From Nitrospinota bacterium (lineage in GTDB: Bacteria > Nitrospinota > Nitrospinia > Nitrospinales > VA-1): a stretch of DNA of 64,000 nt. Below the pieces are notes generated by a model. That model did no database searches, had not been told where the DNA came from, and saw only the letters and a program-made list of their open reading frames with translations. Both the position numbers and the translations under genes were made by a program. The stretch covers positions 141,678 through 205,677 of the forward strand of contig WAHY01000003.1 of NCBI GenBank assembly GCA_009873635.1. The letters are read 5' to 3'. This document shows positions 1 to 64,000 of this stretch, in pieces. Positions within the stretch are counted from its first letter, which is position 1. Every line of letters begins with the position of its first letter.

Positions 1-52
1 GTTTTTTGCGATTCGTCTTCTGGGAGTTCAGGGCGCGACCTGGTTTGCGATA

Positions 53-2089
53 TTGCTCAATGTTATGGTTTTTATGCTGTGCTATGGCAAGCCTCGTGCT
101 TTTTATGTGGAGGAAACTGGTTCTGATCAAACTCAAACTAAGAAAAGAAAGAAGAAAAAAGAAGTTGAAGAAGTCTCACCAGCCATAGGGCTTCTGGTTC
201 TTGTCATGTTTGCTTATTCCGGCATGGCTTCCCTTTCAAGTGAGATATTGTGGACACGAATTCTTGTTTTCCCGATGGGAAGCACCCTGTATTCTTTCGC
301 GCTTATCCTTGCCACATTTTTATTGGGAATAGCTTTGGGAAGCCTTGCGGCCAACAAGCTGGTGGGAAGTTCCTGCCGAGTTCTCAAATTTGTCGGTATT
401 GAGCTTGCCATCGGTATTTTTTGCATAGCCATACTTCCTGTGTTGGCAAACCTGACAGAATGGACTGCTATTGCTGATAAATATTTTTACAGCCTGGACA
501 GTTCTCCAGGGCGAATTATTTTGATCAGGTCTTTGTTTGCCTTTGCGCTCATGTTCCTCCCGACTTTTGGGTTCGGTCTGCTTTTTCCTTTAGCCAATCA
601 AATCTATTCATCCCGACTTCAAGGCGTCGGGAAGGTTCTTGGCAATACCTATTCAATCAATACAGTTGGAGCAGTAGCGGGAACGATCTTGACCCCATTT
701 GTTTTCATACCGCTATGGGGTATTCGCTTATCTTTGTATGGAATCTACGCAGTATTGATTTTGTTCGGGGTTTATATTCTGGCAAAAGACCGTGAGTTCA
801 AGCCAGCTACCATGTTGATGATGTTGGGGTCGGTATTGGTTGTTTTGATATTGGGTAAAGGATTCCTGGTGCCGGGTATTGACACCCAAAAAGCCGGTAA
901 GGGTAATTTTGCAAGGCTTGAAGTAAATGTTCCAAAAGACCGGATAAAGCTTCTGGATTATAAGGAAGGGGAATATTCCACTATCAGTGTTGTGGAAGAT
1001 AAGGAAAGCCGCGCACGTACTATTTATCTGGATGGGTTCAGCACCGCCACAGTTTCCAGTATGTTTTCGGGCAGCACTTATATGCAGGCAATGGGGTTTG
1101 TGCCGATGGTGCTGCATCCTTCTCCAAAACGTGTTTTAGTGATTGGGTTTGGAACCGGCAACACCCTGGGGACTGCATCTATGTTTCCGGAGGCTGAGGT
1201 TCACGGCGTTGAAATTGATAAAAATGTGCTCGAGTTTTCGAAGTGGTTTTTAAAATGGAATCACGATGTTTTAACCCGTCCCAATATTAAAATGTTTATT
1301 CAAGATGGAAGAAGTTTCTTGAAATGGACGGAGTTCACTTATGATGTGATTATTATGGAACCCATGTCACCTTTGCAGGCCGGGGTGGTTAATTTGTATT
1401 CCAGGGAATTTTATGAGTTGGCTTTGAGCCGCTTAAAAGAAGACGGCTTGCTTCTTCAATGGTTGCCTTTACATCTGGTAGGACCGGAAGATGCGAGATC
1501 AATCACCCATACATTCAATGGGGTTTTTCCTGAGTTTTCGGTGTGGAACAGCTTTCTCACTCGTATAGTTATGCTGGTGGGAAGCCGCAAGCCAGTGACC
1601 CTGGATAAAGAACATTTTGAGGATTTGATGAAAAATTTGGAAATCAATGAAATGGCCCGGGAAATGAAGGTGAATTCCTTCCTGGATTTCGCTGATTTTT
1701 ACATTACTGAGGGAAGGCAACTTTCGCCATATCTGAAAGGGGCTGGTGAAATCACGGATGATTCGCCTTTGCTTGAGTTTTCTACTGTTTCGCTCCTGCC
1801 CCCTTTGCAATGGGAAACAGATGAAAGCTTTTTAAACCTCCTCCGCCCCAGGTTGGAACAGGTTCCAAATGTGAGGGGTGTGTCTGCACGGGAACAGGAA
1901 GCTTTTAAAAGGAACTATACAATTCGAACTGCGCAAAGATTTGGCCTTTTCTCAAGACGTTATAAAGGTCCGGGGGAAAAATTTTTTGCATCGGGTAATT
2001 ATTTTGCCGGATTGGAAGCACTAGGAATTTATTTTGAATCACACGATTCTCCATCAATTCAATTGCGTGATGCTCAATGGAATGATTAA
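53..2089 (+). CDS. Membrane-anchored spermidine synthase-like (aminopropyltransferase-fold) protein; possibly 5'-truncated by the window edge
   Basis: 678-codon ORF. The N-terminal half is multi-pass hydrophobic (e.g. 'LILATFLLGIALGSLAA'). The C-terminal half has the class-I SAM-fold/spermidine synthase pattern 'VLVIGFGTGNT...GVEIDKNV...DVIIMEP'. The frame has no stop between nt 2 and 53, so the real start may lie upstream of the window. Confidence 0.75.
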   Translation: MLNVMVFMLCYGKPRAFYVEETGSDQTQTKKRKKKKEVEEVSPAIGLLVLVMFAYSGMASLSSEILWTRILVFPMGSTLYSFALILATFLLGIALGSLAANKLVGSSCRVLKFVGIELAIGIFCIAILPVLANLTEWTAIADKYFYSLDSSPGRIILIRSLFAFALMFLPTFGFGLLFPLANQIYSSRLQGVGKVLGNTYSINTVGAVAGTILTPFVFIPLWGIRLSLYGIYAVLILFGVYILAKDREFKPATMLMMLGSVLVVLILGKGFLVPGIDTQKAGKGNFARLEVNVPKDRIKLLDYKEGEYSTISVVEDKESRARTIYLDGFSTATVSSMFSGSTYMQAMGFVPMVLHPSPKRVLVIGFGTGNTLGTASMFPEAEVHGVEIDKNVLEFSKWFLKWNHDVLTRPNIKMFIQDGRSFLKWTEFTYDVIIMEPMSPLQAGVVNLYSREFYELALSRLKEDGLLLQWLPLHLVGPEDARSITHTFNGVFPEFSVWNSFLTRIVMLVGSRKPVTLDKEHFEDLMKNLEINEMAREMKVNSFLDFADFYITEGRQLSPYLKGAGEITDDSPLLEFSTVSLLPPLQWETDESFLNLLRPRLEQVPNVRGVSAREQEAFKRNYTIRTAQRFGLFSRRYKGPGEKFFASGNYFAGLEALGIYFESHDSPSIQLRDAQWND

Positions 2090-2097
2090 TATGAGTC

Positions 2098-4197
2098 ATG
2101 AATTTAAATCATTGTTTTAAACTTTTTTCAATTCTGATGGTATTGGCAATGACCTCAAATGAGGCCCGGTCTTTTGCTGATCCGAAAATCCACCACCAGT
2201 TGCAAATTGAACTGGAGCCTTCTACCCGTTTTGCAAATATCAAAGATACTATTCAGCTTAAAGACTCCGCAACATTATGCAATGTTCCCTTTTACCTTCA
2301 TTCAGACTTGAAACTGGATCGGGTTCCGGAAGGGTGGAAGGTGCATACATCATCCGGATTTCTCAAGTTGGAGTTTGTCGAGAAGCATTCCACAAATTGT
2401 CCTGATTCATTAACGCTGAACTATTCTGGAGTCCTTCATGACACTTCCCTTGAAGCTGATAAACCAATAGCGTCCGATGGATTATTTTTTTCTGGTGAGA
2501 GTTATTTTTATCCTCAAACAGAAGGGGACTTTCCCCGAATAACGTTTGAGATGAAGGTTTCGCTGCCCGAACCCTGGCATGCGGTGAGCCAGGGGAAAAG
2601 GCTAGGTGAACAGTTGTCTGGGACTAGGAGGATTGTTTCCTGGGAATCCAGCTTTCCTTCAGAAGAGATCTATTTAATCGGTAACAAGTTCCACATTCAT
2701 GAAACAATACATAACGGGCTTCCTTTATATGCATATTTGCTTCAGGACGATGAAAGGCTGGCTGATCGTTACCTGCAAACTGCGAAGTCTTATACAGACT
2801 TTTATTCCCGGTTGATCGGTTCTTATCCTTATGAAAAGTTTGCATTGATAGAAAACTCCCGGCAGACCGGTTATGGAATGCCCTCTTTTACGTTCATGGG
2901 ATCAAGGATTATACGCTTCCCGTTTATTCTGCACAGTTCTTATCCTCACGAAATTCTGCATAACTGGTGGGGCAACGGTGTTTTCCCGGATCTTGGGCAT
3001 GGCAACTGGTCAGAAGGGCTGACCGCTTATCTTGCCGACCATCTTTTGTTGGAACTGAAAGGAAAAGGGGCCGCATACAGGTTTCAGGAAATGATGAAAT
3101 ATTCAAACTATGTCAACGATGAAAACGATTTCCCTTTGAATGAATTTGGTTATCGCGACAGCATGGCCTCTCAGGCAATTGGTTATGCCAAGTTGCTGAT
3201 GGTTTTTCATATGCTTCGTAAAGAAACGGGCGATAGCAATTTTTTAAATGGCCTGAAAAAGTTTTATGAGACTTTCAAGTACCGATATGCCGGTTATGAC
3301 GATATGCGAAAAACTTTTGAGGCGGAGTCAGGGCGGAGCTTAAAGGATTTTTTTCAGCAGTGGGTACACCGTAAAGGTGCTCCGGAAATTAGATTGAAGC
3401 ACGCATCTTATGTGTCCTCCGGGGACCGATACGACCTTAAATTGACGGTTGAGCAGGAGGCCCCTGTATTTAAGGTGAAAATTCCCGTTGCTATTTGGTC
3501 CAAAGGTTCCTCGTTGGGAGAGATTCACACTATAGAAATCGATTCACGCGAGAAAGCATTTGATTTTCAATTACCTTCTGAACCTGTAGCGATCCGACTT
3601 GATCCATTTAGCGATGTATTCCGCCGATTGGGGGCTAAAGAAGCTCCATCCAGCTTGAGCCAGACTTATGGCGCAAAACAAATAACGGCTTTCATACCAG
3701 AAGAAGATTTCAATGATTACCAGAAATTTGCCAGTTCGGTGGCCAAACGGATTTTCAGGAACAATGGAAATGATTCTAATCCCGAAGGCAGCTTATGGAT
3801 TTTTGGGAAAAATCATCCATTGAGCAAAATTTTTAAAGTACGACTCAAAAAAGTGGGAATTGAAATGGATGAGAAGGGTGTACAGTTGATTGAACGTTAT
3901 TATCCATGGAAGGATCACAGCTTTGTGTTCACGCTTGCCAGGACAGACCAACAACAAGGAACCATGACCTGGGTTATTGCCGGCAACAAAGAAAGTGTAC
4001 CCGGATTAATACGCAAACTGCCTCATTACGGCAAATACGGCTATCTGGTTTTTGAAGGTCCTGAGCCAGAGATTCAAGAAAGAGGGGTCTGGGCTACCAA
4101 TCCCGTTGGACTGGAAGAAATTTTCAAGGAAGGACAACCGCTGCTTTTACCGGACCAAAAACCTCTGGTTTCTTTCAAGCCTGTTTTTCAAGATTAA
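2098..4197 (+). CDS. M1-family zinc metallopeptidase (secreted/periplasmic)
   Basis: 699-codon ORF starting 9 nt after the previous stop. Signal-peptide-like N-terminus 'MNLNHCFKLFSILMVLAMTS'. Gluzincin signature 'HEILHNWWGNGV' with the downstream Glu in 'WSEGLTAY'. Confidence 0.85.
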   Translation: MNLNHCFKLFSILMVLAMTSNEARSFADPKIHHQLQIELEPSTRFANIKDTIQLKDSATLCNVPFYLHSDLKLDRVPEGWKVHTSSGFLKLEFVEKHSTNCPDSLTLNYSGVLHDTSLEADKPIASDGLFFSGESYFYPQTEGDFPRITFEMKVSLPEPWHAVSQGKRLGEQLSGTRRIVSWESSFPSEEIYLIGNKFHIHETIHNGLPLYAYLLQDDERLADRYLQTAKSYTDFYSRLIGSYPYEKFALIENSRQTGYGMPSFTFMGSRIIRFPFILHSSYPHEILHNWWGNGVFPDLGHGNWSEGLTAYLADHLLLELKGKGAAYRFQEMMKYSNYVNDENDFPLNEFGYRDSMASQAIGYAKLLMVFHMLRKETGDSNFLNGLKKFYETFKYRYAGYDDMRKTFEAESGRSLKDFFQQWVHRKGAPEIRLKHASYVSSGDRYDLKLTVEQEAPVFKVKIPVAIWSKGSSLGEIHTIEIDSREKAFDFQLPSEPVAIRLDPFSDVFRRLGAKEAPSSLSQTYGAKQITAFIPEEDFNDYQKFASSVAKRIFRNNGNDSNPEGSLWIFGKNHPLSKIFKVRLKKVGIEMDEKGVQLIERYYPWKDHSFVFTLARTDQQQGTMTWVIAGNKESVPGLIRKLPHYGKYGYLVFEGPEPEIQERGVWATNPVGLEEIFKEGQPLLLPDQKPLVSFKPVFQD

Positions 4198-4235
4198 CTC
4201 CCGCAGTTGCATTTCACTTCAGGTGTTGGAATTTT

Positions 4236-5933
4236 TTAACGAAGGCGGTTTAAGGCGGCCATGACATCCTGCAGTCTGGGAAGGGCCAGCAGGCCATTAT
4301 TGTAGGGTGCAACCGATTCCAGTTCGCCACTTTCAATCTTATCCAGTATGTTCTTTATTCCTTCCCGGTTTGGCTCTCCGGGTTCTTTTTTTTGTCTCTC
4401 TTTAAGCTGTTTCAGAATCCACCCGCATAATTCCAATTGCCCCGGTTCTACAAGATGCTCAACATAACGCACATCAATCCCGGTACGCCCAAGGATAAGA
4501 GAGATCATCGCTTGTGTTTGAATCACGCAGTCTTTTTTGCCTCGACTGAAGTTCAATCCTGATAAGTTTCTGTTTCGTAACTGAATTTTTGGAAGAGGGC
4601 TGCTGGTTTCTATTTTACGGCTACCGGGATTTTCTTGAACAATCTGTTTAGCTTTTTCTGTCACCAATCGAGGCTTAAAGGAATCCATGGCAATGATGTT
4701 GTCTGCCATATCAAAGTAATCCCCACTTCCTCCCATAACCAGAATGGTGCTTACCCCAAAATCCTTATAGAGCTCTTCAATCCGGTCGACAAGTGGGGTG
4801 ATAGGTTCCTGGCCGGATGAGATCAATGCCTGCATACGGGCATCGCGGATCATGAAATTAGTCGCGCAGGTATCTTCATCCATAAGCAGAAGTGAGGAGC
4901 CCGACTCAACCGCTTCTATAATATTTACTGCCTGTGAGGTGGAGCCACTGGCTGAAACCGTCGAAAAGTTTTCGGTCGATGGAATGAGCGGTAGGTTGTC
5001 CATGAATCCGGAAACGTTAATGGGTTGTACACAGCGTCCGTCTTCTGCCCTGATTTTCACCGCGGTTGGCTGTGTGGCGATTCGCTCTCTCCCATCTCCA
5101 GTTGCATGCGGGTATACGGCATCCTGCAGGGCTTTCAGTAGAGTGCTCTTCCCGTGGAATCCTCCACCCACAATCAGAGTAATACCCAATGGAACAGGCA
5201 TACCGCGGACAGTTCCGGCGTGAGGCAGATGAACTTCGGCGCTGAGTTCATCGGGTGCGGAAAATAACACTCCGCCACTTTCAAGCGGCAGATCGCTGAC
5301 CCCCGAAGAGCGCGGTAGAAGCGAACCGTCAGCTACAAAGCTGGCCCATTGATTCTCGGTCAATAGCTGGTTCAGCCTGGAATAGTCTTCCAATGTTTCG
5401 ATAGCCTGTTGAACTTTTTTCATGTCGAGAGATTTTGCCAGCAGGCTTTCCTCCCAGACAGGGGGGAGGATCTCGGAGAAAAGTTTTACACAGTCCCTGG
5501 CCATTACACTTCGCCCATCTCCCGGTAAGCCGGCGAACAGGGTCAGTATTACTTGATCCTTTTTTATTTGCAGTCCGCTTCGGCGGATTACTTTTTGACC
5601 TGGTGATTGCACGGCTATTTCGCCGCTTCTTCCTGAGCCTTTTATTTTACCTCGGCACTTTAGAGTTTGGAGGCTCACTATTCGTAATAAATGGTCTTCC
5701 AGGGCTAGTTTTCTTACAGGATTTTCATAATGGGATTTTGCAAAGCCGGCTTTTTCTAATTCGATCTTTATAGACAAGCGGGAGGGTGCCGCATAAGGGT
5801 CGCCTTGAACATGTTCAAAAGTTAACTCAAACAGGTCAAAGATGAACTTTTTGCCTTGCAATGCTTTATAGGCTTTATATCCTTTACCATCCAAGGATGT
5901 AATTTGATTGATGATTTCCTTTGGGGCGGACAT
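4236..5933 (-). CDS. ABC_ATPase-class predicted NTPase (COG3044/PF09818-like)
   Basis: 565-codon ORF. Walker A in 'GITLIVGGGFHGKSTLLKALQ'. Family-typical 'GDGRE', 'ASGSTSQAVNIIEA', 'LLMDEDTCATNFMIRD' and 'GGSGDYFDMAD' blocks. Its start lies 5 nt after the stop of the upstream radical-SAM-like ORF. Confidence 0.85.
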   Translation of the reverse strand: MSAPKEIINQITSLDGKGYKAYKALQGKKFIFDLFELTFEHVQGDPYAAPSRLSIKIELEKAGFAKSHYENPVRKLALEDHLLRIVSLQTLKCRGKIKGSGRSGEIAVQSPGQKVIRRSGLQIKKDQVILTLFAGLPGDGRSVMARDCVKLFSEILPPVWEESLLAKSLDMKKVQQAIETLEDYSRLNQLLTENQWASFVADGSLLPRSSGVSDLPLESGGVLFSAPDELSAEVHLPHAGTVRGMPVPLGITLIVGGGFHGKSTLLKALQDAVYPHATGDGRERIATQPTAVKIRAEDGRCVQPINVSGFMDNLPLIPSTENFSTVSASGSTSQAVNIIEAVESGSSLLLMDEDTCATNFMIRDARMQALISSGQEPITPLVDRIEELYKDFGVSTILVMGGSGDYFDMADNIIAMDSFKPRLVTEKAKQIVQENPGSRKIETSSPLPKIQLRNRNLSGLNFSRGKKDCVIQTQAMISLILGRTGIDVRYVEHLVEPGQLELCGWILKQLKERQKKEPGEPNREGIKNILDKIESGELESVAPYNNGLLALPRLQDVMAALNRLR

Positions 5934-5938
5934 TGTTA

Positions 5939-6793
5939 TTAATGGGAAAAATGCCCTGCAAAACCCTGGGCGGAAATTCCTACAGGAAGATAAGAGCGGG
6001 CAATGTCTGCGATTTGGTTTCGATATGAAAGTTTAACCGAATCTTCTTCTACCTGGCTCATTGCCGAAGGAAGGCGGGTTCTAAAGGTTCGGGAACCACC
6101 TTCAGTCCCATCACCTTCTATAAAGTGGTCAATGATTACCGCAGAGGCCCCTGATTTTTTTAAACGTTCAAAAAAAAGCTTTGGGTTCTTCAGTGGATAT
6201 AATGGGGAAAGACAAGCAACCGTGTTGAGTCCATAGCCTGACAGTTTTTCCAGGGCGGAAATCCGTTGCTCAATACTGCAGGGTGGAGGTGGCAGTCCTG
6301 GCAGGCGGTTGCGGTCTCCTTCGATTGAAATATGGATCCTGACTGAGCATAATTGTGACAGTTTTTGAATCACTTTAATATCATCCAGAATGCTGGAACT
6401 GTGGGTTTGCAGGATCAATGTGTCAGGCGGACAACTTGTCATGGCATCTAGTAGTGAACGGGTGACTCTATATTTTTTCTCAGCAGGTTGCCACGGGTCG
6501 GTGGAGCTTGACATGAAAATTGTAAATGGGGTTGAACGTTTGCGAGCCCATTTTTTTTCTTTTTCCACTGACTGGATATACAATTTGCTTGCATTAATTT
6601 TGACATCTACAAACTTCCCCCATTCACGTCCTTGTGTTAACCAATGATTAAAACGAACGTAGCAACCTTCACCGCAGGATGAAAGCCCAAAACCGCAACC
6701 GCGGTAGGGATTCAATGAGTGTGTGCACACTCCACTTAGATAACCGCTGGAGCGGGTCAGTAATGATTTGCTGGTTGTCAAGTTAATCTGCAT
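5939..6793 (-). CDS. Radical SAM / SPL (DNA-photolyase-like, COG1533-like) family protein with an atypical cysteine motif
   Basis: 284-codon ORF. The N-terminal 'SLNPYRGCGFGLSSCGEGCYVRF' resembles the 'NPYxGCxxxCxYC' start of SPL/Rv2578c-type radical SAM proteins, but the cysteines are spaced C-x7-C-x3-C. The rest has a TIM-barrel-like alternating pattern. Confidence 0.55.
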   Translation of the reverse strand: MQINLTTSKSLLTRSSGYLSGVCTHSLNPYRGCGFGLSSCGEGCYVRFNHWLTQGREWGKFVDVKINASKLYIQSVEKEKKWARKRSTPFTIFMSSSTDPWQPAEKKYRVTRSLLDAMTSCPPDTLILQTHSSSILDDIKVIQKLSQLCSVRIHISIEGDRNRLPGLPPPPCSIEQRISALEKLSGYGLNTVACLSPLYPLKNPKLFFERLKKSGASAVIIDHFIEGDGTEGGSRTFRTRLPSAMSQVEEDSVKLSYRNQIADIARSYLPVGISAQGFAGHFSH

Positions 6794-6824
6794 ATCACTG
6801 ACTGAAAGGTAGGGTTTGTGCGAC

Positions 6825-7306
6825 TCAGGGAATTTCGCCCCATTTTACAGAACCCAAATGCATTTTGAAGTTTGGTGCGGACCTATAAAACACCTCATAA
6901 CCACCTGTGCTTCTGTTGGCGCCAGCGACCACCCATTTACGGTCGGGAAAATCTTCCAAATCCCATATCCAGACTTGCCTGTCATCTGTTTTAGTCAGTG
7001 TCAGCGAGCCAAGGTCATCTTCGAAAAAAACTGGCCGTACAAAGTGACTGTCGTGCCGGGTGGGCCGTCAAGGGTCAGGGTGTACTCACCCTCGCAAAAA
7101 TAATTATTCATTAATCTAAGGTCTGCGGCGTCCTTTCCTTTCTTTATGATAAAAATATCTTCGCAGGTGCGGCCTTTTTTAAGAAGTGTCCATTTATCTG
7201 AAGCTTCCTTAAAGATCACCAGCTCAGCTTTGGTTTCTTCAGCCCAATTGACAGACGGAAAACCAAAGGCTATTATTGTAAGAACCCATATGGTTTTTAT
7301 ATTCAT
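6825..7306 (-). pseudogene. Secreted hypothetical protein interrupted by a -1 frameshift at an A7 (T7 on the coding strand) run
   Basis: The ORF 7001..7306 (signal peptide 'MNIKTIWVLTIIAFGFPSVNWA') stops 7 codons after the homopolymer at 7024..7030. The -1 frame continues open for about 65 more codons ('EDDLGSLTLTKTDDRQVWIWDLEDFPDRKWVVAGANRSTGGYEVFYRSAPNFKMHLGSVKWGEIP') to a TGA at 6825..6827, 31 nt upstream of the next gene's start. Confidence 0.5.
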
Positions 7307-7578
7307 TGCTGGATCTCTTAAAGCTTATTTATATTGGAAACTTTCAACATTGCCATACCTTCAATTTAATCGCGTATTATGGTAGAAGCTGAAGGATGCC
7401 CGCACCTTGGTGTTTTTCCCGGCTTTACAGAACCCCGCTTTTTCATTAACCATTTTATCATTTTTTAGCTTAGTTAAGGTATTTTCCCTGACCGTATCAC
7501 CCTTATTATTTAAGCAATATATCAGGTTTTTTCCAGCGTCTTGAACACTCTAAAACTTTTGACAATATACCTTTTACA

Positions 7579-8850
7579 ATGCAGATAGCTCAGCCTATGA
7601 ATCAGGAGAAAGAAAACAAGGAATGGACCAGCAAGTTGCAGGAGACCAATGAACGGTTAAATGCCGAAATAGAACATTCCAAACTGATAAAGGCTATTGC
7701 GGTGGCATCCAATGAAACCCGGGCGATTGATGAAACCTTGCGTTTCTGTATTCGCCAAATCTGTGAATTTGCTGGATGGCCGTTGGGACATTTATATTTG
7801 ACTGCTGATAACCCCTCTGAAGGACTTGTTCCTTCCTCATTTTGGCATGTTGAGGAGCCAGGTAAGTTTGATACCTTCCAAAGGATCACTCAGGAAACCC
7901 CTTTGGAAACTGGAATTGGTTTGCCGGGTCGTGTGTTGGCAAGTGGAGAGCCAGCTTGGATCATTGATGTGACAAAAGATGCTAACTTCCCTCGTGCAAA
8001 CCTGGCACAGGATATTGGAGTTAAGGCAGGTTTTGCGTTCCCTATTTTAATAGGCAAAAGAGTGGTTGGAGTGATGGAGTTTTTTTCTCCCAAAGCTGTA
8101 GAACCCGATACACAAATGCTAGATATCATGGCACAGGTTGGAACTCAGCTTGGCAGGGTTCTTGAAAGAAAGCAGGCTCAGGATGAAAGTGAACGCACTA
8201 AGGACCAGTTGCGCAAACTTTACCATCGTCTGGAGCAGGTACGTGAAGAAGAGAGGACCCGCACAGCCAGGGAAGTCCATGACCATTTAGGACAGGTGCT
8301 GACAACTATAAAACTGGAAATCTCTCTGCTTGGTAAAAAACTGACTTATTACAATCCGAGTATAAAGAAATCAACCGAACAGCTTCTTGAAATGAGTGAT
8401 GAGGCTATTCAAACAGTTAAGAAAATTTCAATGGATTTACGACCACCTATTCTTGACGACCTGGGAATTGCCGAGGCGATAGTTTGGCAGGCCAAAGATT
8501 TTTCCAAAAGAACGGGAATCGAGTGCGTGTTTGTGAATGAGTTGAATGAGTTCGAGCCGGACCTTGAGAGATCGACAACCCTGTTCAGGGTTTTTCAAGA
8601 AACTTTGACGAATATCGTGAGGCATGCAAGAGCGACTAAGGTTTATGTTAAACTAAGTCATAGTAATGAAATGCTTTCCCTTGAAGTTGAAGATAATGGT
8701 TGTGGAATTCCTTCAGATAAAGTTTCGAGCCTGAGGTCTTTGGGCCTACAAGGTATGCGTGAGCGGGCAATGGTTTGGGGTGGTAATGTGTTCATCAGTA
8801 GTTTCCCGAACAATGGGACAACTGTAAATATTAAAATTAAAAAAGGATGA
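7579..8850 (+). CDS. Cytoplasmic GAF-domain sensor histidine kinase (HisKA_3/NarX-type)
   Basis: 423-codon ORF with no hydrophobic segments. GAF-like block 'GIGLPGRVLASGEPAWIIDV...GVKAGFAFPILIGKRVVGVMEFFS'. HisKA_3 H-box 'REVHDHLGQVLTTIKLE'. HATPase blocks 'ETLTNIVRHA' and 'VEDNGCGIP...GLQGMRERA'. Confidence 0.9.
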   Translation: MQIAQPMNQEKENKEWTSKLQETNERLNAEIEHSKLIKAIAVASNETRAIDETLRFCIRQICEFAGWPLGHLYLTADNPSEGLVPSSFWHVEEPGKFDTFQRITQETPLETGIGLPGRVLASGEPAWIIDVTKDANFPRANLAQDIGVKAGFAFPILIGKRVVGVMEFFSPKAVEPDTQMLDIMAQVGTQLGRVLERKQAQDESERTKDQLRKLYHRLEQVREEERTRTAREVHDHLGQVLTTIKLEISLLGKKLTYYNPSIKKSTEQLLEMSDEAIQTVKKISMDLRPPILDDLGIAEAIVWQAKDFSKRTGIECVFVNELNEFEPDLERSTTLFRVFQETLTNIVRHARATKVYVKLSHSNEMLSLEVEDNGCGIPSDKVSSLRSLGLQGMRERAMVWGGNVFISSFPNNGTTVNIKIKKG

Positions 8851-9506
8851 TCATGGCAACGAAGAAGGGAAATGGAAAAATAAAAGTAATTATTGCAGAC
8901 GACCACCCATTATTTCGTAGGGGTTTGAAGCACGCTTTTTCTGAAACACCTGATATCGAGGTTGTGGATGAGGCGGAAACCGGTGAAGAATTATTGGATA
9001 AAATTCGAGGTATGGATTTGGGCCTGGCTCTCCTTGATATTTCCCTGCCAGGAAAAGGAGGTCTGGAAATACTCAAGCAGCTTCGAGAGGATCGTCCCAA
9101 GTTGCCTGTATTGATACTAACCGTATATCCGGAAGAACATTATGCTGTTCGATTTTTCAAGGCCGGGGCTTCAGGTTTTATTACTAAAGAAAGTAGTACA
9201 GACCAAATCTATGCGGCAGTGCGAAAAGTTGCGGACGGCGGCAAATATGCCAGTCCCGAAATCACCGAAAAGCTGGCCTTTGATTTTACAAAGTCGGATA
9301 GACCCGCACATGAAAGACTCTCAGACCGGGAGCATCAAGTATTCATGATGCTGGCTGAGGGAAGCTCGCCCACCGAAATAGGCAAAGAGTTATCACTTAG
9401 CGTCAAAACCATCAGTACGCATCGTTCCAGGATCCTGGAAAAAATGCAAATGAAGAAAAATGCTGAGCTGATTCATTACGCAATTTCCCAAAAGCTTATT
9501 CAATAA
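8847..9506 (+). CDS. NarL/LuxR-family response regulator
   Basis: 219-codon ORF overlapping the kinase stop by 4 nt (ATGA). Receiver 'KVIIADDHPLFRRGL...LLDISLPGKGG'. C-terminal LuxR HTH 'LSDREHQVFMMLAEGSSPTEIGKELSLSVKTISTHRSRILEKM'. Confidence 0.9.
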   Translation: MIMATKKGNGKIKVIIADDHPLFRRGLKHAFSETPDIEVVDEAETGEELLDKIRGMDLGLALLDISLPGKGGLEILKQLREDRPKLPVLILTVYPEEHYAVRFFKAGASGFITKESSTDQIYAAVRKVADGGKYASPEITEKLAFDFTKSDRPAHERLSDREHQVFMMLAEGSSPTEIGKELSLSVKTISTHRSRILEKMQMKKNAELIHYAISQKLIQ

Positions 9507-9593
9507 TAGTTTGCAGCCTACCCACCCAAACAATGGCCCTTAAGAATTATAGGACAAACACTTATTAATTGATAGGTTAAGTTCATGAATATT

Positions 9594-9608
9594 TAGGTTT
9601 AAATCCTA
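9594..9608. promoter_or_regulatory. AT-centred palindrome TAGGTTTAAATCCTA, a candidate operator upstream of paralog A
   Basis: 15-nt imperfect palindrome centred about 145 nt upstream of the ATG at 9746. Further TAGGTY half-sites occur at 9573..9578 and, inverted, around 9624..9630. The function is not demonstrated. Confidence 0.25.
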
Positions 9609-9745
9609 CCTTATAAAAGGTGTTAGACCTATATTAACGGCAGGTTCTATCTATTAAAATCTCTCGGAAAATTAGCGGTAAAGATTAAGAAATAGTCTGT
9701 TACTCGAACGAGTGTTTTTAATAAACAAAACTTAAGGAGAGGGTC

Positions 9746-10186
9746 ATGAAAAAGATTTTTGTTTTGACAGTAGCTTTCATTGCAGGTTTTGCTCTGGTTG
9801 CTAACGCAGCTGAGATCTCAACCGGTCAGACAGCAAAATGTACTGACGCAAAAAGCATCACGCTGGAAACAGCAGGTCCTGCCAGCACCTCAAGTGATAA
9901 GTATGGTTACAGCGACAACGACCGAGGTGGTGCTAACTTGAGCTTGTGGAAGTCTTCTAACTTCACCACAGTTCCAATTACATTAGGACCGAACGACAAC
10001 AACGACAGTGTTAATGGTAGCGACAATGGTAAAACAGGTCTACCTCAGAGAGGTGGAATGGGTAAACATAAAGTAACCCTCGTTTCTCAGCCAGCATTCA
10101 GCCGTGGTGACTCTATCGGCGATATCAGTGGGCTGGTTAAAATTACCAACACTGGTTTAAATCCAGTTACTGTTACCTGTAACTAA
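9746..10186 (+). CDS. Small secreted protein, tandem paralog A (no recognised family)
   Basis: 146-codon ORF. SD 'AAGGAGAG' 6 nt upstream of the ATG. Sec signal peptide 'MKKIFVLTVAFIAGFALVANA|AE'. Followed by a strong intrinsic terminator. About four-fifths identical, gap-free, to the ORF at 10609. Confidence 0.8.
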   Translation: MKKIFVLTVAFIAGFALVANAAEISTGQTAKCTDAKSITLETAGPASTSSDKYGYSDNDRGGANLSLWKSSNFTTVPITLGPNDNNDSVNGSDNGKTGLPQRGGMGKHKVTLVSQPAFSRGDSIGDISGLVKITNTGLNPVTVTCN

Positions 10187-10232
10187 GTTATAGAAGGGCT
10201 TAATTAGCGAGTTGGGCCCTTACCCTGGAAAA

Positions 10233-10264
10233 CAGCCGACCTCTCCCGGTCGGCTGTTTTTTTT
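10233..10264 (+). terminator. Rho-independent terminator of paralog A
   Basis: 9-bp GC-rich stem CAGCCGACC / GGTCGGCTG with a 6-nt loop, followed by T8. Confidence 0.8.
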
Positions 10265-10453
10265 GCCTCCATCGGTATTTGTCAGTAGATTCCTAGTTGC
10301 TGCGCTCTTTACCTCACACATATTCATCTTTCATGTCCGATTAAAAATGTTACGAGGATTTTCTCGCAAGGAAAACTCGTGGATAAATACTATTGAAGAG
10401 ACTTCTTTAAATTTTTACAGGCCCATCTCATATTTCTTATCAGTTTAGAGAAA

Positions 10454-10467
10454 CCTCTTAAATGAGG
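10454..10467. promoter_or_regulatory. Palindrome CCTCTTAAATGAGG, a candidate operator upstream of paralog B
   Basis: Perfect 4+4 inverted repeat around TTAAAT, centred about 148 nt upstream of the ATG at 10609. This is the same distance as the palindrome upstream of paralog A. Confidence 0.2.
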
Positions 10468-10608
10468 ATAAGATGCAAGACTATCAAAAAAATGGTTTTC
10501 GACTGATATTCAAAAAATATAAGGTTCATTAAACTCTCCATCAGTAATAAAAATATCTATTAGCACAGCTGAGTTGTGATTTTATAAAACAAAAACAAGG
10601 AGAGGTTT

Positions 10609-11049
10609 ATGAAAAAGATTTTCGCTTTAACAGCTATGTTTGTTGCGGGTCTCGCATTTACTGCTAATGCGGCACAGATCAGCAATGGCCAAACAGCAAA
10701 ATGTAATGATGCTAAAAGCATCACCCTGGAAGCAGCCAAAGTAGCTAACGCTTCTGCTGACAAATTTGGTTACACAGACAATGATAGGGGTAGCGCAAAC
10801 TTGAGCCTGTGGAAGTCTTCTAACTTCACCACAGTTCCTATTTCATTGGGACCGAACGACAATAATGACAGTCTTAATGGTAGCGACCACGGTAAAACAG
10901 GTCTTCCTCAAAGAGGCGGAATGGGAAAAGGAAAAGTAACCCTCATGTCTCAACCAGCATTCAGCCGTGGTGACTCTATTGGTGATATCAGTGGATTGGT
11001 TAAAATCACCAACACGGGCTCAATCCCGGTTACTGTAACCTGTAATTAA
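10609..11049 (+). CDS. Small secreted protein, tandem paralog B (no recognised family)
   Basis: 146-codon ORF. SD 'AAGGAGAG'. Signal peptide 'MKKIFALTAMFVAGLAFTANA|AQ'. Same length and same Cys positions ('AKC', 'TVTCN') as paralog A. Has its own terminator. Confidence 0.8.
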   Translation: MKKIFALTAMFVAGLAFTANAAQISNGQTAKCNDAKSITLEAAKVANASADKFGYTDNDRGSANLSLWKSSNFTTVPISLGPNDNNDSLNGSDHGKTGLPQRGGMGKGKVTLMSQPAFSRGDSIGDISGLVKITNTGSIPVTVTCN

Positions 11050-11097
11050 GAATTATTGTTTATATGAGGGTGTGATTTTTTTGCCCTTACCCTGAAA

Positions 11098-11129
11098 CAG
11101 CCGGTCTTCTCCCAAGGCCGGCTGTTTTT
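11098..11129 (+). terminator. Rho-independent terminator of paralog B
   Basis: Stem CAGCCGG / CCGGCTG around a 13-nt loop, followed by T5 C G T7. The sequence leading into it ('gcccttaccctgaaacagccg') is shared with the paralog A terminator. Confidence 0.7.
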
Positions 11130-11502
11130 CGTTTTTTTAGTATGAATTTTCATTGTTCTTTTGTGTATTCGTATCAGAAAAAAAATCCTGCATCAGAAGA
11201 GACCTGGACACATATAAAACGGTTTTACTTCAACCTTCCTGATACCCACCCGGCAATCAACCTGGCTGACTGGAAATATAAAGCTGAGTTTTCTGCTAAA
11301 GCTCCCAATACTTGTCAATGTTTGCTGTCTCAGGGAAATCATAAGGAGAAGCTTTAAGCTCCAGACGTCTGAATTTCCATCGCCAGCAGTTTAAATTAAA
11401 GTTTATAGATTGCTTGATATTGCGCTTAAATTTTCCCGATTTATTTGTTACTCTTAGCCTTCTTTCACACCATCTATAGCAATTTATTTTTAAGATAGTT
11501 AA

Positions 11503-12906
11503 ATGAGTGATTCCGTAAAAGTTCGTTTCGCGCCCAGCCCTACGGGTTTTTTACATATTGGAGGGGTGAGAACCGCTCTGTTCAACTGGTTGTATGCCAG
11601 GCACCATGGCGGAAAATTTGTATTGCGAATTGAAGATACTGACCATGAGCGTTCAACAGAAGAATCCATTGAGGAAATACTAGAGTCCATGAGATGGCTG
11701 CGTCTGGACTGGGATGAAGGCCCTTTTCGACAAACCGAGCGACAGAACCTTTATTCTGAAAAAGTCGACCAGCTTTTCAAGGAAGGCAAGGCTTACCGTT
11801 GTTACTGCTCGCAGGAGGAACTGGATAAGAAACGGAATGAAGCACAGAAAAAAGGGCTCAAACCTAAATATGATGGAACATGCAGGGAGCGTACTGAACA
11901 GCCTGAAGGAGTTCCTTCCGTTATTCGGTTCAAGGCCCCGCTGGAGGGTTCGGTGGTGGTCGAGGACCTTTTGCGCGGCAAGGTGGTCTTCGATATCGGC
12001 GAACTTGATGACCTGATTTTGCAGAGAACAGATGGTTCTCCCACTTACAACTTTGTTGTTGTGGTCGATGATGCTGATATGGGTATCACCCATGTGATAC
12101 GCGGGGACGACCATCTTTCCAATACGCCTCGACAATGTTTGTTGTATGACGCATTGAACTATCCCCGTCCCAGTTTTGCCCATATTTCTATGATACTGGG
12201 TCAGGACAAGACTCGATTGAGCAAACGGCATGGAGCAACTTCTGCGCTGGCTTATCGTGACATGGGCTATTTGCCTTCAGCGATGATCAATTATCTGGCC
12301 CGGCTGGGTTGGTCGCACGGTGACCAGGAAATTTTTTCTCGGGAAGATATGATAAAGCTTTTTTCCTTCGATTCGGTTCACACTTCAGCGGCGGTTTTTG
12401 ACCCTGATAAGCTGTCCTGGTTGAATGAACATTATATAAAAAATACTCCTCCTGAAGAGCTGGCCCTGCACCTGGAGCCATTTCTCATACACTCGGGAAT
12501 TCTTGAAAAAGGGCACGGACTGGATGCCTCTGAAATCGCAAGGGTTATCCCCTCTTTGAATCAGCGAGCAAAGACTCTGGTAGAGATGGCAGAAAAATCG
12601 GCATTCTATTTTAAAAAGAATTTAGAGTTTGATGAAAAAGCAAAAGCCAGGTTTTTGACTTCTGACTCCAGACCCTTGCTGGAAAAAACAATTGCAGGAC
12701 TTTCTGGTTTGGAAAATTTTTCCGCAGAAGAGGTCGAAGCGTTATTCAAACAAATTGTTGAAGATGAAGGGACAAAGCTGGGCAAGCTGGCGCAACCCGT
12801 CCGTGTAGCGCTCACAGGTACCACAGTAAGCCCGGGTATTTACGATGTAATACTTCTTCTTGGTAAAGAAGAGACGATTAAACGGTTAAAACAATCCCTT
12901 CCCTGA
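11503..12906 (+). CDS. gltX: Glutamate--tRNA ligase
   Basis: 467-codon ORF. Class-I HIGH motif in 'PSPTGFLHIGGVRTALFN'. KMSKS-equivalent 'RLSKRHG'. Typical length. Confidence 0.95.
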   Translation: MSDSVKVRFAPSPTGFLHIGGVRTALFNWLYARHHGGKFVLRIEDTDHERSTEESIEEILESMRWLRLDWDEGPFRQTERQNLYSEKVDQLFKEGKAYRCYCSQEELDKKRNEAQKKGLKPKYDGTCRERTEQPEGVPSVIRFKAPLEGSVVVEDLLRGKVVFDIGELDDLILQRTDGSPTYNFVVVVDDADMGITHVIRGDDHLSNTPRQCLLYDALNYPRPSFAHISMILGQDKTRLSKRHGATSALAYRDMGYLPSAMINYLARLGWSHGDQEIFSREDMIKLFSFDSVHTSAAVFDPDKLSWLNEHYIKNTPPEELALHLEPFLIHSGILEKGHGLDASEIARVIPSLNQRAKTLVEMAEKSAFYFKKNLEFDEKAKARFLTSDSRPLLEKTIAGLSGLENFSAEEVEALFKQIVEDEGTKLGKLAQPVRVALTGTTVSPGIYDVILLLGKEETIKRLKQSLP

Positions 12907-12928
12907 ACTGGATGGTAGCCCCTTTTAT

Positions 12929-14884
12929 CTAATTGATCATTTCCCCGATGTCGCGGACCTTCACTTGTTCCTCAAGGCCTTTGGCTTTCACCGCATCTTC
13001 AAGCATCAACACACAGTAAGGGCAGGAGACGGCGATGGTGTCCGGGTTGGAGACCATTAACTCATCCAGTCTATGATGGCTCATACGGGAGCCGGTGTTT
13101 TCTTCGAGCAGGAACCGGGCGCCACCCGCTCCGCAACAGGTTCCGTTTTCGCGGCTTTGTTCAACTTCCCGGGCATTTTGCAACACATTACGTGGAGCAT
13201 TGTAGACACCATTATGTCGTCCCAGATAGCAGGAGTCATGCATCACTACATTGGAGTCGGTATTTCCTTCTTTAGAGATTTTCCCTTCATCGATCAGTTT
13301 TTCCAGTAATTCAGAGTGATGAATCACTTCCAGGTTCACCCCAAAATCAGGATACTCGTTTTTAAGTGAATTAAGACAATGCGGACAATGCGTTATGATT
13401 TTCAGCACGTTTTGTTGCTTGAAGGTTTCTGCGTTCTGGCTGGCAAGCATATCGAACAGGTATTCGTTTCCGGCCCTCCTTGCGGGGTCACCTGTGCATC
13501 CTTCACCGTTGCCAAGTATGGAAAAGCTGACTCCAGCTTTCCTCAGAGTTTTGACTACTGATTCAGAAACTTGTTTTCCTCGCGTATCAAAAGATCCGTT
13601 ACATCCGATGAAATACAAAAACTCGGTAGGATTGGCTTTGTCCCAGACTGGGATCTCTAATTCCCTGGCCCAGTCGGCACGTGAGTTTTTAGGAAATCCC
13701 CATGGGTTGGATTGAGTTTCCAATGATTTAAAAGCGGTTTCGAATTCTTTGGGGTAACGGTCTTCCGTCAGCACAAGTCCCCGCCTCAGGTCGATCACTT
13801 TATTGACGTATTCTATCGTTACGGGACAGGCGGACTCGCAAGCCCCGCATGTGGTGCAGGACCATAGCACCTCGTCCTCAATGGTATCTCCAAGCAGAGT
13901 CATATCGGAATCCTGGGAGCTGTTAAGATGGTCCCTCAGGTTCACGGTTAATTGCTGGGGCGAAAGAGGTTTGTTGGTTGCCAGCGCCGGGCAAACCCTG
14001 TCGCATCGTCCACACTGAGTGCAAGTATGCAGATCCAGCATTTGCTTCCAGGTAAAACTGCCTGTTTCTGTAACGCCAAAGGTTTCTTTTGTTTCATCCT
14101 CAAAATCGATCCGTCGCAAACCGTTTCCTGATTTTAAATTGGACAGAAAAACATTTGGAATGGCGGTTAGTATATGAAAGTGCTTGCTTCGCGGGAGGAG
14201 CGTTATGAAAAACAGAATGACAGAAACGTGCGTCCAGTAAGCCAGGCTATGGAGGTGTCCGACCATATCTTTTCCAGCCAAACCAATCATTGGAGCGAAA
14301 ATTGCTGCCAGAGGGCCTGATTGTTCAATGTCCGGGTTAAGCACCAGAAAGGCAGAGTCGAACAAAACATCGCTTGCCAGAATGGCTAATATCAGGCCAA
14401 GAATAACCAGTCCTTCTGTGGACAGGGTAAGCCGGTCAGGTTTAATCACCAGCCTGCGGTATAAGGCATATAAAACTCCAATTGTGATCATGAGAACGGC
14501 TAAGTCCTTAACCCATAAATAGGGAAGAACGAAGGGGGCCGTGAAAGAAAAGTGTGACTCAATATTTGGGAAAAAGCCTATGAAAAAGAATTCTCCAGCA
14601 CGTAGAAGAAGAATCAGGAATCCCCAGAAAATCAGGGCGTGCATCCAGCCAGCTTTAGCTTCTTTAAAGAGTCGGGATTGCCCAAATGCAATTTTAAGAG
14701 TTTTGAAAAATCGTTTTATAGGTTGATCTGTACGGTTTTCTTTCTCTGCGTTCAGCATGAGGCTCAGTTTTGGCCATGCACTCAAGACGAACACAGTCAA
14801 TGAAAAAATTATTAAAACAAGCAGCAACCAGGGTTGCAGATGTGGGGGAACCCATTCAAACGCACGGTTAATATGTTTATCCAT
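12929..14884 (-). CDS. Membrane-anchored Fe-S oxidoreductase (HdrD/GlpC-like, two 4Fe-4S motifs plus CCG domains)
   Basis: 651-codon ORF. The N-terminal ~240 aa are hydrophobic with conserved His ('WMHALIFWGF', 'SKHFHILTAIPN'). Ferredoxin motifs 'CTQCGRCDRVCP' and 'CTTCGACESACP'. C-terminal Cys-rich repeats ('FIGCNGSF', 'HCPHC', 'DSCYLGRH', 'CCGAGG', 'SCPYC'). Confidence 0.8.
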   Translation of the reverse strand: MDKHINRAFEWVPPHLQPWLLLVLIIFSLTVFVLSAWPKLSLMLNAEKENRTDQPIKRFFKTLKIAFGQSRLFKEAKAGWMHALIFWGFLILLLRAGEFFFIGFFPNIESHFSFTAPFVLPYLWVKDLAVLMITIGVLYALYRRLVIKPDRLTLSTEGLVILGLILAILASDVLFDSAFLVLNPDIEQSGPLAAIFAPMIGLAGKDMVGHLHSLAYWTHVSVILFFITLLPRSKHFHILTAIPNVFLSNLKSGNGLRRIDFEDETKETFGVTETGSFTWKQMLDLHTCTQCGRCDRVCPALATNKPLSPQQLTVNLRDHLNSSQDSDMTLLGDTIEDEVLWSCTTCGACESACPVTIEYVNKVIDLRRGLVLTEDRYPKEFETAFKSLETQSNPWGFPKNSRADWARELEIPVWDKANPTEFLYFIGCNGSFDTRGKQVSESVVKTLRKAGVSFSILGNGEGCTGDPARRAGNEYLFDMLASQNAETFKQQNVLKIITHCPHCLNSLKNEYPDFGVNLEVIHHSELLEKLIDEGKISKEGNTDSNVVMHDSCYLGRHNGVYNAPRNVLQNAREVEQSRENGTCCGAGGARFLLEENTGSRMSHHRLDELMVSNPDTIAVSCPYCVLMLEDAVKAKGLEEQVKVRDIGEMIN

Positions 14885-15065
14885 AAACGGTATATTTCTA
14901 TAATTGTAAAATGTTTATCTACAAGGTATTTTTAAATCTCACGGCTTCGTGCCAGATGTTAGATTATTGTTTTTATGTGCTAATTGCTATTTTATTCGTA
15001 GCGTTGGTAATATATAATTATAAAGTAGGGCATTATCTCTTATTCCTAACTTATTTGGGAGGTTT

Positions 15066-15932
15066 TTGATCTTGCTGAAACTTATGGGTTATAGGGTTCT
15101 GCTATCTTTGGCTATGGGAGTCTTGTTTCCGATCACTGTGATTGCAGTTCCTATTCAGGATGAACTTGATAGAAATCAGGCAGGGAACCACCCTGGGGTT
15201 TACCCTGAATGGCAAGGGACACCCCCGGTATATAAGGATCTGCATCCTAATCTAACTGATGGTATAAACGAGCCTCACCCATTACCATCCCAGGTTAAAC
15301 GGGATATTTATACTCAGTTGCTGAGAGTTGAGCCGGTGGACCAGGTTCAAAGCAAGGTGTTTAACTCTGATAAGTTTAATCGCCTCCAAAGGATAGGGGT
15401 GTTGGGCTTTGAGAATAAAACCTTTGCCCCTTTTGAAGACAGGGCTGCGGGGAATATTGTTTCCAGGCAGCTATATCATGAATTGAAAAACAACAAAAGC
15501 TACTCAAACATCATTCCGCCTCAGCTAATGGAAGATGCACGACTTAAAATTGTCAAGTCTCCGGGTTCTTCATCAGGTCAAAACATGACAGATGGTGATG
15601 AGGCAACACCCTTGGTTTCGGCGGATAAAGTTGATGCTGTGATGGTTGGGGCTGTTTCAAAATATACTGACAAATATATAGACCGATCTGGGAAAATTAA
15701 GAAAAGTATAGCTAGCGGCTTGGAATTTACTGCATTTTTGGTGGATCCCCGAACCCGCGAGGTTCTATGGGGTGCCCGTTTTGTAGGGCGGCAGCGGCCG
15801 GGATTTCAACACTTCGGCCAACATAAAGGGAGATGGCAAAATAAGGAAGACTTCACCCGCTCAGCTATGAAATATGTGTTGAAAGAATTTAGAGATAGAC
15901 CCGTAAACAATATAAAACATCCAGTTCAATGA
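15066..15932 (+). CDS. Hypothetical exported protein
   Basis: 288-codon ORF (TTG start; an ATG alternative is at 15084) with an N-terminal hydrophobic segment 'LLSLAMGVLFPITVIAVP'. Its stop overlaps the next ORF's start by 4 nt. No family recognised. Confidence 0.6.
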   Translation: MILLKLMGYRVLLSLAMGVLFPITVIAVPIQDELDRNQAGNHPGVYPEWQGTPPVYKDLHPNLTDGINEPHPLPSQVKRDIYTQLLRVEPVDQVQSKVFNSDKFNRLQRIGVLGFENKTFAPFEDRAAGNIVSRQLYHELKNNKSYSNIIPPQLMEDARLKIVKSPGSSSGQNMTDGDEATPLVSADKVDAVMVGAVSKYTDKYIDRSGKIKKSIASGLEFTAFLVDPRTREVLWGARFVGRQRPGFQHFGQHKGRWQNKEDFTRSAMKYVLKEFRDRPVNNIKHPVQ

Positions 15933-16708
15933 ATGATCCGTTTAGTGGAACCACGCAACATGATCCCGGGATAGATAAGAAAAAGAAGCTCTGGCGCAAT
16001 CTTTTTCTGCTCAATCTCTGTGTTTCCTTGCTTTTAATTGGAATTTTCTGGTTACCTTCAAAGTTGGAGCAGGTGGGCGATTTCCTAGATTCTCCCAGTG
16101 TTAACCTTCCCGAAGAAGGTACCATTGCTAAAAAACCTGAGGAAAAAATTGAACCTGCCCCGAAACCCACCAACTTGTTATCAACCCAGGTGACCACGAT
16201 CAACGCGTCTTCCGAAAAAGATTATGTGTATTTTGATTTTTCCAGCGGAAAGCCTGTCCGGATCCTGGATACGTCATCACTGGAATGGGACCTGGCATTC
16301 CGACGGGGTAAGGTGATCTCTAATGGTGGCGCTTCCAGCAAGTTGGGAAAAGCCGGACTCATTGATCTGGGAGAAGTTGAATTTGATGGAATCGCCGAGG
16401 TCCCTCTGGATAACTATATCAAGGATGTGGCAGCAGATACCGAGACTGAAAATCCGGTTCTGGAAAAATGGTACAATTACAATTATTTCACCCACAAGTT
16501 GACAGCTAAAAAGAACAGCTATGCAGTAAGGACGGCGGATGGAAAATTTGCCAAGTTCCAGTTTTTGAGCTTCTATTGCGATAATAAAGAGGCTGGGTGT
16601 GTAAAAATACGTTATGTTTACCAGGATAACGGTTCAAATAGCTTTTTAAGGAAAGGTGGTAGTTTGGTAGCAACGTCCTCTGTGCCGGAAACTAATAACA
16701 CCTTCTAG
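15929..16708 (+). CDS. HmuY-like domain membrane-anchored protein
   Basis: 259-codon ORF. One TM segment ('LFLLNLCVSLLLIGIFWL'). 'DYVYFDFSSGKPV...EWDLAFRRGKVISNGG...YAVRTADGKFAKFQFLSFYC' resembles the HmuY-family pattern (WD[IL]AF, then a beta-rich C-terminus). Confidence 0.5.
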   Translation: MNDPFSGTTQHDPGIDKKKKLWRNLFLLNLCVSLLLIGIFWLPSKLEQVGDFLDSPSVNLPEEGTIAKKPEEKIEPAPKPTNLLSTQVTTINASSEKDYVYFDFSSGKPVRILDTSSLEWDLAFRRGKVISNGGASSKLGKAGLIDLGEVEFDGIAEVPLDNYIKDVAADTETENPVLEKWYNYNYFTHKLTAKKNSYAVRTADGKFAKFQFLSFYCDNKEAGCVKIRYVYQDNGSNSFLRKGGSLVATSSVPETNNTF

Positions 16709-16852
16709 ATAACTGCAATTTTTTAGTTATTGATACCGCTCTTCCCAAACACGGTTTTTTCTGCTAAAAATATACTTTGCGTGTTATTTGGGTAGAAAGA
16801 ATTTTATAGAACAATTAGACTTTGATAAAAAAAATGGATTTGGAGAAAATGG

Positions 16853-17437
16853 ATGCCGACTTTAAAAGGTTTATTATTCAATCAATTTGCTGCTGAGGGC
16901 CTGACTGCCCTGGTTGAAGAAATGCAGTCCAGTTATACCGCGAAAAAAGGACGCAGATTTAACCATAATAATATCACTTATGAAATCAGCCGACCTGCCC
17001 TTAAAAGCAATGCTATCGAATTTGAGATCAGCTCAAAAATTCCGGAGGATGAACTAAAATCTCCCAAGGAAATGCAATCCTATTTTGATCAGATGAAAAA
17101 AATCCTGGAAAAAAGCAAGAACAAACCAGTATCTATCGAAAGGGAGAATATTGTCTGGGATTCAAAAAAAGAAACTGAAAAAAAGCGGGACTATGTAAAG
17201 CTTCAATATCGATATGCCCTGGATGATTTGTTCGATAATACGGTCGTGTCGAAACGATACGAAAAAGCTATGAGTGGCCATGCAGACCCATCTATACCTG
17301 ATTCTCCCAGTGCTTTTACAAAAGCTGGCAAGGTTGTTTTAGGTGTGGTCAGTGAAACCATGCAACAATTGAGTAAAGAAAGCTTGATCGAACTGATGGA
17401 TGTAAATAAAAAAGTAAAGTCCTCATTGAAGGGCTGA
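16853..17437 (+). CDS. Hypothetical protein (Lys/Glu-rich, soluble)
   Basis: 194-codon ORF with coding-like composition. No motif recognised. Confidence 0.5.
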   Translation: MPTLKGLLFNQFAAEGLTALVEEMQSSYTAKKGRRFNHNNITYEISRPALKSNAIEFEISSKIPEDELKSPKEMQSYFDQMKKILEKSKNKPVSIERENIVWDSKKETEKKRDYVKLQYRYALDDLFDNTVVSKRYEKAMSGHADPSIPDSPSAFTKAGKVVLGVVSETMQQLSKESLIELMDVNKKVKSSLKG

Positions 17438-17441
17438 GTCG

Positions 17442-17621
17442 ATGAGTCCCATCAAATACTATCTAGGCAGGGCTCTGCAGTTGATAGGTCTTGCCACCAT
17501 CACAGCAGTGGTTCTCATGTTTTTTTCTCAGATGAGCATGGAGCCTCTTTTGATGTGGTCGTTGATCGGTGCTTCAGAATTTTATGGTGGTACCTGGTTG
17601 TTAGGCAAACAGGAAGGATGA
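17442..17621 (+). CDS. Small two-TM membrane protein (59 aa, below the ORF-track cut-off)
   Basis: The ATG lies 4 nt after the upstream stop. Hand translation: 'MSPIKYYLGRALQLIGLATITAVVLMFFSQMSMEPLLMWSLIGASEFYGGTWLLGKQEG', with two hydrophobic spans. Confidence 0.4.
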   Translation: MSPIKYYLGRALQLIGLATITAVVLMFFSQMSMEPLLMWSLIGASEFYGGTWLLGKQEG

Positions 17622-17675
17622 TATGCCTTTCCTTCCAATAGTAAAGTAGTCTCCCCTTAAGCATATATAGCTCCT

Positions 17676-18389
17676 GTGAAAACGATTCTAGAACAACCTG
17701 GTTTTCTGGCTCCTTCGGGAACGATAGGGGCAGATATTAGTTACCTGTTAGCTCTGATTTTTACAATCCTGTTTCTTGTGGCCTGGAGGATGGCCAAAAA
17801 AGCAGAGGGAACCCGGCACCATAAGCTTATTTTGGTCTCCATGGTGGCGATGATAGTTTATTTCGTTGCCTACTATTACGCCAGAAGCCTGGGCGTTCTC
17901 TCATTTGAGGGACGGGAGGGTTTTGGCGGCCCAGATGATGTCTATGAGAACATATTTGTCCCGGTTTTAACCACCCACCTTATTCTCGTTACCTTGGGGA
18001 TGATTCTCGCCTTTTATATGATTTCGCAAGGGTTTCGTGCCAGTGAGAAGACAGGCGTTGACTATCACCTGAAATCCGGGGATTTAAAAATGAAACCCCG
18101 GACATTTAAGATTGTATTATTCACCATTTTAGGTTGTTGGGCTCTGGTTCAGACCTTACTCTTGATAACCAGGGAGAACCCGTTTGGGGCCAGTGTAGCG
18201 TATGGATTGATTTTTTTGACCGTTGCCCTGGTTGCGAGTATTGAGAAATTAATCGAGAAATTGCTGCCAGATGGAGCGAGACGGCATCGGGTTTTGGGGC
18301 GTGCCACCATGGTCATTTATGCCCTGATTCTGGTAACCAGTACCGCCACCTATCTCATGCTATATTTCATATATCCCCTCAAACATTGA
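17676..18389 (+). CDS. DUF420-like multi-pass membrane protein
   Basis: 237-codon ORF (GTG start) with about 6 hydrophobic helices. The 'RHHK' loop after the first helix pair is reminiscent of DUF420/YozB-type proteins. The assignment is tentative. Confidence 0.5.
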   Translation: MKTILEQPGFLAPSGTIGADISYLLALIFTILFLVAWRMAKKAEGTRHHKLILVSMVAMIVYFVAYYYARSLGVLSFEGREGFGGPDDVYENIFVPVLTTHLILVTLGMILAFYMISQGFRASEKTGVDYHLKSGDLKMKPRTFKIVLFTILGCWALVQTLLLITRENPFGASVAYGLIFLTVALVASIEKLIEKLLPDGARRHRVLGRATMVIYALILVTSTATYLMLYFIYPLKH

Positions 18390-18521
18390 AGAAACTGAGG
18401 GGGGAGGATATATAAGAGTTTGGTTTAAACGGAAAAAATGTCTGCCTGAATCTGGGAAATCTATAAAATATAGGGGTTTTACCCTTGACACCCCATGATT
18501 TACCTGATAAATTTTGCGCAA

Positions 18522-18629
18522 TTAAATGACTTCGAAGTACATAAGAAGGAGGTATAAGGCTGTCAGTCCGTTAACACCGAGGCCGATGTAAACGATGGTG
18601 TCGAAAATTTTCCCGTCTTTGCTAGCCAT
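18522..18629 (-). CDS. Micro-ORF, 35-aa single-pass membrane peptide
   Basis: Hand translation: 'MASKDGKIFDTIVYIGLGVNGLTALYLLLMYFEVI'. SD 'GAGG' 8 nt upstream. Divergent from the next two micro-ORFs. Confidence 0.4.
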   Translation of the reverse strand: MASKDGKIFDTIVYIGLGVNGLTALYLLLMYFEVI

Positions 18630-18755
18630 AATAATCCTCTAAAAGATAGTTTTTTTCTTTGAAATAAAAGAAATATACCCTATCATTCAGATTTTAAAAC
18701 TGTCAAGAATAAACTTTTTGAATAAAAAATTAATTTAATTTTTCCGGAGCAAACA

Positions 18756-18860
18756 ATGGATATAGAAAAGATTAAGGAAAAAGCAGGACCCCTGATTTAT
18801 ATTGGAACCGTTATTTTCTCTTTATGGTTCTTCTATTGGTTTGCGTCCGTTTGGCGGTAA
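18756..18860 (+). CDS. Micro-ORF, 34-aa single-pass membrane peptide
   Basis: Hand translation: 'MDIEKIKEKAGPLIYIGTVIFSLWFFYWFASVWR'. SD 'GGAG' 6 nt upstream of the ATG. Confidence 0.4.
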   Translation: MDIEKIKEKAGPLIYIGTVIFSLWFFYWFASVWR

Positions 18861-18914
18861 TCGGTTGGAAATAGGAATCCAATATTTAATTTTTTTGGGG
18901 GAGTTTAAGGAAAT

Positions 18915-19100
18915 ATGAACGATTTATCTGCTGATGAACAAAAAAAGTTTATTACTGCAAAATCCATAATATGGTTTTTCATTGCTCTGGCCTGCATGGC
19001 TGGTTATTATTTCCTGATCAACGTTGGGTTGATGAAGGTTCAGGGACTTGATTTCTTCTATTTGTGGAGTTCAGGCGGCGGCGGCGGTGGCGGTCACTAA
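18915..19100 (+). CDS. Small membrane protein (61 aa) with a C-terminal Gly7-His tail
   Basis: ORF 'MNDLSADEQKKFITAKSIIWFFIALACMAGYYFLINVGLMKVQGLDFFYLWSSGGGGGGGH'. SD 'AAGGA' 5 nt upstream. Followed by a terminator. Confidence 0.5.
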   Translation: MNDLSADEQKKFITAKSIIWFFIALACMAGYYFLINVGLMKVQGLDFFYLWSSGGGGGGGH

Positions 19101-19128
19101 GTCTGAGTAATAGATATTAAGAAGAAAA

Positions 19129-19160
19129 ATGGCAGGCCCTAGTGGCTTGCCATTTTTTTT
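19129..19160 (+). terminator. Rho-independent terminator
   Basis: Stem ATGGCA / TGCCAT, extendable with one mismatch, followed by T8. It is preceded by an A-run, so it could act in both directions. Confidence 0.65.
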
Positions 19161-19200
19161 GCCAAATTATAGCCTCGCAACTCTTGAATAATTATGAATT

Positions 19201-19854
19201 ATGAATGAAGAACCTTCCTGCCGAGTCTACCTGTTCCGACATGGCGAAACCGCAAATTCAAAAGAAGTTTGTTTCAATGGCCATTTCGACGTGGGTCTTT
19301 CTTCAAAAGGTGAAGATCAGTTTAAGGAATGGGCCCAGCTTTTAAAGGAAGAACCATTCAAAGCTGTCTACTCCAGTGACCTCAAGCGAACAAGGGAAAG
19401 CGCTCAATTACTAACCAAGCCGCATAATCTCGAACCAGTGGCATACTCTGAGCTAAGGGAACTTTGTTTCGGTGAGTGGGAGGGATTGAGCATTTCTGAG
19501 GTTGAGGAAAAATATCCCAATCAACTTGGTGAACGAATGAAGGATATTGAGAATTTCAAAGTAAAAGGAGGGGAGACCTTTGAACAACTCCAGCAGAGGG
19601 TTGTTCCCCGGTTTGAAGAAATTATCGCCAGGCACCCCAATGAACAAATTGCCATGGTTTGCCACGGAGGAGTGAACCGGGTTATTCTTTCCCATCTGCT
19701 TGAAGTGCCTATAAAAAGAATATTCAGGGTGAAACAGGAATACGCGGCGCTCAATATCATCCAGTATTATGGAGATGAGCCGGTTGTGGAACTGCTTGGC
19801 GGGGCTACAAACAGCAAACCCGAGGCTCAGGATAAAAAAATAGCCATCCAATAG
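19201..19854 (+). CDS. Histidine phosphatase family protein (phosphoglycerate mutase/CobC-like)
   Basis: 217-codon ORF. Catalytic 'RVYLFRHGET' motif at the N-terminus. 'MVCHGGVNR' matches the second His motif. Confidence 0.85.
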   Translation: MNEEPSCRVYLFRHGETANSKEVCFNGHFDVGLSSKGEDQFKEWAQLLKEEPFKAVYSSDLKRTRESAQLLTKPHNLEPVAYSELRELCFGEWEGLSISEVEEKYPNQLGERMKDIENFKVKGGETFEQLQQRVVPRFEEIIARHPNEQIAMVCHGGVNRVILSHLLEVPIKRIFRVKQEYAALNIIQYYGDEPVVELLGGATNSKPEAQDKKIAIQ

Positions 19855-19868
19855 AAAGGGCTCCTTGT

Positions 19869-20642
19869 ATGGGGAGTTTTCTGGTTCAGATCAAAAATGC
19901 CGATGTGTATGTTGGCGAAAACCGGGTTCTCAAGTCTTTAAACTGGTCCATGAACGAAGGAGAAAGCTGGGCTGTAGTGGGTATTAATGGTTCCGGCAAA
20001 ACCACTCTCATGAAACTGGTGTTCGGTGAAATCATTCCTGTTTACGGTGGCCAGGTCCACTGGTTTGGAAAACGTGAGCACACACCCCTTCTGGAAGTTC
20101 GAGAAAACCTGGGTTACGTATCTGCTGAATACCAGAATAATTACGACCGCCCCGCTGCAGGTTGGGAAGTAGTGGCCTCGGGTTTTTTTTCATCGATCGG
20201 TTTGCATGAGGCTGTCTCCCATGAACAGAAAAAATCTGCCCTCAATGCCATGGAGCATCTTGGAATCAGCGCTTTGAGCGAAACTCCCTTTCGACAAATG
20301 TCATATGGAGAAGCCAGAAGGGTTTTACTGGCCCGGGCTATGGTTCACCGTACGAAACTGCTGATTCTGGATGAACCCTGCGCGGGTCTGGATATTCCTA
20401 CACGTGAATGTTTCCTGACCACACTGGAAAAACTCTCTAAAAAAGGGACGCGCATGATCTATGTGACTCACAGGATTGAAGAGATCATGCCTTGTATCAC
20501 CCATGTGCTTTTCTTGAAAGACGGTCAAATTATGGCGCAGGGTAAAAAAGAGGAAATGATGAAATCCGAAATGCTTTCCCGTGTCCTGGAATGTTCTTTG
20601 ACGGTAGAAAAAAAATCCGACCGATTCTGGCTCACCATTTAG
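19869..20642 (+). CDS. ABC transporter ATP-binding protein (ModF-like; no permease adjacent)
   Basis: 257-codon ORF. Walker A 'GINGSGKTT', signature 'MSYGEARR', Walker B 'LLILDEP'. Confidence 0.85.
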   Translation: MGSFLVQIKNADVYVGENRVLKSLNWSMNEGESWAVVGINGSGKTTLMKLVFGEIIPVYGGQVHWFGKREHTPLLEVRENLGYVSAEYQNNYDRPAAGWEVVASGFFSSIGLHEAVSHEQKKSALNAMEHLGISALSETPFRQMSYGEARRVLLARAMVHRTKLLILDEPCAGLDIPTRECFLTTLEKLSKKGTRMIYVTHRIEEIMPCITHVLFLKDGQIMAQGKKEEMMKSEMLSRVLECSLTVEKKSDRFWLTI

Positions 20643-20798
20643 CGAGGGAGGCAATAGGCATAGATTCACTTGATCCAAGACAAAACTATGTTAGCTATAA
20701 AATTTTTACTTGCCGCTAACTGGCCCTGGTCCAGCAGTTGATATTTGATTTTGGACAGGGTAGAATTTTGCTACTTTCACCAGTCGAGGTATTTACCC

Positions 20799-21362
20799 AT
20801 GAGGTCGAGTCTTTTTCTAACTCTGTTTTTGTTGCAAGCTTCCATAGTTTGGGGGCTTAGCCCCGAACAATGGTTTCAGGAGGGCAACCGGTATAGTGCC
20901 GAAGGAAGATTTGAAAAGGCAGTAGAGGCCTATGAAAAATCCATTGCCGGTAATCCGCTGTCTCCGGTCGCGCATTATAATCTGGGAATCGCATATAAGA
21001 ACCTGAAGCAATTGGATAATGCGGCGACTTCATTAGAAAAGTCTGTGGAGTTAGAACCGGTCAATATGGATACACGGGTAACTCTGGGTAATGTTTATAA
21101 CCTTCAGGAACGTTGGAAAGACGCAATAGGGCAGCTCAATATAGTTGTACACCGCAGACAAGGAGATGCCCAAGCACACGGAAACCTAGGTTGGGCCTAT
21201 TACAACTATAAAGCAGGACCGCCTTTCAAGAAAGTCGTTATTCTCAATTTGTCGCGTGCTGTCGAGTTATTTAGGGAACAAAACCAGTTGCGGGCCGCTG
21301 AGGCGACACAAAAGATTCTTGATGAGGCCCGGAATAAATTCGGGGTCTCGCTGATCCAATAA
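20799..21362 (+). CDS. Exported TPR-repeat protein
   Basis: I took the ATG at 20799 ('MRSSLFLTLFLLQASIVWG' signal peptide) instead of the TTG at 20745. TPR-like repeats: 'AVEAYEKSIAGNP', 'AHYNLGIAYKNLKQ', 'ATSLEKSVELEP'. Confidence 0.75.
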   Translation: MRSSLFLTLFLLQASIVWGLSPEQWFQEGNRYSAEGRFEKAVEAYEKSIAGNPLSPVAHYNLGIAYKNLKQLDNAATSLEKSVELEPVNMDTRVTLGNVYNLQERWKDAIGQLNIVVHRRQGDAQAHGNLGWAYYNYKAGPPFKKVVILNLSRAVELFREQNQLRAAEATQKILDEARNKFGVSLIQ

Positions 21363-21389
21363 GCGTAATTATTTTTTTAAGAGGATTTT

Positions 21390-21665
21390 ATGAGCAAGAG
21401 CATTACTGTCATACCCACACGCAATGAAAACACCATCACTTTCAAGCTGGATCAGGAGTTACTGCCTTATGGTAAAAGCCTGCCTTTTTCTGAACCAGAG
21501 ACGTCAGACCTTCACCCTATGGCACAAGCTTTGATGTCCATATCCGGGGTGAACAGTGCCTGGATTACCGGAAAGGAAATCATGGTCACAAAAGATACGG
21601 ATATCCGGTGGGCCACCGTAAAACCCAAAGTGATGGAAACCATCCGCAAAGTTCAGGCTAACTAA
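21390..21665 (+). CDS. Nfu/NifU N-terminal-domain (Nfu_N) protein
   Basis: 91-codon ORF. 'TRNENTITFKL...HPMAQALMSISGVNSAWITGKEIMVTKDTDIRWATVKPKVMETI' follows the Nfu_N pattern (T-x-NPN-like, PLA, GV, fITVTK, W). Confidence 0.7.
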   Translation: MSKSITVIPTRNENTITFKLDQELLPYGKSLPFSEPETSDLHPMAQALMSISGVNSAWITGKEIMVTKDTDIRWATVKPKVMETIRKVQAN

Positions 21666-21732
21666 CCGCTAGCCGCAGTGGCTAAGGCCAGGGTTTTTGC
21701 TTGCATGCAAAAAGTTGTCCCGGTTTAACGGA

Positions 21733-21863
21733 GCATTGCATATTGGCCCCACGCCTAGTGGCGGAGAACCTCCGCTGGCAAATTACAATGTCTTTATATT
21801 TGCGGGCAAAAGCGTTCTTGGTTCAAAGCGCAATTGCTTGCTGGCCCCGCGCCTAGTGGCGGA
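21733..21863. repeat. Direct repeat duplicating the 3' end of the M18 aminopeptidase gene
   Basis: The cores TGGCCCCACGCCTAGTGGCGGA (21744..21765) and TGGCCCCGCGCCTAGTGGCGGA (21842..21863) are 21/22 identical and 98 nt apart. Similar 'gcaATTGC' flanks extend each copy to about 33 nt. The second copy contains the aminopeptidase stop codon (21853..21855). Confidence 0.8.
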
Positions 21864-23151
21864 AGAATTCTTTGAATGCGTGGATCAATAATTCATGATC
21901 TTTTGCTCCCGCCATTTCACGAATCGAGTGCATGGAGAGCATCGGGTTGCCCACATCGACAGTGCGGATACCGAGATTGGCAGCTGTGATGGGGCCGATA
22001 GTGCTTCCGCAACCCAGGTCAGACCGCACCACAAACTTCTGCACAGGCACTCCTGCTTTTTTGCATAACGACTCAAACCATGCGCTGGATACCGCATCAG
22101 TGGCATACCGTTGATTCGCGTTACTTTTTATCACGGGACCGCTGTTGATGATTGGCATATGTTGAGTGTCATGTCTGTCCGAATAATTGGGGTGGATAGC
22201 ATGGGCCATATCCGCAGAGATGAAAAACGAACGGGCCATGGCCCTCAGAAACCCTTCCCTGTTTTCACTCATTGTTATTCGCTCCAAAACATCTTTCAGG
22301 AAAGGAGAACCGGCTCCTTGTGCAGTTTCGCTACCGATTTCTTCATGGTCATAGAATGCTATGACCCTTGTGGCGGGATCTTTCTTCGTGGTTTCCATCA
22401 ATGCGTGCATCGCCGCATGGCAACTGGCAAGGTTATCAAGCCGGCCGGAAAAGATGAACTCTTGTTCAGCACCAGCCAATGTTCCTGTTTGTGTATCATA
22501 CAGGGACAACTCCATGCCCACGATGTCTGCCGGTTTGCACCTCAGTTCACGAGCAACCAGTTTTTTTAGAGCCTCATCAGCCGAGGATTTTTTTTGTATT
22601 GAGAAAATGGGTGGCAAATGGTTCTGCTCATTGAGAACCAGTCCTTTTTTATTGACGTCGCGATTCAGGTGAATGGCCAGTTGAGGTATTCTTAGTAAAG
22701 CCTGCTCGAAGCGAATCAGTTTTGAAAGAGGCTTTTTCTTTCCAGCTAATATCACACGCCCTGCCAGAGATAGATCCCGATCTGTCCAGGTGGACAGGAG
22801 TACTCCTCCATAAACTTCTACACCCAGTTGCAAATATCCGTTTTTATCATATCCTGCGTTAGGTTTAAGCCTAAGGTTGGGACTATCTGTGTGGGCGCCA
22901 ATAATTTTAAAGGAAGGTTTAGGTCCCACGACAAAAGCTATCAGCGATGAATCATTACGAGTGAGAAAATACCTGCCATTGGTTTCAAGTTCCCAGGCAT
23001 CCTCTTCTTTAAGCTTGTTAAACCCTTTTTCAGCAAGAGTGTTGGACATTTCTTCTACTGCATGAAAGGGAGTGGGAGACCGGTTAATAAAATCCAGCAT
23101 GTTTTGAATTCGGTTAGTTCTGGTTTGCTGATTCATGAAAAGAGTCTCCAA
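21853..23151 (-). CDS. M18-family aspartyl aminopeptidase
   Basis: 432-codon ORF. 'SPTPFHAVEEM', 'IIGAHTDSPNLRLKP', 'EEIGSETAQGAGS' and 'MLSMHSIRE' are typical M18 blocks. Confidence 0.9.
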   Translation of the reverse strand: METLFMNQQTRTNRIQNMLDFINRSPTPFHAVEEMSNTLAEKGFNKLKEEDAWELETNGRYFLTRNDSSLIAFVVGPKPSFKIIGAHTDSPNLRLKPNAGYDKNGYLQLGVEVYGGVLLSTWTDRDLSLAGRVILAGKKKPLSKLIRFEQALLRIPQLAIHLNRDVNKKGLVLNEQNHLPPIFSIQKKSSADEALKKLVARELRCKPADIVGMELSLYDTQTGTLAGAEQEFIFSGRLDNLASCHAAMHALMETTKKDPATRVIAFYDHEEIGSETAQGAGSPFLKDVLERITMSENREGFLRAMARSFFISADMAHAIHPNYSDRHDTQHMPIINSGPVIKSNANQRYATDAVSSAWFESLCKKAGVPVQKFVVRSDLGCGSTIGPITAANLGIRTVDVGNPMLSMHSIREMAGAKDHELLIHAFKEFFRH

Positions 23152-23388
23152 ATATCTTTAAAAGCACCGGTTGCAACGGGTTTAACGCTGGTTCAACTTA
23201 AAGCTGTCTTGAACCATAACAAGTTATGTGTGTGCCAGTTTGAGGCCAAAGGCTAACTATTTGTAGATAAAAATGCTGTTACTCATCACTAAAAATGGGT
23301 TTCCGAATTTTTTCTTTAAAAGTTTCTTTGAACTTGGCACCAATCTGGATTCCTGTAAAATAAAGTAAATTTTTGAAGGAGTTGTACC

Positions 23389-23691
23389 ATGGGCCTTTTA
23401 ATAAAAGCGGACTTTAAAAAGAAGTTAGATATTAAGTTTTATAGGTATGACCCTAAAAAATCAAAACAAGAATACCACGATGACATTTTTTGTGAAATGT
23501 TTTTGCAATTTCCACAGTTCAAGGCTCATGTCGCGGCTTATATAGAAAGAAACTATTGTTTCGTCGTGAATGATGAAGATCACTCAAACCCCAAGTCCCT
23601 TCTTGAAACTTTAAAGCCTTTCGAAGTAAGGAAACTTAACGAATGGGTTTTGCTTCGCAATAAACCAGGTTCTTTGGCAAGTGGGAAATAG
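23389..23691 (+). CDS. Hypothetical protein (AT-rich island)
   Basis: 100-codon ORF with SD 'GAAGGAG' upstream. No motif recognised. Confidence 0.45.
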   Translation: MGLLIKADFKKKLDIKFYRYDPKKSKQEYHDDIFCEMFLQFPQFKAHVAAYIERNYCFVVNDEDHSNPKSLLETLKPFEVRKLNEWVLLRNKPGSLASGK

Positions 23692-23919
23692 TGCATTAAT
23701 TAAACTGCCTAATGCCTAGGCTCAAATTTAGTGAAGTGCTCTCAGTCACATAAATTTTTAATAGTTTTTTAAACTTTTCTTGTTTACTCTCTCCTATATT
23801 CTTGCAATAAATTAATATCAGGTTAAGGCCTAGCTAATGTTCGCTTTGAAAATATTATTGAATTTTTACTGTAGATATGTAGAACTGAGATTTATGCAGC
23901 GGCTGTTCAAACAATGTGC

Positions 23920-24699
23920 TTAAACTATTCTTTTGTTTGCTCTATTTCTCATTCGTAAATCAATATGATCCATATTTTTCCCAAATGGGTATTCAAGTAC
24001 TTTTTGAACCTTGATCAATATAATGAGGAAGGACATAATTAAGAATGATGTGAAAATACCATAAAGCCCAAATTCTGCAAACTTTGGTGTTAATATTAAA
24101 ACCCCTATTACCAGGGCCCAGTCTAGAAATACTCTCAAAGTTTTTGGGGTGCGGGCTTCTTTTATTGCTAATAATTTTTCAAAACTTGAATACATTTTTT
24201 CATACCAACCTAATAGGCATGAGAGTTCTGGGTCGCTTATTTTCGGTTTTTCTCGAAATTTCTCAATAGTTAAGCTAATTCGGTTAAAGAAAATATCTAT
24301 ATCAGAAAGTTTTTTTTCAGCCTCTTCGCCAACCACATCAATATGAAAAAGAAATCTTAATTTTTCAAAAAACCCTCTTAATTCAATCTGTAATAGTTCT
24401 TTTTCGTTTTCAGTTAAATGCCTCTTGCCTGTTTGCAAAAAACTCATTGCTAATGCCCATAAATTAGCCAGTTCTTCAATAGCTTGAAAACGTCTTGTAT
24501 TGGCAGTGCTTATGCTTATTGCAAAAACGAAAAATAAACCCCCAAAAAAAATCAAATCTACACTGCTAAGGTTAAAAATAAAATTATATTCTATGCAAAT
24601 ATATGTAAAAAGACTTGCTAATGGAGGAAGAGTTAAAAATCTGAATAGGAAATATATGTTTTTATTTTCATCGGTAGTCATGAGTGGAATTGTTTTCAA
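23920..24699 (-). CDS. Bestrophin-like (UPF0187/YneE-like) membrane protein
   Basis: 259-codon ORF in very AT-rich DNA. Paired hydrophobic helices at both ends. 'NTRRFQAIEELANLWALAMSF' and the C-terminal 'LEYPFGKNMDHIDL' resemble bacterial bestrophin blocks (R-[FW]-x-E-x-R-x-LW and E-x-PFG). Confidence 0.5.
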   Translation of the reverse strand: MKTIPLMTTDENKNIYFLFRFLTLPPLASLFTYICIEYNFIFNLSSVDLIFFGGLFFVFAISISTANTRRFQAIEELANLWALAMSFLQTGKRHLTENEKELLQIELRGFFEKLRFLFHIDVVGEEAEKKLSDIDIFFNRISLTIEKFREKPKISDPELSCLLGWYEKMYSSFEKLLAIKEARTPKTLRVFLDWALVIGVLILTPKFAEFGLYGIFTSFLIMSFLIILIKVQKVLEYPFGKNMDHIDLRMRNRANKRIV

Positions 24700-24745
24700 T
24701 TTTTTATAAAAGAGTGGGTTTATTTGATGTTTGTAATTTGTTGCG

Positions 24746-24769
24746 TAGAAGGAAAAAGTTTTCCTTCTA
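24746..24769. repeat. 24-nt near-perfect palindrome
   Basis: TAGAAGGAAAA-AG-TTTTCCTTCTA, with 11-nt arms. It lies 47 nt upstream of the bestrophin-like gene's start. No T-run follows on either strand. Confidence 0.6.
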
Positions 24770-25012
24770 GTAGGGGAGAGATTTTATTATAGTAGTTTCT
24801 TGTTGGGTCATTAGCGTTTAAATTTGGGTGATCTTTTTTCTGCCATTACTCAGATTGAGGTTTATTTCTAATTAACGTAATAGACTGGTGAGCTAGCTTT
24901 GTTAGGGATATAAGACTGAAACAGCGAATATTTATAAATAAAAACTATTTAATCAATTCTTTCATTAGAAATACTACAAGGCAATTAAAAAGCTGGGAAT
25001 GGGGAAAAAAGC

Positions 25013-25276
25013 TTAAACCATGTTTTTAATTAAACTTCCTTTGCCTATCTCTGGTGGGACAACTATATTCACAGAATCTTCTGTGTTGATTGGTTTAGAA
25101 CCAATGCCTTCTAACTTAAAAGGGTACCTCTTAGCACCCATTTCGCGAACTTCTGCTTTGTTTTCTTCGAGCGATTGTAAATTTTTCGATTTAATCCCTG
25201 TTGTTTCAACTGATAGTTTGGTTATGTCTGTTTGCTTCGAATTTGTAACATCTAACACATTGGTTAGTTTATCCAC
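25013..25276 (-). CDS. Hypothetical protein (AT-rich island)
   Basis: 87-codon ORF (GTG start) preceded by 'AGGGAGAG'. Hydrophilic composition. The overlapping plus-strand ORF looks like an antisense artefact. Confidence 0.35.
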   Translation of the reverse strand: MDKLTNVLDVTNSKQTDITKLSVETTGIKSKNLQSLEENKAEVREMGAKRYPFKLEGIGSKPINTEDSVNIVVPPEIGKGSLIKNMV

Positions 25277-25544
25277 ATTTTCTCTCCCTAAAAATCCAAT
25301 TAAGTATACTACACTTACTGCAGTAAAAGAAAAAAGTTATTTCCCATGCACTTTCTTTAAAATTGCTTAATTGGTTACGCTTAATTTAAAACTAAAAGAA
25401 TGCCTAATGTTTTAAAACGAGTCGCTTGGGCTTTCAAACTGTTTTAAATAGTTTGTTTTATTATTTTAGTTGGAAAACAGGCAATTCAGCCATACAAAAA
25501 ATAGTACTGAAGTAAAAACTCTCCTTGTTTATAGGTAAATTAAG

Positions 25545-26546
25545 TTATCCCCCAATTGCATGCATAGCACGGTTGGGACGTTCAAAGTCATTAAGATTAA
25601 TTTTGTGGCCGGGTTCTTTTACCAGAACTGCTTGCCGGATGGTTTCTGCAATGGCTGAATCGCTTTTGCCAGACCGGATCATTTCTTTCAGGTTGGTTTC
25701 ATCAGTTGAGAAAAGGCATGTCCTAAGTTTGCCGTCGGCAGTCATGCGAATGCGGTTGCAATGATCGCAGAAAGGGTTACTCACTGCTGTAATGATGCCA
25801 ATTTTCCCTTTGCCATCAGCAAAGGTGTATTCGCTTGCTGGTCCTATTTCAAGTGAATTGTCAACGGGTAGCAGTTCATATTTTTCTTTAATGAGATCAA
25901 CAATCTCATGCCCAAACAAAACTTTGTCGCGTTCCCAGACTTTATCAGAGTCCAGGGGCATGAACTCGATGAACCGGACTTCAAACCCGTCGGAACGACC
26001 ATAGTCGATCAGGCTCATGATTTCGGTTTCAGAGAAGTTGCGTACTGCAACAGCGTTAATCTTGATTGATTTGAACCCAACCTTGCGGGCCATGTCCAAA
26101 CCATCAAGAACCGATTGCAGACAGTCCCTGCGATTGACATCACGAAACTTTTCTGGATCCAGGGCATCGAGGCTGACGTTCAGCCGTTGAAGTCCTGCAT
26201 CATTCAAACTTTGAGCTTGGTCTTTGAGAAAAAACGCGTTTGTAGTCAGGGCTACATCGTTGATGCCTTCCACCCCATGAATCATTTTGATCAAAGTTGG
26301 CAGGTCTTTCCTCATCAGGGGTTCGCCACCCGTCAGGCGTATACGGTTTATTCCCAAACTGGATGCAATTGTCACTACACGATGAATTTCTTCAAACGTC
26401 AGAAGGTTGCTTCGATCCATGAACTCTACGTTATCTGCCGGCATGCAATAGGTGCATCTAAAATTACAGCGATCGGTGACGGATATCCGCAGGTTGACAA
26501 TTTTTCGTCCCATACCATCGACAAGTTCTGGTGATGTGCTGGTCAT
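25545..26546 (-). CDS. moaA: GTP 3',8-cyclase (molybdenum cofactor biosynthesis protein A)
   Basis: 333-codon ORF. Radical SAM 'CNFRCTYCMP'. 'RLTGGEPL'. C-terminal second-cluster cysteines 'CDHCNRIRMTADGKLRTCLF'. Confidence 0.95.
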   Translation of the reverse strand: MTSTSPELVDGMGRKIVNLRISVTDRCNFRCTYCMPADNVEFMDRSNLLTFEEIHRVVTIASSLGINRIRLTGGEPLMRKDLPTLIKMIHGVEGINDVALTTNAFFLKDQAQSLNDAGLQRLNVSLDALDPEKFRDVNRRDCLQSVLDGLDMARKVGFKSIKINAVAVRNFSETEIMSLIDYGRSDGFEVRFIEFMPLDSDKVWERDKVLFGHEIVDLIKEKYELLPVDNSLEIGPASEYTFADGKGKIGIITAVSNPFCDHCNRIRMTADGKLRTCLFSTDETNLKEMIRSGKSDSAIAETIRQAVLVKEPGHKINLNDFERPNRAMHAIGG

Positions 26547-26965
26547 TGATAAACCTCTATGTCTTGTAGACGCTTGTCGCGCCCAATTTCCAATATTTTT
26601 TTCAATTCATAAGGAATCGGTAAATGAATCCCGATTAAAGTGTATCTAAATTATAGCTTTTTTCCTCCGAATATGTATAGGATTAGTTTTTAACCCTTTG
26701 CAGGAAGAAAATGAGATTGGGAAAATGCTGGTTGAGCCGAGTCAATATATAGTTGAAGTTTTAGATAATCTTCACCAGACGGTTCGCCGACCTCATAATA
26801 GGTCAGGTAGATAGGTTTAACCCATCAAACCGATAAAACTTTTGGTTCAGCTCGGTCATTACGTTCGCCAGCGTAATGTTGATGGCCCACGCCGAGTGGA
26901 AAATGTCGAAAATTAAAGAACTTTAGCGGTCTAAATGCATCTTAAAATTGTGGCTAAGGCCATAC

Positions 26966-26985
26966 TTGATATATAATTGTATCAA
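26966..26985. promoter_or_regulatory. Inverted repeat TTGATA-N8-TATCAA enclosing TATAAT, a candidate promoter/operator of the nifU-suf operon
   Basis: Perfect 6-nt arms, about 80 nt upstream of the nifU-like start. The spacer contains a consensus -10 hexamer. The function is not demonstrated. Confidence 0.25.
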
Positions 26986-27062
26986 TGTAATCAGTTTGAG
27001 CCGCTTTATGGCCAACCTAAGGTGTATAAACAGGTAAAGCTTTAATATTTAAGGATTTAATA

Positions 27063-27803
27063 GTGTCTGTCGCTGAAGAAAATTTCTCCGCTAAATTTGA
27101 GGAAACCGCGGCTGGAATCAAGCACAGGGGTGCTTATTACCAGGAAGATGCCAGTGAAAAAGGCTTGGCACTTCTTGAAGCCAAGTTTAAAGACACAAAA
27201 ATATACTGGCTGGTGGATGTTAAGGAAGACCGTATTTTCAGCGCACGTTTTTTTGCTTATGGAGGAAAGGTCTCTCTGGTGATAGGAGAAACGCTTTGCA
27301 CAATGGTGGAAGGGTTGACCGTGGATGAAGCCTGTTCACTTTTGAAAACCGATGTGGAAGCACGGCTTCGTGATGAGCCGGATGTGCCTTCTATTCCCGA
27401 ATCCAAGATGAAGGCTTTTGATACCATTGAAGAATTATTGAAAATGGCGAAAGAGCAGTACCCTTCGGCAAAAGGGGTGGCTGTTGCCAGTGCTAACATC
27501 AATAAGGAAGATTTTCAATCCACGACAGAATTGAACATGATGGCCCAGGCGTGGCTGGGATTGTCAAAAGAGGAGCAAAAAGAACAGGTAGAAATTGTCC
27601 TGGATGAACACATCCGCCCGGCCCTAATGAATGACGGGGGTAATGTTCAAGTCCTGGATATAACAGATGGTGAGAAAATTTTAATTCAATACCAGGGTGC
27701 ATGTGGCAGTTGCGGCTCCTCTATGGGAGCTACCTTGTCATTTATGGAGTCAACCCTGAGAAAACATATCTACAACGAAATAAATGTTGTTCCACAGATG
27801 TAA
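27063..27803 (+). CDS. NifU-family Fe-S scaffold/carrier protein (C-terminal Nfu domain)
   Basis: 246-codon ORF (GTG start, SD 'AAGGA' 6 nt upstream). The C-terminus 'IRPALMNDGGNVQVLDITDGEKILIQYQGACGSCGSSMGATL' carries the CxxC Nfu motif. Confidence 0.8.
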   Translation: MSVAEENFSAKFEETAAGIKHRGAYYQEDASEKGLALLEAKFKDTKIYWLVDVKEDRIFSARFFAYGGKVSLVIGETLCTMVEGLTVDEACSLLKTDVEARLRDEPDVPSIPESKMKAFDTIEELLKMAKEQYPSAKGVAVASANINKEDFQSTTELNMMAQAWLGLSKEEQKEQVEIVLDEHIRPALMNDGGNVQVLDITDGEKILIQYQGACGSCGSSMGATLSFMESTLRKHIYNEINVVPQM

Positions 27804-27824
27804 CTTGTTACCCGGAGATAAAAG

Positions 27825-29276
27825 ATGAGTGAAGAGCAAAACTCCGTTTCAGATATTTTAGAAGACAATGCCTATAAATACGGGTTCACCACAGATGTTG
27901 AATCGGAAACCTTTGCAAAAGGGTTGAACGAGGATGTTGTTCGTGCCATCTCTAAAAAGAAGAAAGAGCCACAGTTTATGCTCGACTTCAGGTTGAAGGC
28001 ATTTGAAAAGTGGAAAACCATGAAAGAGCCAGAGTGGCCGAATGTGCATTATCCACCCATCGATTTCCAGGATATTTCCTATTACTCTGCTCCAAAGAAA
28101 AAGAAGCAGCTGGAAAGTCTCGATGAAGTGGACCCGGAAGTCCTGCGTACTTTCGAAAAACTGGGTATTCCTCTGGATGAGCAAAAGAAGCTGGCAAATG
28201 TAGCGGTGGATGCAGTGTTCGACAGTGTCAGTGTGGCCACCACCCATAAGAAAAAACTCATGGAAGTGGGTATCATCTTCTGTTCAATCTCTGAAGCCTT
28301 GCAGGAATATCCTGAGCTGGTAGAAGAGTATCTCGGTACCGTGGTTCCTGTAGGTGATAATTATTATGCCGCACTGAACAGCGCGGTGTTTACGGATGGT
28401 TCATTTGTCTACATTCCACCGGACACGATCAGCCCTATGGAGATATCCACCTATTTCCGTATCAATACTGAAGAGACTGGGCAGTTTGAGAGAACTTTGA
28501 TCATTTGCGCGGAAAACAGCTATGTGTCCTATCTGGAAGGATGTACGGCACCACAGTTTGACACCAACCAGCTGCATGCGGCAGTGGTTGAACTGGTAAC
28601 CCTTGAAAACGCAGAGATCAAATACAGCACCGTGCAAAACTGGTATGCCGGAGATAAGGAAACCGGTCAGGGAGGCATATATAACTTTGTTACCAAGCGG
28701 GGCAAATGTCAGGGTGATAATTCCAAAATTTCTTGGACCCAGGTTGAGACTGGTTCGGCAATCACCTGGAAATACCCAAGTTGTCTTCTTATGGGGGATA
28801 ACACCACTGGAGAATTTTACTCGGTTGCATTGACCAACGGGCATATGCAGGCTGATACCGGTACAAAGATGATCCATGTTGGTAAGAACACACGTTCGAG
28901 TATTATTTCAAAAGGTATATCTGCTGATTATTCCAGTAACAGTTATCGAGGTCAGGTGAAGGTGGGCAAAAACGCCACCAATGCAAGAAACTACAGCCAG
29001 TGCGACAGTATGCTGGTTGGTGATAAAAGCAGTGCTCACACTTTCCCTTATATTGAAACCGCCAATAGTTCGGTTCAGGTCGAGCATGAAGCCGCCACTT
29101 CAAAGATAAGCGAAGACCAGCTCTTCTATTTTGAATCGAGAGGAATTTCCCGGGAAAATGCGATCGAAGCGGTTATTAATGGGTTCTGTAAAGAAGTTTT
29201 CAAACAATTGCCAATGGAGTTTGCTGTTGAAGCTCAAAAACTGCTGACGCTCAAACTTGAAGACAGTGTAGGTTGA
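27825..29276 (+). CDS. sufB: Fe-S cluster assembly protein SufB
   Basis: 483-codon ORF. Typical SufB blocks 'YKYGF', '[11 protein letters not shown]', '[18 protein letters not shown]' and '[15 protein letters not shown]'. Confidence 0.95.
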
Positions 29277-29333
29277 TTGTTGTCGAGGCTGTTAAGCAGC
29301 TTTGGTTTTGGACAAAATTCAAATAGCTCCTGT

Positions 29334-29357
29334 GTTGGTTCTCACCAACTTTTTTTT
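29334..29357 (+). terminator. Terminator-like hairpin inside the suf operon (possible attenuator)
   Basis: GTTGGT-tctc-ACCAAC followed by T8, in the 124-nt sufB-sufC spacer. The stem is only 6 bp with moderate GC, so it is weak. Confidence 0.4.
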
Positions 29358-29400
29358 CGGGGAACTTGCAGGGCTTTTTTTATTGATTGAGGAAAAGTGA

Positions 29401-30147
29401 ATGCTTGAAATTAAAGATTTGCATGCGGGGTTTGATGGGAATGAGATTATAAAAGGCATTTCCCTTTCGATTAAGAAAGGAGAGATCCACGCTGTGATGG
29501 GACCCAATGGTTCAGGAAAAAGTACTATGGCTAAAATCCTGTCTGGTCACCCATCCTATGAAACCATGAGCGGAGAGATTCTTTTCGAGGAAGAAAACCT
29601 TCTGGATATGGATGCGGAAGAAAGGTCCCTGGCTGGCATTTTTATGGGTTTTCAATATCCGGTGGAAGTGCCAGGTGTGAATAATGCTGAGTTCCTGCGT
29701 ATGGCTCATAATGCCCGAAGAATTAAGGCTGGTGAAGACGAAATTGATCCTCTTGACTTTGACGATCTGCTGTCTGAAAAAATGAAATTACTTGGTATGG
29801 AAAAAAAGTATAAGGAGAGAAACCTCAACGACGGGTTTTCAGGAGGAGAGAAAAAGAAAAATGAGATATTGCAAATGGCAATTCTCGAACCCAAACTTTC
29901 CATTCTGGATGAGACAGACTCAGGGCTTGATATTGATGCCCTCCGGGTTGTGTCGGAAGGCGTTAATAAACTGAGAAACGAGAATAATTCGCTCATCCTC
30001 ATCACTCATTACCAGCGCTTGCTGGACTATATTAAACCCGATTATGTTCATGTTCTCAGCAAAGGAAAAATTGTCAAGTCTGGGGATAAAAACCTGGCGC
30101 TCGAACTTGAATCCCAGGGCTATGACTGGGTAACGACTGCGAATTAA
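29401..30147 (+). CDS. sufC: Fe-S cluster assembly ATPase SufC
   Basis: 248-codon ORF. Walker A 'GPNGSGKST', signature '[10 protein letters not shown]', Walker B '[12 protein letters not shown]'. Confidence 0.95.
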
Positions 30148-30155
30148 GGAGAAGT

Positions 30156-31460
30156 ATGTCAGATGCACTCGTAGAGTCCAGCGCTGAGTCAGCGTTTCTG
30201 GATTTACATAAAAAACTTATTGAAAAAGAAAGCCCTGCTTTGGCTGAGCTCCAGCAAGTTGCTTTGAATCGCTTTGAGTTGTTGGGTTTCCCTCACTCCA
30301 GGCACGAGATGTACACCTACCTGAATACCAAAGAACTGGCTGATACAGCGTTTGGTCTTGCTGAAGACTTTGGCAGAGTTTCTGAAGATTTTATTGCTAG
30401 TCATATTTATCCTGGTTGTGAGCATCAATGCCTTGTATTTATCGATGGAATTTTCAATAGTGACTTGTCTAAGTTTGATGGATTGAACGCCACTCTCATT
30501 CCATTATCGGAAGCCATGCAAGATCTGCAGTTAAAAAAATATTTGCTGGAAACCGCAGAAAATGAAAATGATGTATTTGCTTCTCTCAGTTCTGCGTTTT
30601 CTCGTGAGGGCTTGGTGATCAAGGTTGGCGATAACACTCAAGTTTCAGGACCGGTTCAGGTTCTTTTTATTTCAACCGGCGGAAGCCCGGTTATGCATAC
30701 TCCCAGGCTGGTTTGGCAGTTGGGTAAGCTCTCAGAAGTAAAGGTTATAGAAAAATTTGTGGGTACTGAAAAAGGTTATTTTTCCAACTCTGTTCAGGAC
30801 TGGTTGTTGGAAGAAGGCGCGGGAGTTTGCTTCACGCAGGTTCAGGCGGATGTTACTGATTCCTGGCATTTTTCCAAAACACGTGTCCAATTGGATCGGA
30901 ACTCACGGTTTTATTCTTCAAATGCTTCTTCAGGAACCCGGCTGACAAGGCATCATTTTGAGGCGCGCCTGAAAGATGAAGGGGCTGAGTTGAGGTTAAA
31001 TGGAGTCAGTGTGCTTGATGACAAGGAGCAAGTCCATAACTTTATCAGGATCCATCATGAAGCACCACAATGTATCAGTCATCAGCATTTTAAAAACATT
31101 GTCAACGGTCATGCCCGATCCAGCTTCGATGGAACCGTGATTGTGAACCAGGGTGCTCAGTTGACCAGCTCTGACCAGTTGATCAACAATCTTATGCTTT
31201 CCAATGATTGCCATGCGGACAATAAACCAAACCTGATGATTTTTGCTGATGATGTAAAATGTACTCATGGAGCGACCATAGGACAGATTGACGAGGAACA
31301 GTGGTTCTACCTGCAAACGCGAGGTCTTTCTGCGAAAGCTGCTAAAGAACTTCTAACTCGAAGCTTTGCTAAAAGTATTATTGATACTATTGAGTTTCCT
31401 GAAGTGGTGAGTGACTTGAATAGTACTCTTCTTAAGAAACTGGAGGTCCGTAATGTCTGA
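30156..31460 (+). CDS. sufD: Fe-S cluster assembly protein SufD
   Basis: 434-codon ORF between sufC and sufS. The C-terminal beta-helix region 'CTHGATIGQIDEEQWFYLQTRGLS' is typical of SufB/D. Confidence 0.9.
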   Translation: MSDALVESSAESAFLDLHKKLIEKESPALAELQQVALNRFELLGFPHSRHEMYTYLNTKELADTAFGLAEDFGRVSEDFIASHIYPGCEHQCLVFIDGIFNSDLSKFDGLNATLIPLSEAMQDLQLKKYLLETAENENDVFASLSSAFSREGLVIKVGDNTQVSGPVQVLFISTGGSPVMHTPRLVWQLGKLSEVKVIEKFVGTEKGYFSNSVQDWLLEEGAGVCFTQVQADVTDSWHFSKTRVQLDRNSRFYSSNASSGTRLTRHHFEARLKDEGAELRLNGVSVLDDKEQVHNFIRIHHEAPQCISHQHFKNIVNGHARSSFDGTVIVNQGAQLTSSDQLINNLMLSNDCHADNKPNLMIFADDVKCTHGATIGQIDEEQWFYLQTRGLSAKAAKELLTRSFAKSIIDTIEFPEVVSDLNSTLLKKLEVRNV

Positions 31461-32712
31461 GTCCGGCACGAATGTTACGGAAAATGCTTTAGATATAGAA
31501 AAGATCCAAAAAGATTTTCCCATTCTTTCCACGACGGTTCGTGGAAAACCCCTGATCTATCTTGATAATGCCGCAACGACCCATAAACCGGCCTCAGTTA
31601 TTGAGAGAGTCAGCAACTTTGACGCGGAAGAATATGGCACAGTCCGACGCGGAGCTTACAAGCTGAGCGAAAATGCCACTCTGCTCTATGAAGAAGTGCG
31701 CCAGAAGGTGGCTGATTTTATGGGAGCCGACAAGAAAGGTGAAATCGTTTTTACCAGCGGTACCACACAGTCCATAAACCTTGTGGCTCACAGCTTTGGC
31801 AGGCGGTTTGTGAATGAGGGGGATGAAATAATCATTTCCACGATCGAACATCACGCTAACACAGTTCCTTGGCAGGTTCTTTGTGAAGAGCGTGGGGCAA
31901 AACTTAAAGTCATTCCTGTAAACGATGATGGTGAACTGGTTATGGAAGAATATGAAAAACTTCTTTCTTCCAAAACTCGAATGGTTGCGGTTAACCATGT
32001 CTCTAATGCATTGGGAACGATCAATCCAGTCAAAGAAATTACAGAAAAAGCTCACGCAGCAGGTGCAAAGGTATTGGTGGATGGAGCCCAAAGTACACCG
32101 CATATGAAAGTGGATGTTCAGGATATAGGTTGCGACTTTTATACATTCTCCGGCCACAAGATGTATGCTCCCAGTGGAATAGGCGGGGTTTATGGAAAAA
32201 TGGACTTGTGGGAAGAACTGCCGCCTTATGTGACGGGTGGAGACATGATCATGCAGGTGACGTTGGAAAAAACAACTTATGCCAAACCTCCTGCACGGTT
32301 TGAAGCGGGTACGCCACCCATAACTCAAGTGATAGGCCTAGGTGCGGCGATTGACTATTTGAATGAAATCGGTTTGGATAAAATTGCTGATTATGAAAAC
32401 ACGCTTCTCGAATATGGCACCCGGCTATTTAATGATATTGAAGGGGTGCGCATCATTGGGAATGCAAGTCATAAAGCCAGTATCATTTCTTTTTATATCG
32501 ATGCGGCGCATCCTCACGATGTAGTGACTTTGCTTGATCAGGACGGTATTTCTTGTCGCGGTGGTCACCATTGTGCCCAGCCTACAATGATGAGATATCA
32601 GGTTCCGGCTACCACAAGGGCTTCCATGGCTTTTTATAATAAGCCGGAAGAGTTGGATGCGTTGGCTGAAAGCGTTAAAAAATGCATACGTTTTTTCTCA
32701 CCGGAAGAATAA
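31453..32712 (+). CDS. sufS: Cysteine desulfurase SufS (class II)
   Basis: 419-codon ORF overlapping sufD by 8 nt. PLP-lysine region 'FYTFSGHKMYAPSGIG'. Active-site loop 'RGGHHCAQP'. Confidence 0.95.
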   Translation: MSESGTNVTENALDIEKIQKDFPILSTTVRGKPLIYLDNAATTHKPASVIERVSNFDAEEYGTVRRGAYKLSENATLLYEEVRQKVADFMGADKKGEIVFTSGTTQSINLVAHSFGRRFVNEGDEIIISTIEHHANTVPWQVLCEERGAKLKVIPVNDDGELVMEEYEKLLSSKTRMVAVNHVSNALGTINPVKEITEKAHAAGAKVLVDGAQSTPHMKVDVQDIGCDFYTFSGHKMYAPSGIGGVYGKMDLWEELPPYVTGGDMIMQVTLEKTTYAKPPARFEAGTPPITQVIGLGAAIDYLNEIGLDKIADYENTLLEYGTRLFNDIEGVRIIGNASHKASIISFYIDAAHPHDVVTLLDQDGISCRGGHHCAQPTMMRYQVPATTRASMAFYNKPEELDALAESVKKCIRFFSPEE

Positions 32713-32782
32713 GCAGCACACTCTGAAAACATTTTTGTTTACATGGTATAATCATAAGATCCATTAATAATTTAGATATCTC

Positions 32783-33241
32783 ATGTCTTACGATAACGAA
32801 CTATACCAGCAGGTAATCCTTGACCATAACAGGAAACCGAGAAACTTCCATGTCATTGAGAACGCAACTCATAATTGCCACGGTGTAAACCCACTTTGTG
32901 GTGATGATATCACTGTCTATCTAAATGTAGATGATGCGGCTGGAAAGATTGATGAAGTCAGTTTCCAGGGCTCTGGGTGTGCGATCTGTAAAGCCAGCAC
33001 TTCACTGATGACAACTTATCTCAAAGGCAAATCCGTTGAGGAAGCGAGGCAGTTGAAGGAAGAGTTTCATAAAATGATCCTCGGAGAACTGGACCCGGAA
33101 AAGGATGAGCATCACCTTGGCAAGCTGACCCTTTTTATGGGAATTCGCGAATATCCGTCACGTACAAAATGTGCAAGCCTGGCCTGGCATACCCTCGTTG
33201 GAGCATTAGACAAGAAATTCGACGGTGTCAGTACTGAATGA
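32783..33241 (+). CDS. sufU: SufU-type sulfur transfer/scaffold protein
   Basis: 152-codon ORF with 'NPLCGDDITVYL', 'GSGCAICKAS' and the C-terminal 'RTKCASL' cysteines. Confidence 0.85.
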   Translation: MSYDNELYQQVILDHNRKPRNFHVIENATHNCHGVNPLCGDDITVYLNVDDAAGKIDEVSFQGSGCAICKASTSLMTTYLKGKSVEEARQLKEEFHKMILGELDPEKDEHHLGKLTLFMGIREYPSRTKCASLAWHTLVGALDKKFDGVSTE

Positions 33242-33256
33242 TTCGGAGGCTCTTCC

Positions 33257-34318
33257 GTGTCTTCCAAACTATTTTCACATGATCTGGATTCCCAGACCCG
33301 ACCGGGTGATTTAATCAAACAGCTTGATAATGAAAACCTGATTTGCACTGCCTGCGGGCATTTATGCAAGCTAAAGCCGAATCAGAGGGGTATCTGTAAG
33401 GTACGCTTCAACTCTAATGGCACCTTGATGGTGCCTTTCAATTATTCCGCGGGCATTCAAAACGATCCCATAGAAAAAAAACCTTTTTTCCACGCGCTTC
33501 CCGGCAGTCTGGCTTTGAGCTTCGGGATGCTTGGTTGCGATTTTCGCTGCGCCTATTGCCAGAACTGGTTCACTTCTCAAAGTATGAGAGACGAAGCTTC
33601 AACGGTGCGTTCCAATCCTGTGACAGCTGGTGAAATATGTGATCTGGCAGAGCAGAAGGGGGCAAAGGTAGTGGTTTCCACATACAACGAACCTTTGATA
33701 ACCAGTGAATGGGCGGTGGAGGTTTTTCAGGAGGCTAAGAAAAGAGGGCTTGGTACGGCCTATGTATCCAATGGGCATGGTACTCCAGAAGTGCTTGAAT
33801 ACCTGCGGCCCTGGGTCGATCTGTTTAAGATAGACCTGAAAAGTTTTTCAGAAAAGGAATATCGCCGTTTGGGCGGCAACCTTTCCGCGGTGCTGGAGAC
33901 AATTCAAACTGTTTATGAAATGGGGACATGGCTGGAGTTGGTCAGCTTGTTGATTCCCGGTTATAACGACTCTGATTCGGAGTTGATCAAAATGGCTGAG
34001 TTTATCTCCGGAGTTTCACCAGGCATCCCCTGGCATGTGACAGCTTTTCATCCGGACTATAAAATGCAGGATAGAGGACGAACCCCAGTGGAGACCCTGT
34101 TGAGAGCCACCCGGCATGGCAGGGAAGCTGGACTTCAATTTGTATACTCCGGCAATTTACCGGGACAGGTGAAAGATAACGAGAATACTTATTGTCCAAG
34201 TTGTCAACACCTTCTTGTTGAGAGAAAGGGATTTCGAGTTTTGTCCTTGAAATTAAAAGGCGATCATTGTCCCTCTTGCGATGCCAGGGTTCCTGGGCGG
34301 TGGATTAATTTTTGTTAA
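33257..34318 (+). CDS. AmmeMemoRadiSam-system radical SAM enzyme (AmrS-like)
   Basis: 353-codon ORF (GTG start) 15 nt after sufU. N-terminal 'CTACGHLCKLKPNQRGICKVR', 'DPIEKKPFFHALPGS', radical SAM 'GCDFRCAYCQNW', C-terminal 'CPSCQHLL...CPSC'. Confidence 0.75.
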   Translation: MSSKLFSHDLDSQTRPGDLIKQLDNENLICTACGHLCKLKPNQRGICKVRFNSNGTLMVPFNYSAGIQNDPIEKKPFFHALPGSLALSFGMLGCDFRCAYCQNWFTSQSMRDEASTVRSNPVTAGEICDLAEQKGAKVVVSTYNEPLITSEWAVEVFQEAKKRGLGTAYVSNGHGTPEVLEYLRPWVDLFKIDLKSFSEKEYRRLGGNLSAVLETIQTVYEMGTWLELVSLLIPGYNDSDSELIKMAEFISGVSPGIPWHVTAFHPDYKMQDRGRTPVETLLRATRHGREAGLQFVYSGNLPGQVKDNENTYCPSCQHLLVERKGFRVLSLKLKGDHCPSCDARVPGRWINFC

Positions 34319-34437
34319 TAACCTGGCATTTTGGTCCTGATGGAATAAGAGACAAACGTTATGAGTGTGCAATGCCAGTTGCTTGATTGGGCAGGTGGCG
34401 TTATCATTTCAATAGTTGAATTTATAAACAGCAGAGA

Positions 34438-35082
34438 ATGATGGCGAAATATCGACTGATTTTCTTTTTTTTCATATATTTCACTTTGTTGCCGGGTGTG
34501 GTCCATGCAAAACCGGATGACGGAAGCTCGTCGCTCAAACCGGCCAATATTGAAGGGTTCCGTTCTGCTTTGTTTGGAATGGAAGAGCGAGATGTGTTGA
34601 GGGCTATCTTTAAAGATTTTAAAATTAGCCGCAAGCAGGTTAGACGTGATGAGCATCCAGAAGAAAAAACTTTGTACCTGAGCATTCGTGTCGATAAGCT
34701 GTTGCCAAATAGTGGTCCTGCAAAAATATTTTATATCTTCGGACATAAATCAAGCCGCCTGATGCAAATCAATGTAGTTTGGGGCAGGCCGGCGACAAAT
34801 AAACCAGATCCCCAGAATGTGGTTGCGGTTGCCAACCAGTTGCGCAATCATTTTTCCCAGAAAAGTTATAGGAAGGAAGGGCTGGCCCTGAACGCGAAAC
34901 TGAGTGAAGATATCATTCTGGTTTTTCAGGGGATGGACAAAAAAGGCCGTGCCGTGAAGTTGGTTCTGGTTAATCCAAAAACCGATTCCGATAAAGTGGG
35001 TGAAAACATTTCCCTTACTCTTTCCTACATCGAAAAACCCGGCAAACCTGATGTCTTTCGTATCAAAGAGGGTGATTTTTAA
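34438..35082 (+). CDS. Hypothetical exported protein
   Basis: 214-codon ORF with signal peptide 'MMAKYRLIFFFFIYFTLLPGVVHA'. Preferred over the overlapping minus-strand ORF 34315..34746. Confidence 0.55.
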   Translation: MMAKYRLIFFFFIYFTLLPGVVHAKPDDGSSSLKPANIEGFRSALFGMEERDVLRAIFKDFKISRKQVRRDEHPEEKTLYLSIRVDKLLPNSGPAKIFYIFGHKSSRLMQINVVWGRPATNKPDPQNVVAVANQLRNHFSQKSYRKEGLALNAKLSEDIILVFQGMDKKGRAVKLVLVNPKTDSDKVGENISLTLSYIEKPGKPDVFRIKEGDF

Positions 35083-35308
35083 AAGTTCATACCTTCGTAA
35101 ATCCTAAACCTTTATTTATGCGTGACCGCGGGCGACTAAAAAGAGAGTGACCTTTATATTTTTTTGGAATTTCGTGCCCGAACAGTAGTTCCGGTCTTTT
35201 CTTTTTTCGACTTACCCTTACGCTTAGTATGCTAGTATTGGACAATCTTTTTTCAATTAATAAGATAGGTTTCCTGATTATCATAAAATTAAGTGCTGGG
35301 AGAATATT

Positions 35309-35776
35309 GTGAAAAACAAGAAACAAGTGGGCAAGGCGTTGGGTAGGGTGGCTAGTGGATTGTTTGTGGTCACTGCCAAATGTGAAGATAAAGAGGATGC
35401 GGTATTGGCAAGCTGGGTCAACCAGTGCTCGTTTGATCCGCCTGCATTAACCACTGCTTTGGCGACATTGCGATCGGCACGGCTTTTGGTTGAAGCATCG
35501 GGGTCTTTTATCGTCAACGTTCTGCCTAAAGATGATATGAGCTTATTGAAACACTTCAGTCGTCCTCCTGAAGACATTTTCAAAGGTGTTAAAACCCGAA
35601 AAGGGCTGGATGGTATTCGTATTTTAACTGAAGCAGTTTCTTATCTCGAATGCGAGGTGGTCCAGGCAATGCAGGCTGGAGACCATGTTGTTTATGTCGG
35701 TGAAGTTGTGGGGGGTAAATCTCTCAAAGGGGGAGACCCTTACATTCATGTGCGTGACAACGGGTTTGGATATTGA
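35309..35776 (+). CDS. Flavin reductase-like domain protein
   Basis: 155-codon ORF (GTG start). 'ASGLFVVTAK...AVLASWVNQCSFDPPALTTAL' and 'GDHVVYVGEVV' fit the flavin reductase (split-barrel) family. Confidence 0.8.
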   Translation: MKNKKQVGKALGRVASGLFVVTAKCEDKEDAVLASWVNQCSFDPPALTTALATLRSARLLVEASGSFIVNVLPKDDMSLLKHFSRPPEDIFKGVKTRKGLDGIRILTEAVSYLECEVVQAMQAGDHVVYVGEVVGGKSLKGGDPYIHVRDNGFGY

Positions 35777-35872
35777 TTCCCTCTAACGAGGGAGGAAACT
35801 AGATATTACTTTTAAGCCGGGATAACACTTTGTAGGCCAGATAAGGCTATTGCTCATAGGCACGCCTGCTGA

Positions 35873-36142
35873 TTATTGTTCGAGACCTATCATTTTAAGT
35901 AGGTCTGTCCGGGTGATGGCCCAATAAGCACCGGTGATCAAAAACGCCACGACACCAATGAGCAAGGCGCCTAGCTTGACCATTCTTTTCGGGTCGGCTT
36001 CGTAATAATCCTTCAGGTCGCCAGCCATGCTTTCAACAACCCCCTCATCGGCAGATTTGCGAAAGGTTTTGTCTATTGCATCGCGTCCATATATGATCCC
36101 GAAGATCAGAGCGATGATCAGTATTTCAATGGCACCTATCAT
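35873..36142 (-). CDS. Small two-TM membrane protein
   Basis: 89-codon ORF 20 nt downstream of the 842-aa gene on the same strand. Hydrophobic ends 'MIGAIEILIIALIFGIIYG' and 'LGALLIGVVAFLITGAYWAI'. Confidence 0.5.
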   Translation of the reverse strand: MIGAIEILIIALIFGIIYGRDAIDKTFRKSADEGVVESMAGDLKDYYEADPKRMVKLGALLIGVVAFLITGAYWAITRTDLLKMIGLEQ

Positions 36143-36162
36143 GTTTTTCTGGTAATGGGGGG

Positions 36163-38691
36163 CTATCCTTTATTTCGAGGTATGGCCCGGCTCGTTAATC
36201 TTTTCTCTTCGGAAGCCTGAGCGGCATTTTTAGCGCAACGAAATCCATAGTCGTCCATGCGGCTTTTGGGGGTACCATTATTGCGAAATGAAGAATAAAT
36301 AAAACCTTTCAAGTCTCGCCATGACCCGCCACGAACACCCTTAAATTCCCCTCCAATGGGCCCTCTTGGGTTTGCATATTCTGATTGTTCTCTATAATAC
36401 TCGCGATCATACCAATCGTCCACCCATTCTTTGACGTTTCCCGCCATGTTGTAAAGCCCGTATGGACTTTTCCCCTCTGGGAGTGCCTGAACAGGAACCA
36501 TGACTTTGTGCTCGAGCTCATCAGTCCAGTTCTGGAAATAGCGAGCTCGAGTGCTGGAGGGTGCTGAGTTCCCCCAGGGGTATAATTGCGAATTTTCGCC
36601 ACGGGCCGCTTTTTCCCATTCAGCTTCAGTGGGCAGACGCTTTCCCTTCCATTTGCAATATGAGTCTGCGGCAAACCAGGTGACGTTGTTGATCGGGTAA
36701 TTTTCCAGGCCCGGTCGCGGGTGGAAACGACCATCATAGAAAAGCGTTCCAAACTTGTTATCAAGGTAATATCCTTTAACATTATTTTTTTCGTTCAAAA
36801 ATTCAGCAAACTCATTTGCTGACACCTCGTATTTATCTATCCAGTATCCGTCAAGATAGACACTATGTTCAGGAGCTTCATCTTCCAGGCTATCGCTGGC
36901 ACCCATTTTGAAAAAACCGGCAGGAACAAGGACCATATTGCCTTCCTCTTTTATTACATATTTATCACTCAGGTTTTTTTCCGACCTGTTGTTTTGCGTC
37001 TGCAGTTGCTGTAACAGGTCTCGGGTTTCTCTGCTAAAGGGTCCGTTTGCATCCATTTTTAAATAAGTTTGCAGACTGTCCTTGGATTTATTTTGTTTGC
37101 CTGCTTTGTAATAGATCCATCCCTTGAAAAAATGTAAATCTGCCCTGTGAGAACTGAGGTTTTCATTAATATCCTGAATCATGCCCTGGACTAGATGAAC
37201 AGGGTTTTCCGAGATAACCGTTTCATACCATTCCTTGGCTTTCATGTATTGTTTTTGCAGGAGTGAATAAAAGCCCAGGTTCATCTGTGCGAGCGCTTTG
37301 AGTTGGTCTGTTCCCATACTTTTCTTAATTCCCCGAAGAGTCCAGGCCGAAGCCATGGATAGATCACCAAGACGGTAATAGGTCCAACCCAGCTGGATAT
37401 AGTTTTTCAGATGCGCAGGGTCTTTATCTATGAGAAAACGGTATTGTTCAATCGCTCGCTGGAAATCTTCCATTCTGTAATAAGCTTCAGCCAACCCTTC
37501 ATTAATTTGGGCAGACTCAGGGAACCTCATTTGAATCTGTTTCAGGGTTTCAAGTGCCAATGCCTGTTGCCCCATTTTTCCGTAGGCGGAAGCTATATTA
37601 AGATGATTTTGTAAAGTTTCAGGCTGTATTCGGGCTAGCAGTTTAAGGTGCAGCAGCGATGAAGTGAGTCTGTTATTTTGCAGATACAGGTTTGCCAGCA
37701 TTCTATGAGCCGGGCTGAAACTGGGCTCAATTTGAACAACCTGCAAAAAGGCATCAATGGCTTTATCCGGATTGCCGGAATCCATGTGCACAAGGCCAAG
37801 GTTGAACAGGGTTGAAGTGTTATCAGGCTCTGCTTTTAAAGCCAGGCTGTAATGTTCGATAGCTTTTGCGGGCTTTTTTAATTCTGAATAAATGTTTGCC
37901 AGGTTGTTTTGAGCGTCAATTGACCCGGGGTTGATGGAGGTGGATATCTCCAAATAAAAAATAGCTCTTTCCGGTTTCTGGTTCTGATAATAAACCATTC
38001 CAACATTTGAAAAGTAAGCTCCAAGGGTTTGTCTGCCATTCAGGTTTTTCAGGAAATATGATTTTTTTTGATTGTCGGCCAAAACGCCAAAGCGTTGCTG
38101 GTAAAAACTGTCTGGATAGGAAGCTCCCCGCTCAGTGGTTTCAATATTGATACGCGTTCCTTTATTCTGATATCGAACAAAAAAGTGATTGGGCAGTGCA
38201 ACGCCATGTAGAGGAATGTTTAATTTTTGTCCTAGTATGAGATATAAAAGAGACAGGTTCATACAATAACCTTTGTGAGTTTTCAATAAACCGTGAAGGA
38301 ATAGTTCTTCAGGATTGACAGGAACTCCTCTTTCATCAACCTTATCTGTATAGCCAAATTTTCCGGTGTCATGGATGAGAGTTTTTAGCTCTCGGGTTAT
38401 TTCGTTAGGGTTGTTTTTTCCTTTTAGGTTTTGTTTGGCTGAGAGGCTAAGCTGATCAATTTTTTCTCTTAAGGGTACTAAATCTAAAGAAGGGTCCCAA
38501 TGCTTTGAAACTAAAAGAAGGGTTTCCAGCAGGTTTGGGGTTGTATTCGAACCCTGTTTTATCTCAAGTAGTTTTGTCTCAATCGCATCGTTGGGGGGGG
38601 TGCCATGGGCAATTATCGGTTGTAAGTTGTATAGGAATAAAAAAATAATAAATACGAAGTCATTAATAGTCTTAGTAGTTTTATTAGGCAT
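36163..38691 (-). CDS. Transglutaminase-like (SirB1-type) / TPR / FGE-sulfatase (SUMF1-family) fusion protein, exported
   Basis: 842-codon ORF. N-terminal signal/anchor. 'HKGYCMNLSLLYLILGQKLNIPLHGVALPNHFFVRY' (transglutaminase-like core). A long TPR array. The C-terminal 'YWIDKYEVSANEFAEFL', 'GLYNMAGNVKEWVDDWY' and 'RGGSW' are FGE-sulfatase domain blocks. Confidence 0.85.
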   Translation of the reverse strand: MPNKTTKTINDFVFIIFLFLYNLQPIIAHGTPPNDAIETKLLEIKQGSNTTPNLLETLLLVSKHWDPSLDLVPLREKIDQLSLSAKQNLKGKNNPNEITRELKTLIHDTGKFGYTDKVDERGVPVNPEELFLHGLLKTHKGYCMNLSLLYLILGQKLNIPLHGVALPNHFFVRYQNKGTRINIETTERGASYPDSFYQQRFGVLADNQKKSYFLKNLNGRQTLGAYFSNVGMVYYQNQKPERAIFYLEISTSINPGSIDAQNNLANIYSELKKPAKAIEHYSLALKAEPDNTSTLFNLGLVHMDSGNPDKAIDAFLQVVQIEPSFSPAHRMLANLYLQNNRLTSSLLHLKLLARIQPETLQNHLNIASAYGKMGQQALALETLKQIQMRFPESAQINEGLAEAYYRMEDFQRAIEQYRFLIDKDPAHLKNYIQLGWTYYRLGDLSMASAWTLRGIKKSMGTDQLKALAQMNLGFYSLLQKQYMKAKEWYETVISENPVHLVQGMIQDINENLSSHRADLHFFKGWIYYKAGKQNKSKDSLQTYLKMDANGPFSRETRDLLQQLQTQNNRSEKNLSDKYVIKEEGNMVLVPAGFFKMGASDSLEDEAPEHSVYLDGYWIDKYEVSANEFAEFLNEKNNVKGYYLDNKFGTLFYDGRFHPRPGLENYPINNVTWFAADSYCKWKGKRLPTEAEWEKAARGENSQLYPWGNSAPSSTRARYFQNWTDELEHKVMVPVQALPEGKSPYGLYNMAGNVKEWVDDWYDREYYREQSEYANPRGPIGGEFKGVRGGSWRDLKGFIYSSFRNNGTPKSRMDDYGFRCAKNAAQASEEKRLTSRAIPRNKG

Positions 38692-38800
38692 AGAAATCTG
38701 GGCAAAGGTTTTAAGGGTTTAATAATATTATAACAGAAGGCGAATTCTTAGTGCTTAAGAATAATGTAATGTTTTTGCCTTCTTTTTCAGAGAATCATAT

Positions 38801-39268
38801 ATGAAAATCCTTGTCGCAGAAGATGATCTGGATAATGCCAGGTTGCTGGAGAATATACTTAAAAACAGTTAGCATACTGTGGAAGTCGTGGATGATGGTG
38901 CCAAAGCTCTTGACAGGTTGAGGCAGTCTCAGTTCGATGTGCTCTTGACAGATTGGATGATGCCGGAAATGGATGGGGCGACTCTGATACAAAAAGTCCG
39001 CAAAGAACTTGATGCCACACCTTTGATCTTGATGGTCACTGCGGTTGGAGATGATGAATCTCGTCGGCAGGTGCTTAAGGCAAAAAAAATTATTGAATCG
39101 CAAGAGACAGGAATAAACCTGTCTATTCTCTTCTTACCATCCAACCCTCTAGAAAAAGCATTCCTGCAACCATCAAAAATAAAGCTGTGCTCAAAGGTAA
39201 GCCGTCAGAAGTTTCAGGTCTGCCTGATTCTGTTTGGGGCTCCAGAAACTCCAGTTTCGTTCCTTTAA
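38801..39268 (+). pseudogene. CheY-like receiver domain gene interrupted by an in-frame TAG and lacking the C-terminal beta5/alpha5 region
   Basis: ATG at 38801 gives 'MKILVAEDDLDNARLLENILKNS', then TAG (38870..38872), then the same frame continues 'HTVEVVDDGAKALDRLRQSQFDVLLTDWMMPEMDGATLIQKVRKELDATPLILMVTAVGDDESRRQVLKA'. Receiver homology ends at an A8 run (39082..39089). The remaining open frame runs into the convergent gene. Confidence 0.7.
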
Positions 39269-41225
39269 GAAGGTTTTCGATTTCTATTTTTGAGATCTTT
39301 CCCGGCTCTGATTCGCTGGTATCAATGTTAACGGTAAATGTTCCTGCAGGTTCGGCTCCTGGAGGAAGCTTTGTTAGCTCTTTTTGGCTTTCGACATCTA
39401 ATGAAGGCAATGAATAGAGACGGTATACACCCGGTTGAAAGGTTTTGCTAAAATAACCATTTTCTATATTACGGAGTGTTCCATCAGGTGAAAGCACAAT
39501 TCGTCTTTCATCTTTGACATTATTACGAAATGGTTCGCCTACCAACAACTCTTGCTGGGAAACTTGCTCCAGACCTCGCGCGGCATACTGAGTCCATCGC
39601 TGTATCCAGGGTAAATAAGTAGGTTGAATTGGAAAATCGTTCCAATCTCTGTCCAGTGAACTTAAAAATAGAACAACAATGCCTTTTCCAGTTTCAGATT
39701 CAATCACTGCAGGATGTTTGTTCGAAAACCAGGTGCCTACTTTAAATTTCTTGTCTTCCCGTGCTGATAGGGTGTACATTGAATAAAAATTTATCCCGCG
39801 CATTTCTTCAAGAGCCTTGGCCGAGAATACCTGCATGACCGGGTGATCATTATTTTTCAAGAGGAGGTGGAGTTCCCCTTTCCTGGTCTGTTGCTGAGAT
39901 TCCAGTTTGACAGGAAGAAGGTTTCCTAAACGCTCATTAAAATATTTGGGATTTACTTGATCTCCCATTCCAAACAAAAGGGCCCCTCCATTTAAAACAA
40001 ACTTTTCAAGCTCCAATTCATAGCCAGGTGGAAGTTCACGGACATTGGCCAGGATAACTACTGAAAAATCAGATAAATTTCTCAAGGTTAATTCTGCAAG
40101 GGTAGAAACGGTTGGATCAATATTCGACAGTGGAACAGAAAAAGGGTTCAGGGCATGCTCAAGATAAAAAGATTCGCTTTGATGAGAGATGGTTTCCGGG
40201 TCCCCATCGACTACCAGAACGCGAATATTCTGGCTGGGGTGAAATGGAAAATAACGAGAGTTATCGATTGGCAAAGCGTCATCAGAAATCTGTATCTTGC
40301 CATTTAAGGGTTGGTTTCTTTTTAAAGGATAGGAGAACTCTTGATCAATGGTTTGTCCTGCTGGGAGGTCGAGAAGTTTTTCTTTTACAAGTTTTCCTTC
40401 CAGAAATAGAGAGACTGGCGTCTGGCTCAATGTGTTGGAAAAATTTTTCACTTCCGCTTTTACTCTTAACATGCGACTTTGTGTGAGAAATTCCTGGGAT
40501 AAATTGACGTTTTCGATCATTCCCTTGTTGTCGCCTGACTGCAGTTGTGAAAAATTTATTGTTTGAATTAAATAGGGAGTGGTGCTTGTTGGAAATGATC
40601 CCTCCTGCCAGCCATTTTTGTCCAGGTCAGTTAGTAAAAGAATTTTCTTGTTTTCGTGTTTGGCGATATCTAGCAGTTTTATTGCTTCATCAATAGCTCC
40701 TCCAATATGAGTTGTTTGATAGGAGATTGTTTGCGCCTTAAGTATGGTTGCAAAAGCGGGTTTATTTGTTGTCCACTCTTGTATGGTTTGTGCTGGAGAA
40801 GAAGCGAGGACAAGACTGAACTCGCTGCTATCAGGAGATTGTTTGATTATTTCAAAAATATATTTAATGGCGTTATCAAACAAGGTCTTTTCTTTAGAGC
40901 GGATTCCCATGCTATAGGAATTATCAAGGACAAATACGATTGAAGCAGGAGAGGCCGGCAGGAAAGCTTCCGATTTTCCAAATGAAAAAAATGGGTTGGC
41001 CAGGGCGATGCTGAACAGAGCTATAGCCAAACAACGTGTCAAAAGTAATAATAACTTGTTAGGCCGGGACTTTCTTATAGAACGTCTTTGTGATTGTGTG
41101 AGTAAATAAACCGCTGAAAATTTAATTTGCTTTTGTTGTCTCTTGGTTAAAAGATGGATCAGGATTGGAATAGAGATCCCTGCCATACCAAGTAAAAATA
41201 GTGGAGACGAAAAATTTAGACTCAT
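39123..41225 (-). CDS. BatA-N-terminal / von Willebrand A domain membrane protein
   Basis: 700-codon ORF. The N-terminal 'SPLFLLGMAGISIPILIHLL' double-TM motif is typical of the aerotolerance (BatA) N-terminal domain. MIDAS-like 'VFVLDNSYSMG'. C-terminal TM anchor. Confidence 0.75.
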   Translation of the reverse strand: MSLNFSSPLFLLGMAGISIPILIHLLTKRQQKQIKFSAVYLLTQSQRRSIRKSRPNKLLLLLTRCLAIALFSIALANPFFSFGKSEAFLPASPASIVFVLDNSYSMGIRSKEKTLFDNAIKYIFEIIKQSPDSSEFSLVLASSPAQTIQEWTTNKPAFATILKAQTISYQTTHIGGAIDEAIKLLDIAKHENKKILLLTDLDKNGWQEGSFPTSTTPYLIQTINFSQLQSGDNKGMIENVNLSQEFLTQSRMLRVKAEVKNFSNTLSQTPVSLFLEGKLVKEKLLDLPAGQTIDQEFSYPLKRNQPLNGKIQISDDALPIDNSRYFPFHPSQNIRVLVVDGDPETISHQSESFYLEHALNPFSVPLSNIDPTVSTLAELTLRNLSDFSVVILANVRELPPGYELELEKFVLNGGALLFGMGDQVNPKYFNERLGNLLPVKLESQQQTRKGELHLLLKNNDHPVMQVFSAKALEEMRGINFYSMYTLSAREDKKFKVGTWFSNKHPAVIESETGKGIVVLFLSSLDRDWNDFPIQPTYLPWIQRWTQYAARGLEQVSQQELLVGEPFRNNVKDERRIVLSPDGTLRNIENGYFSKTFQPGVYRLYSLPSLDVESQKELTKLPPGAEPAGTFTVNIDTSESEPGKISKIEIENLLKGTKLEFLEPQTESGRPETSDGLPLSTALFLMVAGMLFLEGWMVRRE

Positions 41226-42166
41226 AGTTTGGCGAGACTTTTACGTTTCAATAAATAGTAACTCAAGGCATGATCGAGAGACTCAGAGGTATTCAGTAAG
41301 ATATGATCCACTCCCAGTCCATTGCAGTCTTTTTTTAAGGAGTTGATATGCTCCTGAACCATAAACCGGTACTCGTCACGAATATCTTGCGGATCAAGAC
41401 TGATCGCGGGGTCCTCTTCAAGCGACTCAAAAACGATATCCCCCTCAAAAGGCAGGTTAATTTCATCGGGGTCAAGCACGTGAAATAATATGACCTCAAG
41501 TCCTCTTGAGCATAAAAGTTTTAAGCTTTTTTGTAGATTCTGGTTTTGAACAAAAAAATCAGAAATCAGAATGAGCATGCTCCTTCTTGGCAGTCTTTCA
41601 TGCAGGCCTCCCAAAACATCTTCGATCCTGGTTTCTCCCTGTGGTGAAATGCTTGCAAGACCATGCAAAATATGCTGAAAGTGTGAAGCTTTGGAGCGAG
41701 GAGGAATGTGATCAAGAACTTGATCGTTAAATAAAGTCATTCCTACTGCATCAAACTGCTTTAAAAGCAAATAAGAAAGTGCTGCAGCCAGGTTGCGAGC
41801 ATATTCTATTTTTGAGAGCTGTTTGTTTTCCGGGGACTCATAACCCATGGACCCGCTTGAGTCCAGCAGGATAGTGCATTTCAGGTTTGTGGACTGCTCA
41901 AATTGCTTGATATGGTATTTGTCGGTTTTACCTGCTACTTTCCAGTCAATATGGCGGACTTCATCCCCGGGAGAGTAATCTTTATATTCTGCAAACTCCA
42001 CTGAAGATCCTTTGTGGCGACTGCGGTGTTGCCCCGTTAGCAAACCCTCTACCAGATTCATGGCTGTCATCTTCAAAGAGGATATCCGGGAGAGTACTTG
42101 AGCATCAAAATTTTGTACAGAGTTTTGCATAATTCTGATTATAGCTGGAAATGACGAGCTTTCCAT
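41222..42166 (-). CDS. DUF58 domain protein (vWA-like)
   Basis: 314-codon ORF overlapping the downstream gene by 4 nt. 'GQHRSRHKGSSVEFAEYKDYSPGDEVRHIDWKV' and 'ILLDSSGSMGY' are the hallmark DUF58 blocks. Confidence 0.85.
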   Translation of the reverse strand: MESSSFPAIIRIMQNSVQNFDAQVLSRISSLKMTAMNLVEGLLTGQHRSRHKGSSVEFAEYKDYSPGDEVRHIDWKVAGKTDKYHIKQFEQSTNLKCTILLDSSGSMGYESPENKQLSKIEYARNLAAALSYLLLKQFDAVGMTLFNDQVLDHIPPRSKASHFQHILHGLASISPQGETRIEDVLGGLHERLPRRSMLILISDFFVQNQNLQKSLKLLCSRGLEVILFHVLDPDEINLPFEGDIVFESLEEDPAISLDPQDIRDEYRFMVQEHINSLKKDCNGLGVDHILLNTSESLDHALSYYLLKRKSLAKL

Positions 42167-42324
42167 AATGCAAAAAATGTGGCATTAACCAGTTAATATG
42201 ATAAGGCCATTCAATTAGTTAAGACAAGTGATTACATGTTGGCCTCCTCTCTTGTAGTTGACATTGAAAAGAAGCCTTATAAAATGATCCTTTTTCCAAA
42301 GAATATTCCCAGGCTAATTAATAG

Positions 42325-44940
42325 ATGAGTTTGGTTCGATATTGCAAATGCCATTATCATAATGGTGAGTCCGATCACTGGGGTTTCCTGGATCGCAAAG
42401 CTTTTGCCCAAAAGGGAGCTAAAGCACATTTTGCACCGGATACGCCTGTATTACCCAAACATCTTTTGCTTGATCTCAGTTTCGACTGGGAGGATGAGCG
42501 GGTTTGGGGAAGCACTACTTATGACTTGATGGTCAATGGGCAGGAAATCCAGGAAATTGAACTTGATGCGGTAAATTTGGAAATAGACCGGGTAGTTTCA
42601 GGACGCCGTACACTTGAATTTGAAAATACCGGTGATCGGATCATTGTATTTTTTGGGAAGACTCTCAAATATGGAAAGATAATTCAGATAAAGCTATTTC
42701 ATTCAGTCACTCATCCTTCTGCGGGGATATATTTTACCAAACCCGATGAATCATACCCGGAAAGATTTAAAACAGTCTGGACACAGGGACAGGATGAAGA
42801 TTCTAAATATTATTTCCCCTGTTTTGACCAGCCTAACTTTAAACAAACAACTGAAGTCAAGTTGCATCTGCCGGGGGGGATGTTCGGGTTGTCTAACGGC
42901 CGTCTTATAAAAAAGAAAACAAACTCCAGGGAGTCTTTTTTTCACTATAAGCTGGAAATTCCCTACTCCACTTACCTTCTCTCAATTGTCGCTGGGGAAT
43001 TTTCCGAATATAAGGGGCGAGCCGGGGAAGTGGATATCAAATGGTATGTTCAAAAAGGCCGTGAACGGGAAGGCCGCAATGCCTTTAAAGATACAGGAAA
43101 AATCATACGCTTTTTTTCCGACTACACGGGTTACCCATATCCCTATGAACATTATACCCAGATAGCTGTTCCAGAATTTGTGTTTGGTGGTATGGAAAAT
43201 TTTACTGTTACTACACAAACGGATCTGACCCTTCATAATGACAGGGCCAGCCTTGATATGGATTCAAATGGATTGGTTGCCCATGAAGCCGCCCATATGT
43301 GGTTTGGTGATATTGTTACAGCGAGAAGCTGGTCTCATGCATGGTTGCATGAATCATTCGCCACTTATTTTGACGCGCTCTATACACGTGAATCGAAAGG
43401 TGAGGACGAATTTCGATACCAGTTGTTGGAAGACGCTGAAACCTATTTTAGCGAAGATGCCCGCTACCGCCGTCCAATTGTTACCCATATTTACAAAGAA
43501 CCTATTGACTTGTTTGATGCCCACCTTTATCCGGGAGGGGCAGTAAGACTGCATTACTTGAAATCTCTTGTGGGGGAACCTCTTTTTCGTAAAGCTATTG
43601 CCCGATTTCTTAAACGTCATGAATATGGTTTGGTCGAAACAGTGGATTTGGTCCGGTGTCTTGAAGAAGTCAGTGGCAAGAACTTTGACGGATGGATGGA
43701 TCAATGGATTTTTCGCGGTGGTTACCCTGTGCTTGAAGTTTCTTACAAGTGGGGGGCAACCACTAAATTGACGGAAATAACGATAAAGCAAACTCAGAAA
43801 GCTGAAAAAAAAGAAGCTGAGCTGTTGTTCAAACTTCCCTTGAAAATTGAGTTCTATTTTTCCAGGGGGAGTGAAAAGTTTCCTCTTGAAATCAGAAATA
43901 AAGAAGAAAAGTTCAGTTTTCACCTCAAATCCAAACCGTTGTATTTCAGGATAGATCCGGACTATGAGTGTCCGTCAAAAAAGGTAAAGTTGGAAGTTTC
44001 ACGTTCAATTTTGCATGAGCAGCTGAAACGGGATAAAGACCCGATAGGACGTATCGAAGCGGCTCAAAACCTTGTAGCTAAATCATCGCAGCTTGATATC
44101 AAGATCCTCAGTCAGTGTCTCAAAAAAGAATCTCAATGGGGTGTGGCAAACCGTATCGCACGTGCATTGGGAAAAATTGGGGGAGAGTTTGCCAGGGATG
44201 GTTTGCTCAAAGCGGTGAACAGTGCTGATGCGAAAATTCGTCGGGGAATCGTTGAGGCTTTGGGGGAGTTTATAGGAGATGAGAAAGTTGCCCGTGCGCT
44301 TAAAAAAATTTCCAAGGGCGATCCGTCATATAGGGTAGAAGCTGAAGCAATGTCATCCCTCGGAAGGATCAAAGCGAAAAACAGTAGAACCTTTTTGGAA
44401 GGGTTTTTGGATAGGCCTTCTCACAATGATATCGGCAGGTCTGCGATTTTCAGGGCTTTGGCCAATCTTGAGGAAGAAAAGGCTTGGGAAACTTTGATCA
44501 AAGGTGCAGACTACGGTGCGGCTCGTAGTAGTCGTTTTTCGGCTATTCAGGGTGTCGCAAAGCTGGCAGGCCGGTTTGAACATCTTAAGCCGGAAGCCAT
44601 TAATATTTTAAAGAAATTTACCAGGGAAACTCGAGGAACTCCTTCAGCAACATTTAGAGGAAAACTGGCCGCCATTCAGGCAATGGGTGCGCTGGAAGAC
44701 CTTTCAGCAATTCCGACCTTGAGACGGCTGGCGGAAAGTGAAACCGATGGCCGTTTAAAAAGGAGGGCAGAGGAAACGATTGTCCGCCTGCTGGAGTCTG
44801 CAAAAAAACCAGGTGAAATGAAGTTGATACGGTCTGACCTTGATGACTTGTTGAAAGATAATAAAGCTTTGCGTGATCGATTGGATATAATTGAAAAACA
44901 AAAAGACGCTAAACAAAAATCCCAAAAGAAAAAAGGATAA
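42325..44940 (+). CDS. M1-family aminopeptidase (aminopeptidase N-like) with a C-terminal HEAT-repeat region
   Basis: 871-codon ORF. Exopeptidase motif 'GGMENF'. Zinc site 'HEAAHMWFGD...WLHESFATY'. C-terminal repeats 'RIEAAQNL', 'RRGIVEALGE', 'KLAAIQAMGAL'. Confidence 0.9.
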   Translation: MSLVRYCKCHYHNGESDHWGFLDRKAFAQKGAKAHFAPDTPVLPKHLLLDLSFDWEDERVWGSTTYDLMVNGQEIQEIELDAVNLEIDRVVSGRRTLEFENTGDRIIVFFGKTLKYGKIIQIKLFHSVTHPSAGIYFTKPDESYPERFKTVWTQGQDEDSKYYFPCFDQPNFKQTTEVKLHLPGGMFGLSNGRLIKKKTNSRESFFHYKLEIPYSTYLLSIVAGEFSEYKGRAGEVDIKWYVQKGREREGRNAFKDTGKIIRFFSDYTGYPYPYEHYTQIAVPEFVFGGMENFTVTTQTDLTLHNDRASLDMDSNGLVAHEAAHMWFGDIVTARSWSHAWLHESFATYFDALYTRESKGEDEFRYQLLEDAETYFSEDARYRRPIVTHIYKEPIDLFDAHLYPGGAVRLHYLKSLVGEPLFRKAIARFLKRHEYGLVETVDLVRCLEEVSGKNFDGWMDQWIFRGGYPVLEVSYKWGATTKLTEITIKQTQKAEKKEAELLFKLPLKIEFYFSRGSEKFPLEIRNKEEKFSFHLKSKPLYFRIDPDYECPSKKVKLEVSRSILHEQLKRDKDPIGRIEAAQNLVAKSSQLDIKILSQCLKKESQWGVANRIARALGKIGGEFARDGLLKAVNSADAKIRRGIVEALGEFIGDEKVARALKKISKGDPSYRVEAEAMSSLGRIKAKNSRTFLEGFLDRPSHNDIGRSAIFRALANLEEEKAWETLIKGADYGAARSSRFSAIQGVAKLAGRFEHLKPEAINILKKFTRETRGTPSATFRGKLAAIQAMGALEDLSAIPTLRRLAESETDGRLKRRAEETIVRLLESAKKPGEMKLIRSDLDDLLKDNKALRDRLDIIEKQKDAKQKSQKKKG

Positions 44941-44944
44941 TGGA

Positions 44945-45517
44945 ATGAATAAACCTTTTAATGATGATCCGGTAGATGTATTGGTGAAAAAATTTCTAAC
45001 CCAGAACGGAACGGTTTTGGATTTGAGATTGAAATATATTGGTGATGAAGGTCTGGAATATTTGGCTCAATGCCCTGAGTTGGTTGATCTGGAAGTTTTG
45101 AACCTGGAAAGGAATGAGATTACTGATAAGGGAATAGCTGCGCTGGCGAAATCTACCATAGTAACCAACCTTAAGGAGTTGCATCTTGAAAGAAACGATA
45201 TCGGAGATGCTGGAGTTCAAGCTATTTCAGAATCGGCTAATTTTTCTTATTTGCAATTCATTAACTTTTGGAAGAATAAGGTTGGGGCTGAAGGGACAAA
45301 AGCAATTGCGGCCTCAACGACTTTGGTTAATCTCAAGAACCTGGATTTAGCACAGAATAATATTGGCGATGATGGGGCCAAAGCTCTTGCCGAAAGCAAT
45401 AGCCTGTCAAACCTGGAATTACTTGAGGTGTTTGGCAGTGGATTGACCGATGAAGGCAAAAAACTACTCAAGGAATCCACCGCTTTCCCCAAACTACAGA
45501 CACTGGTTTTGGAGTGA
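44945..45517 (+). CDS. Ribonuclease-inhibitor-type leucine-rich repeat protein
   Basis: I took the ATG at 44945, 5 nt after the upstream stop. The ORF-track start at 44891 would overlap the aminopeptidase. About 28-residue repeats: 'LEVLNLERNEITDKGIAALA', 'LKELHLERNDIGDAGVQAIS', 'LKNLDLAQNNIGDDGAKALA'. Confidence 0.75.
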   Translation: MNKPFNDDPVDVLVKKFLTQNGTVLDLRLKYIGDEGLEYLAQCPELVDLEVLNLERNEITDKGIAALAKSTIVTNLKELHLERNDIGDAGVQAISESANFSYLQFINFWKNKVGAEGTKAIAASTTLVNLKNLDLAQNNIGDDGAKALAESNSLSNLELLEVFGSGLTDEGKKLLKESTAFPKLQTLVLE

Positions 45518-45550
45518 GTTGTTTTTATGCAACCTCCTCCTGGGCAATGT

Positions 45551-45943
45551 TTACATATTACCTGGATGTTTCTTTAAAAGGTATTTATGATAATCGCTGA
45601 TGGATAATGTCCCCAGCATTTGCCCATGCTCTGTTATAGCCAGATGATGGATTTAATGATCCCGCATCACTTGCGCAGCCTTTTCCATGCTTTCCTGGCT
45701 TTCCAGTTTGACGAGTGGAAAGCTCATGACTTCAGCAACCTGAATTTTTTCCGGGTCAAGGTTTTCAGAGACTACTTTCTTGCTGATGTCGTTATTGGTG
45801 ATGATTCCAATGAATTTTCCTCCCGCTTCGACAAGCAAAGAGTGAATACCATTGTCGTGCATGGTATGTGCTGCCTCCAAAACAGTTTCTGTTGGGCTGA
45901 TACTTAAAAGAGATTCTGCAAGATAGTTGAGGATTCTTTCCAT
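45551..45943 (-). pseudogene. CBS-pair protein interrupted by an in-frame TAA
   Basis: The ORF 45653..45943 ends '...KAAQVMRDH' at TAA (45653..45655). The same frame continues 'IHHLAITEHGQMLGTLSISDYHKYLLKKHPGNM' to a TAA at 45551..45553. This is exactly the missing second half of CBS motif 2 (h-HLPV-x-E-x-G-x-l-G-x-l-S-x-x-D). Confidence 0.75.
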
Positions 45944-46049
45944 TTCGATTCACCCGATTTCTAAATATTAATTGCCTGCAAGATTCATTTGGTCCCGTTA
46001 TTTATAGCTGTCTACGCATGCTATATGGTTAAACTTTCCTGAATTCAAA

Positions 46050-47333
46050 TCAATGCGAATTTATTGATATTTTTAAATTGTGCAGCCTGTTTATAAGGGG
46101 AGGAGCCCAGTTGGTTTTACGCGCATTCAATAATTCTTCTGCTTGTTGCATAACTGGTTTCAGGAGTGTAAGGTCTCCAAGCTTATGGTAAGTTTCGGCG
46201 AGGTCTATCAGGATGTGGGCTTCCTCCTTCCTGTTTTCGACATATTTTGCTTTAGCCAGAGCCTGGATGAAAAAAGCTGTCGCATCCTCATAGTCACCTA
46301 GTTTCTGGTAGTTAAGCCCTATGCCAACCAATAATTCAAGCACCTTATCATGATCTTCCTGTTGGCGGTAACTTTCCAGTGCTTTTAAATAACAGTCGAT
46401 AGCTTTTGAAATTATATTTTTCTTAACGTAAACGAATCCGAGTCCGTTATACGAACTGCCAATAAATGCGCTGAACCCTTTTTCTGTGGCAAGAGTTTTT
46501 TGTTCTTCAAAATATTTCAGGGCTTGATCAAGTTTGCCGGAAATTGCAGATGCATCACCAAGGTTGGCAAGCAGGCTGCATTGTTCTTTGCTATCGTCTA
46601 ACTCTATTGCAATGTCCAGTTCCTGAAGAAAGAAATCAATCGCTCTCTGGGTTTGTCCCAGTCTGCTGTATGCCAGGCCCAGGGCTGAAAGCGCGTTTTT
46701 TTCAGCCAGCCTGTCACCTATGCCACGGGCTTTTTTGAGAAAAATGGTTTCAGATTCTACCATTTTACGCAGCTCAAGCATTCCGGAAGATTCCAGGCCA
46801 AATGGTTTTCCGGGTTTTGCATCAATTTCAGCCATCCTTTCAAAGTTCTCATCAACGGTAAGAGACATTCTGGTTTCAACGTCTTTTTTGAAATTCAATT
46901 CCTCTTCTATATCATCCAGAACTTCCTGAAAGTCTTCCTGTAAAAACGCGCTTCTCAAAGAGTAGGGATTGAACTTGCGAAGATATTCCCAATAAGGGTC
47001 AATGCCAATCGGAATCATGGCTTCGTCAAGTAGCAGAGGAACAATCATCATATCCAGGTTTATGGCCGTCTCAATCTCCAGTTGAGTGCGTTCTTTCAGG
47101 GTAGAGTCGCAATCAGGGCTTTCTGAGTCTTTAGCATCGGATCCATTTTTTGAAATTACTATGATTAGTGCATCACAGAGTGAAAGAATTTTGTTGAGAG
47201 TTTGTGGCAAGAAATCCTCAGGCTCTTCAAGACCCAGGCAAGTGGCATTTAAAGCAATGCGACAATCTTGAATAATGTTTTGAACTATATTTATTGAATT
47301 GGGATTGTTGTGGCTGAAATAAAGAGTAGGCAT
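46050..47333 (-). CDS. TIR-like N-terminal domain / TPR-repeat protein
   Basis: 427-codon ORF. The N-terminus 'TLYFSHNNPNS...LSLCDALIIVISKNGS...TQLEIETAINLDMMIVPLLLDE' follows the TIR/TIR-like pattern ([FY]-[IF]-S-[HY], hydrophobic strand + S, E-containing helix, 'IIPV'-like strand). The C-terminal half is TPR ('ALSALGLAYSRLGQTQRAIDFF', 'LANLGDASAISGKLDQALKYF', and others). Confidence 0.6.
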   Translation of the reverse strand: MPTLYFSHNNPNSINIVQNIIQDCRIALNATCLGLEEPEDFLPQTLNKILSLCDALIIVISKNGSDAKDSESPDCDSTLKERTQLEIETAINLDMMIVPLLLDEAMIPIGIDPYWEYLRKFNPYSLRSAFLQEDFQEVLDDIEEELNFKKDVETRMSLTVDENFERMAEIDAKPGKPFGLESSGMLELRKMVESETIFLKKARGIGDRLAEKNALSALGLAYSRLGQTQRAIDFFLQELDIAIELDDSKEQCSLLANLGDASAISGKLDQALKYFEEQKTLATEKGFSAFIGSSYNGLGFVYVKKNIISKAIDCYLKALESYRQQEDHDKVLELLVGIGLNYQKLGDYEDATAFFIQALAKAKYVENRKEEAHILIDLAETYHKLGDLTLLKPVMQQAEELLNARKTNWAPPLINRLHNLKISINSH

Positions 47334-47544
47334 TCTGATTATCTGAATTTATATCCCCGGAATTGGAGAGGTCCATTATCTTCTTTAAAATACCACTCAA
47401 TCTTTACTTTTGAATAGTTCTTTTAAGCGTGCCTGGCAACGAGGCTCCTTGGTTAATTCAGTCATCACTTTTTCGTTTACATTCATATTGTTCCTCAGCA
47501 ATCTGTTCAACATCTTGCTTCAGGTCTTTGAAGGTTTTGTCGAT

Positions 47545-47811
47545 CTATTTTAATCTCAGAAGAGCGGTAGAAACATCAATCGGGTCTGAGCCATTTTTCA
47601 GGAGGGGGCCGCTGGCATACTCGACTATTTTTGGTAGTGTTTTCTGATAAGCGAGAATAAGGGATAGAATCCTTTCTCTTTCTTCCTCAGGGCCTTTTTC
47701 GCCAGGTTCAATGTCAGGAGTTTCTTTGACTTTGGTCTCAAAGAAAGACAACTGGTTTTCCAAAGACGCAATATGTTTTTTCAGCTCTGGTAGAGCTTTA
47801 GAATCAATCAT
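47545..47811 (-). CDS. Hypothetical coiled-coil protein (possible read-on past TAG to 47458)
   Basis: 88-codon ORF rich in Glu/Lys/Leu. After its TAG (47545..47547) the frame stays open for 28 more charged, heptad-like codons ('IDKTFKDLKQDVEQIAEEQYECKRKSDD'). Confidence 0.45.
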   Translation of the reverse strand: MIDSKALPELKKHIASLENQLSFFETKVKETPDIEPGEKGPEEERERILSLILAYQKTLPKIVEYASGPLLKNGSDPIDVSTALLRLK

Positions 47812-48110
47812 CTTTTATATTTTCTCCCCGTAAGTAAACTCTTTTACAGACGTTATAAAGTTTGGGGAAGCAAGAAATACCTGTTTTTTTACAGCCATTG
47901 CTTGAAAAATTTATACAGCTTTCAAAATTTGTCTTGGGATTATTGAAATAAATTATTTAAAAACAAAATAGCCCCAATATTTTTGAAGGTTATATCGAAT
48001 TTCCAATATTGACTATTTTTGAGTTCTAAGAAAAACAAGAGGTGGTCGAATAATTGCAACCCAAATAAAAACATATAGTTAAAGGGGTGGGTGGATTTTT
48101 GGTGGAATTT

Positions 48111-50258
48111 TTAGATGACTTCTATCAGCTCCATATAGTTTCCAAAAAACCGTTTTAGAGCGTCGTTTAGAGGTTGGTGTTTGGGGTCTTTGAGTTCCGG
48201 GTCTTTTTCTATGACGCAGATTGCTTCTTTTCGGGCTATCTCTAATATCTTGATGTCCCGGATCAGGTTGGCGATTTTTAAAATAGGCAATCCCGATTGT
48301 CGGGTTCCCATAAAGTCTCCGGGACCACGTATTTTTAAATCTTCTTCTGCGATGACAAATCCATCCCCAGACTTTTGCATTGCACTCATCCTCGCTTGTC
48401 CGTCCTCGGATATAGGGTGATAGGCCATGAGTAAGCAACGGGATGCATGTTTTCCACGACCTACACGTCCGCGTAGCTGATGCAGTTGTGCAAGTCCAAA
48501 CCTTTCTGCGTGCTCAATAATCATGATGGAAGCGTTGGGGACATCAATGCCTACTTCAATTACCGTGGTAGAAACTAAGATCTGGATTTCTTTATTAAGG
48601 AAGCGTGACATTATATTTTGCCGTTCTTCTTTTTTAAGCTTTCCATGTATCAAACAAGCCTTAAATTCAGGAAATTGTTCCTGAATATATTCGAAGACAG
48701 TAACCGCTGCATTAAGATCGATAGATTCTGATTCTTCGATTAATGGACAGACTACAAATGCCTGCCTTCCTTCTTGTAACTGTTTTTCCAGAATACTGTA
48801 GGCTTTTTCGCGCCGGTTCTCAAAAAACAGGTCGGTGATAATTTCCTGTCTTCCCGGGGGGAGTTCATCTAAAAGCGACACATCCATATCCCCGTAGAGG
48901 GTGAGGGCAAGGGATCTGGGAATGGGTGTTGCGGTCATAATAAGAAGATGCGGGTGGGCTCCTTTTTTCCCAATGGCGTCTCTTTGCATGACTCCGAAGC
49001 GGTGTTGTTCATCTATAACAGCCAACCCCAGATTTTTAAATTGTATATCCTTTTGGATCAGGGAGTGGGTCCCAACTACGATATGTGTTTTTCCTTCCTC
49101 TATATCTTGAAAGTATCTTTGGCGCTCTTTGCCCTTGAGAGCACTTGTAACCAGGCTGAGTTTGACACCTAATTTTTCACAATAAGGTCGAATGTTTAAA
49201 TAATGTTGTTCTGCAAGAATTTCGGTCGGAACCATTAGCGCTGATTGAGTGCCATTATCCACTGCCGTTAACAGTGCGGTGAGGGCTACGATGGTTTTTC
49301 CACTTCCTACATCACCCTGGATCAAACGGTTCATCGGTTTGTCTTTTTCCAGGTCCTCCATAATTTCTCCAAGAACTTTTTTTTGAGCTCCTGTTAACTT
49401 GAAGGGTAGTAACTTTACAAATCGTTTGATGAGTTCATCACGGGTTTTAAAAGGGATTCCTTTGCGTTCAACCCCAGATTGTTTTTTCCTGAAGGCCAGT
49501 CCCAACTGGATCAGGAAGAGCTCTTCAAAAACCAGTCGCTTTTGTGCAGGAGTTTTAAAAAGATCCAGCTCTTTAAGTGAAGAGCCTTTGGTTGGAAAAT
49601 GAGCTTGGAAAATTGCTTCGGATCGAGAGGGAAAATTATGTTGCCGGATCAGGCTTTCAGGAAGAAATTCTTCGATGAGATGCAGGTATTTATCGAGGAC
49701 GTTTTTAATAATATTCCGCATGGATTTGAGGTGAAGACCATCTGTAACATGGTAAACGGGTACAATTTTCCCAATTTCGAGTGATTGGATACTTTCTCCG
49801 GACACCTTCTCGGTTTCCGGGTGGATGATCTCCAGCCCTGAGCGTTTGTTGATATTGGGTTTTCCTGAAAGAATTATTTTTTGTCCCGTTTGAAACTTTT
49901 CTTTCATATAAGTTTCGTTAAATTTGAACCATTTCGCACGGATGACTCCTGTTTCATCCTGAATAATAGCTTCAAATATTCTTTTTTGACGCCCCATGAA
50001 TATTGTTCCGGAGCTTAGGACTTCTCCCGTAAGTGTGACATATTCGCCGGGCATAGCCTGCGAGATTTTTTTAAACTGTGTGCGGTCTTCATACCTGAAA
50101 GGTAAAAAATATAGACAATCCTCAATACTTGTCAGTCGCAGTTTTTCAAGCAGAATCGCTTTTCTTGGGCCAACCCCTTTTATATATTGCATGGGGTCGT
50201 TCAGGGAAGGTGTGTGTTTCATGGATCTAATATTATCGCGCAAGGGATTTGGGAGCAA
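48111..50258 (-). CDS. recG: ATP-dependent DNA helicase RecG
   Basis: 715-codon ORF. Wedge/OB N-terminus. Helicase motifs 'GDVGSGKT', 'DEQHRFG', 'MTATPIPR', 'QLHQLRGRVGRG'. Confidence 0.95.
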   Translation of the reverse strand: MLPNPLRDNIRSMKHTPSLNDPMQYIKGVGPRKAILLEKLRLTSIEDCLYFLPFRYEDRTQFKKISQAMPGEYVTLTGEVLSSGTIFMGRQKRIFEAIIQDETGVIRAKWFKFNETYMKEKFQTGQKIILSGKPNINKRSGLEIIHPETEKVSGESIQSLEIGKIVPVYHVTDGLHLKSMRNIIKNVLDKYLHLIEEFLPESLIRQHNFPSRSEAIFQAHFPTKGSSLKELDLFKTPAQKRLVFEELFLIQLGLAFRKKQSGVERKGIPFKTRDELIKRFVKLLPFKLTGAQKKVLGEIMEDLEKDKPMNRLIQGDVGSGKTIVALTALLTAVDNGTQSALMVPTEILAEQHYLNIRPYCEKLGVKLSLVTSALKGKERQRYFQDIEEGKTHIVVGTHSLIQKDIQFKNLGLAVIDEQHRFGVMQRDAIGKKGAHPHLLIMTATPIPRSLALTLYGDMDVSLLDELPPGRQEIITDLFFENRREKAYSILEKQLQEGRQAFVVCPLIEESESIDLNAAVTVFEYIQEQFPEFKACLIHGKLKKEERQNIMSRFLNKEIQILVSTTVIEVGIDVPNASIMIIEHAERFGLAQLHQLRGRVGRGKHASRCLLMAYHPISEDGQARMSAMQKSGDGFVIAEEDLKIRGPGDFMGTRQSGLPILKIANLIRDIKILEIARKEAICVIEKDPELKDPKHQPLNDALKRFFGNYMELIEVI

Positions 50259-50385
50259 GAAGTTCTATGACGATTGAGCGTTGACAGGAAAAAAATGTGG
50301 AAGTATCCTTAAATAAAAGGCTTATACTTACCTCACTGCTTTTTTTGACTATTGTTTGGAGAAAAATGGAGGTTGCATTTCTGCC

Positions 50386-52632
50386 ATGAAAGTTCAGGAT
50401 TTGACAGACAAGTTATTGGAATACATGCCCGATGCTGATGTCGACATCATTCTGAATGCTTATATTTATTCCGCAAAGGCTCACCGGGGCCAGAGTCGCA
50501 GATCTGGTGAGGCTTATATTTCCCATCCCCTTGAAGTTGCGCATAATCTCGTCAAGTTAAAGCTGGACCCTACAACAGTGGCTGCGGGCCTATTGCACGA
50601 CACCATTGAGGACACCCTTTCTACCCCCGAAGAAATTCAGGAACTGTTTGGTGACGAAATTTTCCAGCTTGTGGATGGGGTGACTAAAATCAGCCAGATC
50701 CATTTTTCCAGTCATGAAGAGAGTCAGGCAGAGAACTATAGAAAGATGATCTTCGCCATGGCTCAGGATATTCGTGTGGTTTTGATCAAGCTTGCCGATC
50801 GGGCCCATAATATGCAGACCCTGGGTTCCCTCTCAGAGGAAAGGCAGAGGAGAATTGCGCGTGAGACTCTGGAAATTTTCGCTCCCATTGCCAACCGTCT
50901 GGGAATTGGGTGGTTGAAATCAGAATTAGAGAATGGGTCATTCCGCTACCTCTACCCTGAAGAATACCGAACCATTGAAGAAAAAGTTGCAAAAAGTAAA
51001 GACAGCCGCGCTCAGTATCTGGAAAAAGTTACCTCCCGGTTGATGAAGGAGTTGCAAAAGGGAGAGATTGAAGGAAAAGTTGAGGGGAGGCCCAAACAAT
51101 TTTACAGTATTTATAAAAAAATGGTGGACCAGAACATTAGTTTTGAGGATGTTTATGACCTGATCGGCGTACGGGTTTTAACGAAATCCCTGGGTGACTG
51201 TTATTCGGTTTTAGGGTTGGTGCATTCTCTATGGAAGCCCATTCCCGGAAAATTTAAGGACTATATTGCCATGCCCAAGCCTAATATGTACCAGTCTCTT
51301 CACACAACAGTGATTGGTCCGAAGGGTGAAAGGGTGGAGGTGCAGATTCGTTCAGAGGAAATGGAAAAGGTTTGCCAGGGAGGAATAGCGTCACACTGGC
51401 GTTATAAAGAAAAAACCGGCGATGATGATAAGCCTATGGACGAACAATTATCATGGGTTCGGCTTCTTCTTGAAAACCAGAAAGACTTGAAAAACCCTAA
51501 AGAATTTCTCAATGCATTCAAGGTTAATTTGTTCCCGGATGAAGTTTATGTGTTTACCCCTGGCGGGGATGTTATTGCGCTCCCTTACAACGCGACTCCT
51601 GTTGATTTCGCATTTCAGGTTCATACAGATGTTGGATGCCATTGTCATTCGGCTAAGGTAAATGGAAAGGTTGTTCCGCTGCGTTATAAACTAAAGGATG
51701 GGGATCAGGTTGAAATAATCACAGCAGAGGAAGGATCCCCCAATCGCGAATGGCTGGCCTTTGTGAAAACTTCCAAGGCAAGAAACCGAATATCTCACTT
51801 CATCAATACAGAAGAGCGTTCAAGAAGTTTGAAGTTAGGGAAGGAGCTTCTTGAAAAAGAGATTCTCGGATACGACCTGGATCCTGAAACTGAAATGGGA
51901 GGAGAGGCCTTTGAAGAAGCCGCACAGGCATGTGGTTTTAATTCTACGGATAGCCTGTTGATGGGAATAGGAATCGGAAAATTATCGACTCACCATGTCA
52001 TCGAAAAATTGATTCCTAAAGAAAAGTTGGAGGGCAAAGAGTCGCGTGACAAAATGCTGATAAAACTTAAGGAAAACCGGCCTTCTAAATCCTCACGTAA
52101 TGCGATCAAGGTTCAATGTTTCAATGAAAATATTTCCATTAGAATCGGCAAATGTTGTCATCCACTCCCTGGTGAACCGATCATAGGTTATATTACGCGA
52201 GGCCGGGGAGTTACAGTGCACCATATTGACTGCCCAAGTGTCGGAAACGTGATCAATGATCCGGAAAGACTGGTTGGAGTAGAATGGGAAGCAGGCTTGA
52301 ATGTGATTTACCAGGCCCATATTGCCATTGTCGCGACGGACAAGCCCGGAATAATGGCTACTATCAGTCAGTCCTTCGCAGAATGCGGGATCAACATCAC
52401 CCGGGCAAACATTCAACAGGGATCAAACCAAAGGGCATACTTCGACCTTTCCATAGAGATTCAGGACGTGGAACACTTGAATCAAATTCTTGAAAAAATA
52501 CGCCAGCTTGATGATGTGATTTACCTGGAGCGGATCAAAGACTTTAACAAAAATTCACCGGTCAAAAACAGGCTGGAGGCCCTGGGTGAAAAACTGGGGG
52601 CGAAGGGAGAGCGGGAACTGAGCCCTACCTGA
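50386..52632 (+). CDS. rel: Bifunctional (p)ppGpp synthetase/hydrolase (RelA/SpoT homologue)
   Basis: I preferred the ATG at 50386 (GGAGG 13 nt upstream). The ORF track offers a TTG at 50356. HD hydrolase 'HPLEVA...LHDTIEDT'. Synthetase '[12 protein letters not shown]'. TGS '[25 protein letters not shown]'. C-terminal ACT-like region. Confidence 0.95.
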
Positions 52633-52819
52633 TAGCTTTGGTTATTTTTCCTGATTTGATGCAGCGGGTACAGACTTTCATGGTCTTAACAGAACCCTTC
52701 ATCACAACACGTAATTTCTTTATATTTGGTTTCCATTGTCGGCGGGTTTTATTGTTCGCGTGACTGACATTGTTACCAAATTGGGGTTTTTTATCGCAAA
52801 CTTCACATTTTTGGGACAT
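52625..52819 (-). CDS. rpmB: 50S ribosomal protein L28
   Basis: '[35 protein letters not shown]' is the L28 signature region. ATG at 52819 with GGAG 8 nt upstream. Confidence 0.9.
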
Positions 52820-52903
52820 CAAATTCTCCGAAATAGATTGTCTTGAAGATGGTTAGATGCTAGCATAACCTTGTTAAAGGGGCAAGAGATTTGAGAGAGC
52901 ATT

Positions 52904-53125
52904 ATGGTTGTCGATAAAAATACTACGATCAACGAGATTCTCAATACCTATCCTGAGGCCATTAAGTTTTTCAATGAGAAACAAATGTCCTGCAGCAGTT
53001 GTTTTGCTGTTAAGTTCGATACTCTGGAAAACGGGGCCTTGATGCATGGTATGGATGTCGCCGCTCTGATCAGACAACTTGAAGAATTTCTGGAAGCCCT
53101 TCCCGCCCGTACCGTTTCTACCTGA
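52904..53125 (+). CDS. DUF1858 / hybrid-cluster-associated redox-disulfide-like small protein
   Basis: 73-codon ORF. 'TINEILNTYPEAIKFFNEKQMSCSSCFAVKFDTLENGALMHGMDV' matches the DUF1858 pattern (helical bundle with a CxxC pair). Confidence 0.6.
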   Translation: MVVDKNTTINEILNTYPEAIKFFNEKQMSCSSCFAVKFDTLENGALMHGMDVAALIRQLEEFLEALPARTVST

Positions 53126-53243
53126 CACAAGTAATTTATAGAGAATCAGACTTTTAATTATTTAATGAGGATTTTGTGCCTGGGTCAGGAAGAATAGGAG
53201 GGAGGACTGCGTCTAATCGAAAAATTAATGTAGGGGTGAGAAA

Positions 53244-53561
53244 TTATTCGAGAAACTTAGACTCAGAAATGATGTTTTCCAGTACTTTTTCAGCGATCTG
53301 ATCAGTGGGTACGCTGTAGCTTCCATCTGCTATCTGATTTTTAATTCTTTCCACTTTGTCAGTGCGGATTTCCGGGGCAGTATTTACTGCTTCAGTGACC
53401 TTTTGAATATCTTTGGCTTTAGAAGATATGGCTATCTGCTCACTACCACTGGCTGGGGAAGCAGCTCCCTGACTCTTTGTAGTGGCCGATTTATCACCAA
53501 CTTTAACTCTATCCTGAATTGTTTTGCCTTTAATTCTAAAATCGTTGCCCGGTATTTCCAT
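53244..53561 (-). CDS. flgM: Anti-sigma-28 factor FlgM
   Basis: 105-codon ORF. Disordered Ser/Ala/Gly-rich N-terminal half. C-terminal 'KVERIKNQIADGSYSVPTDQIAEKVLE' is typical of FlgM. A sigma-28 promoter lies upstream. Confidence 0.75.
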   Translation of the reverse strand: MEIPGNDFRIKGKTIQDRVKVGDKSATTKSQGAASPASGSEQIAISSKAKDIQKVTEAVNTAPEIRTDKVERIKNQIADGSYSVPTDQIAEKVLENIISESKFLE

Positions 53562-53687
53562 TTCACTTACCTTTTATGCAAATTAAATTTATAATTTAGG
53601 TTAACTTTTTCTCCTTTTGGAGTAAAGACCTTTTTTTAAACCGTCAAAGGTGTTCTAAATAAAAATATCAACGAGCTTCTGTAACAT

Positions 53688-53714
53688 TTATCGGATTTGG
53701 ATTGAAAAACTTTA
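53688..53714 (-). promoter_or_regulatory. Sigma-28 (FliA)-type promoter upstream of flgM
   Basis: The minus strand reads TAAAGTTT-N11-TCCGATAA, against the enterobacterial consensus TAAAGTTT-N11-GCCGATAA. It is about 125 nt upstream of the flgM start codon. Confidence 0.55.
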
Positions 53715-53877
53715 GCTCTGTTTATAAAATTAATAGAATTTTTTGTTTGCTCAAACTCTTTAGATATATGGGTTTGGCTGGTTTTAAATATCCGAATCGG
53801 GATATTTTTTGAGGCCCTTGCTCCCTGTCAGGCTGGTGGAATTTTTACCTGATAGCTACCTGGTTCACAAGAAAATT

Positions 53878-54306
53878 ATGAGCTTTAAAAACCCTGTTAT
53901 CACAGTCGATATAATTATAGAACAAGCGGAGGGAATTATCTTGATCGAACGAAAAAATCCTCCGCATGGATGGGCATTACCTGGAGGGTTTGTCGATTAC
54001 GGCGAATCTCTGGAGTCCGCGGCTTGCAGGGAAGCCCGGGAGGAGACTGGCTTGGTGGTCAATCTTTTGGCCCAGTTTCATACATATTCCGACCCTGAAC
54101 GTGACCCCAGACAACACACTATCTCTACGGTATTTGTTGCCCAGGCTACTGGGAAGGCCCAGGCAGGTTCCGATGCGACAAAGGCAGAGCTTTTTACAAG
54201 GAATACGCTTCCTAAACCACTCGTGTTTGATCACGCAAAAATTTTGAATGATTATTTTGAGTGGGTGGAAAACGGAAGGACCGGAGTCGGACAGTTAAAA
54301 CTTTGA
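53878..54306 (+). CDS. NUDIX hydrolase
   Basis: I took the ATG at 53878 ('[11 protein letters not shown]'); the ORF-track TTG at 53809 is less likely. Nudix box '[24 protein letters not shown]'. Confidence 0.85.
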
Positions 54307-54319
54307 CCGGTGAATTTTT

Positions 54320-55252
54320 ATGAAACTTTTAAGGCACGCTCGCAAATATATTATTGTTGGAACCATGGTTTTAGCATCCGCCTGGAGCCAGCCAGGTTAT
54401 GGGTCTTCTATTGACTCGAAAAAATATTCCCGGGTGATTTGGAGTTATCTGGAGACCCTTTGCGACTTTGGCCCGAGAAACCCAGGTAGTGAGGGCTATC
54501 GGGATACTCTCAAGTTGATCCGGAAAGTGGGGGACAAATATGCGGACCAGGTTTTGGAACACCCGTTCTCAGTAAAAACTTCTATGACATCCTCCGAGGA
54601 AATGGTTAATTTGGAGCTCAGATTTGATGGGACGGAAGGAGGTGCCCCGATTTTGATAGGTGCTCATTTTGATACCCGGCCTTTTGCAGATGAAGACCCA
54701 AACCCTGAAAACAGATCAAAACCAATATTAGGTGCCAATGATGGAGGTTCGGGAACAGCAGTACTACTTGGGTTGGCACAATATCTCAGTCAGCATCCTG
54801 TTGCCCGACCCGTTCACCTGGTATTTTTTGATGGTGAAGATTTTGGTGCAGACGGATCCGGCCTGAAGCTGTTAGGTTCCACTTACTACGCCCAGCAACT
54901 GATACAGCAAGATAGAGGTGAATGGCCTTACTGGGTGCTGGTCATCGATATGATAGGGGATAAAGATTTACAGATATACAAAGAGACCTTTTCCTTGAAA
55001 GGCAGTGCGAGTTTTTTAGATAAACTTTATAGTGCCGCAAAAAAGCTGGGAATAAAGTCGATGAAAGAAGAAATTAATTATACGATTTACGATGACCATT
55101 ATCCCTTCCACCGCATTGGTATTCCCTCTACCGTGCTGATAGATTTTGACTATCCCTATTGGCACACCCTTGCTGATACGCTGGATAAATGCTCGGTCGA
55201 GAGCATGTATTCAATTTTCTCTCTTGTGGTGAAAACAATTGAGGATTTGTAA
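54320..55252 (+). CDS. M28-family peptidase (glutaminyl-cyclase-like), exported
   Basis: 310-codon ORF with a signal peptide. Metal ligand blocks 'IGAHFDTRPFAD', 'GANDGGSGTAVLLGLA', 'FFDGEDFG' and 'DDHYPF'. Confidence 0.8.
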   Translation: MKLLRHARKYIIVGTMVLASAWSQPGYGSSIDSKKYSRVIWSYLETLCDFGPRNPGSEGYRDTLKLIRKVGDKYADQVLEHPFSVKTSMTSSEEMVNLELRFDGTEGGAPILIGAHFDTRPFADEDPNPENRSKPILGANDGGSGTAVLLGLAQYLSQHPVARPVHLVFFDGEDFGADGSGLKLLGSTYYAQQLIQQDRGEWPYWVLVIDMIGDKDLQIYKETFSLKGSASFLDKLYSAAKKLGIKSMKEEINYTIYDDHYPFHRIGIPSTVLIDFDYPYWHTLADTLDKCSVESMYSIFSLVVKTIEDL

Positions 55253-55351
55253 ACGCAATTTTCTTAGTAGTTGAATAGCCTCTACAACGGAGTGTTTGCT
55301 TATGAAAGGAAAAAAGTGTCTGCATTTCACTCCCTCCGGTAGCATCGCCGG

Positions 55352-56737
55352 TTAATGCGCTACAGGGAGTTCGGAAAGTTTCTTTTTGGCTTCTTCATTG
55401 AAAGGGTCGATTTCCAGAATGGTTTTCAATTCCTTTTCCGCTTCCGGGAAGCGTTGGCTTTTTTTATGGATCTCGTAAAGTTTCCAATGCATGGAAAGGA
55501 AGTCGACACCCTGTTTCTGTGAAAGCTCGAACACTTCCAGGGCTTCGTTCAAACGATTGAGCGCGAACAGGGCATTGCCCAGATTGAAATTGGCAATGGC
55601 AAACTCCGGGTCCAGACTCAGAGCTTTCTTTAACAAAGGGATTGCTTCTTCGGCATGGCCTTGTTTGTTCAGAGCGGCTCCCAGATTGGAAAGCGCCTGG
55701 ATAAAATTAGGATAAACCTGAACAGCTTTTTTAAATATTTTCACGGCTTCATCTAGCTTACCTTTGCGAAAATAATATCCACCAAGATTTGATAAGGCTT
55801 CAGGAAAGTCAGGACTTAATTCAATGGTTTTTTCATATTGGGCAATGGCTTTTTCAGCCATCCCCAGGTCTCTGTACGCAACGGCGAGGTCGTAATGGGC
55901 CAGAATAAAATCTGGGTCCTTTGCCAGTATTTTTTCAAACTCGGTGATGGCCTTGTTGGGATCCCCCAGGCCGTATAAAAAATAATTTCCCCGGTAATAC
56001 ATGGCGTTCAGGGAAGTCCTGTCTTCATTGAATAGATCGTGGAGTGAAAAAGAAGTTTTTGTGTCTAAAAACTCCTTAACGGTATTAATGGGAAGGGCAA
56101 GGTTGATAGATCTGCCTTCCACTGTGGCTAATCCTATAACCTGATTGGATTCATTGACGACGGGTCCTCCGCTGAACCCTGGGCCAAATGCAGTGGTGGT
56201 ATAAATAAAGGGTATTTGGGGGTCAGACTGAGGATGTATCCCAAGAACAAAACCATAAGTCTGTGCAATCTGACCCTCTATCTTATCTTTCTGCTCGGTC
56301 ACCTCGGCGGAGAGATAGCCCAGTGCACTGGTATAGTCATAGGGCTTCAGGGATGAGGAGTTGCCAATTTCCAATGTAGAATAAAAACCTTCCGTTAGTT
56401 TTAAGATGGCAAAATCTTTGGCCCTGTCCACCTTGAACACACCTGTTATTTTGGAACGGGACCCATTGGGGAAATGAACTTCAATGCTGTACGCGTCTAC
56501 CAGAACATGGTAATTGGTGACAAGGGTTCCTTCGGGCCGTGCCACAAAACCAGACCCGGTTCCAACGGTTTTCCCGGCCTTGTCTTTAGCGATGAGCAAA
56601 GCCACCGCGTTTTTATTGACTTCATAAGAATTTGCCGTCCCTGAAAAGGTCAACAATCCAATGATGAAAATAAATAGTGTGGTCTGAGTTAAACGTTTGC
56701 TCATGGTATATAATTTCGGCCTGAAATACCGCTCCAA
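55352..56737 (-). CDS. Trypsin-like (S1/S1C) serine protease fused to TPR repeats, exported
   Basis: 461-codon ORF. Signal/anchor. 'GSGFVARPEGTLVTNYHV' (His), 'GFSGGPVVN' (Ser). The C-terminal half is TPR ('AHYDLAVAYRDLGMAEKAIAQYEKTIELSPDF', and others). Confidence 0.8.
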   Translation of the reverse strand: MERYFRPKLYTMSKRLTQTTLFIFIIGLLTFSGTANSYEVNKNAVALLIAKDKAGKTVGTGSGFVARPEGTLVTNYHVLVDAYSIEVHFPNGSRSKITGVFKVDRAKDFAILKLTEGFYSTLEIGNSSSLKPYDYTSALGYLSAEVTEQKDKIEGQIAQTYGFVLGIHPQSDPQIPFIYTTTAFGPGFSGGPVVNESNQVIGLATVEGRSINLALPINTVKEFLDTKTSFSLHDLFNEDRTSLNAMYYRGNYFLYGLGDPNKAITEFEKILAKDPDFILAHYDLAVAYRDLGMAEKAIAQYEKTIELSPDFPEALSNLGGYYFRKGKLDEAVKIFKKAVQVYPNFIQALSNLGAALNKQGHAEEAIPLLKKALSLDPEFAIANFNLGNALFALNRLNEALEVFELSQKQGVDFLSMHWKLYEIHKKSQRFPEAEKELKTILEIDPFNEEAKKKLSELPVAH

Positions 56738-56882
56738 AAGAAGTAAGAGTTATCGTGATTAATACATTTTATAAACTGGAAGGGTTGATTACAACTGAAT
56801 TTAAGATAAATCAACTAAAAGGGGAGGTTGAACTATAAACCCGGGCCGACTTGAAGAGTACGGCCCGGACCTATAGAGTTTT

Positions 56883-57290
56883 CTACTTAACGGTAACGGT
56901 TACCGTAGCCGTCAAAGGTGGATTATAAGGTACATGATTACCCTTAGCGAACAGGGTGCGGATGATGTGTTTTCCGGCAGAGAGCTTTATCTCTTTACAG
57001 GTGGAACCATCTCCCATATGGATGTGGTTTGCGTCTTTTCCAATCGGCTGGCTCAGATCTTTTGGCAGATCGACATCAACGATAATATGATGATGGCCTT
57101 TGCCTTCATTGACCCCTTTTTTTGCAGGTTGAACTTCAACCCCTTCAGTAGCCATGCAAACCTTTACAGGGCTTGAAACCACGGCACCATTTGGCGGATC
57201 GGTGATGGTCACAGCGTTTCCAGCAAAAGCGCTGGTCGCGGTAAAAAGGATAATTAATAATGTAAAAAGCTTTGGGTGAATAGTTTTCAT
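56883..57290 (-). CDS. DUF4399 domain protein, exported
   Basis: 135-codon ORF with a signal peptide. 'GKGHHHIIVD' and 'GKHIIRTLFAKGNHVPY' match the DUF4399 pattern. Confidence 0.7.
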   Translation of the reverse strand: MKTIHPKLFTLLIILFTATSAFAGNAVTITDPPNGAVVSSPVKVCMATEGVEVQPAKKGVNEGKGHHHIIVDVDLPKDLSQPIGKDANHIHMGDGSTCKEIKLSAGKHIIRTLFAKGNHVPYNPPLTATVTVTVK

Positions 57291-57542
57291 TTTTCCTGAT
57301 TTCCTTAAAAGATGGTTGGTTTTTTTTGATGATTTGGTACCTAAAAAGGCATCTCAGATTTAGATATAAAAAATTTGGGAAAGTTTCAGAAAATTTTGCT
57401 CAAGGCAGGTATTGGTGGATTATGCCCTATTTCCCTTGACATCGGTATCCGAGTTACATAGTCTTTAACATTCAGTTTCATTTTCCCAGGGGCCGTCAGA
57501 AAAAGAACGTGTGCCCGATTCTATGTTTTTTAGGAGGTTTAG

Positions 57543-58430
57543 ATGGTAGTTACCGGAGAATGTCGACTCCTTCACACTTGTGAAATGTGTGAGTTTAATA
57601 ATGAGACCGACTGCAAAGCTGACAAAAATGAGCATAACCGCTGGTTAGTTAACAAGCGGATGAATGAGATAAAGCACAAGATTATTGTTGGCAGTAATAA
57701 AGGAGGAGTCGGGAAAAGTACTGTAACCACCAACCTCGCTATTGCTCTGGCCGAAAAAGGCTTTTCTGTTGGGTTGGCAGACGCCGACCTTCATGGACCT
57801 AATATCCCAAAATTATTGCGTGCTGAAAATGTCAGATTGAAAGCCACAGATGTAGGCATTGATCCTTACGAAACTAAAAATGGACTGAAAGTGGCTTCGT
57901 TGGGGTTTCTAATAGAAGACCCCAATATGCATATAGCCTGGAGAGATGCTGTCAAATATGACTTTATTATTGAGTTGCTGGGGAATATAAACTGGGGGCC
58001 ATTGGATTATATTCTGTTTGACCTTCCTCCCGGAACCGGGAACGAACAAATCACTATTATCGACTTTATCGGTGAGGTGGATGGAGCTGTAGTGGTCACA
58101 ACTCCTCAGGATCTGGCAATTCTGGATGCTCGAAAAATGATTTCTTTTGCCCGCGACAGTAATGTTCCCATTGTGGGGGTAATTGAAAATATGAGCACGA
58201 TGTCCTGCCCGCATTGTAATGAAAAAATTGATGTGTTCAAAAAGGGCGGTGGAAAAAAATTGGCAGAAGAACTGGTTTTACCCTATCTTGGTAGTATTCC
58301 GTTAGATGGAAATATTGTTGCTAATTCTGATAGTGGAGACCCTGTTGTTTTATCTCACCCGGATTCTGATGCCACAAAAGCCTTTTTGGAACTCGCTGGT
58401 AATGTCCACAAGTTTCTCAACCCCGAGTAG
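57543..58430 (+). CDS. Mrp/NBP35/ApbC-family Fe-S cluster carrier ATPase
   Basis: 295-codon ORF with strong SD 'AGGAGG'. Deviant Walker A 'GSNKGGVGKSTVTTNLA'. 'MSCPHC' CxxC motif. Cys-rich N-terminal extension. Confidence 0.9.
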   Translation: MVVTGECRLLHTCEMCEFNNETDCKADKNEHNRWLVNKRMNEIKHKIIVGSNKGGVGKSTVTTNLAIALAEKGFSVGLADADLHGPNIPKLLRAENVRLKATDVGIDPYETKNGLKVASLGFLIEDPNMHIAWRDAVKYDFIIELLGNINWGPLDYILFDLPPGTGNEQITIIDFIGEVDGAVVVTTPQDLAILDARKMISFARDSNVPIVGVIENMSTMSCPHCNEKIDVFKKGGGKKLAEELVLPYLGSIPLDGNIVANSDSGDPVVLSHPDSDATKAFLELAGNVHKFLNPE

Positions 58431-58646
58431 TACAAAAAATTATAATGGACCAAACCTGTTTTTAAAGTGTAGAAGTTCATAATGGTTTTTCTGTAGATCT
58501 GGGGCAGATAGCGTTTTCTGGTGCGAACTAATGAATTGCGTTTTATATCAGGGTTGAGAGATAATAGTATTAGAAGGACGTGATTCCCATGTCGAAGCTT
58601 TCCATGACAATATGGTTAGAACATTCCTTTCTATCATAAAGTTCAT

Positions 58647-59732
58647 ATGTGTTCTTGCTTTCCTGGTAAATTGATGTTTAAGAAGATACTCATAGTTTCC
58701 TTTTTATTTTTTCTTGCTGGTACTAACCAGATCTATGCCGATACAGAAGGGAAACCTTTTTTTTCAAATAATCCGATAGCGGCAGAAGTTGATGGAGAGC
58801 CTATCTATCTGGATGACCTCAAGCACATCCGTATACAGGAAGCCCTCAAACAACTGCATGAAATGCAGACCCGTGCCTTAAAAGAAAAGATCCTCGATAA
58901 ACTTGCAGAAAAGCACCCTGATTCATTTACTAAACAACCCCCAAAGGTTACGCCTGCTGAAATAAAACAGTTTTACGACAGCAATCCTGGTATCAAAGAG
59001 ATTGGCAACCTCGCCCAGGTAAGTGGTGAAATTCGGGATTATCTGGAAAAAAGCTTCCACCAGGTTCATGTCGAGCGGCAATATCAGAATGCCGTTCAAC
59101 AAGGGTGGGTTAAAGTTTATTTAAAACCCCCTAATGATTTTCATTTGGTTGCAGGGGTGGGCACTGCCATGATGTGGGCGAACGAAAATGATTCTTCTAC
59201 CAGACGGGTATTTGTCCTGGAGTATTCTGATTTTCAATGTCCGTTTTGCAAAAGGGTGCAAAATACTTTGGCAAAAGTAAGGGAAAAATATTCCAGCGAA
59301 GTTCAATTCGGGTACCGTCATTTTCCACTTCCCTTTCATAAGGAAGCGCATGGATTGGCGCAAGCAGTTGAATGTGCCAGGGACCAAAATAAATTCTGGG
59401 AACTTCAGAGCCTTTTCTATAGAAAAATCACAAATCCTGCGGACAACAATGAAATTTTAGGCCTGGTCAGGCTTGCAGGAATTGAAAATATGAAGGAATT
59501 CGAACGGTGCTGGAAAAATGAAAAATATGCGGAGCGTGTTAAGAAAGACATCCGCGACGGGGTTGACCTTGGAATACAAGGAACTCCAACTTTTATTCTG
59601 GGTACCTACGACCCTGATTCCAGGACAATTTCTGGGGAAATGTTTTCTGGCGCTGTATCTGAAGAGAAATTTGTTCACGTTATAGAAAAATATCTTGCCT
59701 CTTCCCGAACCGAAGCAAAATTAAACAAGTAA
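58647..59732 (+). CDS. DsbA-family thiol:disulfide oxidoreductase with an N-terminal chaperone-like extension
   Basis: 361-codon ORF (an alternative start at 58674 gives signal peptide 'MFKKILIVSFLFFLAGTNQIYA'). Thioredoxin-fold active site 'SDFQCPFCKR'. 'GIQGTPTFILG'. Confidence 0.8.
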   Translation: MCSCFPGKLMFKKILIVSFLFFLAGTNQIYADTEGKPFFSNNPIAAEVDGEPIYLDDLKHIRIQEALKQLHEMQTRALKEKILDKLAEKHPDSFTKQPPKVTPAEIKQFYDSNPGIKEIGNLAQVSGEIRDYLEKSFHQVHVERQYQNAVQQGWVKVYLKPPNDFHLVAGVGTAMMWANENDSSTRRVFVLEYSDFQCPFCKRVQNTLAKVREKYSSEVQFGYRHFPLPFHKEAHGLAQAVECARDQNKFWELQSLFYRKITNPADNNEILGLVRLAGIENMKEFERCWKNEKYAERVKKDIRDGVDLGIQGTPTFILGTYDPDSRTISGEMFSGAVSEEKFVHVIEKYLASSRTEAKLNK

Positions 59733-59742
59733 TACCCTGACC

Positions 59743-60255
59743 ATGATCAGAATATGTGTTTTTATTCTGGCGTTTGTTCCAACTTCAGTTTTTGCTGAAC
59801 CTTTTTCTTTCCCCAGTTCAGAGCTTCCAGTTGGTCCAAGAGTCAAACTAAGTGCATTGGTCGACAGGGATTTCGCTTACCCAGGTGACCATTTCAAGCT
59901 GTACCTGTCAGTCCAGATTGAAGAAGGCTGGCATATTTATTCGTTACAACCGATGCAAGGTAATGAATTGCTGGCAACCCGAATCAAACTTGAAGATAAT
60001 TTTTTTGCAAGCAAGAAACACTGGCATGAATCTCCAACACACCTGATTCGAGATGATGCGCAGCAAAAAATGGTCAAGGGGCATATCAACACCGCCGAAT
60101 TTAACAAAAGCTTTCGAGTTCCCCAGGGTTTTGATCCGGGGAATTATTTGATTAAAGGAGTATTGGTGTACAAGGCCTGCGATAACACTCTTTGCACTCT
60201 CCCCAAAAGCCTTCCTTTCTCAAGTCGAGTTCAAATTCGCAAAAGAGACACTTGA
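59743..60255 (+). CDS. DsbD N-terminal-domain-like (thiol:disulfide interchange) exported protein
   Basis: 170-codon ORF with a signal peptide. 'GDHFKLYLSVQIEEGWHIYS' and 'VYKACDNTLCTLP' resemble the DsbD-alpha/DsbC-like domain. Confidence 0.55.
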   Translation: MIRICVFILAFVPTSVFAEPFSFPSSELPVGPRVKLSALVDRDFAYPGDHFKLYLSVQIEEGWHIYSLQPMQGNELLATRIKLEDNFFASKKHWHESPTHLIRDDAQQKMVKGHINTAEFNKSFRVPQGFDPGNYLIKGVLVYKACDNTLCTLPKSLPFSSRVQIRKRDT

Positions 60256-60410
60256 AAATATCACGGGCATGAGCAACTTTTTGTTTTCTTTTCCTTCGTT
60301 GGGATAAAATAAGTTAGAATTTATATAAAAGATATAATGCAAGACACTTTGGCTGAAAATAAGCTTCTTGTTGAATTATCATTTTTTATTGACCTGGGCC
60401 TTTTCTAAAA

Positions 60411-63041
60411 GTGCAAATCATAACAACACATTTGAATGCGGATTTTGATTGTCTGGCTTCTATGATGGCGGCAAAAAAACTGTATCCTGATGCGCATCTC
60501 GTCCTTCCCGGTTCAGCTGAAAGTCTGGTTGAAGAATTTCTGAAGGAAGATCGCCCTCGTCTTGAATTCACAAGAATTAAGGACATCCCTTTGAATCAGG
60601 TGAAACTATTGGTGATTGTCGACACGCATATGCCTGAGAGAATAGGTGTTTTTGCTGATTTAATGCATAGCCCGGAAGTAGAGGTCCATGTTTATGATCA
60701 CCACTCAGACCCAAAGCATGAAGTGAATGTCAATCAGGCAGTTATAAAAAAAAGAGGAGCAACCACTACTATTTTGCATGAAATTTTGCTTGCTAAAGAT
60801 ATACCTCTGACACCGGAAGAATGTACCCTGATGACTCTGGGTATTTATCAGGATACTCATTCACTGGTTACAGTTTCGACCACACCAGAAGATTTGATTG
60901 CTGCCGGAGAACTGGTTAAACGCGGCGCGGAATTGAGCCGGGTTTCCAGTTTTATGCGGCAAAAACTAAATTCTGAACAACTTGAAATTTTCAATGAACT
61001 GGTGTCCAGCCTGGAAACGCACATGATCAATGGAATAGAGGTTGCCCTCGTTTTCGCTTCTTCGGATCATTTTGTCAGGGACCTGGCATATGTGGTCCAG
61101 AATGTTGTCGACATGGAAAATCTGGCAGCGGTTTTTGCTCTGGTTCGACTGGATAAAAGAATCTATTTGATAGCGCGAAGCAGTATTGCAGAATTAAATG
61201 TTGCTGAGCTGGCACAGGTCTTCGGAGGGGGTGGGCATGGGAGCGCTGCATCGGCCACTATCAAAGAACTCACTCTTCAACAAGTGAAAGAAAAGTTGCT
61301 TGGCGAACTTGAACGCCTTGTTCAGCCCTTGAGCCGTGTAGGAGACATCATGCATTCGCCGGCAATTTCTGTGGATATGAAAGATACCATTGAGAGTGTT
61401 GAGAAAAAATTGACCCAGTATAACTTGAACACGCTTCCAGTTTTGAAGGCTGGGCAGCCGGTAGGGTTGATCACCCGTCAGATAGTAGAAAAAGCTATCT
61501 ATCATGACATGGATAAGGATATTACCGAGAACTTGATGATAAGCCGTTTTGCGGTTGCATCTCCTGATGATTATTTCAAGTCACTGATTCCTATAGTGAT
61601 TGAAGAGAAACAGAAGCTCATACCCGTCGTCGATGCTGATAATCGTTTGATAGGCGTTATCAGCCGGGGAGACCTTCTCCGCGTTTTGCATAATGACATG
61701 CTGCAACAGGAGGACTCTTCAAAGGTTATGTTTCTGGGTAAGTCTGGGGCTCCTAAAAACCTCAAGAGCCTGGTCAAGGAGAGGTTGGATAAGGATGTGT
61801 TCAAGCACCTTGAAGGCATTGCCAAAATTGGTGATCGTTTGAATTTTTCTGTTTATGCGGTTGGGGGTTTTGTCCGGGACCTGTTTTTAAACATTCCTAA
61901 TCAGGACATTGACATTGTCGTAGAGGGTGACGGAATTCACTTTGCCTCCTGCCTTGCTAAAGAACAGGGAGGCAGGGTAAAGTCTCACGAAAAATTCGGG
62001 ACATCGGTAGTGATTTTTCCTGATGGTTATCGAATAGATGTAGCCACCGCGCGCATGGAATATTATGAGCATCCCGGAGCTTTGCCCACAGTTGAAAAAA
62101 GCTCTATAAAGTCTGACCTTTTTCGGCGCGACTTCACTATAAACAGTATGGCTGTGAAATTGACCGGCTCTAATGCTTTTTGCCTGATTGACTTTTTTAA
62201 TGGGGAAAGGGATTTGCGAAGCAGGGAAATTCATGTCCTCCACAGTTTAAGTTTTATTGAAGACCCTTGCAGACTTTTCAGGGCAATAAGGTTTGAACAG
62301 AGGTTTGGTTTTTCGATGGGCAAGCAGGCAGAGGCGTTTATGGGGAACACCATCAAAAAGAGGCTGGTCGATTCTTTAAGTGGAATGCGTTTGTTTAATG
62401 AGATCAAACTCTTGCTCAATGAAAAAAAGCCTATGGATTGCGTGCGTAGAATGAGGGAATTTGATCTGTTGCAGTTTGTATCTCCTGAAATGTTGAAATC
62501 GTCGTGTGACCTGGAAGTTCTGGAGAGACTTGAGTCGGTATTCCCCTGGGCAGACAGGGTTATCTTTCCAAAAAAACCAGAAGTATGGTATGTCTATTTT
62601 TTGGGGCTGTTCTATTCCCTGGATGAAGACGCGTTTTTGAAAGCGGCAGATCGTTTGCATTTACCTGCCCGTATGAAAAACTCGCTTCGCGATGACAGGA
62701 TCCGCTGCCGTGAAAGTATGCAAAAACTGGAGTCTATAAAAGAGTGGGGACCGAAAGAGATATACCATACCTTTTCCAGTCTTTCCGTTGAAGCGGTCAT
62801 TTTTTTGATGGCCTTGTCTTCTACAGACCGATTTAACCAGTACGCGAATATTTATTTCACACAATACCAGGGTAAGGCAGAACTATCGCTGACTGGGGAT
62901 GACCTTGTGGAAATGGGCATGGAGCCCGGACCTGTTTTCCAATCGGTGCTCAATGAACTTCGGGAAGCTCGAGTGATGGGTGAGGTCAATTCCCGTGAAG
63001 AAGAGGTTGCCCTGGTTGAAGAACGGTTCCTGAAATCCTGA
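60411..63041 (+). CDS. DHH/DHHA1 - CBS pair - poly(A) polymerase/CCA-adding nucleotidyltransferase fusion protein
   Basis: 876-codon ORF (GTG start). 'ITTHLNADFDCLASM', 'DHH' and 'GGGHGSAAS' (DHH/DHHA1). Two CBS motifs ('GLITRQIVEKAI', 'IGVISRGDLLRVL'). Pol-beta NTase 'YAVGGFVRDLFLNIPNQDIDIVVEGD' and 'RRDFTINSMA'. Confidence 0.85.
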   Translation: MQIITTHLNADFDCLASMMAAKKLYPDAHLVLPGSAESLVEEFLKEDRPRLEFTRIKDIPLNQVKLLVIVDTHMPERIGVFADLMHSPEVEVHVYDHHSDPKHEVNVNQAVIKKRGATTTILHEILLAKDIPLTPEECTLMTLGIYQDTHSLVTVSTTPEDLIAAGELVKRGAELSRVSSFMRQKLNSEQLEIFNELVSSLETHMINGIEVALVFASSDHFVRDLAYVVQNVVDMENLAAVFALVRLDKRIYLIARSSIAELNVAELAQVFGGGGHGSAASATIKELTLQQVKEKLLGELERLVQPLSRVGDIMHSPAISVDMKDTIESVEKKLTQYNLNTLPVLKAGQPVGLITRQIVEKAIYHDMDKDITENLMISRFAVASPDDYFKSLIPIVIEEKQKLIPVVDADNRLIGVISRGDLLRVLHNDMLQQEDSSKVMFLGKSGAPKNLKSLVKERLDKDVFKHLEGIAKIGDRLNFSVYAVGGFVRDLFLNIPNQDIDIVVEGDGIHFASCLAKEQGGRVKSHEKFGTSVVIFPDGYRIDVATARMEYYEHPGALPTVEKSSIKSDLFRRDFTINSMAVKLTGSNAFCLIDFFNGERDLRSREIHVLHSLSFIEDPCRLFRAIRFEQRFGFSMGKQAEAFMGNTIKKRLVDSLSGMRLFNEIKLLLNEKKPMDCVRRMREFDLLQFVSPEMLKSSCDLEVLERLESVFPWADRVIFPKKPEVWYVYFLGLFYSLDEDAFLKAADRLHLPARMKNSLRDDRIRCRESMQKLESIKEWGPKEIYHTFSSLSVEAVIFLMALSSTDRFNQYANIYFTQYQGKAELSLTGDDLVEMGMEPGPVFQSVLNELREARVMGEVNSREEEVALVEERFLKS

Positions 63042-63068
63042 TTAAGTAAATTGTCTGGGCGCGAGAAG

Positions 63069-64000
63069 GTGCAATCTATTAAACATCGGATCGACCAGTT
63101 TTTCCTTTTGTCTCAGAATGGGACAGATATTCCCACTGAAATCAGGGCAGGTGTTGCCACCTTCCTGACCGCATCTTATATAATTTTTGTACAGCCTGCT
63201 GTCCTGTCTGCAACTGGTATGGATTTTGGTGCGGTGATGACAGCGACCTGCCTTTCTGCCGCTTTAGGATGCCTGATAATGGGCTTGTGGGCCAATTATC
63301 CCATAGCCCTGGCTCCTGGCATGGGTATCAATTTCTATTTCACTTATACCGTTGTTATTGGCCAGGGAATTTCCTGGGAGAAAGCTCTGGGAGCTGTCTT
63401 TTGCTCCGGTCTTATTTTGATCGTCCTTACCCTGATGCGAGTTCGTGAACTGATTCTAAACCTGATTCCAGACTTTCTTAAATATGCGATTGCTTCTGGA
63501 ATAGGGCTGTTCATTTTTTTCATTGGTTTTGTTCAGGGTGGTCTGATCGTTAAAGACCCGGGAACCTTGGTAAAGCTGGGCAACCTCAAAAGCCTTCCCG
63601 TTTTATTCACCTTTTTCGGGACTGCCTTGATCGGATTTCTTATGTTCAGGAAAATCAAGGGGGCGATTCTGATAGGCATGTTGCTGCTGACATTTGGGGG
63701 ACTTCCTTTTGGACTGGTGAGTTATCAGGGGATTATTGCGCTGCCGCCTGCTATGGGGCCGACATTTTTGAAAATGGATATTCTCGGCGCGTTAGACCTT
63801 GGGCTTATCACCGTAATCTTTGTCTTTGTTTTTGTTGATTTGTTTGATACGGCGGGAACCCTTGTAGGGGTCAGCCAACAGGCAGGTCTCTTGAAGGAGG
63901 GTAAACTGCCTCGAGCGACCCGGGCATTTTTGCCGGATTCGGTAGCTACCACAGCAGGGGCTGCCATGGGAACCTCTACCGTGGTCTGCTATATCGAAAG
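63069..64000 (+). CDS. NCS2/AzgA-family purine (adenine/guanine/hypoxanthine) permease, 3'-truncated by the window edge
   Basis: Hand-translated from the GTG at 63069 (SD 'GAGAAGG'): 'MQSIKHRIDQFFLLSQNGTDIPTEIRAGVATFLTASYIIFVQPAVL...APGMGINFYFTYTVV'. The frame is open to nt 64000. It is absent from the ORF track because there is no stop in the window. Confidence 0.85.
   Translation, partial: MQSIKHRIDQFFLLSQNGTDIPTEIRAGVATFLTASYIIFVQPAVLSATGMDFGAVMTATCLSAALGCLIMGLWANYPIALAPGMGINFYFTYTVVIGQGISWEKALGAVFCSGLILIVLTLMRVRELILNLIPDFLKYAIASGIGLFIFFIGFVQGGLIVKDPGTLVKLGNLKSLPVLFTFFGTALIGFLMFRKIKGAILIGMLLLTFGGLPFGLVSYQGIIALPPAMGPTFLKMDILGALDLGLITVIFVFVFVDLFDTAGTLVGVSQQAGLLKEGKLPRATRAFLPDSVATTAGAAMGTSTVVCYIE

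What the first reader, a model, noticed from the sequence alone, without database searches (positions are those of the whole stretch)
45551..47811. TIR-like/TPR protein flanked by a coiled-coil protein and a CBS-pair gene, a candidate nucleotide-signalling or defence-like module
**Seen directly**
- Three co-directional minus-strand genes: an 88-aa coiled-coil protein, a 427-aa protein with a TIR-like N-terminal domain and about 6 TPR units but no NTPase domain, and a nonsense-interrupted CBS-pair protein.

**Established knowledge**
- Bacterial TIR domains are frequently NAD-consuming signal generators or effectors in antiphage systems.
- CBS pairs bind adenine nucleotides.

**Inference**
- The trio may form a sensor/effector set that is not among the described TIR systems (Thoeris, CBASS-TIR, TIR-STING, Avs-like). 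Those have different partners.
- The TIR assignment rests only on motif order read by eye.
Basis: inference. Interest (0 to 1): 0.55.

Follow-up and report, generated by a model that had tools for sequence, protein, structure and literature searches.

The report
Stand-alone TIR–TPR protein of Nitrospina
The middle gene does encode a protein with a real but very divergent TIR domain joined to TPR repeats, conserved across marine nitrite-oxidising Nitrospinaceae, but its two neighbours are a broken gene remnant and a dispensable CBS gene, so there is no three-gene defence module.

Summary
The 427-aa protein (46050-47333, minus strand) has a genuine N-terminal TIR domain. Pfam TIR_2 is sub-threshold, but profile-profile comparison with bona fide TIR_2 domains gives 98.9%. 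An AlphaFold model (pLDDT 84) matches SARM1, SPARTA and TIR-STING TIR domains best. Glu86, aligned on SARM1's catalytic Glu, is invariant in 53 orthologues. The C-terminal half is a 12-helix LGN/KLC-like TPR solenoid with no NTPase.

The three-gene module is not supported.
- **88-aa ORF:** it is the stump of a 622-aa gene. Strains with 99% identical DNA keep that gene intact. The window carries a GAG>TAG stop and a 1,454-bp deletion between two AATGTAAAC repeats.
- **CBS stop:** it is a real AAA/TAA polymorphism within the species.
- **CBS linkage:** CBS adjoins the TIR-TPR gene in only 6 of the 62 related loci surveyed, and it is missing in the next closest clade.

Other clades have quite different neighbours (thiD-tenA, HAMP sensor, carbonic anhydrase). 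The context is housekeeping (recG, relA/spoT, M1 peptidase), with no PADLOC system and no plasmid or phage relatives.

The gene is a vertically inherited, Nitrospinaceae-restricted, stand-alone TIR-TPR protein annotated only as a "TPR protein". Single-protein TIR-TPR defence systems (E. coli TIR-II) are already described.

The parts
46050..47333 (-). Intact gene for the 427-aa TIR-TPR protein (identical to MZG29882.1, annotated 'tetratricopeptide repeat protein')
   Evidence: ORF. Full-length orthologues at 37-69% identity in 5 GTDB Nitrospinaceae genomes and 57 metagenome loci. Exact match in the public protein collection.
46953..47333 (-). TIR domain, residues 1-127 (strands at 3-8, 31-33, 55-60, 96-102, 124-126). 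It has a low-confidence loop at 64-75 and a BB-loop region about 5 residues shorter than in TIR_2.
   Evidence: AF2 model pLDDT 84.4, pTM 0.81. Foldseek top hits are SARM1 TIR (E=1.4e-4, TMt 0.70), SPARTA TIR-APAZ and TIR-STING. hhalign to TIR_2 domains gives 98.9%. Pfam TIR_2 reaches only 15.8 bits against a cut-off of 28. Alignment with TIR_2 proteins is.
47076..47078 (-). GAG codon of Glu86, the putative catalytic glutamate
   Evidence: Invariant in 13 and then 53 distinct orthologues. Aligned on the Glu of SARM1 'KDWVHKEIVTAL' and on the R-x-E-I Glu of TIR_2 domains. Codon checked.
46788..46952 (-). Long helix (residues 128-167) and flexible linker (about 158-182, pLDDT below 50) joining the TIR and TPR domains; no NTPase
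   Evidence: Full-length AF2 model. No P-loop motif. No NTPase family in Pfam.
46053..46787 (-). TPR solenoid, residues 183-427, 12 helices; the most conserved part of the protein
   Evidence: Pfam TPR_12 E=7e-23 and other TPR families. Foldseek best hits are LGN/Pins, BtubC and kinesin light chain TPRs, E down to 4e-10. Many invariant residues in 53 orthologues.
47400..47811 (-). Pseudogene remnant of a 622-aa gene of unknown function ('p622'). Codons 1-112 lie at 47811-47476. The last 30 codons lie at 47489-47400 in another frame.
   Evidence: tblastn with the intact L003 protein. blastn to loci. The 622-aa gene is intact in conspecific contigs L063-L066.
47545..47547 (-). TAG nonsense codon ending the 88-aa ORF (GAG, Glu89, in conspecific strains)
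47475..47483 (-). Deletion junction: the single remaining copy of AATGTAAAC. Conspecific L063 has two copies 1,454 bp apart. The deletion shifts the frame.
   Evidence: Contigs L067 and L068 end exactly at this point.
45551..45943 (-). CBS-pair gene (130 codons) carrying a nonsense allele
   Evidence: Translation. Pfam CBS with two stretches. 74% identical over 127 aa to the intact 128-aa L003 protein.
45653..45655 (-). TAA at CBS codon 97. The same TAA occurs in independent assemblies L063, L067 and L068. L064, L065 and L066 have AAA (Lys).

Best explanation
Only one functional unit is present: a stand-alone, cytoplasmic, two-domain TIR-TPR protein. It belongs to an orthologous family confined to Nitrospinaceae that is inherited vertically at stable chromosomal positions.

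**Shown**
- The N-terminal 127 residues are a divergent TIR domain that keeps an invariant Glu86 at the catalytic position.
- A long helix and a flexible linker follow it.
- A 12-helix LGN/KLC-type TPR solenoid forms the C-terminal half. Its residues are the most conserved in the protein.
- The flanking '88-aa gene' is the stump of a 622-aa gene, destroyed by a nonsense mutation and a 1,454-bp repeat-mediated deletion.
- The CBS-pair gene carries a nonsense allele that segregates within the species.
- Neither neighbour is needed to keep the TIR-TPR gene intact.

**Inferred mechanism**
- The TPR groove binds a peptide or protein ligand.
- That binding controls self-association of the TIR domains.
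- Self-association switches on Glu86-dependent cleavage of the N-glycosidic bond of NAD(P)+ or a related nucleotide.
- The logic matches single-protein TIR-TPR systems (E. coli TIR-II) and SARM1.

It is open whether the output serves phage defence or a lineage-specific physiological switch. The family-wide conservation and housekeeping context lean towards a resident, non-mobile function.

The confidence of 0.45 is for the whole statement, including the inferred enzymatic, ligand-gated mechanism. Taken separately, I put the TIR fold at about 0.95 and 'stand-alone, not a three-gene module' at about 0.9.
For: **TIR homology and fold**
- Whole-library phmmer of residues 1-199 gives only 19 hits in 1.84e9 representatives: 12 orthologues or fragments, plus 7 proteins that Pfam classifies as TIR_2.
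- hhalign scores 98.9%, E=2.5e-17.
- AF2 pLDDT is 84, and the Foldseek top 17 are all TIR domains of SARM1 or SPARTA.
- The PDB profile search aligns Glu86 on SARM1's catalytic Glu. E642A is the standard catalytic-dead control (PMC11025887).
- Glu86 is invariant in 53 orthologues.

**TPR**
-.

**Stand-alone status**
- CBS is adjacent in 6 of the 62 loci surveyed and absent in the clade at 68-69% identity.
- Neighbours differ by clade: thiD+tenA at a 14-bp gap in 14 loci, a divergent TPR gene in 18, a HAMP sensor in 4, and carbonic anhydrase/SlyD in L005.
- Synteny type tracks protein clade: 0.74-0.98 identity within types against 0.46-0.73 between types.
- Conspecific contigs show the p622 and CBS knock-outs are strain polymorphisms, while the TIR-TPR gene stays intact with 4 substitutions.

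**No defence or mobile signal**
- PADLOC gives only generic-domain hits in the neighbourhood.
- Flanking genes are housekeeping: recG, relA/spoT, batA/DUF58, M1 peptidase.
- There are no tRNA genes in the window, and the N-terminal domain has no plasmid or phage match.

**Precedent for the mechanism**
- PMC11350192 and 10.1101/2023.05.26.542521.
Against: **Catalysis is not demonstrated**
- Apart from Glu86, the usual NADase-associated residues are missing.
- The Trp of WxxxE is replaced by a nearly invariant Arg82.
- The 'SYRR' arginines after strand A are absent.
- The BB-loop region is about 5 residues shorter. The interpretation of these motifs rests on my own knowledge.
- Pfam TIR_2 is below threshold.
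- The window's copy departs from near-invariant residues next to the active site: R84Q, G113P, K116E and a 2-residue deletion.

**Other gaps**
- No ligand for the TPR domain is known.
- No oligomerisation evidence exists beyond a predicted long helix.
- A family-wide core gene is atypical for an abortive-infection effector.
- The survey of genomes was by pattern scan, not exhaustive.
Confidence: 0.45

Rival explanations
1. The TIR domain is a non-catalytic interaction module, as in animal TLR and MyD88 adaptors. On this reading the protein is a TPR-based scaffold that assembles a housekeeping complex specific to Nitrospinaceae.
For: - The WxxxE Trp and the SYRR arginines are lost, and the BB loop is shortened.
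- The TPR half is more conserved than the TIR half: mean top-residue frequency 0.69 against 0.61.
- The gene is distributed like a core gene, in housekeeping contexts.
- The TPR best resembles LGN/Pins and KLC scaffold domains.
Against: - Glu86 is invariant in 53 orthologues spanning 37-69% identity and sits exactly at the catalytic position. From my own knowledge, adaptor-type TIRs generally do not keep this Glu.
- The nearest sequence and structure relatives are enzymatic TIRs: SARM1, SPARTA and TIR-STING.
Confidence: 0.27
2. The 88-aa protein, the TIR-TPR protein and the CBS-pair protein form a three-gene nucleotide-signalling or defence module.
For: - The three ORFs are co-directional and adjacent.
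- In one Nitrospina sub-clade the order p622, TIR-TPR, CBS is conserved with intact genes: L003, L004, L011, L012, L028 (all three genes intact) and L013 (p622 cut by the contig end).
- Conspecific L064-L066 also carry all three intact.
- CBS pairs bind adenine nucleotides (established knowledge).
Against: - The 88-aa ORF is a nonsense- and deletion-truncated fragment.
- The CBS stop is real and segregating, seen in three further independent assemblies besides the window.
- CBS is absent in 9 loci of the next closest clade, where the LRR gene follows within 15-96 bp, and in all clades at 42-49% identity.
- p622 is independently shortened in L007, L008, L010 and L029 while the TIR-TPR gene stays intact.
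- Neither p622 nor CBS hits any PADLOC model.
Confidence: 0.04
3. It is a mobile, single-gene abortive-infection system of the E. coli TIR-II type. It happens to be fixed in Nitrospinaceae, and the TPR senses a phage protein.
For: - TIR and TPR sit in one polypeptide with no NTPase, as in part of the TIR-II systems, which were validated against phages and are said to be the most widespread TIR system (PMC11350192).
- The protein evolves faster (61-69% identity) than its neighbours RecG, LRR and M1 peptidase (80-86%) in the same loci.
Against: - There is no defence-island context and no mobile-element marks.
- Position is stable within clades, and the protein tree follows synteny.
- The gene is present in every large Nitrospinaceae assembly encountered, including N. 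gracilis 3/211.
- There are no relatives on plasmids or phages.
- TPR residues are strongly conserved rather than diversified.
- Homology to the E. coli TIR-II protein could not be tested because the sequence is not held.
Confidence: 0.2
4. The N-terminal domain is not a TIR but another flavodoxin-like fold, such as a CheY-like or nucleoside 2-deoxyribosyltransferase/MilB-like domain.
For: - Pfam TIR_2 is below the gathering score.
- Some flavodoxin-like and other Rossmann-like chains appear lower in the Foldseek list (ranks 18-19, 24 and others).
- The analogous BcTpr N-domain was described as MilB-like.
Against: - The top 17 Foldseek hits are TIR domains.
- hhalign to Pfam-verified TIR_2 domains covers 150 columns at 98.9%.
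- phmmer against 1.84e9 proteins finds TIR_2 proteins and nothing else outside the family.
Confidence: 0.03

Closest known systems
E. coli 'TIR-II' antiphage system (TIR + TPR, single protein or two proteins; Nat Commun 2024, PMC11350192)
   Same: TIR and TPR repeats are combined, and they can lie in one polypeptide. Most members have no ATPase domain (nearly 30% also carry one). The TIR active site was required for defence in that study.
   Different: - The Nitrospinaceae family lies in housekeeping, clade-stable contexts and appears family-wide.
- No sequence relationship to TIR-II could be tested because that sequence is not held.
- The TIR here is below the Pfam threshold and lacks the WxxxE Trp.
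BcTpr of the Bacillus cereus BcTir/Tpr system (bioRxiv 10.1101/2023.05.26.542521)
   Same: The layout is almost identical. BcTpr is 415 aa, with an N-terminal N-glycosidase-fold domain (1-189) whose catalytic Glu is at position 86, followed by a 12-helix TPR (190-415). It is reported to be an NADase making a cADPR isomer, with the TPR tuning catalysis. The protein here is 427 aa, with Glu86 and 12 helices at 183-426.
   Different: - BcTpr works with an adjacent TIR-only gene (BcTir). No second TIR is in the window.
- BcTprN was described as MilB-like, whereas the domain here matches TIR structures best.
- Whole-library phmmer found nothing outside the Nitrospinaceae family except seven TIR_2 proteins of other architectures.
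SARM1 TIR domain (NAD+ hydrolase) and bacterial TIR_2 (PF13676) domains of the 'FISYRR...RxEI' type
   Same: - Best structural match is SARM1 (TMt 0.70), which is also the best PDB profile match.
- Closest sequence relatives are TIR_2 domains.
- The catalytic Glu, the 'IxPxLxD' strand D and the following 'LP' motif are shared.
   Different: - Arg replaces the Trp four residues before the Glu.
- There are no RR residues after strand A.
- The BB loop is shorter.
- The domains fused to the TIR differ: SAM/ARM in SARM1, TPR here.
Avs / bacterial NLR-like STAND proteins with a TIR effector and TPR sensor
   Same: An N-terminal effector TIR and C-terminal TPR sensor repeats.
   Different: No STAND NTPase lies between them. 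The 55 residues between the domains are a helix plus a disordered linker, with no Walker A motif.
Thoeris (ThsB TIR + ThsA effector)
   Same: A TIR with a conserved Glu as a possible signal generator.
   Different: PADLOC flagged no Thoeris component (ThsA) or other known defence system nearby, and the gene partners vary by clade.

Membership tests
TIR domain (Pfam TIR_2, PF13676) | Sequence match to the Pfam model at or above the gathering score | tested here: not met
   14.9-15.8 bits, E=0.02-0.04, against a cut-off of 28. Only 2 of 13 orthologues match at E<=1.
TIR domain (Pfam TIR_2, PF13676) | Profile-level homology to accepted members over the whole domain | tested here: met
   hhalign of 13 orthologue N-termini against 7 domains that all pass the TIR_2 gathering score: 98.9%, E=2.5e-17, 150 columns. 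phmmer E=7.5e-5 to 4.5e-4 for the whole 1.84e9-protein library. The 7 domains were chosen from the query's own hits, so the E-value is optimistic.
TIR domain (Pfam TIR_2, PF13676) | TIR fold (five-stranded parallel sheet with alternating helices) | tested here: met
   AF2 pLDDT 84.4, five strands and five helices in the TIR order. Foldseek top 17 PDB hits are TIR domains, TM 0.6-0.7 on the target.
Enzymatic (NADase-type) TIR | Conserved catalytic Glu in helix C | tested here: met
   Glu86 is invariant in 53 orthologues. It aligns on the SARM1 catalytic Glu (E642A control in PMC11025887) and on the TIR_2 'RxEI' Glu.
Enzymatic (NADase-type) TIR | Aromatic residue (Trp/Phe) four residues before the Glu (WxxxE) and basic residues after strand A | tested here: not met
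   Arg82 is nearly invariant at Glu-4. 'YFS[LH]xx' replaces 'ISYRR'. That these residues matter for NAD+ binding is from my own knowledge.
Enzymatic (NADase-type) TIR | NAD+ cleavage or cyclisation activity | not testable with these tools
   Needs biochemistry.
E. coli TIR-II single-protein TIR-TPR defence system (PMC11350192) | TIR and TPR in one system, with or without an ATPase | tested here: met
   Definition.
E. coli TIR-II single-protein TIR-TPR defence system (PMC11350192) | Sequence homology to the validated E. coli protein | not tested
   The sequence or accession is not in the held text, and no supplements are held.
E. coli TIR-II single-protein TIR-TPR defence system (PMC11350192) | Antiphage activity; variable or mobile genomic context | tested here: inconclusive
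   Activity is not testable. The context is housekeeping and clade-stable, with no PADLOC system and no plasmid or phage relatives. This argues against a mobile defence gene but does not exclude defence.
BcTir/Tpr system (10.1101/2023.05.26.542521) | Adjacent TIR-only partner gene plus a glycosidase-TPR protein | tested here: not met
   There is no second TIR in the 64-kb window by HMM search of all six frames. Upstream and downstream genes are p622 and CBS.
Avs / STAND NLR-like | Central STAND NTPase (Walker A/B) between effector and repeats | tested here: not met
   No NTPase Pfam hit, no GxxxxGK[ST] motif, and only a helix plus linker between the domains.
Thoeris | ThsA-type effector (SIR2/SLOG or Macro/TM) encoded next to the TIR gene | tested here: not met
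   PADLOC finds no Thoeris component among 10 neighbours or in the trio. Neighbours vary by clade.
CBS-pair (Bateman) protein | Two tandem CBS motifs in one uninterrupted polypeptide | tested here: not met
   Two CBS stretches are present, but they are split by TAA at codon 97 in the window. The intact allele, with AAA, exists in conspecifics L064-L066.

The most novel reading that the evidence does not exclude
On this reading the family is a resident, non-immune bacterial TIR enzyme. It would be a vertically inherited core gene of Nitrospinaceae whose conserved TPR groove senses an endogenous peptide or protein. Its Glu86 TIR domain would then convert NAD(P)+ or a related nucleotide into a signal, or deplete it, as part of normal physiology in these nitrite oxidisers, for example stress, dormancy or redox control. 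It would use an unusual RxxxE active site and a shortened BB loop.
Probability: 0.2. Interest if true: 0.6.

Novelty: new member of a known kind. Interest (0 to 1): 0.3.

Why it matters
- **Annotation:** public records call this protein only a 'tetratricopeptide repeat protein'. Recognising a TIR domain with a conserved catalytic Glu corrects that for a whole family in Nitrospinaceae, the main known marine nitrite oxidisers.
- **Biology:** most characterised bacterial TIR proteins are mobile defence genes. A TIR-TPR that is clade-stable and apparently family-wide could be a test case for a physiological TIR function.
- **Tractability:** the orthologue in cultured N. gracilis 3/211 (CCQ89487.1 / WP_042251427.1) makes this testable.
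- **Method:** adjacent small ORFs can be gene debris, and comparison with conspecific contigs settles that quickly.

Tried and rejected
- **Word-indexed protein search with the N-terminal 201 aa:** no hits. With the 13-sequence profile it returned only fragments of the same family, so it added no distant relatives.
- **Exact look-up of the window protein on contigs:** not on record. Cluster members P0021 and P0024 worked instead.
- **PADLOC on the trio and on ten neighbours:** only generic TPR, helicase, RelA, NUDIX and protease domain hits, no system.
- **NCBIfam:** only generic TPR and CBS similarity far below the cut-offs.
- **tblastn of the TIR domain against plasmids and phages:** no match.
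- **Promoter and terminator scan of 45300-48300:** no more sites than in shuffles, so uninformative about operon structure.
- **Literature:** Burroughs & Aravind 2020 (J Bacteriol) could not be read. Supplements of both key papers are not held, so no direct sequence comparison with BcTpr or E. coli TIR-II was possible.
- **Sequencing error or stop-codon recoding for the CBS TAA:** rejected, because the same TAA recurs in three independent assemblies and alternates with AAA.
- **Mis-assembly for the p622 deletion:** unlikely, because the junction is a 9-bp repeat, too short to mislead assemblers. It is not fully excluded.
Full report
**1. What is in the sequence**

Listing ORFs over 43000-50500 confirms three co-directional minus-strand ORFs.
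- 47545-47811 encodes 88 aa.
- 46050-47333 encodes 427 aa.
- 45653-45943 encodes 96 aa.

The 96-aa ORF continues in frame past a TAA (45653-45655) to a second stop, ending at 45551. Read through, it is a 130-codon CBS pair (Pfam CBS E=8e-20, two stretches).

The 427-aa protein has strong TPR matches (TPR_12 E=7e-23). It has no NTPase family hit and no Walker A motif.

The surroundings are housekeeping genes.
- Upstream on the same strand: recG (48111-50258).
- Beyond recG: relA/spoT, a NUDIX gene and an M28 peptidase.
- On the other side: a convergent 190-aa LRR_6 protein, an M1 aminopeptidase with HEAT repeats, and a batA/DUF58 cluster.

GC content is unremarkable here, and there are no tRNA genes in the window.

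**2. Origin**

A scan of one genome per GTDB species found five relatives of the 427-aa protein. All are Nitrospina or Nitrospinaceae MAGs, at 45-69% identity over the full length. The window protein is identical to MZG29882.1, 'tetratricopeptide repeat protein [Nitrospinota bacterium]'. An orthologue exists in cultured Nitrospina gracilis 3/211 (CCQ89487.1 / WP_042251427.1). Nobody has annotated a TIR domain in it.

**3. Is the N-terminal domain a TIR? Yes, a divergent one**

*Sequence evidence*
- Pfam TIR_2 is the only hint, and it is below threshold (14.9-15.8 bits against 28).
- An exhaustive phmmer search of residues 1-199 against 1.84 billion representatives found only 19 proteins.
- Twelve of these are orthologues or fragments of them. 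Seven score E=7.5e-5 to 4.5e-4, and all seven pass the TIR_2 gathering score.
- A profile of 13 orthologue N-termini aligns with these seven domains over 150 columns at 98.9% probability, E=2.5e-17. That E-value is optimistic, because the seven were picked from the query's own hits.

*Structure evidence*
- An AlphaFold2 model of residues 1-165 is confident (pLDDT 84.4, pTM 0.81). It has the strand-helix order of a TIR.
- The best 17 PDB matches are the TIR domains of SARM1 (E=1.4e-4, TM 0.70 on the target) and of SPARTA TIR-APAZ. TIR-STING, RPP1, RRS1 and Roq1 TIRs follow.

*The catalytic Glu*
- A profile search of PDB sequences is weak (E=1.3), but its top six matches are all SARM1 TIR chains. 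It places Glu86 on the Glu of SARM1's 'KDWVHKEIVTAL'.
- That Glu is the catalytic E642, whose E642A mutant is the usual dead control (PMC11025887).
- Glu86 is invariant in 13 and then in 53 distinct orthologues.

*Departures from enzymatic TIRs*
- The residue four positions before the Glu, the Trp of 'WxxxE', is a nearly invariant Arg82.
- The 'SYRR' basic pair after strand A is absent.
- The BB-loop region is about five residues shorter.
- The window's own copy is the odd one out at three near-invariant TIR positions (R84Q, G113P, K116E) and has a two-residue deletion.

So the fold and the key Glu are established. Catalytic competence is not.

**4. The rest of the protein**

The full-length model (pLDDT 83) has four parts.
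- The TIR domain, residues 1-127.
- One long helix, 128-167.
- A disordered linker, with low confidence across 158-182.
- Twelve helices, 183-426.

Foldseek matches the helical half to LGN/Pins, BtubC and kinesin light chain TPR domains (E down to 4e-10). These are peptide-binding solenoids. The TPR half holds most of the invariant residues of the family. That fits a conserved ligand better than an arms race; this step is inference.

**5. The '88-aa coiled-coil protein' is gene debris**

In L003 and L004 the gene between recG and the TIR-TPR gene encodes a 622-aa protein ('p622'). It has no Pfam or PADLOC hit.
- Its residues 1-112 align to window 47811-47476.
- Its last 30 residues align to 47489-47400, in another frame.

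Contigs from other samples with 99% identical DNA and nearly the same TIR-TPR protein (L063-L066) carry the 622-aa gene intact. Relative to them the window has two lesions.
- GAG>TAG at codon 89 (47545-47547).
- A 1,454-bp, frame-shifting deletion between two copies of AATGTAAAC. One copy is left, at 47475-47483.

Two other contigs (L067, L068) end exactly at this junction. That suggests both variants coexist in nature.

p622 is also shortened, to different extents, in L007, L008, L010 and L029, while the TIR-TPR gene next to it stays intact.

**6. The CBS gene**

Codon 97 is TAA in the window and in the independent assemblies L063, L067 and L068. It is AAA (Lys) in L064-L066. The stop is therefore a real, segregating null allele, not a sequencing error. 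The intact form is an ordinary 128-aa CBS pair.

**7. Linkage survey**

I collected 62 loci: 5 from genomes and 57 from metagenomes. I searched them with the neighbour proteins and clustered all flanking ORFs.

- **Sub-clade at 61-62% identity:** CBS follows the TIR-TPR gene in only six loci, L003, L004, L011, L012, L013 and L028.
- **Clade at 68-69% identity (L001, L002, L006-L010, L029, L031):** there is no CBS at all. The LRR gene follows within 15-96 bp.
- **Deeper clades, thiamine neighbours:** thiD and tenA follow 14 bp downstream in 14 loci.
- **Deeper clades, other neighbours:** a divergent TPR gene lies upstream in 18 loci, a 4HB-HAMP sensor follows in 4, a duplicated-domain protein of unknown function lies 12 bp upstream in 6, and L005 has carbonic anhydrase and SlyD.

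Synteny type follows the protein's own clades: 0.74-0.98 identity within types against 0.46-0.73 between types. This indicates a gene that stays put and is inherited vertically.

Further checks also found nothing linked or mobile.
- No PADLOC system lies nearby.
- There is no second TIR in the window.
- The TIR domain has no plasmid or phage relatives.

**8. How it most likely works**

*Shown:* a stand-alone TIR-TPR protein with an invariant Glu at the TIR catalytic position. It is kept intact while both neighbours are lost.

*Inferred:*
- The TPR groove binds a peptide or protein ligand.
- That binding governs TIR self-association, perhaps through the long helix.
- Self-association in turn switches on Glu86-dependent N-glycosidic cleavage of NAD(P)+ or a related nucleotide.

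I put about 0.45 on this enzymatic, ligand-gated model. I put about 0.27 on a non-catalytic scaffold. Within the enzymatic model, defence against physiology is open.
- The clade-stable, apparently family-wide distribution and the conserved TPR point towards a resident role.
- The faster evolution than its neighbours (61-69% against 80-86% identity in the same loci) is compatible with conflict.

**9. Comparison with known systems**

- **E. coli TIR-II.** TIR plus TPR without an NTPase is a described kind. TIR-II is an experimentally validated TIR+TPR system, said to be the most widespread TIR system in prokaryotes. Its two domains can lie in one protein, and nearly 30% of members add an ATPase (PMC11350192).
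- **BcTpr.** A preprint describes BcTpr, 415 aa, with an N-terminal glycosidase-fold domain whose catalytic Glu is at position 86, followed by a 12-helix TPR. It makes a cADPR isomer and depletes NAD+, and it works with an adjacent TIR-only protein (10.1101/2023.05.26.542521). The layout is strikingly like the protein here, but no partner TIR is present and I could not compare sequences.
- **Not a member of:** Avs/STAND (no NTPase), Thoeris (PADLOC flags no ThsA or other Thoeris component nearby) or BcTir/Tpr (no partner TIR).

**10. Verdict**

- The TIR call is correct.
- The three-gene module is wrong.

What remains is an unannotated, divergent, Nitrospinaceae-specific member of the TIR-TPR kind. 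It is of moderate interest, mainly because it looks like a resident rather than a mobile TIR gene and has a cultured host for testing.

Noticed in passing
L003:3683-5551; L004:3934-5802; L063:1069-2937; window 47400-47811: 'p622' is a 622-aa protein with no Pfam or PADLOC match, found only between recG and the TIR-TPR gene in the Nitrospina clade. It is intact in some lineages. It has been cut down independently to different stumps in L007, L008, L010, L029 and the window. It looks like a gene being lost repeatedly.
   Followed up: partly
L067 and L068, position 1 (equivalent to window 47483): Two contigs from different samples end exactly at the 9-bp repeat that forms the deletion junction in the window. 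This is what an assembly-graph branch would give if deleted and undeleted variants coexist in the population.
   Followed up: no
L003:5636-5974 (also L012, L028): A 112-aa cytochrome c7-like gene (Pfam Cytochrome_C7 E=1e-17) sits between p622 and the TIR-TPR gene in one sub-lineage only. It is absent from the window and from L004.
   Followed up: partly
L043:3938-4741 and 13 other loci (e.g. L036, L039, L046, L047): In a clade at about 45% identity the TIR-TPR gene is followed by thiD (phosphomethylpyrimidine kinase) and then, in 6 of these loci, tenA; the gap before thiD is 13-16 bp in ten of the 14 loci. The spacing suggests co-transcription with thiamine salvage genes.
   Followed up: partly
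window 46050-47333 compared with 42325-45517 and 48111-50258: In the same syntenic loci the TIR-TPR protein is only 61-69% identical to its orthologues, while the flanking RecG, LRR and M1 peptidase are 80-86% identical. The TIR half diverges most (49-57%).
   Followed up: partly
window 47076-47084 and 46990-47010 (residues 84, 113, 116): The window's species departs from residues that are at least 96% conserved in the family (R84Q beside the catalytic Glu, G113P, K116E). It also has a 2-residue deletion in the loop after strand D. All 7 of its deviations from well-conserved columns lie in the TIR/linker half, none in the TPR.
   Followed up: partly
window 44891-45517 (+): The mechanical ORF (208 aa, TTG start) overlaps the end of the M1 peptidase gene. 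Orthologues start at 'MNKPFNDDP', so the real gene is probably 44945-45517 (190 aa). It is a ribonuclease-inhibitor-type LRR_6 protein, always found beside the M1-HEAT aminopeptidase in this clade.
   Followed up: partly
window 23200-25500: A low-GC stretch (0.31-0.38 against about 0.43) lies between an M18 aminopeptidase and moaA. It holds three ORFs (100, 259 and 116 aa) with no Pfam match. It may be a small foreign insert.
   Followed up: partly
window 36163-38691 (-) and 55352-56737 (-): Two other large TPR fusion proteins lie in the window. One is transglutaminase-like + TPR + FGE-sulfatase domain (842 aa). The other is trypsin-like peptidase + TPR (461 aa), which weakly resembles PADLOC RT-Protease and LmuA protease domains.
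   Followed up: no
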